A DNA stretch of 64,000 nucleotides from Phoronis australis. Taxonomy: Eukaryota > Animalia > Phoronida. The stretch's first letter is position 1. Every line of letters begins with the position of its first letter. Under the pieces are notes generated by a model. It did not search any database, had not been told where the DNA came from, and saw only the letters and a list, made by a program, of their open reading frames with translations. A program made the translations under genes and the position numbers. Positions 1-64,000 of the stretch are shown here, piece by piece. The stretch spans positions 384,300-448,299 of the forward strand of contig NMRA01000288.1 of the NCBI GenBank assembly GCA_002633005.1. The letters are read 5' to 3'.

Positions 1-1672
1 ACAATACAACTGTGATAAAAATCCCAGGTCGCCATGGAATCCTCATGCCACATACGAGTGTAGGATATTAAGCTTGAGAGTTGGAATTGGTTGAAAGTGG
101 TCATCACTGAGCATGCAAGACACCAGTAATTTTCCATTTGAGCAAATAAAAACACCGTCCAGGCTATCTTGTGTATGCTGGCAATTATTTTCAGTGTTCG
201 CCAGCTTTTCGTTTTGTGTTACATTTTCAGCTCTTTAAAACAATGAGGTTTGGCAACTTAGTTTCTGTTTGGCGACCTGGGAGTTTTGCCTGGTTGCATT
301 TGGCGAGTTGATGTTGAACCCTGTATGATAGTAAAACTGGTGGTCTCCTCGGCAACAACAGAATATTTGAAATTAATGAAAGGAACAACAACTCAGTGTG
401 GTCTGCTTTGTTTCCATTATTTGCAACAAGATAATCAGCCTTTGAAAAATAGACAATGACAACTTGTTAGTCAATTATTTTTGTGCAAAACAGATGGACA
501 ATTACTGTACATATTATGCATACCTGTTGCCAAAGAACAATACACAAGTCGAATAACTGGGAAATTTTGTGTTTGTTGTCTAAACATGGCCAATTGGAAA
601 AAAATGTGATATGGGTTTACACAAAGTGATAAAGGAACATGGCAGGGAAAATGAATCAGATACAAAATAAACAAATATTGTAGTCTTAAGCTTTGATGTC
701 ATTTTACTTCCATAGTTCAAAACCATTCAGAACACTTTGGATATTTCTCTTTGGAGGTATTTCAGAGTTGAACATGTAGGAACATCAGTCATATGACAGT
801 TTGTGCGACTTTCGAAACAGAGAATGATTGAGCATAGGACTGAAAGCTGCGCAGTTGCAGGTGTGAAACTCATTAGATGGGAAATATGAAGCTACAGAAA
901 ATACCTAAAGTGTCCTAAATTAGTTGAAAAGTACTTGAGCTTGAAAATCGTTTTTAGATTATAGACTACCTGTCTACCTTTGTTTCCAAAGATCAAATTT
1001 CTTAATTTTTACTTTTGCTTTAGAGTGTTAATGGTAGACTCATAAAACACACATTTTTAAAATCCTTGATGATCACAGAATCTTATGTGCATGAAAACAA
1101 CGCAATGCTCAGATGTCCGTATTTTTTTCACACTACATGCATTTCAATAGTATAGATAAATACAAAAGATATTACTGACCGAGTGTCTGCTCTTCTTTTT
1201 CAAATGATTTTTCACGAAGATTGTCCAGTTTCTGCACTCATAAATTTTTCTGCATGAAATTTTCAAATTATCTTTTCTTTATTCTATTATATACAAAAGC
1301 TATAAGTCTGGAATCTTCTTTTATTAGGTCTTCTCTCCCCAGAACTCAGTTGTCAAACGTCAACATTCCTTGAAATAATGTAATATTTGTTTTCTGAAAT
1401 GCTCTGAACATAACAGAATAAAGAATCGGAATTTGGCTGCTTCACGCGAAAAATTCGTTAAACTTTGTGGAAATGGTGTTCTCGGAGGAAAACCGAGATT
1501 GATTAGAAAAAAACAGTCACAAGATTACATACACGGGGACATTAATTTTGTGTATGCAAGATTCAGCGATAATCGGGGATTTTAAATATTATGTAGTTTT
1601 GCAGATTCATCATACTTTTAATGAGAAAGTTGAACCTTGTCAAGAAAGATCGTCTATTGCCTTGATGTCGTA

Positions 1673-1680
1673 GTGTGTGT

Positions 1681-1722
<42 letters not shown>
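1673..1722. repeat. (GT)n microsatellite
   Basis: Direct reading. Confidence 0.95.
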
Positions 1723-1724
<2 letters not shown>

Positions 1725-1842
1725 GAAAACACTAAGAACAAATTTATTGATATCAGTCTGTTTTTTATTCACTGGTTTAAAAACACCGGTGTTTCCAACA
1801 GTTCCAGATCTAGTACAGTACAACACAAAGTAACCAGACAAA

Positions 1843-2791
1843 ATGTCGAGCCCAGTAAAATTTTTCGTTTGATACAAGCAGGTTTGCCACACCAATTTCA
1901 GACACCCATTCAAGCACTTTTTGTTATAAACTAGACCTGCAGCACAATTGTCTCATCTTGGAGAACACGAACTCACAGTGATTCTATGCATAACACGTTA
2001 AATGAGAGGTTTTCATTTAAAGATGACGCTGCACAAGTCTTCGTAACTATCCAGTTCGCCATCAAGAATCAAAATTTATTTGAGAACTTTGAAGTGGCAT
2101 TAAACCAATGCTTTCTGTAAAAAAAAACAACTTTTGGTCCTCCAACCTCTTTGAAATTGGTCTTCTCTTCTTCCTTTCTCAGTTAAGAAGTTATCTCTGG
2201 GCACAGGAAGAACAAGTCCATTACTGCTTAAAATCAGGCTCACCTAGGTCACGGTGTGACCATTTCCGACTAGCATTGGATTTGCCTAGGATAATCATAT
2301 TGTAACTAATTCACTTNATGTCGAGCCCAGTAAAATTTTTCATTTGATACAAGCAGGTTTGCCACACCAATTTCAGACACCCATTCAAGCACTTTTTGTT
2401 ATAAACTAGACCTGCAGCACAATTGTCTCATCTTGGAGAACACCAACTCACAGTGATTCTATGCATAACACGTTAAATGAGAGGTTTTCATTTAAAGATG
2501 ACACTGCACAAGTCTTCGTAACTATCCAGTTCGCCATCAAGAATCAAAATTTATTTGAGAACTTTGAAGTGGCATTAAACCAATGCTTTCTGTAAAAAAA
2601 AACAACTTTTGGTCCTCCAACCTCTTTGAAATTGGTCTTCTCTTCTTCCTTTCTCAGTTAAGAAGTTATCTCTGGGCACAGGAAGAACAAGTCCATTACT
2701 GCTTAAAATCAGGCTCACCTAGGTCACGGTGTGACCATTTCCGACTAGCATTGGATTTGCCTAGGATAATCATATTGTAACTAATTCACTT
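1843..2791. repeat. 474-bp direct duplication (1843-2316 / 2318-2791) around a single N; probable haplotype overlap artefact
   Basis: Copies differ by about 3 SNPs and abut N2317. Confidence 0.85.
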
Positions 2792-4454
2792 CAGGCATAT
2801 GCCATGGTAGTAATGTTGTTTTAGAACCGTATTTAGGCCTGAGAACTATAAAGTTGTTTTGGAATCAACAAAATGGTTTTTAGCCACTCTAGGTATTAAA
2901 TGTGACTTCATGAAAAAATGAAAACATCAATAACTGTAGAATCCCAGGCGTTACAACTTTATTGCAATCAAAGCTTATTTTGAACAGAGATTGCTGTAAC
3001 TTCCACAGACACGAAAAATTCTTGCAGATTCTGTTTGAGAATCCAGACACAATTCATCAGCTAAAAGACTAACCACTGTCACAGGAGATCTAATTTGGTA
3101 TCCATTACTGCAAGATTCTATGTGATCTACAAGACTTAGTGCTAAAACTTTTAATTTGCGGTTGTAAGTTTTTAGCCAACTAAGGGATCTTCCAAACAGT
3201 GACGTCTCAAGAAATCTTAAAAGACTAAACAGACATTCAAATAAATAAAATTGTGTGCAGGGTGTTCACCAACAAGGATTGTGCATATGCAATCTATTCA
3301 CAATTTCAACACATCACTTCACAAGCTCACTGACTAAATGTAACAAGCAGACAGGTATTGGATTTTTACATTTAAGAAAACATCACCTGCATGACTTTTT
3401 CCAGCAAAGTATACAAAAAGTTCAGATCAATAACAAACAATATCTAACACAGATCTTTTGGTTTGTTTTGCTTGGTCCAATACCATATAACAATTATTAA
3501 CAAAGACGCTGCCACATATACTATAGGAGATAAACCTACAACATTGGAAATTTAAAAAATTATGGTGATGTAGGACCCAAAAATGTTCAAATCTGGCTAA
3601 TTTTCGAACAACACGTCTCGGAAATAGCAGCACGGTTTCATTTAAAACTTTCAGATTATTAGAAAAAGACAAAAAAGTTCTACAAATTAAAGTAATCGGC
3701 CTAACAAAACATTTCTCCCTCGTCTGACAAAGTAAACACTAACCACCAATACTGATAACTTGTCTTGAGCAAAATCATTTGTCTGAGAATAAAGCATGGT
3801 ATGGCTCTGACATTACTTATGTTATTATAGAGTCCGCTAACAGAAGCCAAAAACAATCAACAACTGCAAAGTAAAATACAAAAGTTTGAAATGGTTCAAC
3901 ATGCCAGCCAAAATATCACCTAGTATGACGTCCACACTCAGGGGTGCATCATGAGCAAAAGTGAAAAAATATGTGACCACGACGGAGAACGCGTGATTGG
4001 AGATTCAGATCAATCAAAAAAGATTCAGAGACAAATAAATACCTAATAAAGAAAATAATTGAGCTAGGCTGTACGAACATGAGTTGTAAAGGTCACTTAA
4101 CGTTCCATCTCACAAGAACCAAGCCAACTGTACTGTATACGCTCATTTGTTAACTGTGAACTTTGGTCACAACAAATGTTTCAGAGAGATAATGGGAGAG
4201 TTTCAAGAATCTTCTGCTCACACATAGTCCGTTGCACACCTGTTACCCCGAAATTCCGAAAAAAAAGCCTCATCCAATGGTCCAACTTATGGTAAGAAGA
4301 TGTTAAACTCCACCTCGAAACTTTCATGAAATGGACCAGAATACACTTCACTGACACTACAGGATGACTTAGTTAATCAAGCATGTCAATGTATCGAGTA
4401 CACAGAATCAAAATGGGATTGTTGTCTCGCATTCATCACACGACATAAATGATG

Positions 4455-4591
4455 TCACCAGCTGATGTCCACGGGGTACTTGCCAGTTAGACATGCTGTA
4501 CAGTGACCCAGATTTGACTGATCCAACTTGGACCCCTTCTGGACAGCAGAGACCAGTCCCTCCACAGACAGGTAAACCACACTGTCAGCAC
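4455..4591 (-). CDS. PPAT: PPAT coding exon 11 (terminal)
   Basis: [16 protein letters not shown]...[20 protein letters not shown] stop. Confidence 0.95.
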
Positions 4592-7500
4592 CTGGAAATG
4601 CAGACAGGCAAGTTTTTTTGTTGAGGAGAAATCACATGGAGTGAAATGTAATCGGGTAACATTCACTTACAGGAGTCCTGCATTTTGAGAACCAGTTGTC
4701 TCTACTGAATAACAGGCAACAAACTGGTTCTCAAAAATTGGGATCCTGTAAGTGACCACTGCCCATAACCATTGGTCTGACCAAGCATTGTAACTAAAAA
4801 CAGAGTCAAAAAGTTATAATTAGTGCAAAAACAAAATGTAAAACATTATTTTTGCGTGAATTTTAAGTAGTACTCGAAATTAAGAGCAAAATACTCAGAC
4901 ATACATTATAATTGTGACACCAGTCTGACACTTCTACAAATAAATACTTAAAGAATTTTACAACATCATTAATATGCACATCATTTTGTTTGAAAATTTA
5001 AGAAGTCACTAAAGATGTGAGACCTTGCAGTGTGACTGACTTAATAGTCTCAATAAATACTCCACTGATCAAACAAGCAGTCAAGAATTCAATGATATGA
5101 AAAATTTTGGTGGGAAAACTGGATGTCCCAGATGGTTACGTTGTGTAACTGAACAAGGCGCACCACTATGGCCCAGACAAAAGCTGCAGACTGAAGTTGC
5201 TTATATCAAATTGACTCTGTTGGACTCAGGATAAACTTGTCTATGCTTGAGAGCTTGAAACCATTAGCAATCAGTAATGGATAACACCTAACTCATTCTT
5301 AGAATGTCCGAACTCATCCGAACATCTTGCCGAAACAGGCCAGGGACATGCAAAAATGACACTTTGGCCAAAAACATGCTTCAAACGCGACTCCATCGCA
5401 CTTGATTTTTGTCTCATTCTCAATATTGTACTAGGAACTATCTTGATGCAACAGGACCATAATTTGGTGCGATACGTCAAGTTAGACTGGCATCAGTTAT
5501 AGCACTCACCAAGATGTTTCGCCAAAGCCTCTTCATTCAGCTTGTTGGCTATGAGTTCGTCTTTGGTAGGAATGTTGATACCCATGTAGCATGGATTCTT
5601 AATGGGAGGCGACGCCAGTCGTATGTGAACCTAGAATCAAGATGGCTGACTTAAACTACAAGTCATTCACAAGAATGGGAGATCCATGCCAGAATTGCAT
5701 TTCCTAACCACACTGCACTACTAGTGCAATAGAAACTTATGAATCAGTCAACCAGTTGCTGAGTGGCACGCAATTTTTTCTCAACTTGTAGACTATGGGA
5801 TTTTTCCAAAAATTGAAATAAGAATACAGTTATCTCACAAGTCATTTTAAGCCTTTTAAAACAACTGCCAAAACATCTGAAAATTACTCAATTTTCCTTG
5901 AATGGTTTCGATCATCATTTCCAACACAATACCTACGAATTTGAAAAAATGAATTTGGCCTCATCAGTTTTCTTAAACAAATCGTAAAACAGGTATGAAA
6001 GAACTAGGCCCGTAATAATACCTGTTACTCTTCGTACGACTTCAAACATTTGAAAAAGAACACGAGAGGCTAGACCTATGACTCATTTCCAAATTCACAC
6101 GAGCCAACTTACCTCTTTTGCTCCGTAGGACCGTAGTAGAGCTACTATAGGCTGCATCGTATTTCCACGAACAATGGAGTCATCGACGATCACGATACGT
6201 TTTCCTCTGAAATTTTCCTCCAGAGCACCGAATTTCTTGGCCACTGCTAGCTTCCGTAATCGATTGCTCGGTTGAATAAAGGTGCGGCCGACATAGCGAT
6301 TTCTGCACAAGACTTCCACAAATGGAAGACCAATCTAGAAAATTATAAACAGGAATGATTTAACTCAAATATAACAGCAAAGTCATATTTAACATTTTGC
6401 AAAACCTAGTTTGTGTATTCAGACAAATATTAATTAAAGTACATTAAATCTTGAAAACAAAAAAATGTTACAGCAGAATTTGATTTTAACTTTATATGAA
6501 TTTGTCATTGATTAGGTCATGTGTCCAATAGCAAAAACAATGGAATGGTAAAATCATGGGCCCATATCACTAACATGACCAAATTTCCTTTCACATAAAT
6601 GTTCAAGATAAAATCTCAAAAATGCTGTCACAGTACACAAAATTATCGTTTTGTTTTGTGCAGCATTTCAGAAATCAGATCTGTAGCCAGATTTCAGGGC
6701 TCATCATCTGCTGGCTGATGAGACAAAGCATTCATTATCATAAGAATGAGACGCCATATCTGTTCTGTGATGAGGTGCCATGTGAGTCACATGTTGATGA
6801 TAGTGTAGGCAACACCTTTGACAATACCTGTTGAGCATATCCCATAGCAGCAGGTGTGGCAGACTCTGGAACAACACTGACCAGATCAGCCTCCACTGGA
6901 GCCTCAATAGCCAGCTGCCTACCACAGCGCTGACGGACTGTGTACACCATTTGACCTGCCATGTAAATCGAAAACCATTCAAAGAATGCACACAAACACC
7001 ATTTGCAATAAAAAAGGATCAGTTGCTTATTAACTGACACCCATAATTAGTCTGTCAATGGCAGGAAGGAGTCAGTGGGAATGTAAGGGGGGGGGGTTGC
7101 AACGGAGTTTCCTTTTTTGAAAGTCAGTTACCTAGCAATTTGTGATTGTGATAAGTGCTGCAGACTAAAAGTCACATTCTTCATGGTATGACTGATGTTA
7201 ACTGTTGGCTCTCTACAACGCTAGATTTGGCCAACACATGGGATGTCTATTACCAGACATCCTTTATAATAAGGGACTGGAATGCGCAAGTAAGACTGGC
7301 TAGTTCTCACCTTCCATGAAGCTGTCTCCTCGGGCAAAGTAGACATACTCAAAGATGCAGAAGGCAGGCTTAGATTCATCTGGTCTTGGAACAATGGCTA
7401 TTGACTTGACACCAGTCCTCGAGACTTCAACGATCTCACCTGAAATTCAGAGGGCAATTCTAGTCAAAGCCGCTGCAGGTAAAGATAATTAGAGAGAATA

Positions 7501-10500
7501 ACCCATTTTTCCCCGTCACAATGATCATCAAACGTTTACACAGTTCAGTTAACCTTTGAGCGTACGAGGAATTAACCCTCACAATAGCCGCAAGGGAACA
7601 ACATTGCATTTACCAAATGATTAAGTGGAAAACATTGTAAAGACATATTATTAAGCATAAACAAAATATATGATAACTCTAGTTACAATGCAACACACTG
7701 TGAAAAAAGGCCCACGATACAGTCATGTCTAATTAAGTCACATGTCGCCACACCAACACATGTGAGAGTCGGCAATTCCATCATTCTTTCTCTCAGCATA
7801 TCATACTGCGAATTAGGACCTGAAAGTTCCAAAAATTTCACTAAGCCACCAAAATGAGGCCTTACCCGGTAACACCTCTCTGTAGTACCTCGCCCCAATG
7901 GCCTGGAATGCACACGACTCTGACGAAATCACGTAACCCTCGCAGTCATCCATCTCCTTCTCTTTACTTTCTGGAAACAATGTTCAGAGACTATCGACAC
8001 AAACTGTCCATTTTTCTTTCTGAATTTTTTTTATTTGACCCATGCATCTTCTTGTGAAACTGTACCTGCATCCAACTTCAAGTGGAAGGGCCGACGCAAA
8101 CTACTGGAGCAAAAATAATCTTTAAAAAAACACACTTTGAATTTACTAGGTGTATACTTGTGCTGCCATAACATCTTTACCTGTTCATTTACTTGCCAAA
8201 ATGTCAGACTGCTGTTCTAGGACCTGGGAACAATATCAAGCTTAAAATTCACAAGGTGGCGCTAGTGAAACATCAGCACTACCAAACACTTGTGACTATC
8301 ATCTAACAAATGCATCCATACTGACGAACAGCATTCAGCTTCATCTAATGAGTTACTAAAAGGAGTGCAATTGTCACTCACACGGACGCCCACATTTTGA
8401 GAACCAATTTGACACCAGTTTTTCAGTGGAAAAAACAGGTTCTCAAAATACCGGACCCCTGTAAAAGACCAGTACCAAAAAGGACCACGACTTCACAGCA
8501 CCACTTACTCGTGAACATCAAGTTCCTCCTAAGGTTCTAATTAGTAAATTAGGAAAATATCATCTAATTCAGCTGAAACATGCTTCAACCCACCAGATCC
8601 TGACGTCACTAGCTTTCCTATACACAGTGGTCTGTTTCCAAATGGATCGCGGACGGCGTAGATCTTGTTGCCGTGCATAATGACTAGAGAGTAGGCTAGC
8701 AGTGTTTCCTTCATCATCAGCTTAATTCTGTAATAAATAGGAAATTAAAAGGAGGATAACAAAACCAGGAATTGTGAAAAGATGCAATTTCTGATATTTT
8801 TGTCCATAAATCCCAGTGACCTCTTTCACCTCTAGTATTTGCAATGACCTCACATGTATTATGAAATGACAAAACAAATTGTTTTGGAAATTGTTTAAAT
8901 TTGTCAGGGCCTAGTATCAACTTCTGAACAGCAAAAATTTCAACCTTCTCTGTACGTTCAGGTGAACATGTTCAACTCATTCATGCATAGCTTCCGTGAT
9001 CGACGTTTAATTGAATTCTACTCTCCAAGAAGCTTATTAAAAGAGTAGTCACATGACACATACGTGACCATATACTGAATAAGTCATGGAATTTATTATC
9101 AATGGTTGTCTATTCCAAAAGGATGATTCAAACGTGCTTTGAGATACTTCAGTGCTATTTCTACTACCTAGCTGGCCAGTTAGCTCCATCTGGCTCTCCA
9201 CCAGGGGGCGTTAGCGCCAACAATTGGGTGATTAGCTCACTGTCAGTGCCGGTGGATAGGCCAACGCCGTGTTGTAACACCTAAAGAAGAATGATAACCT
9301 TGATAAATAAAGATTAAAAGTTGCAGGTAACGTCATTATCTAAATGCATACTATCAAAATATGCAACGCCTAAAAATAAATCATGTAAATAATTGCAACA
9401 ACTTTATGCTAAGCCTAGAAAATATCAACCATTTTCATCGGCACTTCAAAAGTGACATCATTGTCTTTCTGATATTTGCTTGGTAATGGTAAATAGTCTA
9501 AATTCCTCTGACAACCATACTGTATTACTGACTGAAACTACGTCAGTGTGGCATGCAATGTAATGGGTCTGGTCAGATGCAATAATGACAAGCCAGTTCT
9601 AACATCAAACTTAGAAACCTTTCTAATCAGAGTAAGGAACAACACGAGACCAATTGGCCTAACTTAAATCTTTGATACACAAGGCGCGAGTTTATTGCCT
9701 TTGAAAATTTTGTATATTTTTTGGGCAGTGAACTGGACAAATTTATTGGTTGGAAGTTAGAGGAAGATGAATGAGGTGATGGAATCAATTTTGCAGAGTA
9801 AAACAATGAGTTATTGTGCAATGTTTCTTTTTACAAGCAGCTCGTGGAAAGAAAAATCAATGCCTTACAAATAATACGACATGTAGCTAATTTTGAAAAT
9901 TTGGTCCATAAAAAATATGGTATGAAACAACAGATTATGCACAAACAGAAAAGTTGTTTATTTTAAACACACAAAAGTAGCCATAAGAAGTCTTTTTAAA
10001 AAAACTTTCTTTGATCAACAAAGATCACCTTTTTACGAAGTGACCTAGCATTGACCAGTTCCCCATTGTGGGCGACAGCAATCAAACCGTGCAGCGTATC
10101 GACGACAAACGGCTGACAGTTGACGTACTCTGAACTTCCTGCAGTGGAGTAGCGTGTGTGGCCTGAAATAATGCGCAAGAAATAGTAAAGTAGAATTCAA
10201 CAGAAATAACCCAATACTATCTACTCTTTCAAATGTCATCTCAATCTATAATTGGCCTCGATTCAGTACCGCCATAGAATACAGCAGAGGGTAAGATGAT
10301 GGTGTGACATAAGTGAAGTGACATGACTGTCTGCCCTCCAGGTTACAGAGCAGCAGGTACAAGGAAATAAAACATAATTGCCACAGTGAAGAAATCTAGT
10401 GTACGACAAGTAGTGATGTTTCACTTTATTGGCAATAAAACAACGTCAGATGAGTACAGGGCTGTTTTCTAGGCCAAATATTACAAAAAACATGCGATCA

Positions 10501-13500
10501 CACTTGGCTTTTCTTGCGAGTATCTCAGGTGTATGGAACGTACAACCTTCAAGTACAACATGGAGTGTTCAGAGAGTCACTAGTAACTCTTAAGGGGATA
10601 CAACAGTAAGTTTCCATAGCTACAGGATGAAAGTGCTATAGGTATTCAGTGAAAAAGTGAGACTGGTGCTATTTTAGTATCAAAGATTCTATGAGGAATA
10701 TAGTTTCTCTACGTCGTTGTCTGAGGTAATAATCCTAACATCATTATAACCAAGTGCGCAGTCTCTAAACAATGCCTGGTAGAGAGAGGTGTGATTGTCT
10801 GAAAGAGCACGCAACATGCTTTTATAGCCGGTAAAGTGAAATGTCCTACTTTATAATGAATTTCTTCCTTGTTAGGGTTATTTTCAAATTCCAAACACAA
10901 GGACCATTAGAGCAATGAGCCACTGACTGTGTTCATCTCCATTGTGGTGAAGAAACAGGGAAATTTAGCCAACTTAATGTTACTGAATGTGGTTTCACAT
11001 ATGTCGCAATCTAACAAGGACAATTAAACCAGAACAGCAATTATAACATTTCCAGTGACTTGTCTATTTGGAAACAACATTAAAAAAGGTGCAGCTTGGG
11101 AAATCACCAAGTCAACTAATATGCAAAACACAATGTACTCCATAGGCCTGCATGGGCAGTGGTGATAGGTTTTTTGTTTCATTTTTTCCATTCCTCTTGT
11201 CTGGTATGGTCACATCACGTTTTGAGTGAAGGTTTTAAACGAAGGCTTCTAAACACATAATTATGTTCACCAAATGAAGCATCAATTAAACCATTAATAA
11301 TTAAGCACAAAACAAAGAATATTTATACTACAAGAGACTGAATGATAACCATCTTTGCTGGTTAGTGTCTGAAACCTGGGCTTTGGGAAGTTCGGTTAGG
11401 ATGCTCATAGCAATAAACTAGACACTACTTCTACTGTATCCTTGATACCCAATAATGTGTCTTATCTCCACACCCTGAGTGTAGATCATTCGACTTTATG
11501 ACTGAAGAACAATTTATTGACCGTCACATCAAGAGCACCTAATAATATACATTGCTATAAAGAGGGACTCAACCTGTAAAATTTTGAACCACCACCGTCA
11601 CATTTTTAAGTCTTGTGCACACTGACTGCATTCTCAGTCTTATCATTTTTATCAAAAGTATATCATAGCTATGATCTAAATTCACAAAAACATTTAACCA
11701 AAAACGCAGAAGTGGACTAACAGCAGAACATTTCAATTGACAATGTTCACTCATTCCCACAGACTGCACTCAATGTTAACTCTGGTAAGAACAATGTTGA
11801 ACTCTTTGTCAAAACATTTTTAATCAATGACTCAATGATTTTTTTCACCAAGCCACTGTCACGAGTCAAAACACAATGAAAAAAAGATCAACAGCTTTGT
11901 TCAACATCTGTAACGCTACATGCCATGGTCAAAAGTCACTGTAGCAATTAGAAATGTACTTTAAGAACACCAGGGAAAAGACCTAATGTTAGACTTCAAT
12001 AGAAAAATACACTCAACAGTGACCTCGATTAGTGTCTATAAGATCACAAGTGAAGACCACAAAACCCCAGTGGTGGCTGTTATTCAATTTGACATGACTG
12101 CATAGGTGCTTCACGTGACTGGCACACACACAAATGTGCCTGTGACTGCTTTAGGTATGACAATCGGACTTTTAATTCTTAAAAGACCTTTGATAAAGCA
12201 AGGCCCCAAGTGGTTGAGTTTACCATACTGACCTAAATCAGGGTTAGACTTTAAACTACCGTAATCTTTTCACAGGTTAAAAATACACCAAAACAAATAC
12301 TTGTTCCAAAGCCTATACAAGCAAAATTAGCTAGCAAAACCATAGGCATTTTGCTACTTAGCATGATTGTGCTTAATTTGAAACCAATGAAAGTTTTTAG
12401 ATAATTTTCTTCAGGACTATGGAATTCTAACCAAAAAACTGTAGCAACAGACAGATCACAGTAAAATACGAAAATGCTTAAAGGTTCATGATTTTTATTA
12501 AATAAAGTATATGATTCAGATAGTTGACTTCTTTCTTACAGTAAACAATTATCTTTCCTGTTTACTGACAAATGAACATTTGCTGCTTCATCAATTTTGT
12601 TTTCAAGAAGCAAAAAGGTTATGAAATGTTTGCCAAGATATGAAGAAATGACACTCTCTGGGAACCATAGCTTGACAACAGACATTTTGTAGATGGTTTG
12701 ATATTTAACTGGCCAGAGTGAAATCAAAAAGTTCATGGTCAATGCTATGACATGAAACAGCAGTTTAGTTGAAAATGGTGAAATTCAGTGTCTCTCAATA
12801 TGCTTAAACTACGTGTGGAGTCAAGACTTACATCTGACCATAAAAGTCACCCCACGATTCGATATAGTAATTAAATTACATCTAAACATAAAAGTCACCC
12901 CACGATTCGATAGTAATTAACTTTTGCTGCCACACAAGTCAAGTTTTAAAGTAGCATACCTGATGGGCCAGTTGATTTGAACAATGAACTTGTATAATAT
13001 TCAGATCTAATGTCACATAACACATCTTGCAAATATCTCGGTGACTGTTGACTTGAAGGTTTACAAATAATAATTCGGCAAGCAAATTCTTCCTTCGAGC
13101 AAATGAAATTCTTCGTTTTCTTGCTAACAGGCAAGTAGTTTAAAATGAAAAAGTTAGGGTTAAGCCATGCTCATGGCAAACATTTCCCACCAAATATTGA
13201 ATATAAATCGGTAAATAAAACAACAAGAATGGATCAACTGAAATTTGAAATTTTCGGATGTAATAACTTCCTTTGTCAACATTCTTGTTGTTTTATTTAC
13301 CGATTTATATTCTACATTTCATGAAACAATAGTATCCTTGAGAGGATCTGGATCGCCTTATTTAGTTTCAGATTTATTTTCTACGTTATTTACCACCAAA
13401 TATTATAATGCGTCTAACCGCAAGCTTCTAAAATGTCTTCTCCCTGCATGAATTCAAACACAGTGCTGACACCATTGTGCATCATGTATCTTGCACATTT

Positions 13501-16500
13501 TTCCAAATTCAAAGTCGCGTTTGGAAATCTTGAGATTACACAAGCTTTATCTCCATTTTACTTCAATTAATAAATGTTTCTAGTATTTTTAGTACAACTG
13601 CAGCTGTTATGGATCCTTTAATATTCAACAAAAATTGACGCATGACTGCTGTGTTTCAACACTGACAAAAATGGCTTTCTGAAATTAATTAATTCAAAAT
13701 GTAGATTTTCAAGAATTCATCCTTTGTGTGTGACTCTACTGATACCCACCTATTCCAAGATTGCCTCTGAGCTTGCTCAGTATGTCACTATTGAACACCT
13801 GACTGACCATACCCATACCCTTGTGGTGAAAGTATTCGTGTCGGCCAGCATTGTTACCATATGTCGTCACGATTCCCGCGCTCTCCTGACCCCTGTAAGG
13901 AAATAGTGGTTAAAGGGGCTATAAATTCACTTTCTCACATGACCACGAATGTGTTACAAAATGACTGGTTAATAACACTGAGTATGTAATACTTTTGACA
14001 TTACATGGGCGAAACACAAAGTAGTGCAAAGCAGAAATCCAGACGCCTTACATTTTATTGTTTGCAAAACACTAAAACAACCAAACGCGCGCCAACCAAA
14101 CAATGCCGGAATTCCGTGAAGGTTACAAGGTTATGATTGACAAATTGGTTGTCGCAACTGTACCTACTCCCAGTCAGAAGGACATGCAGACAACTTCTTA
14201 AGCAGACCCATCTTCGGCGACGAATACCAAATCCATGTTCATTCAAGAAATGCGGTGCTGTCGCAAGGACAATTCAGTACTCACGCGTGGAAGCCCTGCT
14301 AGCTGTTATTTATAAACCTTTGTTACGGTTTAATATTACAACTTCAAAGACCATTCATTAGATTCTAACTCAAATATTGTTACGAAAGCTGAATGCAATT
14401 TACAATTGTTAAGTTTAAAATAATTAAAACTAATAACAAAAAGTAACTGAGTTTACTTTACAAGCATGTTGTTACAAAAGTGGCGTCATGTGGTTGAAAG
14501 TTTTAGACACGTCGAGTTTTTCGGCAAAAAAGATCGTTTTTACAGTTCATGTGAGAAAACAAATCCTACGCTCGTCTCTGGTTTACGACATGAGCAAAAC
14601 CTCTTGGAAATTTTGTCAAAATCCCTTGGCAAGCCTTGGGATTTTGACAAAATTTCCCATCGGTTTTGTCCATGTCGTAATTAATCTGAGACTCACGTAG
14701 GATTTTCTATTTATGTTTTAATTTTGAACACTTATCATTAAGAAATTGGTATCAAACTGTTCTCAATTCAAAATGGCGTGATTTATGGGCTTGGAATGAA
14801 CTGGCAATTCCTTATTGCTCAAGATGAGGCTATACAAACTGGCTCGTCCTGGCGTCATGTTATTCACATGGTCTCGAAGAATAGCAAACTGTCAGATCTT
14901 TCCAAGACTTAAAATAACTTCTACAAATATTGTTTCAATTTTGAACGTCCACTCCAAGAGTTTTTGTTAAATGGACGTTATTGGTGAGAAAAGATTTCTT
15001 GTGATCAGCGTCAACGTGGAATCAGACTCACGGTAGTAGAGCCCCTGCAGACACAGCCTAGAGCATTCTGCTGATGGAGCTACAAAATCCCACTCGAGAA
15101 ATGGCAGTATTTTAACCATAATTTAATGGCAGCGACATCGGTCTAGATTTCAGTGAATGTCTGACAGACAACGGCATGAATTGGTGATTTGTAATAATTT
15201 AATGGTAGAGACACCGGTCTAGATTTCAGTAAATGTCTGACAGACAACGGCATGAATTGGTGATTTGTAATTATAATTTAATGGTAGAGACACCGGTCTA
15301 GATTTCAGTGAATGTCTGACAGACAACGGCATGAATTGGTGATTTGTAATAATTTAATGGTAGAGACACCGGTCTAGATTTCAGTGAATGTCTGGCAGAC
15401 AACGGCATCAATTGGTGTTTTGTAATAATTTAATGGTAGAGACACCGGTCTAGATTTCAGTGAATGTCTTACAGACAACGGCATGAATTGGTGATTTGTA
15501 ATAATTTAATGGTAGAGACACCGGTCTAGATTTCAGTGAATGTCTGACAGACAACGGCATGAATTGGTGATTTCTAATAATTTAATGGTAGACACCGGTC
15601 TAGATTTCAGTGAATGTCTGGCACACAACGTCATCAATTGTTGATTTGTAATAATTTAATGGTAGAGACACCGGTCTAGATTTCAGTGAATGTCTGGCAG
15701 ACAACGGCATGAATTGGTGATTTGTAATAATTTAATGGTAGAGACACCGGTCTAGATTTCAGTGAATGTCTGACAGACAACGGCATGAATTGGTGATTTG
15801 TAATAATTTAATGGCAGCGACACCGGTCTAGATTTCAGTGAATGTCTGGCAGACAACAGCATGAATTGGTGATTTGTAACAAAATTACAAAAACAACAGA
15901 TTTAGTTGTTTTACATATCTAGGCAAAGCTAAGTGAACCCCATCCAACAATAAAAAAATCCCATAATGCAATTTGACTGTAAAACTGACACGAGTGTCAG
16001 TTGTAATGTCTGTACATAGAAATTTGTTTTCTAGAGCAGCTAAGTACTAAGCAGAGTGGACAGCAGGCCTTCACCTAGAGGGAGTCCAAGGTGTCCACAC
16101 TGACAATCTAACTCAAATTTAGACATCCCAGCTAGGACTCCCTGTTCAGCAACTGGAAGCCCAAGTGAAGTAAACATAGGTCTCTTAACTTGCCAACAGC
16201 AGCTCTGGGAACTCAACGGCCTGACAAGAATGAACATGTTGGTATAAAACTGATGTAAGATATGACCAACTTTATTGCAAAACCATATCTCGATCCACAG
16301 TAACATACAACACTATGCAAGAGGAGCGCAGAGCATTGAAATGCACCCACGACTGCACCACAAATGGTGTGCTTCTAGGGGTGTTTATTTCTAGCATAGA
16401 AAATGGCCATTAGATGGCACACTGAAGCCAAGCAAAAATGGGAAGGTATCGTCGTCCTTTAAAACTATTAGCCAAATTTCATGAAAATCCATCAAAGAAT

Positions 16501-19379
16501 CAACTTAAGGCAAACGTAAAAAATGCTCTTAGGAACCACAGCGGTACAGTCAAAACCATCCAACTGCTGACAAGTTTAAAGGGAATACTATTGCAAAATT
16601 TCAAAAACATCTTGCAAGGGGTTTAGGATATACAGCCGTAGATGCAAAAAAATATTACTTGGGGGCACCACAGTAATTGGATATGTTTGAAAATCCACGT
16701 CAATAAGCTCTTGTCAGTACAAACACATCTGCCAATTTTCATAATGATTTTCTGCGCGGTTTGGCAGATACAGAAGGAGACAACAAAAACAACTAAAAAA
16801 TAATTAAAATAGCCACTAGTTGGTGCAGAATATGTCAATTAAATCCATCCCAAAAGGGAAGGTGCTGTCATCTTCATAACAGAAACTTGTTAGCCAAATT
16901 TCAAAACTGCTACTAGGAGGAGCCACTGTAGTCGGTCGATGGTGGGGCGGATGCCACAAACCAGGCTTAAAAACAGTAAAAATGGACACCATGTGGCGCA
17001 AAATACCTCAAATCTATCCAAAAATGAGATGGTAACGTAGAACATTTCACTGATAGATACCTATTTGCAAAATTTTATGAAAATCCGTTGTTGATGACCT
17101 TTGAAGATACAGAGGTAAATGTAAAAAAAACAAAATTGTCACTAGGGTGCATAGTGGTAGTCCCATCCATCCAAAAGTTTGCTCATGACGTCCTATCCAT
17201 GAAAGTTCATGAACATACAACAAAGGGTTTTGGAGATAGAGCAGCTGTCAGACGGACACCGGACGGATGCCAGGTGGACAAACAGCCGAATGTCCATGTA
17301 ATGCGCCCATAAATAAATATGTGGGTGCCCACATAAAAATGCTGTCATGCATTATTGGTCATGGGAGCCCTAAGAAATTGGGAAACCCATTTCGGACACC
17401 CTATTTTTGAAATCCTGGACAAACCCCTGGTGTAAACCAATGCAAACTCTAACCTCAAGGGTCTTCATTAAAGATCATTACATGTTATTGTATATCGTGT
17501 TTCCTCAACTAGCAAATCGCTCATTACATAAGTTTGCTCCCTGATCTTGAGCATCAGCAAGGGAGCACATTCTTATTAACAAAATCTTTTTTTCTCAATA
17601 ACAATAACTCGATGAGCTGTAGACCTTTTCAGTTCTCGGGATCAACAATTCAGTTCTTACAAACTCCGTACTTTTCTCATTGGCCACATTTTGTTTTGCC
17701 GTTGACAAGAGGCACTCACTGTAAACATGTGCATGTCACAAATCGTGCTGCTTTCTATTGATTCAATTTTAAACAAGAGAAACGTAAGGTGTTGAAATAT
17801 GCCCATGACTACAGCAAAAGGTATGCTTCTAGGGGTGTTCATTGGAATCGTGTGTATAAAAACTTAAAGTCACAAGGATAAAATAAAATTTCAACTGTTC
17901 CGACATATTTCGTTCTAATTTGAGTAATGTACTCTATATTTCGGCATGTCAAGGATGTTATGTTTCTAACTAAGTGACTCTTTTCTTGTGTTTTTGAGGA
18001 CCGTGTTCTTATCTGAAAAAGATAACATTTCTGTGACTTTGGGAACCAATATACAGTCCAAGAGTGGGTGCAGAATCTCATCGACAAGCCTTGGTATTTA
18101 GCCAAATATCTATAATAATGTAGATTTTATCTTCGTAAAAGTTAATACTTTTTGAAAATGGAAAGTTAATTTTTTACCTTACACCGATATGTGCCATTAA
18201 TTGGGACACATGTCTTTTAGTAAAATTTAGCACAAAAGAAAGATACATCAGATCCATAATAGAGTTTGTTGTCTAAGACAGTTGGTCTCCCATTATAGCC
18301 TTGACACAAACCTGTGAGGAGCAGAACTACCCTGGCTGTGTGCAATTTCAAGGTCTGTAAAGAGCTGAACATGCAGCTGTATTTTGAATAGTCTTCATAC
18401 AGCTAGCTGGTTGGCTATAGCAATGGGCTATATAGCTCATTGGCTATAGTCTCCCGGCTGTGCTGAGAATTTTAGTCAGTTGTAAGCTTGTAGGTACCAG
18501 GTAGATGTAATAAAACAATGCTTGTTTCAATTTCCACTTTGTGCAGCAAGGTAACCAGCCTTTAGAAAATTGAAAAATGACCATTTTGGAAATTACCTTT
18601 GCGCGAAATAACTGAAGATAAGTATAGGCTACCATACTCCAATAGTTCAAAATGTAGAACAGTTTTAAAAACACCTCTGATCTGAAGATTTATGTTGTTG
18701 GAAAAAGAAACTTTTTGTGGGAATTTGAGGGCATGTTCCTTCACTGGGAAGCTTAACCCTTTAGGCCTACCGTAGCGTGCAGAAGGGGGGCGGGGGGAGG
18801 ACAATAGGGCAACAGCCCCGCGCATCCACATCAGGGCATCCAATCAATATGAATTTTTTACTTATTTGTAGTTACATTTCCTAGTTAAATTGAATAAAGT
18901 AAAGTTTCTGTTTTACATTTCATCTTTTTGTTTTTTTTAGTATTAGGGACCATGCATAGAGCAGGCATTACCATATCTCTGGCGGCACGCCACTGACTTC
19001 ACCTTTGAAAGCACTCTGATCTCTAGAACATGGGTTTCAGCTGCCCCTGCCTCAAAAGCATTACGGAGTACCTTCGGGATTACATAACAATGCATTCACA
19101 TGGACCCCCAGCATGCCCAGCGGTCATGAGCTACACTCGTGCTAGCCAGCCAGATAGCTGTATGAAGACTGTCGTCAAAATACAGCTATATTTATATACA
19201 GCCAAGGCTACACTCGTGCGTGAATAACATGAACAGTGGCTGATTGTAACTTACCGGTGCTGTAACCCAAGCAGTCCTAAGCTTATTATGTTGGCCACGT
19301 CCAATTCGGTTGGCCACTTTCCTGCTGCAACGCAGCCAAAAACACCACAAGCTTCATTTAAACCAGAGTCATCGTCCAT
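4455..19379 (-). CDS. PPAT: Amidophosphoribosyltransferase (glutamine PRPP amidotransferase), 11 coding exons, ~496 aa
   Basis: Exons 19255-19379, 13750-13892, 10029-10162, 9168-9280, 8594-8727, 7866-7970, 7311-7439, 6828-6955, 6113-6334, 5510-5630, 4455-4591. All GT-AG and phase-compatible, summing to 1491 nt. Motifs: propeptide then CGVFG (Ntn Cys), [46 protein letters not shown] (PRPP loop), [11 protein letters not shown]. Confidence 0.97.
4663..4755. mobile_element. Short hairpin MITE-like element; related copy at ~8374-8467
   Basis: TCACTTACAGGA..TTTTGAGAACCAGTT / AACTGGTTCTCAAAA..TCCTGTAAGTGA inverted arms. Confidence 0.55.
5510..5630 (-). CDS. PPAT: PPAT coding exon 10
   Basis: [29 protein letters not shown]. 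Confidence 0.95.
6113..6334 (-). CDS. PPAT: PPAT coding exon 9
   Basis: [13 protein letters not shown]...[11 protein letters not shown]...GAKE. Confidence 0.96.
6828..6955 (-). CDS. PPAT: PPAT coding exon 8
   Basis: [42 protein letters not shown]. Confidence 0.95.
7311..7439 (-). CDS. PPAT: PPAT coding exon 7
   Basis: EIVEVSRTG...[20 protein letters not shown]. Confidence 0.95.
7866..7970 (-). CDS. PPAT: PPAT coding exon 6
   Basis: [25 protein letters not shown]. Confidence 0.93.
8594..8727 (-). CDS. PPAT: PPAT coding exon 5
   Basis: [28 protein letters not shown]. Confidence 0.93.
9168..9280 (-). CDS. PPAT: PPAT coding exon 4
   Basis: [38 protein letters not shown]. Confidence 0.93.
10029..10162 (-). 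CDS. PPAT: PPAT coding exon 3
   Basis: [37 protein letters not shown]. Confidence 0.95.
13750..13892 (-). CDS. PPAT: PPAT coding exon 2
   Basis: [12 protein letters not shown]...[11 protein letters not shown]...GNLGIG. Confidence 0.95.
15118..15879. repeat. Minisatellite, ~76-bp unit, 10 copies, in PPAT intron 1
   Basis: Unit TAATAATTTAATGGTAGAGACACCGGTCTAGATTTCAGTGAATGTCTGACAGACAACGGCATGAATTGGTGATTTG, head-to-tail without spacers. Confidence 0.95.
16317..17339 (-). mobile_element. Non-autonomous Helentron/HINE-like element (same family as 26324-28076)
   Basis: On the minus strand: TTTTTATG start, short hairpin, (GTCC)-like microsatellite, degenerate internal repeats containing CTAGTGGC, and a 3' end GCATTTCAATGCTCTGCGCTCCTCTTG. 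Confidence 0.65.
19255..19379 (-). CDS. PPAT: PPAT coding exon 1
   Basis: [42 protein letters not shown], donor GTAAG. Confidence 0.95.
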
Positions 19380-19940
19380 TTCTACTGGAATTGTTTGTTC
19401 TTTCTTTACACACTGTTGACATCAATGAGCCATACCGGTAACTCAGAACTGAGACAGACAATTTTCGGGAGATCTAACAGAGAAAATTAATCGAATATAA
19501 ATGAAATCTATGAATTAATGTTCACACGTTTCTACTAATTTTATAATATTTAATGTGTGTTGATGTAGCGAATCTGTATTTTCAAGAGCACAGTTAGTTT
19601 GGATGCATTAGATTTGAAATCTCCAACAAAGTGTTGTCTCCCTAGAAATGATAGGAACTTGTACCGTACTTGTACCAAAATAACCTTGTATTCATACAAC
19701 CATGTGTTAGTTTAAGTACGCGAATAAAAACTTTAAAATGCACCTAGTCGAATTTAAAAAACAATTCAAATGTCTTTAAAATATTTGCGTCATAAGAAAT
19801 GAAGTGCTTGATCCCTTTGAGCAAATTTACTAGGAACTATTTTTAAACGCCGCTTGATTTTTTGAGAGAAATGTTTCATTCATAAACAAGACTTTCACCG
19901 GAGAGGACAGTTGGTTGCATTGATCTGTCGCACTTTGACA
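19380..19940. promoter_or_regulatory. Shared bidirectional promoter / 5' UTR region of PPAT and PAICS
   Basis: 561 bp between divergent ATGs (19379 minus, 19941 plus). Contains a CRE-like TTGCGTCAT near 19785; a YY1-like CGCCATCTT lies just downstream near 20122. TSSs cannot be determined from sequence. Confidence 0.75.
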
Positions 19941-19980
19941 ATGATGGAAATTCCTGAAAAGAAACAAAAAATGGAAACCG
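19941..19980 (+). CDS. PAICS: PAICS putative coding exon 1
   Basis: ATG ATG GAA ATT CCT GAA AAG AAA CAA AAA ATG GAA ACC G|GTGAGT: strong donor, phase 1, matching the exon 2 acceptor (G|AC = Asp). Confidence 0.75.
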
Positions 19981-22900
19981 GTGAGTATTATAGCTATTAT
20001 TCAATATAGTCGCCGTGGTTTTCCTGTTGCGCGTTTATAGGCCGTTGTAGATGAAAAATGTTCGATTGTCACCGAGTTGGTTGCAGTCCCACGTGTTTTT
20101 GACCGGGTTTGCGTGGAGATACGCCATCTTTTGGCCAGACATGAGAACATAAACAAGTACCAATCTCAGTAGTAGCAATTTCAGTCGCAATCACTGCAAA
20201 AGTTAAGCTATTCACTGTTAGAATTTTCTCAATAAAACGCCCTAGCGCAGAGAGACACCAGGAGGCTAACTAGTTGGCAGATGAAATGTTTATCTATTGA
20301 AGTATTCAAAAATGTTCATATTATTGGACCCTGTCCTTTGTCAGGAAAGCTTGAATTTAGCGAGTCTGGATATGGTTTCAGAGGTGAAAACTGTCTCTAT
20401 GTGAAACGCTTTAATACGATGACTTACGGATGTAACTCAATCTCCCATAAAGGTACTTTGCTGTGGAACTCATTGCCATCAGTAATGAGACAATGTACTA
20501 CCTTAAATGAATTTGCCACTCTTGCTCATGACTTTTTCTCTGAGATCTGCCATGTCGTGAACACATCCACTAAAACAAGAAACTGTAGGAACACCGCATT
20601 TATCCACCTTCACTCTTATCAGACTTCTATTGTGAGTCAGCATGCGTGAATAATTGGCTGATGAGCTACCTCTGGAACTACTTTGGGCTGAATGGATGAC
20701 CAGGCCATAAAATGATAATTAGCCAAGACCAGTTACTATAATGCAACAAAGAACAAGTAATAATGTCTTGCATCACCTAGCCTTGGTGGAAAGCTGTATA
20801 CTGTATTGGCTCAAACAAACGCTTAGAAAAATTCATTTCACGGGGAGGGGACGCTTATTGTAGTGAGCCTACGGCAGTTGAAACCCGGTTTCCCAAACGG
20901 GTAAAATCGGAAGCTAGGATTCATCAAATTTACGCTCTGTGACGTATTTGTAGCCTATGACAGCCTTTCTACAAAATTGTGGTGCATTGCTATCAACTTC
21001 CGTTGTTAAATTACGATAATTTTTCAAAAAATTGTGCTCATCACAGGGCGAAAACTTGCCGACTGATGCGTCGCTGAATCGCGNTTGGCGGTGTGTTTAA
21101 TTTCTTCCATCTCAAACAAATACTCCCGTTATCGAACTTTTTGTTCGAACAGTCACTCGTTCAGTTCCCAAAATCGTGAACTCACCATTTTTATACTGCG
21201 CACGCTCCAATTTTTACCGCGCTCGCTAGGTGATGTGAATTCATGACCTCAATCTTTAAATAGGCCAAAGGTGAGCCATTGTGGTCTTGTCAGTCGAATG
21301 TTCGTTTCCAAAATGCCACCACTACTTGTCTTCAATTGACGTTACTTGAAACTGATTGTATTTCAATAAATTATTGTTTGTATTTGATAAAAATAAATGC
21401 TGTTGATATGACATTTAGTAGTCTTTGTGCACATATTTGACATGTTAATGTTTAACAACACGGCAAATGCACGGCTGGTTCTCGGCAGCACGTACGCAAA
21501 GGGCGGGAACTTCAGCTTTCAAAGTTCGCCAATAGGACCGCAACTTTTGACCTTCGGCCTGGTTAAAAGAATGAGTATGTCATATCTTTTGGCGTGCGCC
21601 GAGTGAAAATGTTGAGTTCACGATTTTGGGAACTGAAATAGGGACTTCTCGAAGAAAAAGTTTGATAACGGGAGTATTTGTTCGAATTGGAAGGAATTAA
21701 ACACATCGACAACCTCCTAATGTGTTCCTCTATGCGCAAAAGGTATTTATAACAACGTGACTTTGATGTTTTAGTCGGTGCGAAGCATAATTCACTGAAA
21801 AGCTTCCGGCGTATGGAGCGCCTATAGGAGCTGCATCGCCTCTGGGGCCAACAGAGGCGATGGTCATTGCCAAATGTCAGAGTAGCCAGTCAATACTCAT
21901 TCATTACTAGAGAGCTTCAGCTACCCGTTAAGCGTGAATGAGTCACAGTTTCATACGAACTGGGGCAAAAATGCAGAAAAAAGTTTGGTATTAATTCACA
22001 GTCTCAGTCATTACTGAGCAAAACTATTTCTTGGATAGCTAAAATTTCTAAAAATGTTAAAAAGTTGCAGAAATTAGCACTTGAAACTGGTGTTGTGCAC
22101 ATATACAAGATCAGCTGTCTTCACATTGTTATTGTACTTGTGACAAGACTGAATGTGAAGAGTTGACTTTGTGTGCTAGTACACAAAGAATGCCAACCTC
22201 ATGAGTTCATGTTGAACACGTATAAGTCAAAGCTCTTTAGTATGCTTAGCCTTGGGGAAACTTACCAAGTGTTATGGGGAATTAGTCACCCTTCTGTATG
22301 CCACTCTAATAGGTATCTAGATCACTGGAATCCCTACGTTTCAGTGATTGTTTCTTGTAAGACCGGAGGGTTCACAGTTACAAACTGCACAGATCTGTGT
22401 TAACGTTATTCCATTGTCTCACCTACACGTCCTTTCTCACTGCTTCTGCAACCATAGCCTTGGTGAAAGCTGTATAAATAAACGGCTTTGCATCGAGGTG
22501 GGTAAAAAATGTAACATAAAGTTAATGTCATTAAAACTTCACTCATCTTTGCGTGAACTTAATTAGTTACCTTTGCTAAAAAATTGACTTTCTGCCATTA
22601 TTCTGCTGCTAAATTTATTGAGCTATATCATTCGTTGACTTTCTGCACCGTGTAATACGGAGTCCCTTATTGGCCAATATCTGTTTTCACTCGTTCTTCA
22701 ATCAACTTCATCCACAAATCAGTGCTCATGTCACAGCAAATAATTGGTATTGGTTTCATTTCGCTATACGTTTTTAGTAGTTTGTTATCAGCTAATTGAA
22801 TTTCTAGGCAGATATTGTTTACTGAAGTTGTCATCATCTCCTGAAAGATGTTTCAATAAAATTTGAGTGATGGTCCTTGCGTGTATCATGACAGTACGGT

Positions 22901-25900
22901 TTTGAAATGGACGAGAGACTTCGTTGTTATAACAGCTGGAGAGTTATGCAAAAAATGACAATTTATTAGATTGTTTTCCACTGAATTAGCTCTAACGGGC
23001 AATGAGGCAAGGTGAATGTCGCTTGACTCCCAGATTTTGCGTACACCCCGCCAGAAGCAGAACTGCCCAGGCAGGCGGTATGAAATTTTAAGGTTCTTGT
23101 GAGCACACAGCGGTTCCTAGTTGTATTTTAATATTAGTCTTCTTACAACTAACTGGCTTGCTGTTGTTGAAAAATCCACTGTGGTGGTTCTGGGGGTGCT
23201 TAACTCTCCTTCTGTCTCTCGAGTCTTGAGTGTGAATCTCTGGGTCAAGGATCTTGCCTTGGTTAGGCATCACTTAAAACACCTGTCCGCTACTGGTATT
23301 GAACACAGGCCATTGGCATACAAGTCTCGCTCCTCTCCTTCCCCATTCACTGCTAAGTGCCCTGTGGTTACCACACATTTCANGTACATGAAATTACAGC
23401 TCTGAAACACCAGTTTGGAGTTGAGCAAGGTCCATGTCCCTATATAAAGTAGAGAATGGCAATGGCATGTGAGTTTATTGAAAGCAGACACTCTGGCAAT
23501 CAACCACGTGCTAATGATTGACAGGTCTACCAAATAGTTTGAATATTGCAACATTTTAAACACTTTGTATATTTCTTTCCCAGTTGAAAGGGCCATCTTC
23601 GTGCTTTGATTAACTGGGAGTCTTAGTAATTTTTCAATGTGGGTGTCCAAACTAGAGAAATTCTGATTGACAGGGCGTCCAAATGATACATTGGGCGTCC
23701 TTGCCAGGGCGTCTACGTTAGTGCTAGGGCGTCCATTTGGACGCCCAGGACGTACGCTGCATGAAGGCCTGTCTGGGGGTGCTTAACTCTCCTTCTGTCT
23801 CTCGAGTCTTGAGTGTGAATCTCTGGGTCAAGGATCTTGCCTTGGTTAGGCATCACTTAAAACACCTGTCCGCTACTGGTATTGAACACAGGCCATTGGC
23901 ATACAAGTCTCGCTCCTCTCCTTCCCCATTCACTGCTAAGTGCCCTGTGGTTACCACACATTTCAGCCCCCAGCCTGCAAATTCATTCGATGTCTATGTA
24001 GTTATTGCTAAAACAAAATGTGGTTTGATAGTGCAATTCCCCACCTGTCATCACCCCTCATTTGGCAATGCCCCACCTTGTCAAATCTGACAGCTTTTAG
24101 TGATTTTAACCATGTGGGGAATTTTTTAATCATTTGGAGTAAATTTGTAGGCCTGATGATGAAAATTTCGGGTGATTGTTAAATACCTTTCATAGTCGCT
24201 CTGCGACTCCAAAATTCTAGGCATGGAATGCCCTGAAAATGGAATTTTCATCACTTGGTCTAATCTCCTCTAGTTGTTAAGGTTTGGCATTCCTCCTCTG
24301 CTGTGTGGTCACATGGTGTGTTTTTGTTGCAGACGATATTGTCCTTGGCGATAAAGTCATTGAGGGAAAGACGAAGATTGTGTATGACCTTCCAGATCAT
24401 CCAGGCGACGTGCTGATCCAATCCAAGGATAAAATTACAGCCGGAGATGGGGCTCGGGCCAACGAACTAGAGGGCAAGGCTGCCATATCTACTTCGACGG
24501 CTTCGAGGGTTTTTGAACTTCTGAAAGTAGCAGGTAAGGCCACCCTTAAGATATTGGTTTCCCCGGATTCCTTTTCTTTATTGTCTCTGCTCTGAAATTA
24601 GTTTGTCAATATGTAATAAAGAATATTTTGCTTCTCATTGTCAGAATGCACTTTGCTGTAAAATGTATGCAATAGTTACTGAAAGGAATAATCCTTTTGT
24701 TAGATGTTTAATTGAATATTGTATATCGCTCACGTTTAACAGTTGGTCATGTGTGAAGACTCTTAACTTCATTTTAAGGCTGCATTTTGTTTATCTAGTA
24801 AAAGATACGAAAATCGAATTATGCTTTTTTACTCTAATAAAATCGGCCTCACAATATTCGTTACCATAATGTCCATTACGGAAATGGTATCCTATCACAA
24901 AAAGAAATGTTACGAGACCCTTCTTATGAAGATAAAAGTTTGATTTGATTTAGATTTGTTTTTTAGCTAGCTCAACGGAGTGAGGTGCAGCTTTCTGTTC
25001 ACTCAATTTCTTGACATTACTTTTTTGTAACAATTGGCTGCTTATGATTTTTTCTTGTAACAAAAAGATTGAGAAGCCGTGTGGGCAACAAACAGTTGAA
25101 CTTCCATGTTTCTATTTTTTTATAATTGTTTTCAGCTGCTGATTACCTGAAACTTGCCGTATAAGTGGTTGTCAAAACCACAGGAAATTTGTCAACAAGT
25201 TGAAACGCGTTTGATGTTTGCATGCATGAAGTTAAATCTAAGATTTTATGTGACAAACATAAGATACAGTGGTGGCTCAACCATTCACGGAGTCTAGCTT
25301 GTGGGAATGCACATCGTTAATCACTGTTTGATCAGGAAAAGGTTAATTATTAAATTTACTATAAATCAAAACCTGTTTAGGATTGGAATTCTTGTGATAC
25401 ATTGGCTGCGTTTTTGAATACTTGCGTGCAATAGTTAACATGTTCAAAATCCCTGGGCTGGAGGGTTACTCTCATCCAAAATGAAAGTATGCCTCCTCCA
25501 ACAAAATTCCCTACAAAAGGCTGCCTTTCCAACTTCAGTTCTTTACGAACTACAGAAACAATCGTTAGTTGAACTAATACTTTTGTGTGGAAGTTTTTAA
25601 AACTTGTTGCAAAAAATTACTCATTTTGGGCATTTCTTGCTTTCATACTGGCTTAATTGGTTTTGAAAGACAGTTAATCAGGAATCCCTACAAAAGGTTG
25701 AGCCAATTAAATAAAAAGGGAGTTTATGGAACAAAACTCTAACAAAAGTATGACCTTTTTAGTGAAAGATCTCTGCAAATGTTTTGCATATCCTCAGTTC
25801 TAAATGGGTGGGTAATCTAATTTTCCGGTTGTACCCCCCTCCAAAAAAAGAAAGAAGTCTAGTACCCCTAGTCATAGTCACCATGTGGAATGTATTTCTG

Positions 25901-28900
25901 AACCTTGTTCTGTCTTCTGTTGTTCTTGAAGGTTTAACTATGGGTGGGTTCAAGTATTTCTGTGTTCAATCAAAATGTTTGAACAGCACCTAATGGCTTT
26001 GTTCTGCACCAGGCTATGAGTGTTATTATACAACTTCAAATGTTATCCAGTGAATTGGTTTTATGGTTATGTCATACCCAGGTTTTTCTCTGAAGACATG
26101 TTAGCCACCTTGGATTGCATAATTTCTGTCTGACTACCCTCTAAAGTTAACTGTAAGGTGTCGCTAGTTTAACATTTAGCTCTACCTTCAGTTCACTTGT
26201 AGATGATTGAGACAGAAGGCAGTGATGTGTTGCACGGTTTTCAACCGACTTGCACTAAAATTTTTGGCTAATGTGTCATGAAATAACTCATGCAGGAAAG
26301 AAAGCACTTTGTCCAGATGTTAATTTTTATGCGTCCACATTATGCCGTCATCTCCGTCCGGCGTCCATCCAGCGTCCGTCCGTCTGGCATCCGCTGCTCT
26401 AGCCAAAACTACTCGATGTATGTTCATGAAATTTGGCAAATGTGTTGCTTTCATGGATGGGACGGCATGAGCGAACTTTCGGACTGATCCGACTATTGGT
26501 GTGTCCCCCTAGTGGCAATTTTAGTTTTTTACGTTTACCTCTGTATCTTCAAAGGTCCTCAACGTGTTTTCAGAAAGTTTGGTATAAAGGCACCTATTAG
26601 TGAGATGACGCTTTCCTCCCGTTTTTGGATGGATTTGACGTAGTTTGCGCCACCTAGTGGCCATTTTTACAGTTTTCGGGTATGTTTTTTGGCATCCACC
26701 CCTCTATCAAAGTGCTCTAAGGATGATTGCTAAAATTGGCATGTATACTATGAAGAGGATGGCTGACGATAATTTTCTGATGACTTCCGACTACTGTGGC
26801 GCCACCTAGTGGCAGTTTTATTCATTTTGCGCCTAGGGTTGTACCTCCTAAACTATTTGCAGGATCTTTATTAAATTTAGCAAGTGTATTGATATGATGT
26901 TGATAATGGACGACGACATCTTTCAGACAGAGCTGATGACTGGTGTGTCCCCTAGTGAGTAGTGGCAATTTCAGTTTTTTACATTTACCTCTGTATCTTC
27001 AAAGGTCCTCCTCATATTTTCATAAAATTTGGCATATAGGCATCTATTAGTAAGATGACGCTATCCTCCCGTATTCAGATGGATTCGACATAGTTTGCTC
27101 CACCTAGTGGCCATTTCTACTGTTTTCGAGTCCATTTTTTGGCGTCCACCCCTCTATCAACCAAACCACTCTAAGGATAATTGTGAAAATTGGAATTTAT
27201 TTTCTTACTATGAAGAGGACCGCTGACCACAATTTTCTGACCACTTTGACTACTGTGGCGCTTCCTAGTGGCTGTATCTCCTAAACCATTTGCAGGATCT
27301 GTTCTAAATTTATCAAGTTTATTTATATGATATTGACAAGGGACGACGACGTCTTTCAAGCGGATATGACTATCGGTGTGACCTCTAGTGGCAATTTTAG
27401 TTTTTTACGTTTACCTCTGTATCTTCAAAGATCTTCAACAGATTTTCATAACATTTTGAATATAGGCATGTACTGGTGAGGTGACGCTATCCTCCTGTTT
27501 TCCGATGGAATCAAGGTATTTTGCACCACCTAGTGGCCATTTTTGCTGTTTTCGATTCTGTTTTTTAGCATCCACTCCATCAACCAAACCATTCCAAGGA
27601 TGGTTTTGAAAATTGGCGCATATGTTCTCAGTGTTAAGAGGACAGTTGACGATGACGACTTTGACTGCTGTGGTGTATCGTGGTAGTTTTGTTTTGTTTT
27701 GTTTTGTTTTGGTTTGCGCCCATTGCTGTATCTCCTAAAGTCACTACAGAATCTTATTAAATTTAGTAAGTGTATTTATATGAAGCTAACAACAGACAAC
27801 AACGACTTTCAAGTGGATCCAACGAACGCTGTGCTAACTAGTGGCAATTTCATTTTATTCTGTTTTCCTTTGTTTCTCTGAAGTTCCTCGACAGATTTTA
27901 TGGAATTTAGTGAATAGCTTTCTATTAAAGAAGCAATGACATGTTCCCGTTTTCGAATGGTTTGGATGTTTTTGCTCTATCTAGTGGCCATTTTTATGAT
28001 ACAAATAAACTACCGTTAAAGCACACCATTTGCATTGCATTCGTGGGCACATTTCCACGCTCCGTGTTACTCTTTTTTATGTATTAGTTGATAAATTTAA
28101 GATCTTACTGGTTGGAAGATGCCTCAACAGTGAGAATAAAGTAAGAATAATAACGGCAACACTAATAATATTAGTTATGGGAATTTAATTAGTAGTAATA
28201 CTCATACTTAGTATGTAGTAAAATGTTTTCATTTTACCAGATTGGGAATAAGGGCTCTTGTCCAGTTGTTTGCCTCTGGAAATGGAGCTCTCGATGCCTC
28301 AATTCCTAGAGTAATTACTGTATCTCCTTAACCCTTTGAAGGCTCCTAAGGAAGTGGCATCAGGTGACAATGAGTTTCAGACCAATCGGACTATAGTTGT
28401 GCTCCCTACTGTCAACTGTTTTTTTACATTTGCCTCTATTTCCTTGGCAAGTTCCTTGGCTTATTTCCATGAAACTTTGCGGTGCCACGTTCTCAGTTCA
28501 GATGGATTTGAAGCATTCTGTGCCGTCTTATGGCCATTTTCATGATACTAAAAACACCCATGGAAGCACACCTTTTGCGTTGCTCTTGTTCTTATTGGAA
28601 AAGATTACCTTATCAGAGCCCACAGGCTCCTTTCCATCAAGTGAGTATGCACCATGGGAGGGATTTTGATCACTTGATGTTGACCACAGAGAGATCAGTT
28701 GCTATGGTATGTGTGTTAGCGCCATCCTGTGGTAAGGTTTGTAAACGTTATTGAGGTGACTGAGGAACACAAAGGTAGTTGTAGTTCATTCTCTCTTCTT
28801 CAGGTGTCAAGACTCACTTTGTTCGTCGGCACAGCGAGACAGCATTCATTGCTGAAAAGTGCGAAATGATCCCCATTGAGTGGGTGACACGCCGTGTCGC

Positions 28901-31900
28901 CACTGGCTCATTCCTCCGACGGTACACTGGCATCAAAGAAGGCTACCGCTTCAACCCTCCGAAGCAGGAAATCTTCTACAAGGTTCGTCTGCTTAGATTA
29001 TTGTTGACAATTAGTGACATTTTCACTAGTGCCTTTACCTGTTCTCAAATTGGCCTCAAAACGTTCCTTTCTTTGATGAGAACCAGAGTTGACTTTAAAC
29101 TAGAGTTACTCCTCAGTACCAGGCACTGCTTTCCTGGAAAGTGCTTGGTCTGCATTTGTGCCACCTTCATTCAAATTCGAACCCAGGCCTCAGCAATTCA
29201 ATCCCTTGTCCTGTCCCTTCAAACCCTCTATAGCTTGCCGCATGAAATGATGAGATGTAGACTTATGTAATTCGATATTGCACTCATGACTTTTATCGTC
29301 TCTTCCTAGGATGATGCTAACCATGACCCCCAGTGGCAGGTGGAGCAACTAGTCGAGGCTCAGATCAAGTGCAATGGTGTCGTGATTGGCCAGCATGAAA
29401 TTGATATCATGTTCAAGACATCTGTTACCGTGTTCGAGATCCTGGAGAGAGCATGGGCTTCCCTCGATTGTAGCTTGATTGACATGAAGATCGAATTTGG
29501 GGTTAACACGCATGGTAACAAATTGAGCAATCTTTTTTTATGTATTTAGAGATAAATGAACAGCACAGGTGTCACATTAATCGTTTCTATTGGTGACATG
29601 ACAATGATCGACCTACCTATACTATACATCTTGTGTCCTTGGAACAAAAGTTTTAAAAGAACACATGCAACTGAAGGCAACTGCATTCTCAAGGTGCATT
29701 TAAATTACTGTAGGGTCCTTGTACAAGTTAAAGGGTAACTTACTGAATTGCACTGTTAGAAGATTTCAAGCTCAGAGCTCAAACAAAGAAGGCCTTCATT
29801 GTCGTATTAGTGCTTAACTATAATATTCAATGCTGGCATAAACCAATAAGGTTTCGGTTATTCATTAATTGCTGGCAGTTTTTTGCAGTGATGTTAAAAT
29901 ATGAAAGTATTTATCTGATATATAACTACCGAAACTGGGTCATTGAAAGGAAAGACACTTAATGGTCAGAAAAGATTACATTAGATAATAAATAAATCTA
30001 GGCCATAATATCTACAGGTCTACTCGTCAGATTTAGCTAAAGTTTATTTAAGTGGTGTGAGACCTGGTGTTTTCAGTTGGCTTATGGCAGGTGCTTAATT
30101 TAGGTGGGGTATACAATTCCATTCAGGGTCAGATCTTGTTCAAATTTTGCACAGATATGAAGAATTGGAAGATTCTATTATTTGTCTCTTCACGAGATTC
30201 TTATTACCTGGGGTTTGGGAAGGGGCAGTTCAGGTATTTGGGGGTTCAAAGGCACTACCTGACAATATCTAAAGATTTTAAAATTTTGTGTTATGGTATA
30301 TCCCGACAAGATGACACTTCCAACATAATGACTTGGCAAAGTGTTTATCACAAAGTTGCTGTAGAATGACTAAAAATACAGAAGATATGTGATTGGACAA
30401 TTCACTGAGAGTTTATGCACCTCAGTATTGTCTTATTTAAATAAACAAAATGTGCCACCAGAAATCAAGAGATGTCCTATAGATTACAATGGCATGAAGA
30501 AAGTTATAGTATTATTGGTATTCCTGTCATTGTGTTGTGGCTAACCCCTTCTACTCGAGGTCCTCCATTGTGAATTACAGTATCCAAGGAAAATTGAAAA
30601 GAACCTGTAACTTACAGTCTCAGCGAGTCCCATGAACAATACCTTCAAAATTCTAAACTGGTCATTGGAAAACTGACGTTTTTTGTAAAAACAATCATAA
30701 TTGTTTGATTGACACATCTGCAGTAACTGTCTGACAGTACATGTATGCCGTTTATGTTGCAATTTTGAGCGTTTGCTGATACTTTGTGAGGAATAGTTAG
30801 TGAGATCACAGTTTTCAGCCACCACAACACTTATGTGTCGCGCTGCACTCTGACCTGCACGTAACCCTGTCATTTATTTTCTCGTTGAGCGGTAATAGAA
30901 ATCATGATTGCGTATATGCTTTAATATAAAGGAAGGTTTGAAACATGGTGATATTGTAGTTACATGTCAATGCATGCTCCATTGGATTAGGTTTTAAGTG
31001 TGAATCTTAACATATGCTTCTACATGTCGGATTCTTCTCACAAGGTCATTCAAATAATTTCTTTAGCCGGTTGAACTTGTTTTAGGTGAGGTTGTTCTTG
31101 CTGACATCATCGACAGTGACTCATGGCGCCTATGGCCGTCTGGTGACCGACGTCTGATGAAGGACAAACAGGTCTACCGCGAGTTGAAGGAAGTTACACA
31201 GGAGGCACTGCAGACAGTCAAGAGGAACTTCCAGTGGGTTGCCGAGCGACTCAAGGTACAACCACGCACTCTGATATGAGTTTTACAGGGGTTGTGTTCC
31301 ATAGACACAATACATTAACTTGCACTGGCAGTGAAAAAATCTTCCGCTTATTAAATGGAAACGGAGAAATCTATTCCATGGTTTATGAGCAGTTCAATCT
31401 CATAATTCAACATATTTTCACCGGCCAATCACTTCAATGGCAGCCATTTTGATAGAATAGGCTAGTAAGCTCCCAATTGCAGTCACGAAAAACTCAACTT
31501 CTATGATTTAAAAAAGGATTTGCAGGCAATGTGGCACACGTTGTAGCAGACATGTGCTCAGGTGGGTGCATTGCATTGATCACCTGGAACCATTTCATGC
31601 TTTATTAATAAATAGTTAAAACTGCTGAGGAGCTTGAAACTTAACTCAAGGGTCTAATATTGTGCCCCACTGGGACTCAAACCCACGAACTTGAGTAATG
31701 GAAGGGACACGTATCCCAATAGGCCAAACTGCCTCTTCTGCTTGTGTGATTTTGCAAGATCTTGCTCTCCTCTCAAGAAACTTGGTCTAAGGAATGCCGC
31801 CCTATGTTCATGGATTCTCTTGTACTGTGCCCACTGTCACCCAAATCTCAAGAGTCGTTGATCTCGAGTAGTGTTAGTTCCTATGTCATTCTTTTTTAAC

Positions 31901-34900
31901 ATGGTCTGTAAACACAACTGCTGTCACTCAATTTCCACCGCACGGCTTGGTGTAACTAGAGCCCAGTCATTCCAGTGTAATCACCACCACCTCTTGTCAT
32001 TCTCAACCAATGCCTTGCTGTAAACACAGAGATGGATAATTTTGGCGTTTGGAGGTCCACGATTTCCTCGCACTTTCGATTTTTTTAGTCGGTGTTGCCT
32101 TGTCACACGGGAATTTCTATGAGACATCCAAGTCAGATAGCAGATCTCCACTTATGGTCATCATTTGTCTCGTCGCTTTCCAGAATAGTTGAGGGCAAAG
32201 TGTTTGAATTATTGTCCAAGTCTGTGCAATCCAGTGGAATTTTCACTTTCATTCGAAGCCATTGTGACTACAAGATGAAGCATGCCGGTATACATTATGT
32301 GTGAATAATAACTGTTTGTAGAACTGTGACTTGATCTTTAATGCAAAGTTTTGTACCCTCAGGAATTGACCCCGGAGCCTCGGGCACGTGCCGTTGTGCT
32401 GATGGGGTCGCCCACAGATACGTCACACTGTGAGAAGATCTGGAACACATGCAAGACGTATGGCGTGCCATGCGAAATCCGTGTGACGTCTGCGCACAAG
32501 GGAACCGACGAGACGATGAACATTCTTGCTGAATATGAAGGTCGGTTAGGTTGTCGAATGTTGCAGTAGGGAAATTGCTTTGCGCCTGGCTTATGTAAGA
32601 AACATTTGATTTGGGGCAAATACTTTAATGACATTGATTTCATCTCATTTCTTATGGTTTAGACATGTTTTCCGTTTTTTGTTTTAGCGTATTTTAGAAT
32701 CATTCTTGCGTTATCTAAGTGCATAACCACAACTGTATCACACAAGATTAGTGCGGTTAATCATTTGGGGTTTTGTTTGCAGATCTTTAGTGGTCATACA
32801 GCTCATNTACGAAATTTAATAAGTGTATTTATATTATGTTAACAACAGACGATGACGACTTTTGGACGGATCCGCCTTCCAGTGTGCCCCCTAGTGGCAA
32901 TTTTATTTTTTTACGTTTACCTCTGTATCTTCACTTTGGTATGTAGGCACCTATTAGTGCTATGACGCTATCCTCCCGTTTTCGGATGGATTCAACCTAG
33001 TTTGCGACACCCAGTGGCCATTTTTACTGTTTTTGAGTCTGTTTTTTGGCGTCCACCCCTCTATCAACCAAACCGCTATAAGTATGATTGTGAAAATTCT
33101 CATGTATGTTCTTACTATGAAGAGGATGGTTGATGCTGAATTTCCCATGAGTTTGATTACTGTGGCGCCTCCTAGTGGCAGTTTTTTTTGCACCTATGGC
33201 TGTATCTCCCAAACCGTTTGCAGAATCTTTACTAAATTTAGCAAGTGTATTTATGTGATGTTGACAAGGGACGATGACAACTTTAGGATGATTCTGACTA
33301 CCGGTATGCCTCTAGTGGCAATTTTAGTATTTTACATTGACCTCTGTATTTTCATAGGTCTTCAGGTGTATACTTTGTGTTACTTCATGACTATGAAGGA
33401 AAAATTCCAAGTAGAAATTTATTTCTGGCATTCTAATGCTGTGCTAATCTCGTATGTTGGTAAATTTGTTTTTAATTCTATGTTTCTGTGGTGCTTTAAG
33501 CGACTGGTGTTTAGAATGTGCTTGTATTATGAAGATCACTCACATTTTGCCCCTAGCCTATTGAGGAGACAATGAACATGCCTTTCCATTTTGCAAAGTA
33601 CAACATACTACATATATGCCCTCTACTGGCCACTTTATGGTACCAATAAACAACCCTAGAAGGATACCGTATGTGGTGCAATTGTGGGCGCATTTCAACG
33701 CTCTGCGTTGCTCTTGTTCATTTTGCGCCTAGGGCTATATCTCCTAAACCGTTTGCAGGATCTTTACTAAATTTAGCAAGTGTATTGATATGATGTTGAC
33801 AATGGATGACAACAACTTTCGAACAGAGCTGACTACTGGTGTGCTCCCTAGTGGCAATTTTAGTTTTATTACGTTTACATCTGTATTTTCAAAGGTCCTC
33901 CACATATTTCATAAAATTTGGCATATAGGCATCTATTAGTAAGATGACGCTACCCTCCCATTTTCAGATGGATTTGACATAGTTTGTGTCACCTAGTGGC
34001 CATTTCTACTGTTTTCGAGTCCATTTTTTGGCGTCCACCCCTCTATCAACCAAACCACTCTAAGGATGATTATGAAAATTGGAATTTATGTTCTTACTAT
34101 GAAGAGAACCGCTTGCGATGATTTTCAGACCACTTGGACTACTGTGGCGCCTCCTAGTGTCAGTTTTTTTTGCGCCTATGGCTGTATCTCTTAAACCCTT
34201 TGTAGGATCTTTACTAAATTTATCAAGTTTTTTATATGATATTGACAACGGACGACGAAGACTTTCAAGCGGATATGACTAGTGGCAATTTTAGTTTTTT
34301 CCGTGTACCTGTGTATTTTCAAAGATTTTAACAGATTTTCATAAAATTTTGAATATAGGCATCTATTGATGAGATGACGCTATCCTCCTGTTTTCAGATG
34401 GAATCAAGGTATTTTCCACCACCTAGTGGCCATTTTTGTTGTTTTCAAGTATGTTTTTTAGCATCCACTCCTCCATCAACCAAACCATTCTAAGGGTGGT
34501 TTTGAAAATTGGCGTATATGTTCTCAGTGTTAAGAGGACAGTTGACGATGACGACTTACTGCTATTGTGTCTTGTAGTGGTAGTTTTGTTTTGTTTTGTT
34601 TTGTTTTGCGCCCGTAGCTGTATCTCCTAAAGGCACTACAGAATCTTATCATTTTATTCCGTTTTCCTTTGTTTCTCTAAAGTTCCTTGACAGATTTTTA
34701 TGAAATTTGGTGAATAGCTTTCTATTAAAGAAACAATGACATGTTCATGTTTTCGAATGGATTGGACGTTTTTGCACTATCTAGTGGCCATTTTTATGAT
34801 ACAAATAAACGACCATTAAAGCACACCGTTTGCATTGCATTTGTGGGCACATTTCAACGCTCCACGTTGCTCTTGTTTATGTATTAGTTGATAAATTTGA

Positions 34901-37900
34901 GATCTTACTAGGTGGAAGGTGCCTCAACAGTGAGAATAAAATAAGAATAATTATAACAAAAACACTAATAATAATAATTATGGGAATTTCATATTAAAGC
35001 TGTAGTAATAGTATGTTGTAAAATGTTATCATTTTAGTAGATTGGGAATAAGGGCTCTTGTCCAGTTGTTTGCCTCAGGGAACGGAGCTCTCGATGCCTC
35101 AATTTGTCGAGTAATTACTGTATCTCCTTAACCCTTTGAAGGCTCCTAAAGAGGTGATATCAGGTGACGATGAGTTTCGGACCAATCGACCTATAGTTAT
35201 GCTCCCTACTGTCAACTGTCTTTTACGTTTGCCTCTATATCCTTGGCAAGTTCGTGAATTTTTGCGGTGCCACGTTCTCAATTCAAATGGGTTTGAAGCA
35301 TTCTGTGCCATCTTATGGCCATTTTCATGATACTAAAAGCACACATAGAAGCACACATTTTGCGTTGCTCTTGTTCTCATTAGAAAAGGTTACCTTATCA
35401 GAGACCACAGGCTCCTTTCTTCTCAGGTGAACATGCACCCTGGGAAGGAATTTGATCACTTCAAGTTGACCACAGAGGGTTCACCAGTCGCTATGGTATG
35501 TGTGCTAGTGCCATCCTGTGGTAAGGTTTGTAAACGTTATTGAAGTGACAGAGGAACACTTATGGGCAAAGATAGTTGTAGTTCATTCTCTCTTCTTCAG
35601 GTGTCAAGACTCACTTTGTTCGTCGGCACAGCGAGACAGCATTCATTGCTGAAAAGTGCGAAATGATCCCCATTGAGTGGGTGACACGCCGTGTCGCCAC
35701 TGGCTCATTCCTCCGACGGTACACTGGCATCAAAGAAGGCTACCGCTTCAACCCTCCGAAGCAGGAAATCTTCTACAAAGTTCGTCTGCTTAGATTATTG
35801 TTGACAATTAGTGACATTTTCACTAGTGCCTTTACCTGTTCTCAAATTGGCCTCAAAATGTTCCTTTCTTTGATGAGATCCAGAGTTGATTTTAAACTAG
35901 AGTTACTCCTCAATGTCGGGCACTGCTTTCCTGGAAAGTGCTTGGTCTACATTTGTGCCACCTTCATTCAAGTTCGAACCCAGGCCTCAGCAATTCAATC
36001 CCTTGTCCTGTCCCTTCAAACCCTCTGTAGCTTTCCGCATGAAATGATGAGATATAGACTTATGTAATTCGATATTGCACTCATGATTTTTATCGCTTCT
36101 TCCTAGGATGATGCTAACCATGACCCCCAGTGGCAGGTGGAGCAACTAGTCGAGGCTCAGATCAAGTGCAATGGTGTCGTGATTGGCCAGCATGAAATTG
36201 ATATCATGTTCAAGACGTCTGTTACCGTGTTCGAGATCCTGGAGAGAGCATGGGCTTCCCTCGATTGTAGCTTGATTGACATGAAGATAGAATTTGGGGT
36301 TAACACGCATGGTAATGATAACAAATTGAGCAATCTTTTTTATGTATTTAGAGATAAATAAGTGAACAGCAGATTTGTTGGAAGTCTCAGCAGGTGTCAA
36401 ATTAATTGTTTCTATCGGTGACATGACAATGATCGACCTACCTATACTATACATCTTGTGTCCCTGGAACAAAAGGGTAACTTACTGAATTGCACTGTTA
36501 GAAGATTACAAGCTCATAGCTCAAATAAAGAAGGCCTTCATTGTCGTATTAGTGCTTAACTATAATATTCAATGCTGGCATAGACCAATAACGTTTCACT
36601 TATTCATTGCTGGCAGTTTTATTTTGGAATGATGTTAAAATATCAAAGTATTTATCTGATATTTAACTACAGAATCTGGGTCATTGAAAGGAAAGACACC
36701 TAATGGTCACAAAAGATTACATTAGATTATAAATAAATCTAGGCCATAATATCTATAGGACCACTCATTAGATTTAGCCAAAGCTTACATAAGTGGTGTT
36801 AGACCTCATGTTTTTTCAGTTGGCTTATGGGAGGTGGTTAATTTAGTTGGGGTATACAATTCCATTCAGGGTGAAATGCGCTTGTCAGATTTTGTTCAAG
36901 TTTTGCACAGAGATGATGAATTGGAAGACTATGATTTGTCTCTTCATGGGATTCTTATCAACTGGGGTTTGGGAAGGGTCAGTTCAGGTATTTGGGGGTT
37001 CAAAGGCACTTCTACAGACTCGTCAGATTTTCAAATTTTATGATATGGTATAACCTGACAAGACGACATTTTCACACTTCCAACATAATGACTTGGCAAA
37101 GTGTTCTTCACAAAGTTGCTGTAGAATGACTAAAAATACATAAGATATGTGATTGGACAATTCGCTAAGAGTTTACTCACCTCAATATTGTCTTATTTAA
37201 TAAATAAACAAAATGTGCCACCAGAAAGCAAGAGGTGTCCTCTAGATTACAGTGCCATGAAGAAAGTTATAGTATTGTTGGTATTCCAGTCATTGTGTTG
37301 TGGCTATTCACTTCTACTTGAGGTCTCCCATTGTGAATTACAGTATCCAATGAAAATTGAAAAGGACCTGTTACTTCCAGTCTCATCGAGTCCCATGAAC
37401 AAACAATACCTTCAAAATTCTAATTTGGTCAGTGCGAAAGTGCCAGTTTTAGTAAAAACAATGATCCTAAATAATAGTTGTTTGTCGCATCTGTGATAAC
37501 TGTCCGGCAGTACATGTATATTGTTTAAGTTGGAATATTGAGCGTTTACTTATACTATGTGAGGAATAGTGAGTGAAACCACAGTTTTCAGTCATATTCT
37601 ATTTTCTCATTGTGGGGAAATAGAAGTCATGATTGCGAATATGCTTTACTATAAAGGAAGATTTGTAACATAGTGATATTGTAGTTATATGTCAATGTGT
37701 GCTCCATTGATTAGGTTTTAGGTGTGAATCTTAACAGATGCTCCCACATCTCAGATTCTTACAAGCTCATTCAAATAATATCTTTGGACGCTTGAACTTG
37801 TTTTAGGTGAGGTTGTTCTTGCTGACATCATCGACAGTGACTCGTGGCGCCTATGGCCGTCTGGTGACCGACGTCTGATGAAGGACAAGCAGGTCTACCG

Positions 37901-40900
37901 CGAGTTGAAGGAAGTGACACAGGAGGCACTGCAGACAGTCAAGAGGAACTTCCAGTGGGTCGCCGAGCGACTCAAGGTACAACCACCCCCTCTGATATGA
38001 GTTTTACTGGGGTTGTGTTCTGTAGACACAATACATTAACTTGTACTTGCAGTGAAAAAAATCTTCGCTTATTAAATAGAAGCGTAGAATTCTAGTCCAT
38101 GATTTATGAGGTCAATCCCATATTTCAACATTACATTCTCACCATCCAATCACTTCAGTGGCTGCCATTTTGATAGGATAGGCTAGTAAGCTCCCAATTG
38201 CAGTCACAAAACACTCTACTTCTGTGATTTAAAAAATAATTTGCAGGCTATATGGTACACGCGTTGTAGCAGACATGTGCTCAGGTGTGTTCACTGCGCT
38301 GATCACCTGGAACCATTTTATGCTTAATTAATAAATAGTTAAAACTGTGCTGAGGTGGTAGAAACCTGAGTCAAGGGTCCAGCTTGAATAAACGAAGCGG
38401 ACGCATATCCCACGAGGCTACACTGCCACCTCTACTCGTGTGATTTTGCGAGATCTTGCTCTTCTCTCGAAAAATTTTGTCTAAGGAAAGCTACCCTATA
38501 TTCAGTCATTGTGACTGCAAGATGAAGCATGCCTATATACATAATGTCTGAATCATAACTATTAAGTAAAATTTTGACTTGATCTTTTATGCAAAGTTTT
38601 GTACCCTCAGGAATTGACCCCAGAGCCTCAAGCACGTGCTGTTGTACTGATGGGGTCGCCCACAGACACATCACACTGTGAGAAGATCTGGAACACGTGT
38701 AAGACGTATGGCGTGCCGTGTGAAATCCGTGTAACGTCTGCGCACAAGGGAACAGACGAGACGATGAACATTCTTGCTGAATATGAAGGTCGGTTAGGTT
38801 GTCGAATGTTGCAGTAGGGAAATTGCTTTGCGCCTGGCTTATGTAAGAAACATTTGATTTGGGGCAAATACTTTAATGACATTGATTTCATCTCATTTCT
38901 TATGGTTTAGACATGTTTTCTGTTTTTGGGAGTTATGTTTTTTGCTAATGCCTGAGATCAGACTGCCCAAATTGGGTTGAAAGGTTTATGGAGTACAAAA
39001 AGTAATATGGTGGAAAAAGGCAGATTTTATGATCTACACTAAATCAGGGCTTGGAATTTTCCGCGGAAACGCGGATTTCCGCTTTTTGCAAATGTGCTGT
39101 CCGCTTTTTTTATAATATTTCTGCGTAAAAAAATCGGATTTGATATAAAATTTCCGCGGCAAATTCCTTACTTACCGCGGCGTCGCAGACGACATCCACC
39201 TCGAAAAGCGGAAGTTGCTCTTTATGTTTCGAAGGAACGTAAATTGTCAACATTGCCGGGGCACCTGGGACAGCGTGGTGGGATTTTCAATGGCGTCTCG
39301 TATTATTGTTAAGCGCGGCGACAAATACTACCGCTCTGCAGCCAAAAATGTGTGGGGTTGGGAGTGCGGACGGGCGAGCTAAGAGCTAAAAGGATGCAGA
39401 CGCAAGGTACTGATGGTGGTAACGTTTTTTTTTTCTTTTTTTTTTAGACCTCCCGATTTTTGTCGAGGAAAGGTTCACATTGACCATTTCAAGGCATGAT
39501 TTGGGCCGTAAAAGTTTCCGCGTTTTTTTGTCATTGGTCATTCCAAGCCCTGCTAAATAAAGGATAAGTAGATAAGATCAAAACTGGATTTTGAATTTTG
39601 TTTCAGTTTTTCCAATGCAGTGTGTGTTCTGGCTGTGGCACCTGCAACTAATAAATCAGTGATTGAAACAAAACTGAATTCAAAATCTTGTCATTAGCGT
39701 ATTTTAGAATCATTCTTGCTTTATCTAAGTGCATAGCTGCAACTGTATCACACAAGATTAGTGCGGTTAATCATTTGGGGTTTTGTTTGCAGATCTTTAG
39801 TGGTCATACAGCTCATGGTCGTCGCTTGTGGACATTTTGACAAAATTAAAAACAGTATTTATGCTACACTGGAAAGGTTTCTTGGTGACATTTTTATCCA
39901 AGCATATTCATTTGCCTTAGCAAAATGTCTTTGTCTTCCGTCTTTGTTTTGTGGCTCCATTGCTGGTATGTTACTGAGCACATAAGCACGGCCAAACGTC
40001 CGCTTGTTCCTCTCAGGTGATGGCGTACCCACTGTGTTCATCGCTGTCGCTGGAAGAAGTAACGGTCTGGGGCCCGTCCTCTCCGGTAACGCCACCTATC
40101 CAGTCATCAACTGTCCTCCAATTACTGCTGACTGGGGTACGGAGGACATCTGGTCATCACTACGGTTACCGTCAGGTAAAGTGGACTGACGACACATGTA
40201 ATTGCTCTTGAGATGTTTAAGTTGTGTGGGGAATGTGCAAAGCAACTGGTTCAGTATGATTCGGTCGAGTTTGGTGTACTGTACATGTCAAAAGTGGTCT
40301 GACAAAATGGTCCTGAATTTCCCGTCGTGACGGCTGCGTGGAAGCTGAATTTATGGTCCGAGTTAATTTCTATCGTAACCAAGAATAAAGAGGAATTTAA
40401 CAGGAAAGTTGGGGAAGTGACGAAGCAAAAAATCTATAACTTTATTTTAAGCCCATATCAAGTGCATGGGATTTATTTATTAGCGTTTGCCCGTTCGCCA
40501 AGCAAAACGCAAAATGTTAACGGTTTTTGAATTTGAGTAGACAATTTTTTTAAAGAATTCCAGATAGCAAGATGCAACACATAAGATTTTGCCGATATTT
40601 TTGGTTGAAATTGTTTAATTTAGAACACAATGTGGCATACAAAAGAGTTTTATTTTGTCAAATTTCTAAACTAAATTAAAAGTTATGAAAATGTTAATTC
40701 CTTGTCAAAATTGTGTTACTGTTTGATATTCTTCAGACTTTTTGAAAAACTGGGTCAAGGATCTAAACTTTGTACTCAAAACTGAACTTAAAATTATTTT
40801 TGACGTTTACCCGTTCTACGTTTGTGCTTACTAAAGATAACTGAATTTGATTCTGGGCTTGACTGTATTTGGGATTAATTGACTGACTGTCTTATCTTAG

Positions 40901-41976
40901 TTAGTTATTAATGACTCCACCATAAAGCTCTAAGTTTGAGCCTGAACTCAAAATCTTGAATTTTTACTTGAGTTTGTAGCTCAAAGTGTGAACCTGGCCT
41001 AGACACACATCTAGTATGTAGACCTTGGTATGCTGAAGTCCACAAAAATAGAACGAAAAATGTCGTAAGTTCAATTTCCACAAAAAGATTAGAACCCACA
41101 CCTTGGTTTTGGGTCCCCGCTTTTGTTGTGGCTGTGTAGTTTCCATTAGATCGGGGACTGTGTATTAATGTTGCCATTTCACCAAGCAAAATGCAAGTTG
41201 TTAGTAAGAGTTTTTGCTTAAAATGGAGGAGAGGTAATGTAAAATAACAGTAAAATTCCTGGAGAGAAATTTATTAAAGAGTTCAATTTTTACATCATGA
41301 TATTAAGCACTCGAGCATCAAAATTTATGAAAGTTTTACTTGTCAGTCTCATCTGGGTTTATGCTCCATGTTCCGCTTGTGGTCCATCCGTGAAATTTCC
41401 AATTTTTCTCTTTTAAACGCCTATGCTCAACTTAATGTCCATCCCCAGCTTAATATACGATTAAGACTGCCTTAAAAGTCCCATTGTGTTTGAATGTCGG
41501 TCTCTGGAATATTTTAGCTCCTTAAACATTAAGCAACTCACCAGTCTTTGTGTAAAAGTTACTCAGGTAGTAAAATATCTACTAATTACTTAAAGTAGAA
41601 ATGAATTCATTGATACCTTTGGATCATGTATATTTGTGTGCTAAAAAAGATGGAAGACTGTGTAGGCAAATCAACCATTCGGGTGAATAGCCATCTCTTC
41701 TGAAAATTTTGCTGTTTTTATAAATCCATACTCGGCTTAACGCCCACTCCCTGGCTTTTATCTTTCCCAATTTTGGTGCCTGGCAATTCAATTTTGTGCA
41801 CTGAATGTTTTTCAGGTCTGGGCTGCACTACTGTCACGTCGCCCGAGGCAGCTGGTCTTGCAGCCGCCCAGGTATTGGCCCTCACTGATCACATGATCTG
41901 GTCACGGCTGAGAGCCAAGAAACTGAATACATGGATCGGCTTGAAGGAGTCTGACAGGAAAATCCGCCACAAATAG
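19941..41976 (+). CDS. PAICS: Bifunctional SAICAR synthetase / AIR carboxylase (multifunctional ADE2), 8 distinct coding exons, ~420-430 aa; exons 3-6 present twice
   Basis: Exons 19941(or 19971)-19980, 24333-24533, [28804-28982, 29310-29514, 31086-31255, 32363-32540] or [35601-35779, 36107-36311, 37807-37976, 38611-38788], 40017-40175, 41816-41976. Motifs [56 protein letters not shown]. Phases are compatible. Confidence 0.96.
20200..20540 (+). mobile_element. Degenerate 3' fragment of a non-LTR retrotransposon ORF2 (CR1/L2-like C-terminus)
   Basis: IEVFK...GYGFRG...[19 protein letters not shown] resembles the YG..S..Y.G..LWNSLP tail of LINE RT proteins. Confidence 0.65.
21085..21720. mobile_element. 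Non-autonomous TIR element with ~120-bp imperfect inverted repeats
   Basis: 21092-21205 (..CAAATACTCCCGTTATC..CAGTTCCCAAAATCGTGAACTCA) is the reverse complement of 21592-21705; the left end abuts N21084. Confidence 0.7.
24333..24533 (+). CDS. PAICS: PAICS exon 2
   Basis: [19 protein letters not shown]...KDKITAGDG...EGKAAIS. Confidence 0.95.
26324..28590 (+). mobile_element. Helentron/HINE-like non-autonomous element(s) with internal tandem-repeat array
   Basis: TTTTTATGCG start, CCGT/GTCC microsatellite at ~26352-26385, repeated ~140-bp subunits with CCTAGTGGC, and 3' end motif (C)GTTGCTCTTGTT-like at ~28076 and ~28590. Confidence 0.7.
28804..28982 (+). CDS. PAICS: PAICS exon 3 (copy A)
   Basis: VKTHFVRR...[21 protein letters not shown]...EIFYK. 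Confidence 0.9.
29310..29514 (+). CDS. PAICS: PAICS exon 4 (copy A)
   Basis: DDANHDPQW...FEILERAW...[10 protein letters not shown]. Confidence 0.9.
31086..31255 (+). CDS. PAICS: PAICS exon 5 (copy A)
   Basis: [31 protein letters not shown]. Confidence 0.9.
32363..32540 (+). CDS. PAICS: PAICS exon 6 (copy A)
   Basis: VVLMGSPTD...RVTSAHKG. Confidence 0.9.
32808..35378 (+). mobile_element. Second (probably allelic) copy of the HINE-like satellite-bearing element array
   Basis: Same subunits; 3' end motif CAACGCTCTGCGTTGCTCTTGTT or variants at ~33718, ~34878 and ~35376. Confidence 0.7.
35601..35779 (+). CDS. PAICS: PAICS exon 3 (copy B)
   Basis: Near-identical to 28804-28982. Confidence 0.9.
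36107..36311 (+). CDS. PAICS: PAICS exon 4 (copy B)
   Basis: Near-identical to 29310-29514. Confidence 0.9.
37807..37976 (+). CDS. PAICS: PAICS exon 5 (copy B)
   Basis: Near-identical to 31086-31255. Confidence 0.9.
38611..38788 (+). CDS. PAICS: PAICS exon 6 (copy B)
   Basis: Near-identical to 32363-32540; one R/Q change plus silent changes. Confidence 0.9.
39045..39552. mobile_element. MITE, hAT-like, 508 bp
   Basis: 13-bp TIR CAGGGCTTGGAAT...ATTCCAAGCCCTG flanked by direct repeat CTAAAT. Confidence 0.8.
40017..40175 (+). CDS. PAICS: PAICS exon 7
   Basis: [34 protein letters not shown]...[11 protein letters not shown]. Confidence 0.95.
41816..41976 (+). CDS. PAICS: PAICS exon 8 (terminal)
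   Basis: [20 protein letters not shown]...DRKIRHK, TAG stop. Confidence 0.95.
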
Positions 41977-43915
41977 ACCTCTGGTCTAAATAGCTCTCTA
42001 TTAGTCACAAATAGGCTTCTGGTCTAAATAACTCTCTTTCGTTTTGTCTCATTGAAACTGTGTGTTAATAGTTGGTGTTGGGCTAACCGTGTAAATCTAG
42101 ATCTAGTTTAGTCTTATAGAAAAAAGTAGTGTTAGCATGTTAACAAGTCAAACAGATCGTCTGACTCCAGTCAAAGTATTGGTGAAATAGGCCAGTAATA
42201 TCCCTAGAATGTGAATCTTATTGCATTCATGTACTTGTTATGCAGAGGCGAAACTTTGGGGAGGAGGGTGTGGCATTTCTTAATTTTTGACGATTTAGGA
42301 AGCGGAAACATCAGTTAATTAGAAGTAAAAGGGTATTTTTCATGGTAAATGGATAATTTTCATGAACAACAAATTCGTTAATAGCGTTTTTGTACCTGTA
42401 CCTGTGTTAATTAATGAGGAATACCATGCATGTTAATGTCTGTCTACGCTACGATTTTGTTTGTTTCTCCATTAAAGAACATAACTGAATTAAGCATTGC
42501 GAGGAGTCATGTGACATATAAAATTGTTATGGTTTTAGAAGAGTATTTGATATGGATGTTTTTGGGGCATGAAGGTCACTAGTTCTCAATGAATCAACAT
42601 TAGCCAAGGCATTTAACATGTTGAGGGTGTGTTTTGTAGAGCAAGTTTATTGCCAGAAAAGCAAAATAATGAAAGACCACACAAAATCACTCGAGTTAAG
42701 GAAGGCGTTTTGCAAGTTATCTTTATACTGTACTAGCGCAGACTACCAAAATGGAATGTTGAGTTATGCGGAAAATTCATGATCTCTGTTCGGTTCCATA
42801 AGTAAAGACCTGTTGTGGCTCAGAATGCATCCCAGCTTCACTTCTATGCTTTTGCATGTATAGACTATTCAATTCGTCTGCTGCTGCAGAGTTTTCTCCC
42901 TTTTTCGCCATTGTCAAGCCTGGGTAAAGTTGAGAAATGCTAGGACCTGCTAAAAAGCAAGACTTAGCGAGATTACTTGAGATATTACTGTGTATTTTAA
43001 ATGAGAACATGTGATTTTGGCTAGATTTTAGAGAGGTCCTAGCGTTACTGAAATCTTCCCTGACATTTTCAGCACCTCAATGGAGACAAGTTGGCCAATC
43101 ACTGAATGGCAGCTTAAGAATGGCCACCTGCTTTGAATGGCAGTAGAAAGGTCTATAGTGACTGGTAACGCTGGGGGGAGTTTATTTGAAAATAGGCAAT
43201 CCAAAGTATGGTTTGAAAAATAGTGAAGGTTTTTTAATGGGCTGTACCTTGTATGATGTACTGTTTGATCTGTGTGTGTTAATCATGAGTGGAGCTGATG
43301 TGAAGAAATGTAATATTTTTACCAAACTTAATTGAAAAACAGCTTGAGCCCATAATTTCACCTACATTTTGTTGTGGCTGAAAAATCAATAAATAAAGCT
43401 CGTCTCATCAAAACAATACTGTATGCTGAAGGGTAAGGACAAGGCATGACTAGGGCGCATGGCGTGCGTACGGTTTTGTTTCTTGTGCTGCTTTTGGTGT
43501 GGAGTATTTTTGCAACCAGAGTGAGGGTCACCGATTCAACAGGTCTCCTGGAAGAAATATTTCTTAATTTTTAACAACTGAGCACAGTAGCCAAAACTGT
43601 CTAAGAACAAGCAAGGCGTTTAGGATGCCGAGAACCATGCCTTCATCTACAAACTGGCGTGTTGAGCGAAGATACTGAGAAAAGCAATGTTCCATATGAA
43701 CACCTCGAAAATGAGCTGATATGACAGGCACTTTTTGAGGGTGGTTAAATTGCTATAATTGTAATAAACCGTTACATTTAAAACTTTCTTTTACTATAGT
43801 AAGTTAGCAACATAACGCGCACGTACGTACACAACGTAAACAGTTAGGGTGAAGTATTTATAAAATGCCGAAAAAAAACAAAACAAACCTACGAATTCGA
43901 TACGTATGAGATAAA

Positions 43916-44049
43916 TACAAAACGTACCTCGAGTGACGTACATGTAATAATATCCCACGAGACATTATTCCGCGTATCAACCTAGACCGAAATGGAATAA
44001 TGTCTCGTGGGATATTTCATGTACACCACGCTCGGTACGTTTTGTGTAT
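43916..44049. repeat. ~130-bp imperfect palindrome (MITE-like)
   Basis: AAAACGTACC..ATATCCCACGAGACATTATTCC / GGAATAATGTCTCGTGGGATAT..GGTACGTTTT. Confidence 0.75.
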
Positions 44050-44551
44050 GTCCCTTACTCTTAAGCTATGAAAACGGCTATGTCGGAAACGCAGATAGTC
44101 CGACAAATCCTTAGCGAGTCTTTAATATGCGTTACAATGTACGTACACTTGTTTGTGTTATGCCTTGAAACTTTCCCACAAAAGCGGACTTTCCTGAGAA
44201 ATTCGCTGTTTTACATCACACCCGGTTTTTCAATCCACTGAGCGATGCTCTCCAGCAGTAAATTGAACATACGGTACATAATAGTTCGAGATCGTGAGAA
44301 AGGTTTTAACCTAATTAAATGACATCAAAATGCAACTCGCTCCTCTCCACTGCCCGCCGGTTGCATGAAACAGTCCAAACTAGGGTTTTCATTTAACTCT
44401 TTTTGAAAGTCACTTATCTCAGTCAAAACACGAAACATTATCAAAAATAAAATTTAATATCTTTATTGTTTTATTCATGGTAATAATACAACAATAATTC
44501 CAACGTGACTTACTGTGTACGTCGATGATGACGTTTCTAACGAGACACCGC

Positions 44552-44958
44552 TCAGATAGTTACCTCTGGACTCGCGTCATAGTAAAAACTCTTCACTTCG
44601 TCTTCCGCGTTCTCTAAGCTTGTGGGTGGAAATTTACCGGCAATGTCGTCAGAATGCGGCAAAGCTTCAACATCTGGAGGTCCATCTGCTTTGGGCAGTT
44701 CGTGACCATCCGGTGGCAGTTGTAAAGTATCCGGAAGTTCCCCGGTGGGCGGCTGTTCGTCGACTCCTTCTGTCGCGTCCTGTTCTTCTTCCGGTGCCAA
44801 GTCTTCAAGAACGTGCTTCCTGTTTTTCTTAACAACCGCCCACACGATGATACCAATAGCTAGCAGCAGAAGAATTACGAAGATTGGAACCAGAATTGGA
44901 ATGAGGTCGATCGAGCCGGTTTGCTTGGACGTCTTCGATAACTCTTCATCGGTGTCCC
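44552..44958 (-). CDS. Transmembrane and cytoplasmic-tail exon
   Basis: LIPILVPIFVILLLLAIGIIVWAVV followed by the KKNRKH stop-transfer signal and an acidic tail; acceptor TTTAG at 44959-44963; ends at a donor at 44563 or the TGA at 44552. Confidence 0.8.
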
Positions 44959-47900
44959 CTAAAGTAATCCAATGAAGTAGAAATTGACTCACAAAGAACC
45001 TGTAACCAATGAAAACATATTGCATCTTACATCTTTCAAACATCGTTGCTGGTTTTTATGTTGTAATATGGACATACACCGCCTATACGAGAAGCCAATT
45101 GCATATGGACCCAATGCTGGCAAAATGGATTCCGATACTACAATGGCTGCTGTTTGTCAGTCTTCTAATGGCCACTAACTTAAATGGTGAACAGATTTGA
45201 ACTCCCCCGCGCATCCTAATGCGGACACGTGACCCCACAAGGCAGTTGGAATTTTGTTATTCGTTGATCTTAACCTCTATGTGTAGCTCTTCGCGATCTC
45301 ACGCCGATTCCCCGGCCCCCTCCAGTCACCGCACAAAGCACAAACATGTGTGTACTTATACGTTTAAACGTAACTGAATCTTTGAAAATTGCGGAGAAAC
45401 GTCTTTTGTGATTTTGTCGGACAGCACGTATTGCTTTGAAGGACATATTGGCTGGGCATTCATTTGCAATACTTAAGGGCTGGAGTGGCTGCTAAATAGG
45501 AGCTCTTTGTCAAAAAAATCATTGGAGGCAACGACCAGAAAAACACTTACCTATAGGTGTAAAAATAATGTCGGACAGTTTGCATAAATATCGCGTTTTG
45601 GGAGCACATACAAATCATGGCGCTTGAGTGAGTTATTGTCTATGCGTTGAATGCGATTACGTTATATCTTGTTGGCATTAATAAACATGATGAAAGTTTC
45701 TTCTTCAACAAATTTGAAATTGGTGTTTTCGGAAAAACTGGTTTGAGCATGAGGTCTCCATAGAGCCCAATTAACGTACGCAGAATTCTATGTTAGGTAA
45801 CGAGAAACGGGTGATGTATTGCATTGACGGTATTGCTATACACCTCCGCCATATTGATGATAACGTTGTACATTGTTCGCTTGCCCAGTGGTAATCTCTT
45901 CCAGACATCGCATCGAAATCTACGTATGAAACGGCAGTCTTGGAGAGATTGCCGCTGCTCCATGTCCTAGTGCATAGGTTTACTTCACATTGACTTTTGT
46001 GCTAAAGGTTCGTTACAAAGCCATATAATTAGAGTTTGCTTGCGCACTGTTTACAGTTACACACCAAAAGTTAGTGTTCCCAAGGTTGGTGGTGAATACG
46101 GCTAAATTCTAAATAAACCGATTTTTCTATATTATATGCATCGAAACCATTGCCAACGAACCCCTCACAAGAAGCCTACCACACAATCGATGACGATAGT
46201 GAGCTGGTTAGGGATCTGTGTTGGAATGTTGATGGGTGACTTTCGTTAACAACTGGACAAACCGCAATATTACTGGATCTAGCCTCTTTACGAGCAGAAC
46301 GGTCTTAAAACGAAAAAATCCACCACGTGACAGCGTTTGTGGGACTTCGACACGGTAACTACATTCTAGTTGTGATCTAAATGTGTTTATCGGAACTATA
46401 AATGTAGTGACCGGTGGTAACATTTAACATTGTTTACGAACTCACTAGCTCCTAGATGATTGTAATATTGTAATCGTCCTAATGCCCGTCACTACCGTAT
46501 TACATTGGCCACGTACATGGTATGCTCCCTTTCCCGCCACTGAAGTGGCTCAGCACATTTGTAATGTGGGTCCATGAACACATGTCTGCAAACCAGGGGG
46601 ATGGAAGTCGTACTACTCCCTTCCTCAGCAATCGCAACCTAGGATACCATCACAAAACTGCATGAAAAGACCAAAAAACAATTAAAGGGTTTGCCGGATG
46701 ATCGGGGCCGGGCGAGCAAGGGTCCAGGGTTTCAACAGGAAACAACTGCGTACAACCCCCGCACCCTCCCTCTTACATTCTTCCTGGCAATGGGCCCAAT
46801 ATGAAGCTTTTATAAAAAAACAGGGACCGGGAACGTTTTAAAACAGAGAACTGCGTTTAAAAGCACACACTAAACCCTGTTTTGATTATTTCAACCAATC
46901 CTCGTTCTGTCACTTGCTAATGCATCATTGGCGTCAGTCTTTAAAGACAAAGGCAGGGATCCTCACTCGATCTCACAAATTGGATGTTACGGTCCTTGAT
47001 GGGTGTTTTTCCCACAATTGCCGTGTAATTTGCTTAAAGCGTAGGTCACGCTTGCTCGTTTAGCAAACGTTGAAAGGAGTTTTCAAATTTCATCCAAACT
47101 TTTGAGGGTTGTCGAGGGTTACAGAACATTATTTTATTTCATCCGGGATGGAAAAGACGTTTTTAGTATCTGCAGGAAGGCATTACCGATTGGGTTTATT
47201 ACCCTTTTAAGGTGGGCAGGAGAAAAATTCATAGGAACTTTCAAAAGTGTCAATTTCTTGTCGACTTCATCGTGAACTTAACAAGTGTGTAAGACCTTCG
47301 TGATGCACGATCAACCTCCAGGGATGGGCTGTTGACACAACCAAGCCGACACGTTAGTCAAAGACATCAAGTTGGTAGGTTTTACAGATTTCGAACAAAA
47401 TGGAAGAAACATTCTACGACCGTGCCCTAAGGTGGTGTAACGGGTGCGTGGGCACCCCCAACCATCGGGATTTGGGGTCCGCCTAAGCAATCAGAGTTCA
47501 ATTCATATTACATGTACCTGTAATTTTTCAATTAACTCTGTAATACTCTTTTACTAAAAATACTTTTCGTTGCACTCATGAAAGGATGTCAGTTATTAGC
47601 AAACTGGACAAACCGCTAAGTTTAGTATTTTCGGCAGCTCTAGCTGTGGTCAGCTCAAGTTACGAAGAATGCACGCGCGATGGGAGGGGTTCATTTCTGT
47701 GGGCGCGCGCGTTGTGAACCCTGGGTACGCGGGTTATATGAACATATCAGGTACACAGCGGTCCAATACACAGCCATCAGACGGATCGCCCTGAAATCCT
47801 ACAAAAGGGCAAATATGCTGACAACTGTTATGAACCAGTCCGACGCCTCCGACGGCAACAAGAAGCCATTAATAGACTCATGTAAAACAAGAGGGTCAGC

Positions 47901-50900
47901 GCGACACAATGCGCCTTTCGCCATTTCCACCATGTTTACATTGTGAGAGCCTTTGAACTCATTGCCCACAGACAAGCTGCAGCATGTGAGGAGTACGCAG
48001 AGTTCGCGGAAAGATGGGAAACTAATTGCAGACGTTTGATTTTATTGTCGTATTTCTGACAGTATGTCAGTATCTACCATAGATAACAACGGTATCAATG
48101 CAGCGACCAAATTTTGTTTGATTTAAATGTTCACGATAAAAGCTCAAAAATATAAAAAATACTGTAGGCGGTCTGGTACACACGTTGTACCAGACGTGCG
48201 CAGGCCGCGCCTGTGAGCCCATTGCAGTGATCCCCTGGAACCATTTTTGTGCTTTGTTAATATATAGTTAAAACCGAGCTGGGGAACTAGAGACTTGACT
48301 CCAGGGTCTGGCAGTGTGGCCCAGTGGGACTGGAACGCGGCTACCTCGAGAGAGAAAGCGGCCACCTGTCACACTAGACCACAGTGCCTGCTCTAAATCT
48401 CAAAAAGCGTGTTACAGTTTTTCAAATTATCGCTTTGTTTTATCCAACTTTGGAGTTTTCTTAAAGAACGAAATGTCCTATTTTTTGACAGTCCCTCAAA
48501 CACAATTGGAACATTTTAACAGCAATTCCTAACCGTATGTTGGAGCACAGTGCACCGGCAAAGCATAGTACCTCTAAGTTTCAAATGAGTCCGGTCAATC
48601 ATTTTCCACATACGATGTCTCGAAGTTACCCAAACTTGGCCGTTTTTTTTTAGAGTCTGACATAACCTTAAAGAACTTTGGGTGCCTAATATTTTGAGAA
48701 AAGTAGTGGAATTTTATAGCCTGTGAAATTTTGTTTTGCATTTTTGAATGAATGGCCTACGGCGGTTAGTCGTAGTCGACCTACCTGGACATTTTGATAT
48801 AGTTGGCAAACATTCTCGAATGTTCTCGGCCTGGTCTGCTGTCGGGCAACCATTCCCGCCGTGAGAAGGCGGCGGATTGTCACACGTTCGTTTGCGTTTC
48901 ATTACGCCTTTACCATCACCACAAGTGACGGAGCAACTACCCCACGACCCCCAACTGCTCCAGTTTCCGGAAACTGTGAAGACAAATAGCGGATAGTTTA
49001 AGACAGAAAAGTCTCCAAATGCTATGATGTGAAATTCCATGTACAAAAAAATCAAACTACAGATCCACCAAAAGCTAAATGTGTTTCAGGTCACACACCG
49101 CCAAGCAATGAATTTGTCAAATTATAGCGTCATGGCAAGCGTGCAGTTTAGCACACGCTAATTCTTTCCGTAAATATTTTGCACTTTTTGAACAATTTTC
49201 TGAACGCTTTTGTTTGCTATTTGGACTTGAATAACATGTAAGTTTGCCCCTATTGAACTACGAAAAATCACAACCCTACCCGGACAAAACTTTTGCAACA
49301 CACAAGGTCTCTCTTCAGTCTTTTCCGAACATTTTTCCGGTCCTTTGTTGCACTCCCTTACACGTCTTTTAATCCCCTCGCCACACGTCTTGGAACAGGT
49401 GACCCAAGCTCCCCAGTCGGACCAGATTTCGACATGTGCTGTGCAACATAGGAACAACTGTAGTCTTACGGGCTGTGAGCCTCGGCAACGATGTGTCGTT
49501 ACAGTGAAATGAAAGTCCTGTCGTCCGTAAAAAGATTGTAACGAGTGTGGAACACGTAGACCAAATCACAGACTGGAACTTGTTTTATCAAAGGTCGCAG
49601 GTCTGCATGTACTGAGCTAAGGTCGTAAGCACGTTATTGCGAACTAGAAGCTGAGTTTTTTAAATGAGCGGAAACGTCACTATTAACTCCCGTCGTAGCA
49701 AAGACGTTCGTATAGTCAATTGGTATTGGTAAACAATTAGTTAATGAAAGTGGTCTTTCAACTTGAGTGTGAATTATGGTTACGTTTACGTCACCAATGT
49801 TAAATTTTTGCAAAACAGACAACGTAGTCTTCGCAATAACTATGCGCCTACGATCGTCTTCCATCACTTTCGATAAAACGGGATCCATTTACACAGTCTT
49901 TTTATTGCCAGTAATAGAACATACAGACAAATGTTTGTGCAGGAATGCATAACAGCATGCACTTGATATCTAAATGTGAACACACGTGCGCACGCACAGG
50001 CAAACACGCATTTCGAAATCAGGCATCAAATTTAACCGTGTCTAATATTTTTAAAGAAAAAAGAGTCAAAGGCAGACACTTTTTTCTAGTATTTCATATT
50101 CATAGTTTCCAAAGACACGTGTACATTTTAGTAAGGCTTGTAAGACATATACTTCCTGAAGAGTTCAAGCAGTAACATTTCGAGTCTTTGGCGGTAAATG
50201 TATTATTTTCCCAAATAAGCGAGTAAATTTTAAAACCTGATTCACGCAATTTACCAAAGAAAACATCTCTAGGTAAACTTTGGGTTTTGAAAGTAACCAT
50301 TTCTACAGTTTTACCTAATACTTTCAACACTACGGCGGCGTCCTGTCTAGAATCAACGAAAGTCTGTTCATTTTCTTTTTTTAATACATTTTATTTCTAA
50401 ATACACTAATATTTACAAACAATAAGATCTTTGCAAATGAAAGACAGGCACACGCACACACACATATCCAAATAATAGAAATTCACGGTTGGTCTAAAAT
50501 AAATAGGCATTGATGGTTTCCCAAAAGGCAGTTTTGCGGGATTGTATATTCCTTACTTTACAATAATTATACAAGAAACATTGAAATTGTGAATATCTAG
50601 AAATAATCTGGTTTCTAGAACATTTATGGATGAAATACTGGCAAATAGTTAATATGGTACTGATATCTTCAAAATTACATCCAAAATATGCTGCAAAAAT
50701 AACATTTTTATCTTAGATTAAATCGTGTTGTGCAGTTATACGTAAATTAAAAGTTTTTGAATTTCCCACCACAAAGTTTTCACAGAACCACATTCCACAA
50801 ACATATGGTTAAAAGTCCCAACAGTTCCACAAGATGCACACTTGTCATCACTGACTAAGTTCATCTTTTTCAAAATAAGTTTTGTAAACACTTTTCTATG

Positions 50901-53900
50901 AATATAGAAGTACTTAAAGGTTTTAACATAAGGAGGTAACAAGAGTTTGAGTGGAAGAACATAAATTTGTTTAATTCGTTGTCTAGAGTAAATGTCAGTT
51001 AAGCTATAGTCTATGTCAGTAGGCGAAACAATTTGGGAAAGCAAAGTATTTCTAGAAAACACATAAGTAATTTGGCTTGACTAGGGATGTGTGCGTTTTG
51101 AAATCGAAGGACCAGCTTTCAACTTAATCGCACGTCTCAAAGCAGCATAATGAATCCAATTTGAAAGGTTATATCTATTTTTAAAAACCTCCCATGTCAG
51201 AATTTTATTTTCAAAATTCAAAAGATCCTTCACAAAAGTAATACCAGCCTCAAAGAAACTGTTAAAGAATACAGTCCTCCTATTAATCAACATGTTTTTG
51301 TTATTCCATACTACTTGGTTTACAATTGTTATGTCCTTCTGTAAATGAGCACTAACTTCTTCCCAAGCAATCAAGATGTCAAGATAGAAGGTATCAATAT
51401 TTGCAAGAGACAGCAATTTACATAATTTGATTTAAAGATCAAAATACCTCCATATGTTTTAAAAACATACCCTGGAAACGCTTTGAAAACTTCATTGTTT
51501 CCATCTAAGCAACGCGTAACCCATTTAACTAATAATGACTTGTACATAATATTTATATCAGGAACTGACAAACCACCATTTTCATCGGTATTTACAGCCA
51601 CATTTTTTTAATTCTAGGTGGTTTATTTTGCCAAACAAATTTTTTATCATAGTATTTATCTTAGCTCTACTTTCGTTGTCAATTCCTAAATTGCTCACCA
51701 CATTAATTATTTTAGACAGCGCAAATGTTTGAATTACATTGATCCTTCCTAACAATGAAATATTGCGACTTTTCAAGATATCAAGAGACTTTTTGAAGGA
51801 CTTAATTTTGAGTTCATGATTTAAAAAATGATTTTCTTTTTTGTTATGACTAAAAAATATTCCCAGACTCTTGATTGATTTGCCAGTCCACTTGAATCCA
51901 TAAAGTGGTTCAGAACACTCTTTTTCTCTACCTAAATATAACCCTTTAAATTTCTTAATATTTAGCTGGAGACCAGAGAGTAAACCAAAATGTTCTAAAA
52001 ATTTGAGACAAGTCATGCCAGAATTTTTGTCATAAAGAAATAAGATAGTGTCATCTGCGTACTGGAGAATTTTAACTTTAGTTTTCTCAACACTTATGCC
52101 TTTAATTAAATTACACTGCGTCAATGCACAAATAACGACCATCAGGATCTTCGATACATCTTTTAACTGTAACATTTAAGTTGTTGTTAAACATGATGGC
52201 AACACCCCTGCTGTGCTCTGACCCATGAGCAGCATAGATTCTACTTCCCCCACTCATGTTCCCATTTATTAATGTTAATCATTATACTGTATGTTTCTTG
52301 TAAAAAGGCAATATCAACCCTCTCCTTCCTCAAAAAGGAAACAAATGCTGCCTCTTCAATTCATGATTTAAACCCCTGCAATTTAACGATATGAAGTTTA
52401 AGCTAACCATTGTCATCAATTGGGAAATCACAAAACCTATAACTAGATAAACCACTATAAAACCTTTCAACAAAAAATAAATGAACCGTGATAACGAGAA
52501 TATAGAAACCATTCACTCCGACACACACACACACACACCTACGAAACAACAAAAAAATATAGGCAACTGAAAGAATTCAAGTCCATCTCGTTCGGTCCGT
52601 CTTCACCATCTGGCTATCCACTTGAAGTTGCAAATTGAATATCTTCCGTACCCTTGATCACCTTTACAGTATAGTTCCGTTTGTCAACTGTACATAGATC
52701 CTGCCATCGCTGGACCAGCTACTTATGACTTTATCATTCTTGAATGCAGACTTGAGTAAATTATAGATTAGCGATGTAAGGTCTTCTAAAATATAATATC
52801 CCGTATCTTTTAGAACCTTCTTCTGTTTAAACACCTTTTCTCTAGTTTGATAAGAAATAAATTTCACAATCATTGGTCTCGGAGTTGTTGATTGGACAGA
52901 GAGTCTTGACACTCTACCTGTAGTTTTGAGTTTCCCAATTCGGTGCGCACGGCCAATCTCTGCAGGTTTAACTTTTACTTTAAGAGATTTTTCCAAAGAC
53001 TCTGTCACTGTTTGAATACATACTTCAGATTCCTCTTCTTTCAAACCATAGATGCGTAGACTATTCCTTCTTGAATACTGCTCAAGAGAATTCCCCTTTT
53101 CCTTCAAGACCTCATTTGCCCTTTTGAGCTTGACCAGTTCTTCATTCAACTTCGAAACCTCCTCTTTGATGATAAGTTTCACAGATTTTGCAATCCTCTC
53201 ATCTAGTTTAGCAAATCTTTCCTCTAACTGTTTTGCATCCATCTTGACCAGTATAACACTCAGCAAGGGTTATTTACACTCAGTGACTAACCTAGATTCC
53301 TTTCAATCATCCATGGTGGTTTCGAATGGTGACCTTTTACCACCAAAAGCAGGGGTCTAGTTCAGATAGCACTAATGTTGGTCAGTGAGTTGCCACTGAA
53401 CACAGCTATATCACTCATAGGAGGACAAGCCCCACTACAAACAGCAAACTTTATCTGGTGAAAGTATCTAAAACCTCGAAACAAGTTCATCAAAGTCTCT
53501 GACACAAATTTCACCTCTCTGCAATTTCCTGCCTGCTCCTGTACGTTCTTTTGCAAAATATTTCAGCGCGCAGCAGAATTGAAAGCACGGATCCACAGCA
53601 ATGTGCTATTTGGTGCGAGGAGGACAAAGCAACTATCGTACAAAAATAAAAGAGCGAAAGCGAGGCTCAAAATACCGCAAATCATCCAAGATTAGCATAA
53701 TAATCTTTTGCGCGAAAGATTCTCGAGCCGCACGCCATTCGATCACGCTGAATTCAAATTGCTCCACCTAAAAAGCAATTATGAATCAGTTTATATGTCC
53801 ATAAGTGATTCGTGCCTAGCCTTGGTACAAACCTGTTAGTCTACTCACAGCCGCTGTCTGGCCAACTCGAGCCCAGCGGAAACAATGTGGAGCACTATCC

Positions 53901-56900
53901 GGGCATCAGTCCAAAACCGCAAACACAAAACAACGATGAACCATACCCGGAAAATATGCGTTCACACCCGCTTACCTTAACGTATACGTTAATTGCCGAA
54001 CCACACAATAAAACAACACATGCATAGTGAAACTATATAACCTATACTTCAAAAAGACTTGAAAATTTTATGATAACAACAAAATCGAAATTCCATTTTC
54101 CCTCAACCCCCAATTATTAAAACCCGCTAGGTCCGAAAAGTCTCCTTCCGTTCGCACGCGTACTAAAAACCGGAAGATAGTTGTTTTCCGCAATTCCGCA
54201 ACGCGAGCGGCCACGATACCCAACATATGGGGATGTCCGGACATGTGGGGTTGGCCCCCGGAAATGCGGCGCGTGTGTTTCAATCAGGACCCTGTCCTAA
54301 GGGATCTGCGCGATGGCTTCCGCATGCTCCAGTGACGTTTTCATGGAGATACTACCGATCGAAAAGTAGGTGTTTGGAAAACTTTCGGCCCAGTCCGGCA
54401 CTTCAGACACCACCCCGGAAAAGCAGTGCAACTGAATCCCGGTTTCGCGAGGCAACTGCTCTTGAGCAATTTCCAAAAGTAACCGCCCAGCAGTATTACC
54501 AGGCTTCCACACTCTGGCGACGATCGCGACAGTGTAGGATCACCGCTCGGCCGAAGCCTATCTAGGAATTCGCCCACTCCCGGAACACAGCACTCAAGAA
54601 AGTCGACTGGGTCGAAACGTCGCTATCGGTCTTCAGATCTAACCCAAGTTCTCCTAGCGTCACGACACGACTATCCTCCCAAAACCGAAGCATCTCACTG
54701 GGATCGGTCCCCGCTGTTACTTTCGATGGGTGAAACCCAACCGCAACTCGGAAATAGCCCCCATGCAAGTGCATCGCAGTAAACCGCTACTCTACCCACA
54801 ATGGACACTTCAACCGGACTGTCCACTGGTCGCTCCATAAAACATCGCCATGACTCCTCCGATGGTTGAGTATTCCGCGTACAACGGTCAACATGGAAGT
54901 GAGCGTCGAAACCGCAACTCATCTCCTGTTATCCAGTCGCAAACATCACATCAGCAGGAGTCATAACCTCCCTACCCAACATCGGTGTAAACCCCGTTGA
55001 CCGGCTTACACACGCTCGAATAGCTCCCGCAATTTGCGTAAGAGATTCCAATCATTCTGAATGTCGCGCACGTAACACCGAATCGCTTTCATTAAGGTCC
55101 GGTTGATGACGCTTCTTTGCAAAATATTTTGAGGGAGTAAAACACCTGCTGTCGCTCAACTATAAACACACAGCCATAATTTCCTCGATCAATGACGATG
55201 GGCTTTCCGTCACGATAAACGTAATTGTAACTCATGGGGTCGTGAACAACAGTCTCATCAACATTAATAGCAAAGTCTGGCAGATCGAGAAGCGGCGACG
55301 TCTCGAAAGCTAGAAATGAAAAAGCAGGTTCATATCTAGACCAACTTCTGTTGTTTCTACTACGCTTTTTCCATAGAAAACACTGATTTCACTTTTCGAA
55401 ATGCTCTTGGAAAAATGACAACTTTTGGATATCCCCTTGTCGGTCTAAGCCATCTGCGTCATCGCTCATACCAGGTACTGGCAGGAATCGAGTTTCTGTA
55501 ACTTCTTCCGGGAAAATGTGTAGAGTACCGTCTGTAATCAAGCCCAGGCTCTTGATCGCGGAGTTCGGATTACTATCATCTTCACATCTTTTGGAATCTC
55601 CAGAGGATGCAGGCGGTGATAACTTGCCACCCTTAGCTAAGCCCTCCTATTCGTGAAATCCCAAACTATCGACGTCCCGCAGTGTGGTGACTATACGTGG
55701 ATCTTGACTAACGTTCAAACAATGTACATGTACACAGTTGTCACGGAAAGGTCGCTTTTGTTTTGTTCGTTGTTTGCTAGCAGCAAAACATCCAGGTAGA
55801 GGTGACTCGTTACTCTTGACCTCGTGACCGTTGCCTCTCTCTCAACAGGATAATGTATCTATGTGGTTCTCGGCTGTTACTCATATATGTTGCCCTGTTT
55901 TGTAATATCCCTTTTTCGGCATCACCAAAGCAACCAGGAGGAGGTAAGTCGTTACTTTTGGTCTTCACCTCGTCAAAATCCCTTCTCAGCTTTGTTTCGT
56001 CCGGGTTGGTATTGTAGTACATTCAAGGCAAAGGCACACCAAATACTCAACAAAGATTACGACAGCGCAAACAGACGACTTGTCAGTCGGAATACCACAA
56101 AGCCAAGGAAGCAGACGCCCTCTTACGACCGCCGAGTCGCGTGTGAGCTTTCCATTGGTTGTTGCCGTCAGTTTTTGAGGGAGACAACTCCACAGCTTCA
56201 CAACACGGGCCTTAAAGGCGAAGGCAACCTTTTTCATGTCATTTTGAGCTAAAATAAGGTTGGTTGGTTATCCTAGACATACTTTCCACTTAATTACAGC
56301 TTTTCGTAATTTTATTAACTACTCGTCCTCTACTCCGGAAGTGACGTTTTAGGAGGCAAGCGTTTCCCGCCACTTGGTTTTGCGTTGATTTTACCGTGAG
56401 AATCTGTTCTATTCTACTTTTGTTTCGTGCTGTTTTTCAACAATTGTCGCCACCACTTTCCATCGGCGAGTATTCTGCGGCAAGATAGGTTAGTAGGGAA
56501 CTCAACTACGTTGGATTTAGAGATTGTGTAGTATGTTGTACGTTGAAAATGGCTGGAGTCGGTGACCCGTATCACAGTGACAGTAGTGTGAGTGACGGAG
56601 ACCTTGTTCACAGCAGTGGTGACGAGGAATTTTTTCACGGACATTCAGTGGATGGGTACATGTTTGAGCCCGAGTATAACGAAGGCAGAGTACGCACAGG
56701 CACAGGCAGCTGTTGAGAGAAACGAGACGGCTACTGAGGACAGACGTGGTGACACATCTTGGTGGTAATGCACTGTGTGATTTGTTATGCCTACCTTAAT
56801 GGAATGCTTGTGCTGTTCGACGAGGCCAAGCCACTACTGGACACGGTTAAGTGGACCTCCGGCATACCACGGACAGAGGAACAACTGTCCCACTTGCCAG

Positions 56901-59900
56901 AGTGTCCCGCGACACACTCCCACTGGATGGTGACCTGAGCACCCAAACTGCTTACATCGTGTCGTGTGACTCCCTCGCCACACACCTGGCACCTTCTAAA
57001 TAGCTCCAACACTTTAGACAAGTCCACAATAAACTTATCAAAGTTTGGCTCACCGATCTGTTCACTGGACGACGAACTGTCCTCTTCACTGGGTGTCGAA
57101 CTGGGCCTGTAATCACTCCCACTACTCAATATCGCTGCAGGGCTGCTTAGAGGCTCTGGGCTGGAGAAAACAGCACAGGGCGAATCACTACTGGTTCCAG
57201 GAATGGCACGCTCTGGGGGTACGTTCGGAGGCACGGGTGACAGTAGATGAAGTGCCTCCACTGGCTCCAGTCACTGTACTGGCCACAGCTCGCGAGGCTT
57301 CTCGCTTCAAAAACGCACTTCTCGGGGGTGGCGACGGGGCACTGCCGGGAATCAACACAGACGGAATGGCATCCTTCTTCAGGCGTTGTTTCTCAGGGAC
57401 CTTCATCATTTCAGCGTACAAATCCCTTTCGTAATTGGACGGCAGAAAGTGTTTGCCACACACACGGTAATTCTCGACTGCTTTGTACGTTGCGTGGACG
57501 GGTAACACTGCGTTCTTCACACGAGCGAGCCAAGTACGGCGAAGTGTGTCATCCATCGGAAAGCGATGCAAAGGTACTCCCAAAGCGCGCGTGAGACGAT
57601 AATTAGTACATCCCGGTACGCAGCAACAGTGTGGCATGTTGACTGACTAGTAAATGAAAGCAAACGACGACGGAACTTAACACAACCGAGGTAGAACAAT
57701 GACTGAGTCGGCAGCTCTCACAGTCACACTATATGAAAAGAAATTGGGGCGAAATGCTTGCCTCCTAAAACGTCACTTCCGGAGTAGCGGACGAGTAATT
57801 AACAAAATTACGAAAAGCTATAATTAAGTGGAAAATATGTCTAGGATAACCAACCAACCTTATTTTAGCTCAAAATGACATGAGAAAAGGTTGCCTTCGC
57901 CTTTAAGCTTCTGAGAGTCACTGCCATCTCCTCGAGTCCCTTTTCAAAAGTAACTGATAAAATTCCATGTCTATCTCGTCTACCGGGGTGTATTAAATGA
58001 GACAGCAGGAGAAGTCGACATTTGGCCGTGCCACCGTTGCTATTGCATTTACAATTTGTCAAACGAAAACTCGAACTCGTATCACAAGTAAAAACCCATA
58101 GTGATGTTGAGCAACTGGATGACTATTTAATCGAGGGTGAATGTTTAGAAGTTTTAAAGATTTGTAAAAACAATGACGTCTCCAGGAAGTGACCGGTTAA
58201 ATTATGAGTTCTATAAATATAACTACCACGAAGCCAAAAAGCCTGTAGTTGAAGTACTTGAATATTTTTAGTAGGGGAATTAATTACGCCACGGAGACAA
58301 GGAGCCATGACGCTTCTGAAGTCTAAAGATGATGCCGACCAATATCGTTATAAAACATCAATTATGAACTACAATAAAAGTTCTTACAGCCCGTCAACGG
58401 TAAAGCACGATATTATTAAATATAAAAATACTCATGGTCAACGTCATTTTCCATTTTATGATTTTTTAAAAGCATGCGATTCAATAAATGGGACTTTATT
58501 TTTCAAATATTAAATATTTTCAATTCTGGACAGGTTTTTACGAGTACTGAAATTTAAACTAACCCAAAATAGATTTGTCAGTAATGGTTTTGCTAAATAT
58601 TACTTTCCGACAGAAAAGGGCGTGAGATGGTGATTCCTTGTCAGACTCATTACTTTGTACAGTGAACTCCAAAATATTACCCATACTACTTTGCATGAAA
58701 GGTGACGCCACCCTAGCAAATGATTGACGAACTGCTATCAACAATAAGGTGTATACGAGTGTAATTTACTGGCTCTCACCAGGTGGCGAAGGAACGAAGC
58801 TATGCACTCGTCTCGCTGGTTCCCTGCGTGTCCGCTTAGGTGTCGGGGGACACGCAGATATCCTTTAAATTTCCTCGGGAATTTTTTTACACCGGCGTTT
58901 CTGATTGACTGGTCGAATTGTCATCAAGTAGGACTTTATACTTAAACAAACCAGCATAGTGGTCTGTTGTACAGAAAAGTTGCGACATGTTCTAGAAATG
59001 TGAATCGGAAATTTGCGGTTGTGCGTTTTCGACGTGCGCATTTTTTTACTGTCGCTGACTTCTGTTTACGTTGCTGTCCTGTATTCACACACTTTGAATA
59101 ACTCAGCCAGATCTGTGTGCATTGTATGCGCTTCAAGCACGCGGATATTAAACATTACTGCAGAAACGAAGTATTTGCTGTTACGCCACTTGCATGACAA
59201 GGCTAAAAATCATTCACAGTCCGCCGTTTTCTTTCGTTGTGAAGTTAACCAATAACTACCGAGGTTACATCAACCAGTGATAAAGCGCGTAGCGGACACG
59301 CAGGGAACCAGGGTTACACTCGTAAGACCGAGTGTAATCCACGTGTCGGTGTGTAATGCACTCGTATGAAGCGCCAAAGTATGAAGCGCCAAAGGGTCCT
59401 TAAACGAGCACATTTCAACGGGTAGAAATGTACTCGTTCAGCGCTACTCCGCACATGGTCTAGCTACAGGCGGTGCACCACAGGGGGGCTGAGGGGGTTT
59501 TAGCCCCTCCACTTTTTTCAGAGCTGTGCCGCCCATGATACGTGAGTGTAAAACACACTGAAACGCGAGTAGGCTAAAACCGATCGGCCTACTTACTGGT
59601 GGTGACGTTAACAGACACCAATTCACTGCTTGCCGTCCCTACCCCCGCAAGACCTGCGACCGTCTCAACGCTGACCCGGTAGGTTAAACCTGGCTTTACG
59701 CCCTTCAGTGTTAATGATGTTTTGTCCACTTTGTCAACCACTAACGTTTTCTGCAACCCTCTCTGGCCGATAGCTCGCTGGTTCCCTGCGTGCTTAGCCC
59801 AGCCAGCACGCAGGTATCACGCAGTGGCACGCGCTTTAGCATTGGTCGATGTAATCTTGGCAGTCATTGGTTAGCTTTACAACACCGTGAAAAAATGATT

Positions 59901-61873
59901 TTAGCCTTGTCATGCAAGTGGCGTCGCAGCAACTATTTCGTTTGTGCAGTGATGTTTAATAGCCGCGTGCTTGAAGCACATACATGCACAATAAACACAT
60001 ATTACGGTGTGTTATTCATACTGTATAAAGACACTATCGTAAACAAAAGTCATCGACAGTAGAAAGATGCATTCCGAAAAGGCTCAATCACAATTTCTAG
60101 GCTTCACATTTCCTGAACATAATTTTAAGCACCGGTTTGTCTGTACAACAGACCACATTTACACTTCAGTCCATCAGCCATGCCAGTTTGTTTGCGCAAA
60201 GCGCTGCCTGTTGACGAATCGACTAGCCAATCAGAAACGCCGGTGTAAAAAAATTTACAGAGGAAATTTAAGTGATACCTGCGTGCTGGCGCGGCTACCG
60301 CCCCACCTAGCGNGGCCGATAGCAGCGTATTTTACGCGGTAGTGTGTAAAGTGCCCGGATGACGGCGCAGTCCACGTAACATTTATTTTATCTTCAGATG
60401 CGGTGGCTTTCAGACCAAAGGGAGAAGACGGTTCTGAAAAAAGTTCAAATCCACACAATGATACTCCAATGGATGCAACAAGGTTGGCTTCGGAGACCTA
60501 TTTTAGTCAATTCTGTCCAGCTGGTCTTAGTAGAACATTTCAGTAATAAATCGAGATGTAATTTGGCCAAGAAACAACACACTGTTCAAAGGCTGTTCGT
60601 ATAGGGTGAGCCGACCACGTGACAACTATTTCCATGTTGAGGAAAGCCATATATACCTGGGTTTTCATAAACGTCCACCAGAGGCGAAATTTTAATTTAG
60701 ACCACTTATTATTCTTCTACACAATTGGCGGTCTCAAATTGTTCCTTCATAAGATGATAAGAGATTTATTGGGTTGTGAAAATTACGCTCATTATTAATA
60801 CATGAAACCAAGCTCGGCACATAAAATGACACGCAGTGTCAAACGAATTTGAAGAGATTGGGCTCAAGAAATAACGAAATGTCACTTATTTCTTTCGAAG
60901 CCATAGAATCACGTAAGGACTCTAGATCGATTTTTTGTGATTGAAAGCGGGTTTATTACCACGTTAATATTCACAGTGTCACAGTATAGTCTACTATGTC
61001 TGTATCTTTTCTGTATCTGTATCTGTATTTGCGTATGTACATGTACTGTTTTTGTATTTGTACATTATTTTTATACGTATATGTGTATGTATTCGTATAT
61101 GTATATGTATATATACGGGGCAAAGTCTTCTGTTTGTGTGTCTTTCTCGTTTGTGATTGTGTATTTGATGAGGATTAGTGTAAAATATGTCCAATTGGTG
61201 GCGTTTAATCCGTCAACTCCTTTTGCAACAAACATCAGATGCAAAGGTGGAGAGGGCTCTTGACTAACATGCAGTGAGTCGAATGCTGGTTTTTCAGTTC
61301 AGTACAATAACTAATAATCACATTCCTCAATTATAGTCCATAAGTAAGAGGGCCATTATAAAAACACACGATGACTGTAAAATGAATAAAATATCGAAAA
61401 TTGGAAGAACTGTGTTGTACTAATTTCCCATGGCACACAAGTAATGCACAGGTCACGAAAAAGCAGACACCCGTGAGATTTTATCAAAGTAGGCCGAGTT
61501 TTATCGTCATAACATCAACACAGCACTTCCAGTATATAAAGTAAAGACACGAAAAACACGAAAGGAAACCGACTGATCTTCTTACTGGTGGTGATGTTCA
61601 CTGACACCAATTCACTGTTTGCTGTCGGAGCTCCAGCACTTCCTGCGACTGTCTCAACGCTGACCTCGTAAGTTGAGCCTGGATTTAAATCCTTTAGCGT
61701 ACACGATGTTTTATTCGGTTTGTCAACCACGATCGTTTTCTGCGACCCTTTCTCGCTGATAGCCTTGTATTTTACGAGGAAGTGTGAAAAGCTACCAGCT
61801 GACGGCTTAATCCACGTGACATCTATTTTATCTTCTGTTGCCGTGGCATTCAAAGCAGAGGGGGGAAACGGTT
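44552..61873 (-). CDS. Partial type I membrane protein with FN3 and TSP1 repeats (5' part outside the window or unresolved)
   Basis: Phase-1 symmetric exons: FN3 61586-61873, FN3 59597-60433 (interrupted), TSP1 49280-49438, TSP1 48785-48973, then TM + acidic/Pro-rich tail 44552/44564-44958. Linking them into one gene is inferred from strand, order and phase. Confidence 0.7.
48785..48973 (-). CDS. Thrombospondin type-1 repeat exon
   Basis: GNWSSWGSWGSCSVTCGDG...KRKRTCDNPPPSHGGNGC; phase 1-1, GT-AG. Confidence 0.9.
49280..49438 (-). CDS. Thrombospondin type-1 repeat exon
   Basis: WSDWGAWVTCSKTCGEGIKRRVREC; phase 1-1, GT-AG. Confidence 0.9.
50371..53745 (-). mobile_element. L1/Tx1-clade LINE, internally deleted and frameshifted
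   Basis: ORF1 52664-53266 (LEQYSRRNSLRIYG, AHRIG, PRPMIVKF, EDLT). ORF2 start with APE motifs SLNCRGLN and FLQET (~52410-52290), jumping to RT QYADD (~52040), GGLSVPD, and a C-terminal CxxC..H...C finger (~50800). AATAAA and A-rich tail at 50371-50396. The 5' end is approximate. Confidence 0.9.
52664..53266 (-). CDS. LINE ORF1 protein (coiled coil + RRM-like)
   Basis: Open 200-aa frame with typical L1/Tx1-type ORF1 motifs. Confidence 0.8.
   Translation of the reverse strand: MLSVILVKMDAKQLEERFAKLDERIAKSVKLIIKEEVSKLNEELVKLKRANEVLKEKGNSLEQYSRRNSLRIYGLKEEESEVCIQTVTESLEKSLKVKVKPAEIGRAHRIGKLKTTGRVSRLSVQSTTPRPMIVKFISYQTREKVFKQKKVLKDTGYYILEDLTSLIYNLLKSAFKNDKVISSWSSDGRIYVQLTNGTIL
54170..54922 (-). 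pseudogene. Intronless TatD-family nuclease pseudogene
   Basis: All TatD motifs in order across frameshifts and stops: DAHFHVD, AVGFHP, LGELGLD, VILHCRD, LHCFSG, IP*DRVLIETHAPHF, HPHMLGIVAARVAELR. Confidence 0.9.
54929..55110 (-). mobile_element. Ty3/Gypsy-type integrase core C-terminal fragment
   Basis: INRTLMKAIRCYVRDIQNDW / LTQIAGAIRACVSRSTGFTPMLGREVMTPADVMF matches NRTL..W...STGFTP..MLGRE; one frameshift. Confidence 0.8.
55113..56022 (-). pseudogene. Decayed intronless ORF ending in a protein kinase N-lobe fragment
   Basis: One frame from ~55820 to 55113 with two stops, ending in IVIDRGNYGCVFIVERQQVFYSLKIF (Gly-loop plus subdomain II Lys). Upstream frame 55810-56022 shares a KSN..P.PGCF repeat. 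Confidence 0.55.
56549..56825 (+). pseudogene. KolX / P2X7-ballast(nanor)-like ORF remnant
   Basis: Acidic N-terminus, GYMFEPEY, RRGDTSWW*CTV*FVMPTLMECLCC (decayed WCxCxxCxxMPTxxECxCC). Confidence 0.75.
56791..57637 (-). pseudogene. Kolobok transposase N-terminus (THAP domain + Cys/His finger), frameshifted and truncated
   Basis: MPHCCCVPGC..LHRFP..W..VCGKHF..LKKDAIPS (THAP), then KFIV..LF..CQVC..G..I.WEC..GH..W. Confidence 0.85.
58290..58640 (+). mobile_element. Degenerate L1/Tx1 reverse-transcriptase fragment
   Basis: MTLL..., DFLKACDSI (DFxKAFDSI), NGF, EKGVR.GD-like motifs. Confidence 0.6.
58812..59316. mobile_element. Non-autonomous element with subterminal 21-bp inverted repeats
   Basis: CTGGTTCCCTGCGTGTCCGCT...AGCGGACACGCAGGGAACCAG; flanking direct repeat CACTCGT. 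Confidence 0.8.
59597..60433 (-). CDS. Fibronectin type III exon interrupted by a transposon (halves 60323-60433 and 59597-59773)
   Basis: PSSPFGLKATASEDKINVTWTAPSSGHFTHYRVKYAAI / GQRGLQKTLVVDK...LKGVKPGLTYRVSVETVAG. Rejoined length is 288 nt, the same as the neighbouring FN3 exon. Confidence 0.8.
59774..60312. mobile_element. Related non-autonomous element inserted in an FN3 exon
   Basis: Same left end CTCGCTGGTTCCCTGCGTG; flanked by GGCCGATAG on both sides; right end cut by N60313. Confidence 0.75.
61586..61873 (-). CDS. Fibronectin type III exon
   Basis: PFPPSALNATATEDKIDVTW...LKDLNPGSTYEVSVETV; 288 nt, phase 1-1. Confidence 0.9.
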
Positions 61874-62304
61874 CTGAAATATGTTGAAATCCACGCATTG
61901 GTGCTCCAACGAATGCAACAAGGTTAGCTAAGGAACCGTATTTTAGTTAATTCCATCCAATTGGTCTCATTAGAACATTCTGATAGTAAACCGAGATGTT
62001 TTAAGCCAAATAATAGCACACCATTCAAACGTTGGCGGTATAAGACGAGCCGACAACGTGATAACTATTACCGTCCAGTTTGTTTTTTGCGGGTATCCAT
62101 AAACCCGCCTTCCGTCCAAGATGCGAAATTTGGATTTAGACTACCCACCGCCGTAAAATTTGCCTCCACTTGTTCATTACTCGGATGAAAAGAGATTTCT
62201 TGGGTTGCAAAAATTCACAGTTCCTGATTCCTTGAAATTAAGCTCGATGCATAAAATGACACGCAGTGCCCAGCGAAGTGGAAGAGTATGGCGTCAAGGA
62301 CTAA

Positions 62305-62351
62305 CAGGCACATATATATACATATACATATATACATAAATATATATATGC

Positions 62352-62448
<97 letters not shown>

Positions 62449-62505
62449 TATAGATATAGACTTGTCCATCACATATAGACACACACATACACACATATAG
62501 ATATA

Positions 62506-62563
<58 letters not shown>
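62305..62563. repeat. Compound (TATG)/(TA)n/(CA)n microsatellite next to an assembly gap
   Basis: Direct reading. Confidence 0.95.
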
Positions 62564-62871
62564 NNNNNNNNNNNNNNNNNNNNNNNNNNNNNNNNNNNNN
62601 NNNNNNNNNNNNNNNNNNNNNNNNNNNNNNNNNNNNNNNNNNNNNNNNNNNNNNNNNNNNNNNNNNNNNNNNNNNNNNNNNNNNNNNNNNNNNNNNNNNN
62701 NNNNNNNNNNNNNNNNNNNNNNNNNNNNNNNNNNNNNNNNNNNNNNNNNNNNNNNNNNNNNNNNNNNNNNNNNNNNNNNNNNNNNNNNNNNNNNNNNNNN
62801 NNNNNNNNNNNNNNNNNNNNNNNNNNNNNNNNNNNNNNNNNNNNNNNNNNNNNNNNNNNNNNNNNNNNNNN
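62564..62871. other. Assembly gap (N run)
   Basis: Run of N. Confidence 0.99.
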
Positions 62872-64000
62872 ATGCAATAAAATTCTAAGTTAAGGGCTAA
62901 AATGAGCCGTCAGTGGAATAAAGTTACAAATAATCATTAAAATACTAACTTTAACATTCTCAATTAGTTGAGTTTTGGATTAGAGTTATTGAATTTGAAA
63001 TATAGGTTGCTTGCTCAAACTCGAAGTTTCACCTACGTCAGGGGTACAAGTTGAAGCACAACTGAAATCCGCCATGTTTACTATTTCAGGTCCTTGAATT
63101 GAGAGTTTTGAGATTGTTTTAGAAATTCCATCGCCAATTCACCACTCACGAAGACAGTTAATGGGATCCAGAAAAGATAAGGCTTCGAAGGTTTATGCAA
63201 CACCAGACTGAGGGAGGTGCACGCAGATTTTATTTGGATTTTGGACGGTTGAAGTTGGGAGCCTCGGCTTGGCAACGTTTAAGTGTCCAACCTTTATGTT
63301 TTCTTATATATATCATTGAGTGACGTCATTTGCGATAAACCCAAGCGCCTGTGGTGCATAACGAGCAGTTGACAGATCGTTTGTTTTTTTTTTGAAACTT
63401 GAAACTAAAGGAAAAATGCTTTAGCATCAACAGAAATTCAAAATCTTTATCAATAGACCATAGTAAACAGTTTAACTTCTGTTTCAGTGGCAAAGAACCA
63501 CTTTGAAAAATGCAAGTAAGTCTGTTTTTCACATTCTATGCCATTAGGATTTTAAGTTGCGTAAAATTAAAAAGGAATGACGTATCAGAAAACTGTTACG
63601 GCGTTTTCGATATTTCATATTGAACAATTCCATCAAATAAAACTTAGTCGCGCTATTGATGCCGTTCTTTTGCCTTTCTTTTTGGTAAACTTTACTAAAA
63701 AGACAAAGTCGTGTGATTCAATCAGTAACATACATGAAACAGTGAAAAGTCAAAAATCAAATTATTCAGGCTTTCTAGTTTCAGAAAATATATACTTTTA
63801 CTAAGTTAAAATCTATAGTTTTGCATTGTTTTTGCTAAATGCACAGACTTTTAGAGAAGGTCTTACATCGTTTAAAAGGGTACTAATCTGTTTTGATGAC
63901 TTCAACCAATCCTCGTTCTGTCGCCCACTAACGCATCATTGCCGTCTCGGTCTCACTTATATGATTAATACAGGATTCAACTAAAAATCACTCATGTGTA

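Follow-up and report, generated by a model that had tools for sequence, protein, structure and literature searches.

A dead locus in Phoronis australis, very probably derived from a Ty3/Gypsy clade whose separate ORF3 ends in a TatD nuclease

Introduction

On the minus strand of the window, that is, the whole stretch of 64,000 nucleotides of Phoronis australis DNA analysed here, the end of a Gypsy-type integrase core lies immediately upstream of a TatD nuclease. Is this contact the layout of a retrotransposon family, the scar of a deletion, or the chance meeting of an integrase scrap and a host pseudogene? An initial annotation, made from the letters of the sequence, had proposed a Gypsy lineage carrying its own TatD, either as an accessory ORF or as an extension of pol. 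We conclude that the locus is very probably a dead, likely deletion-shortened Ty3/Gypsy fragment of a clade with a separate TatD-ended ORF3; both pieces of the window match the same elements, and this statement concerns the identity of the locus and not the substrate of the enzyme.

Results

The locus consists of a decayed TatD domain and an integrase scrap

By three-frame translation of the minus strand, TatD starts with an ATG at 54922 and ends with a stop at 54119-54117, a length of 806 nt; the domain measures about 270 aa in intact relatives, so that the window TatD is full-length and intronless. The six motifs listed in the initial annotation (HxH, GxHP, GELGLD, LHCR, HCFSG and ETxAP) were each located on this strand, and two pieces pass the Pfam family TatD_DNase (PF01026) with 36.8 and 43.1 bits (E 3.7e-9 and 4.4e-11; curated cut-off, 27 bits). 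The metal-ligand columns are kept except the last Asp column. Together with the frameshifts and stops given in Table 1, these data bear out the description of a complete, intronless and decayed TatD.

Table 1. Features of the locus and of its immediate surroundings (window positions)
Feature	Positions	Strand	Remarks
Decayed LINE	50100..53563	minus	downstream; limits approximate; separate from the finding
Non-coding stretch behind TatD	53870..54116	minus	also present in siblings of this copy within the genome; part of the 3' UTR or of the LTR; approximate boundary
Purine-rich tract proposed as PPT	54096..54111	minus	present, then TG; indistinguishable from chance
Decayed TatD domain	54117..54922	minus	in intact relatives, this domain ends ORF3; about four frameshifts, two in-frame stops
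Scrap/TatD junction	54923..54936	minus	single TAA at 54931-54929; inferred deletion breakpoint 54931-54935
Gypsy integrase core-end scrap	54935..55104	minus	about 56 codons, one frameshift, one 3-codon gap; truncated at both flanks
Separate low-copy repeat joined to the upstream end of the scrap	55105..56211	minus	broken at 55105
THAP-domain element, high-copy, with terminal inverted repeats	56212..57906	minus	inserted upstream; separate from the finding

The integrase scrap (170 nt, spread over two frames) is 63-70% identical over 54 residues to all six relatives compared, an identity gauged solely against the 68-85% found among the relatives themselves (15 pairs). Matches to relatives by tblastn have E values from 6e-13 to 3e-10. 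The assignment to a Gypsy-like integrase core end on the minus strand is thus confirmed; the motif string that had been read there is present as well, but it requires a frameshift near 55043 and lacks three codons of the relatives. At the other end, contigs of the runs X1, X2 and X6 have loose ends at 55105, where the copies of the upstream repeat go on with other letters, so that the scrap starts at a break. Four intact elements supplied 11 queries (gag, pol and ORF3) for a search of the window, in which only the scrap and TatD matched; a profile of the ORF3 middle block gave no match, and neither gag, RT, RNase H, other ORF3 parts nor paired LTRs were found in the window.

A polypurine tract followed by an LTR start had been proposed at about 54111. 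If a candidate is defined by 11 or more purines in 13 with TG next, the minus strand of the window has 78 equally good sites. The letters behind the tract at 54111 are TGG, against TGT in three relatives; the tract is no better than chance, and the proposal is not supported. The sequence shared with the siblings does extend further, to about 53870. In L039, L069 and L072, a purine tract followed by TGT lies 391-724 nt behind ORF3.

Word-based protein searches with the window pieces gave 233 and 313 candidates and none at E 0.001, because these pieces are decayed; a profile search found 7006 of 7999 candidates. The viral contigs scanned contained no relatives, P0001 had no Pfam or useful PDB match, and the Atlas returned generic TatD clusters only, at 0.76-0.77.

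The surroundings of the locus

The surroundings were examined with contigs of four DNA runs from one sample, at 80% likeness, in place of a whole-genome search. Low-copy repeats extend across 53200-56200, and single-copy DNA, covered by one contig, was seen at 53802-53868. Diverged contigs span TatD and about 250 nt behind it (e.g. with 37/409 and 32/284 other letters), and one contig chains patches from 54106 to 54764. TatD is multicopy in the Phoronis genome; contig depth yields no copy number. Two RNA runs made from other samples gave 249 and 198 matching reads, of which 7 and 2 were 99% alike and the remainder came from relatives; the cover on TatD was 0-8 per direction, and zero over 54874-55074. 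The window copy is dead, and adds only one more host to the clade.

Several neighbours deserve mention in their own right. The best-covered part in the two RNA runs corresponds to relatives (80-95% identity) of the repeat at 55105-56211. A frame at 55646-55092, with one stop, ends in a motif that by eye only resembles the glycine loop of protein kinases, and the kinase search on the upstream frame of this repeat gave no Pfam or PDB match. The THAP element has 172-nt inverted arms (88%), a thousands-fold depth and TTAA at its ends; we take it to be Kolobok-like and apparently non-autonomous. Within the LINE, an ORF1-like frame (52664-53269) and an RT piece (51582-52175) were noted. A host gene with FN3 and TSP1 exons covers 44500-62000 on the minus strand, and the relic, co-oriented with it, appears to sit in an intron some 10 kb long, flanked by an FN3 exon that ends near 59594 and by a TSP1 exon near 49440. 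Nested pairs of inverted repeats surround the FN3 exon (59123-59208/59899-59984 and 58863-58937/60198-60272, within 58863-60272). On the plus strand, exons of a PAICS-like SAICAR synthetase occupy 24000-38900, inside a tandem duplication of about 6.2-6.8 kb with copies 88-99% alike.

Gypsy elements of one clade carry TatD behind pol

Related loci were obtained by a motif scan of metagenome contigs (63 loci) and a profile scan of genome contigs (16). They come from a handful of assemblies, judged by contig prefix, and are not independent; in addition, they were picked by a TatD motif, so that counts of HxH are partly given by construction. Twenty-four of the 63 metagenome matches were TatD of the clade and one more, L057, was cut at the contig end; the others were chance or bacterial matches. 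Altogether, 32 loci gave a TatD match of the clade.

We observed Gypsy pol parts upstream on the same strand in all 11 clade loci holding at least 2.6 kb upstream of TatD, L046 showing the PHD finger only and L019 gag, protease and PHD. Some Gypsy part is present in 17 of the 32 loci, the other 15 holding 292-2545 nt upstream, and in none of the seven bacterial TatD loci listed. The order in intact elements is gag, then protease, RT, RNase H, integrase and PHD finger (PR-RT-RH-IN-PHD), then a separate ORF3 of 700-1100 aa ending in TatD, a PPT and the LTR start; it is linear in L004, L005, L012, L051, L069 and L074, and wrapped through the LTR in L039 and L072. Pfam, applied to 28 frames, identified gag (PNMA, CCHC, Ty3 capsid), aspartyl protease, RT, RNase H, integrase zinc finger and core, and a C-terminal PHD finger, while the nine TatD-bearing ORF3 frames gave TatD only. 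Gag followed by the PR-RT-RNase H-integrase order was observed in L004, L005, L012, L039, L051, L069 and L074, and the best match of the L051 RT-RNase H among solved structures is Ty3 (E 6.5e-74). Terminal repeats or wrap-around overlaps were found in L012, L019, L051, L069, L072 and L074; no LTR pair with a target-site duplication was seen in the long contigs, which are collapsed or wrapped and without flanks. Thus, the central idea of a Gypsy lineage carrying its own TatD holds, and the opposite outcome, a TatD clade unlinked to Gypsy pol, is not what the loci with sufficient upstream sequence display.

Particular elements show peculiarities. L019:290-5672 combines gag, protease and PHD with an open ORF3 of 755 aa and has no RT, RNase H or integrase match; it would be a deleted derivative that kept TatD intact. 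In L071 an RT is found just 1 kb before TatD. In L072:2823-2827 the ORF3 frame stands directly behind the pol stop in the same frame, and read-through from pol into ORF3 is possible there. A helix-hairpin-helix match (HHH_3, 26.6 and 28.9 bits, cut-off 27) lies at the N-terminus of gag in L012:9553-11094 and L051:228-1751.

Three long contigs filed as a Sedimenticola symbiont MAG (L069, L072, L074) hold whole Gypsy-TatD elements, likely host DNA in bacterial bins; clade proteins are also filed under Ca. Thiodiazotropha. Among the best 120 homologues, 30 have mollusc labels (TATDN2, tatD, YcfH-like) and seven have bacterial symbiont MAG labels; among these, the genomic context was seen for the MAG contigs L067-L074. 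At E 1e-30, the clade profile retrieves 826 representatives at 50% identity, some cellular TatD included.

ORF3 is a multidomain protein with a conserved TatD nuclease

According to an alignment of 34 long ORF3s, the protein begins with a helical N-domain and a disordered stretch; behind these come a zinc-finger-like motif with its helical block, then a variable linker and finally TatD. The motif is of the C2H2 type, C-x4-5-C...H-x4-H. The zinc-finger/helical block occurs in all 80 clade proteins in which 300 aa or more precede the TatD motif, part of which served to build the block profile, and in none of the seven host-type (TATDN2-type) proteins. In the predicted model of the L069 ORF3 there are three confident domains, the last being the TatD barrel; for this domain the top Foldseek matches are all TatD (E about 1e-11, TM 0.82 to the target). 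The N-terminal domains gave no fold match (at best Z 7.1, rmsd 3.2 and 86 aligned residues, helical; none by Foldseek at E 0.001), in searches that barely covered the zinc-finger block.

Seven ligand columns (HxH, GE, LH, HCF, ETD) are kept in 190-193 of 195 clade rows, HxH partly by construction. Synonymous sites are saturated in 16 of the 18 locus pairs that share at least 50% identity; the two unsaturated, close pairs have dN/dS values of 0.12 and 0.13. Both the ligand conservation and these ratios indicate that the enzyme is maintained by purifying selection in intact elements.

The TatD clade groups beside host TATDN2

In a tree of 51 rows, a chosen subset of 212 in which human TATDN1 and TATDN3 are absent, the window TatD falls inside the element clade with support 100/100, and in a tree of 46 rows without the other long branch it does so at 100/98. 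The clade together with seven TATDN2-type proteins is separated from the nine bacterial sequences with support 98/91 and 96/94. The window TatD is itself a long branch (1.3-1.4), at most 36-39% identical to any relative and without close kin. It does not fall within the host TATDN2 group; a tree constrained to place it there is 19 log units worse, a rejection that is borderline (AU p 0.044).

Clade-profile scores are 46-48 bits for TATDN1 and TATDN3, 100 for YcfH and 145-172 for six TATDN2-type proteins. A cysteine about 55 residues before the catalytic Glu is found in the window, in 166 of 195 clade rows and in all seven host-type rows, the control for this column being weak since bacterial rows are mostly unaligned there; TATDN2 cysteines are named in PMC10711561. 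The label host-type rests on source names (five proteins) and on a spacing that matches the human numbering in PMC10711561, 56, 63 and 112 against 55, 63 and 112 in three of the four checked. The tree places the element TatD clade as sister to host TATDN2, and a capture from host TATDN2 is likely.

The integrase-TatD junction

One frame extends from the last 36 integrase codons through a single TAA and two further codons to the TatD ATG, just as the initial annotation had observed. From the integrase motif to the first TatD motif we counted 1835-3230 nt in 10 of the 10 relatives measured, as against 30 nt in the window. In five relatives pol runs on for 188-196 aa past the integrase motif to a PHD finger and a stop, and none of 33 long TatD homologues scanned carries an integrase or RT domain. 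Because of these three observations the junction is best read as a deletion, most likely the origin of the in-frame contact as far as the compared sequences tell, and the early caveat that the tight junction, with its missing integrase C-terminus, came from a deletion is supported by the relatives. Of the two forms proposed, accessory ORF and pol extension, the separate ORF3 is supported and the extension is not, with 0/33 fusions and a pol that ends in PHD and a stop. In addition, in one X2 contig (depth 15, short side of 36 letters; not present in X1) 54930 is connected to 54936 through unknown letters, in weak agreement with a sibling whose junction is longer.

Discussion

We propose the following history. 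A deletion of roughly 0.6-3 kb would have removed the integrase C-terminus, the PHD finger and whatever preceded TatD; a second break would have joined an unrelated repeat upstream of the scrap, and the shortened copy would then have decayed inside a host intron. The deletion would have been smaller, taking only the integrase tail, the PHD finger and a short spacer, if elements of this clade in the host lineage had a short ORF3, in which TatD starts at its own ATG (54922) and is expressed from a spliced subgenomic RNA. We regard this as a tentative possibility, clearly short of even. The ATG stands four codons before the first TatD motif, a CAG with a splice-acceptor-like AG precedes it by three bases, the X2 joint leaves these letters on the TatD side, and the lack of close kin extends to the long-ORF3 elements; but the AG has no pyrimidine tract before it, the two RNA runs hold no read over the start of TatD, and the relatives speak otherwise, by the length of their spacer and by the block present in 80/80 long clade proteins.

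That the in-frame junction represents a real family layout, with TatD reached by stop read-through or with the TAA as a later lesion, is very unlikely. The common frame and the L072 arrangement agree with it, but one random deletion in three keeps the frame, the integrase breaks off at the junction, 188-196 aa short of the pol stop of five relatives and with loss of the PHD finger, and no long homologue is fused to integrase or RT. We give marginally less credit still to a processed pseudogene of host TATDN2 lying beside a chance integrase scrap, one of the two refuting outcomes that had been named at the outset. Such a pseudogene would be intronless and would come from the sister group of the clade, and the AU rejection is borderline; against it, the adjoining scrap belongs to the kind of integrase found in elements with this TatD clade, the placement of the window in the element clade has a support of 100/98-100, and the genome contains several diverged siblings, so that this reading is largely refuted. 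A deletion within an element of the TatD-bearing clade remains our preferred explanation.

What would the enzyme do in intact elements? ORF3 would be made as its own, separate protein, a metal-dependent 3'-5' exonuclease whose N-terminal part, as in TATDN2, keeps it on nucleic acid, with the new N-terminal block as a targeting module. It may clear RNA from R-loops at element copies, which would thereby stay transcribed and replicable. We hold this role tentatively, and favour it because the elements keep their own RNase H. Against it, TATDN2 acts only minimally on plain RNA-DNA duplexes, and R-loop binding requires its own N-terminus (PMC10711561), which the element ORF3s do not share (block in 0/7 host-type proteins). 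Trimming of cDNA or RNA 3' ends, or handling of AP sites, is a less probable role, counter-defence against small RNAs is improbable to the same degree, and any other role is more doubtful again. When the two former roles are taken together as one rival to R-loop clearing, in which ORF3 degrades small RNAs or their precursors, or trims cDNA 3' ends and AP sites in the particle, we consider it about evenly balanced: TatD enzymes degrade single-stranded RNA and DNA from the 3' end (PMC10711561 and the title of an E. coli record), and similar roles are proposed for rotifer DEDDy ORF3s (PMC5408684), but the nearest cellular kin is an R-loop enzyme.

In a broader hypothesis, to which we give slightly less than even confidence, an old and widespread animal Gypsy clade would have taken TATDN2 once and kept it as a zinc-finger-targeted accessory protein that resolves R-loops or blunts small-RNA silencing. 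Hundreds of genes of molluscs and symbiont MAGs named TATDN2, tatD or YcfH-like would be its ORF3s, and the window would extend the clade to a distant host lineage. As to annotation, many public 'TATDN2/tatD' entries of molluscs and symbiont MAGs belong to the clade; a 'TATDN2' is listed inside the Hox region of the giant squid (PMC6962438). With TATDN2, a germ-line R-loop and genome-stability gene, as the likely donor, the clade would offer natural diverged enzymes to probe R-loops on retrotransposons.

We found no description of such elements in the listed literature pairing TatD or TATDN2 with retroelement terms, in a search that lay outside supplements, subscription journals, Repbase, Repbase Reports and Dfam. 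The word TatD is absent from the available text of PMC5408684, PMC6338049, PMC8220671, PMC13524379, PMC6238403 and PMC5718144. Enzymatic ORF3s of LTR retrotransposons are noted in a review (PMC5718144), and those of the Juno and Vesta elements of bdelloid rotifers contain a DEDDy exonuclease and a GDSL esterase (PMC5408684). Like Juno and Vesta, the present elements are of Gypsy type with an enzymatic, non-envelope ORF3 behind pol and a predicted 3'-5' exonuclease; unlike them, they have a TatD amidohydrolase barrel instead of an RNase D-like DEDDy fold, a long ORF3 with a zinc-finger/helical block, and a pol ending in a PHD finger. With TatD, the enzymes that replace env in LTR retrotransposons would include a second, unrelated 3'-5' nuclease fold; this suggests that processing of RNA or DNA ends has been selected for repeatedly in their life cycle.

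Human and fish TATDN2 similarly have a C-terminal TatD behind a long, partly disordered N-terminus (PMC10711561, PMC12709183), the same ligand columns and the same cysteine column before GxHP, and are sister to the clade in the tree. In contrast, the clade TatD is element-borne, intronless, multicopy and fast-evolving, has its own N-terminal block, and shows a longer spacing of catalytic columns (70-71 and 118-119 against 63 and 111-112). With Ty3/Gypsy elements in general (Metaviridae, e.g. yeast Ty3), the clade shares the PR-RT-RNase H-integrase order, a PNMA/Ty3-capsid-type gag and a PPT followed by TGT, but it has an extra ORF3 with TatD in place of env. Finally, orchid Ty3/Gypsy elements with an AlkB-type RNA demethylase are likewise reported to have captured a host enzyme that processes nucleic acids (PMC9289625); those are plant elements with a recently acquired oxygenase, whereas TatD is a nuclease.
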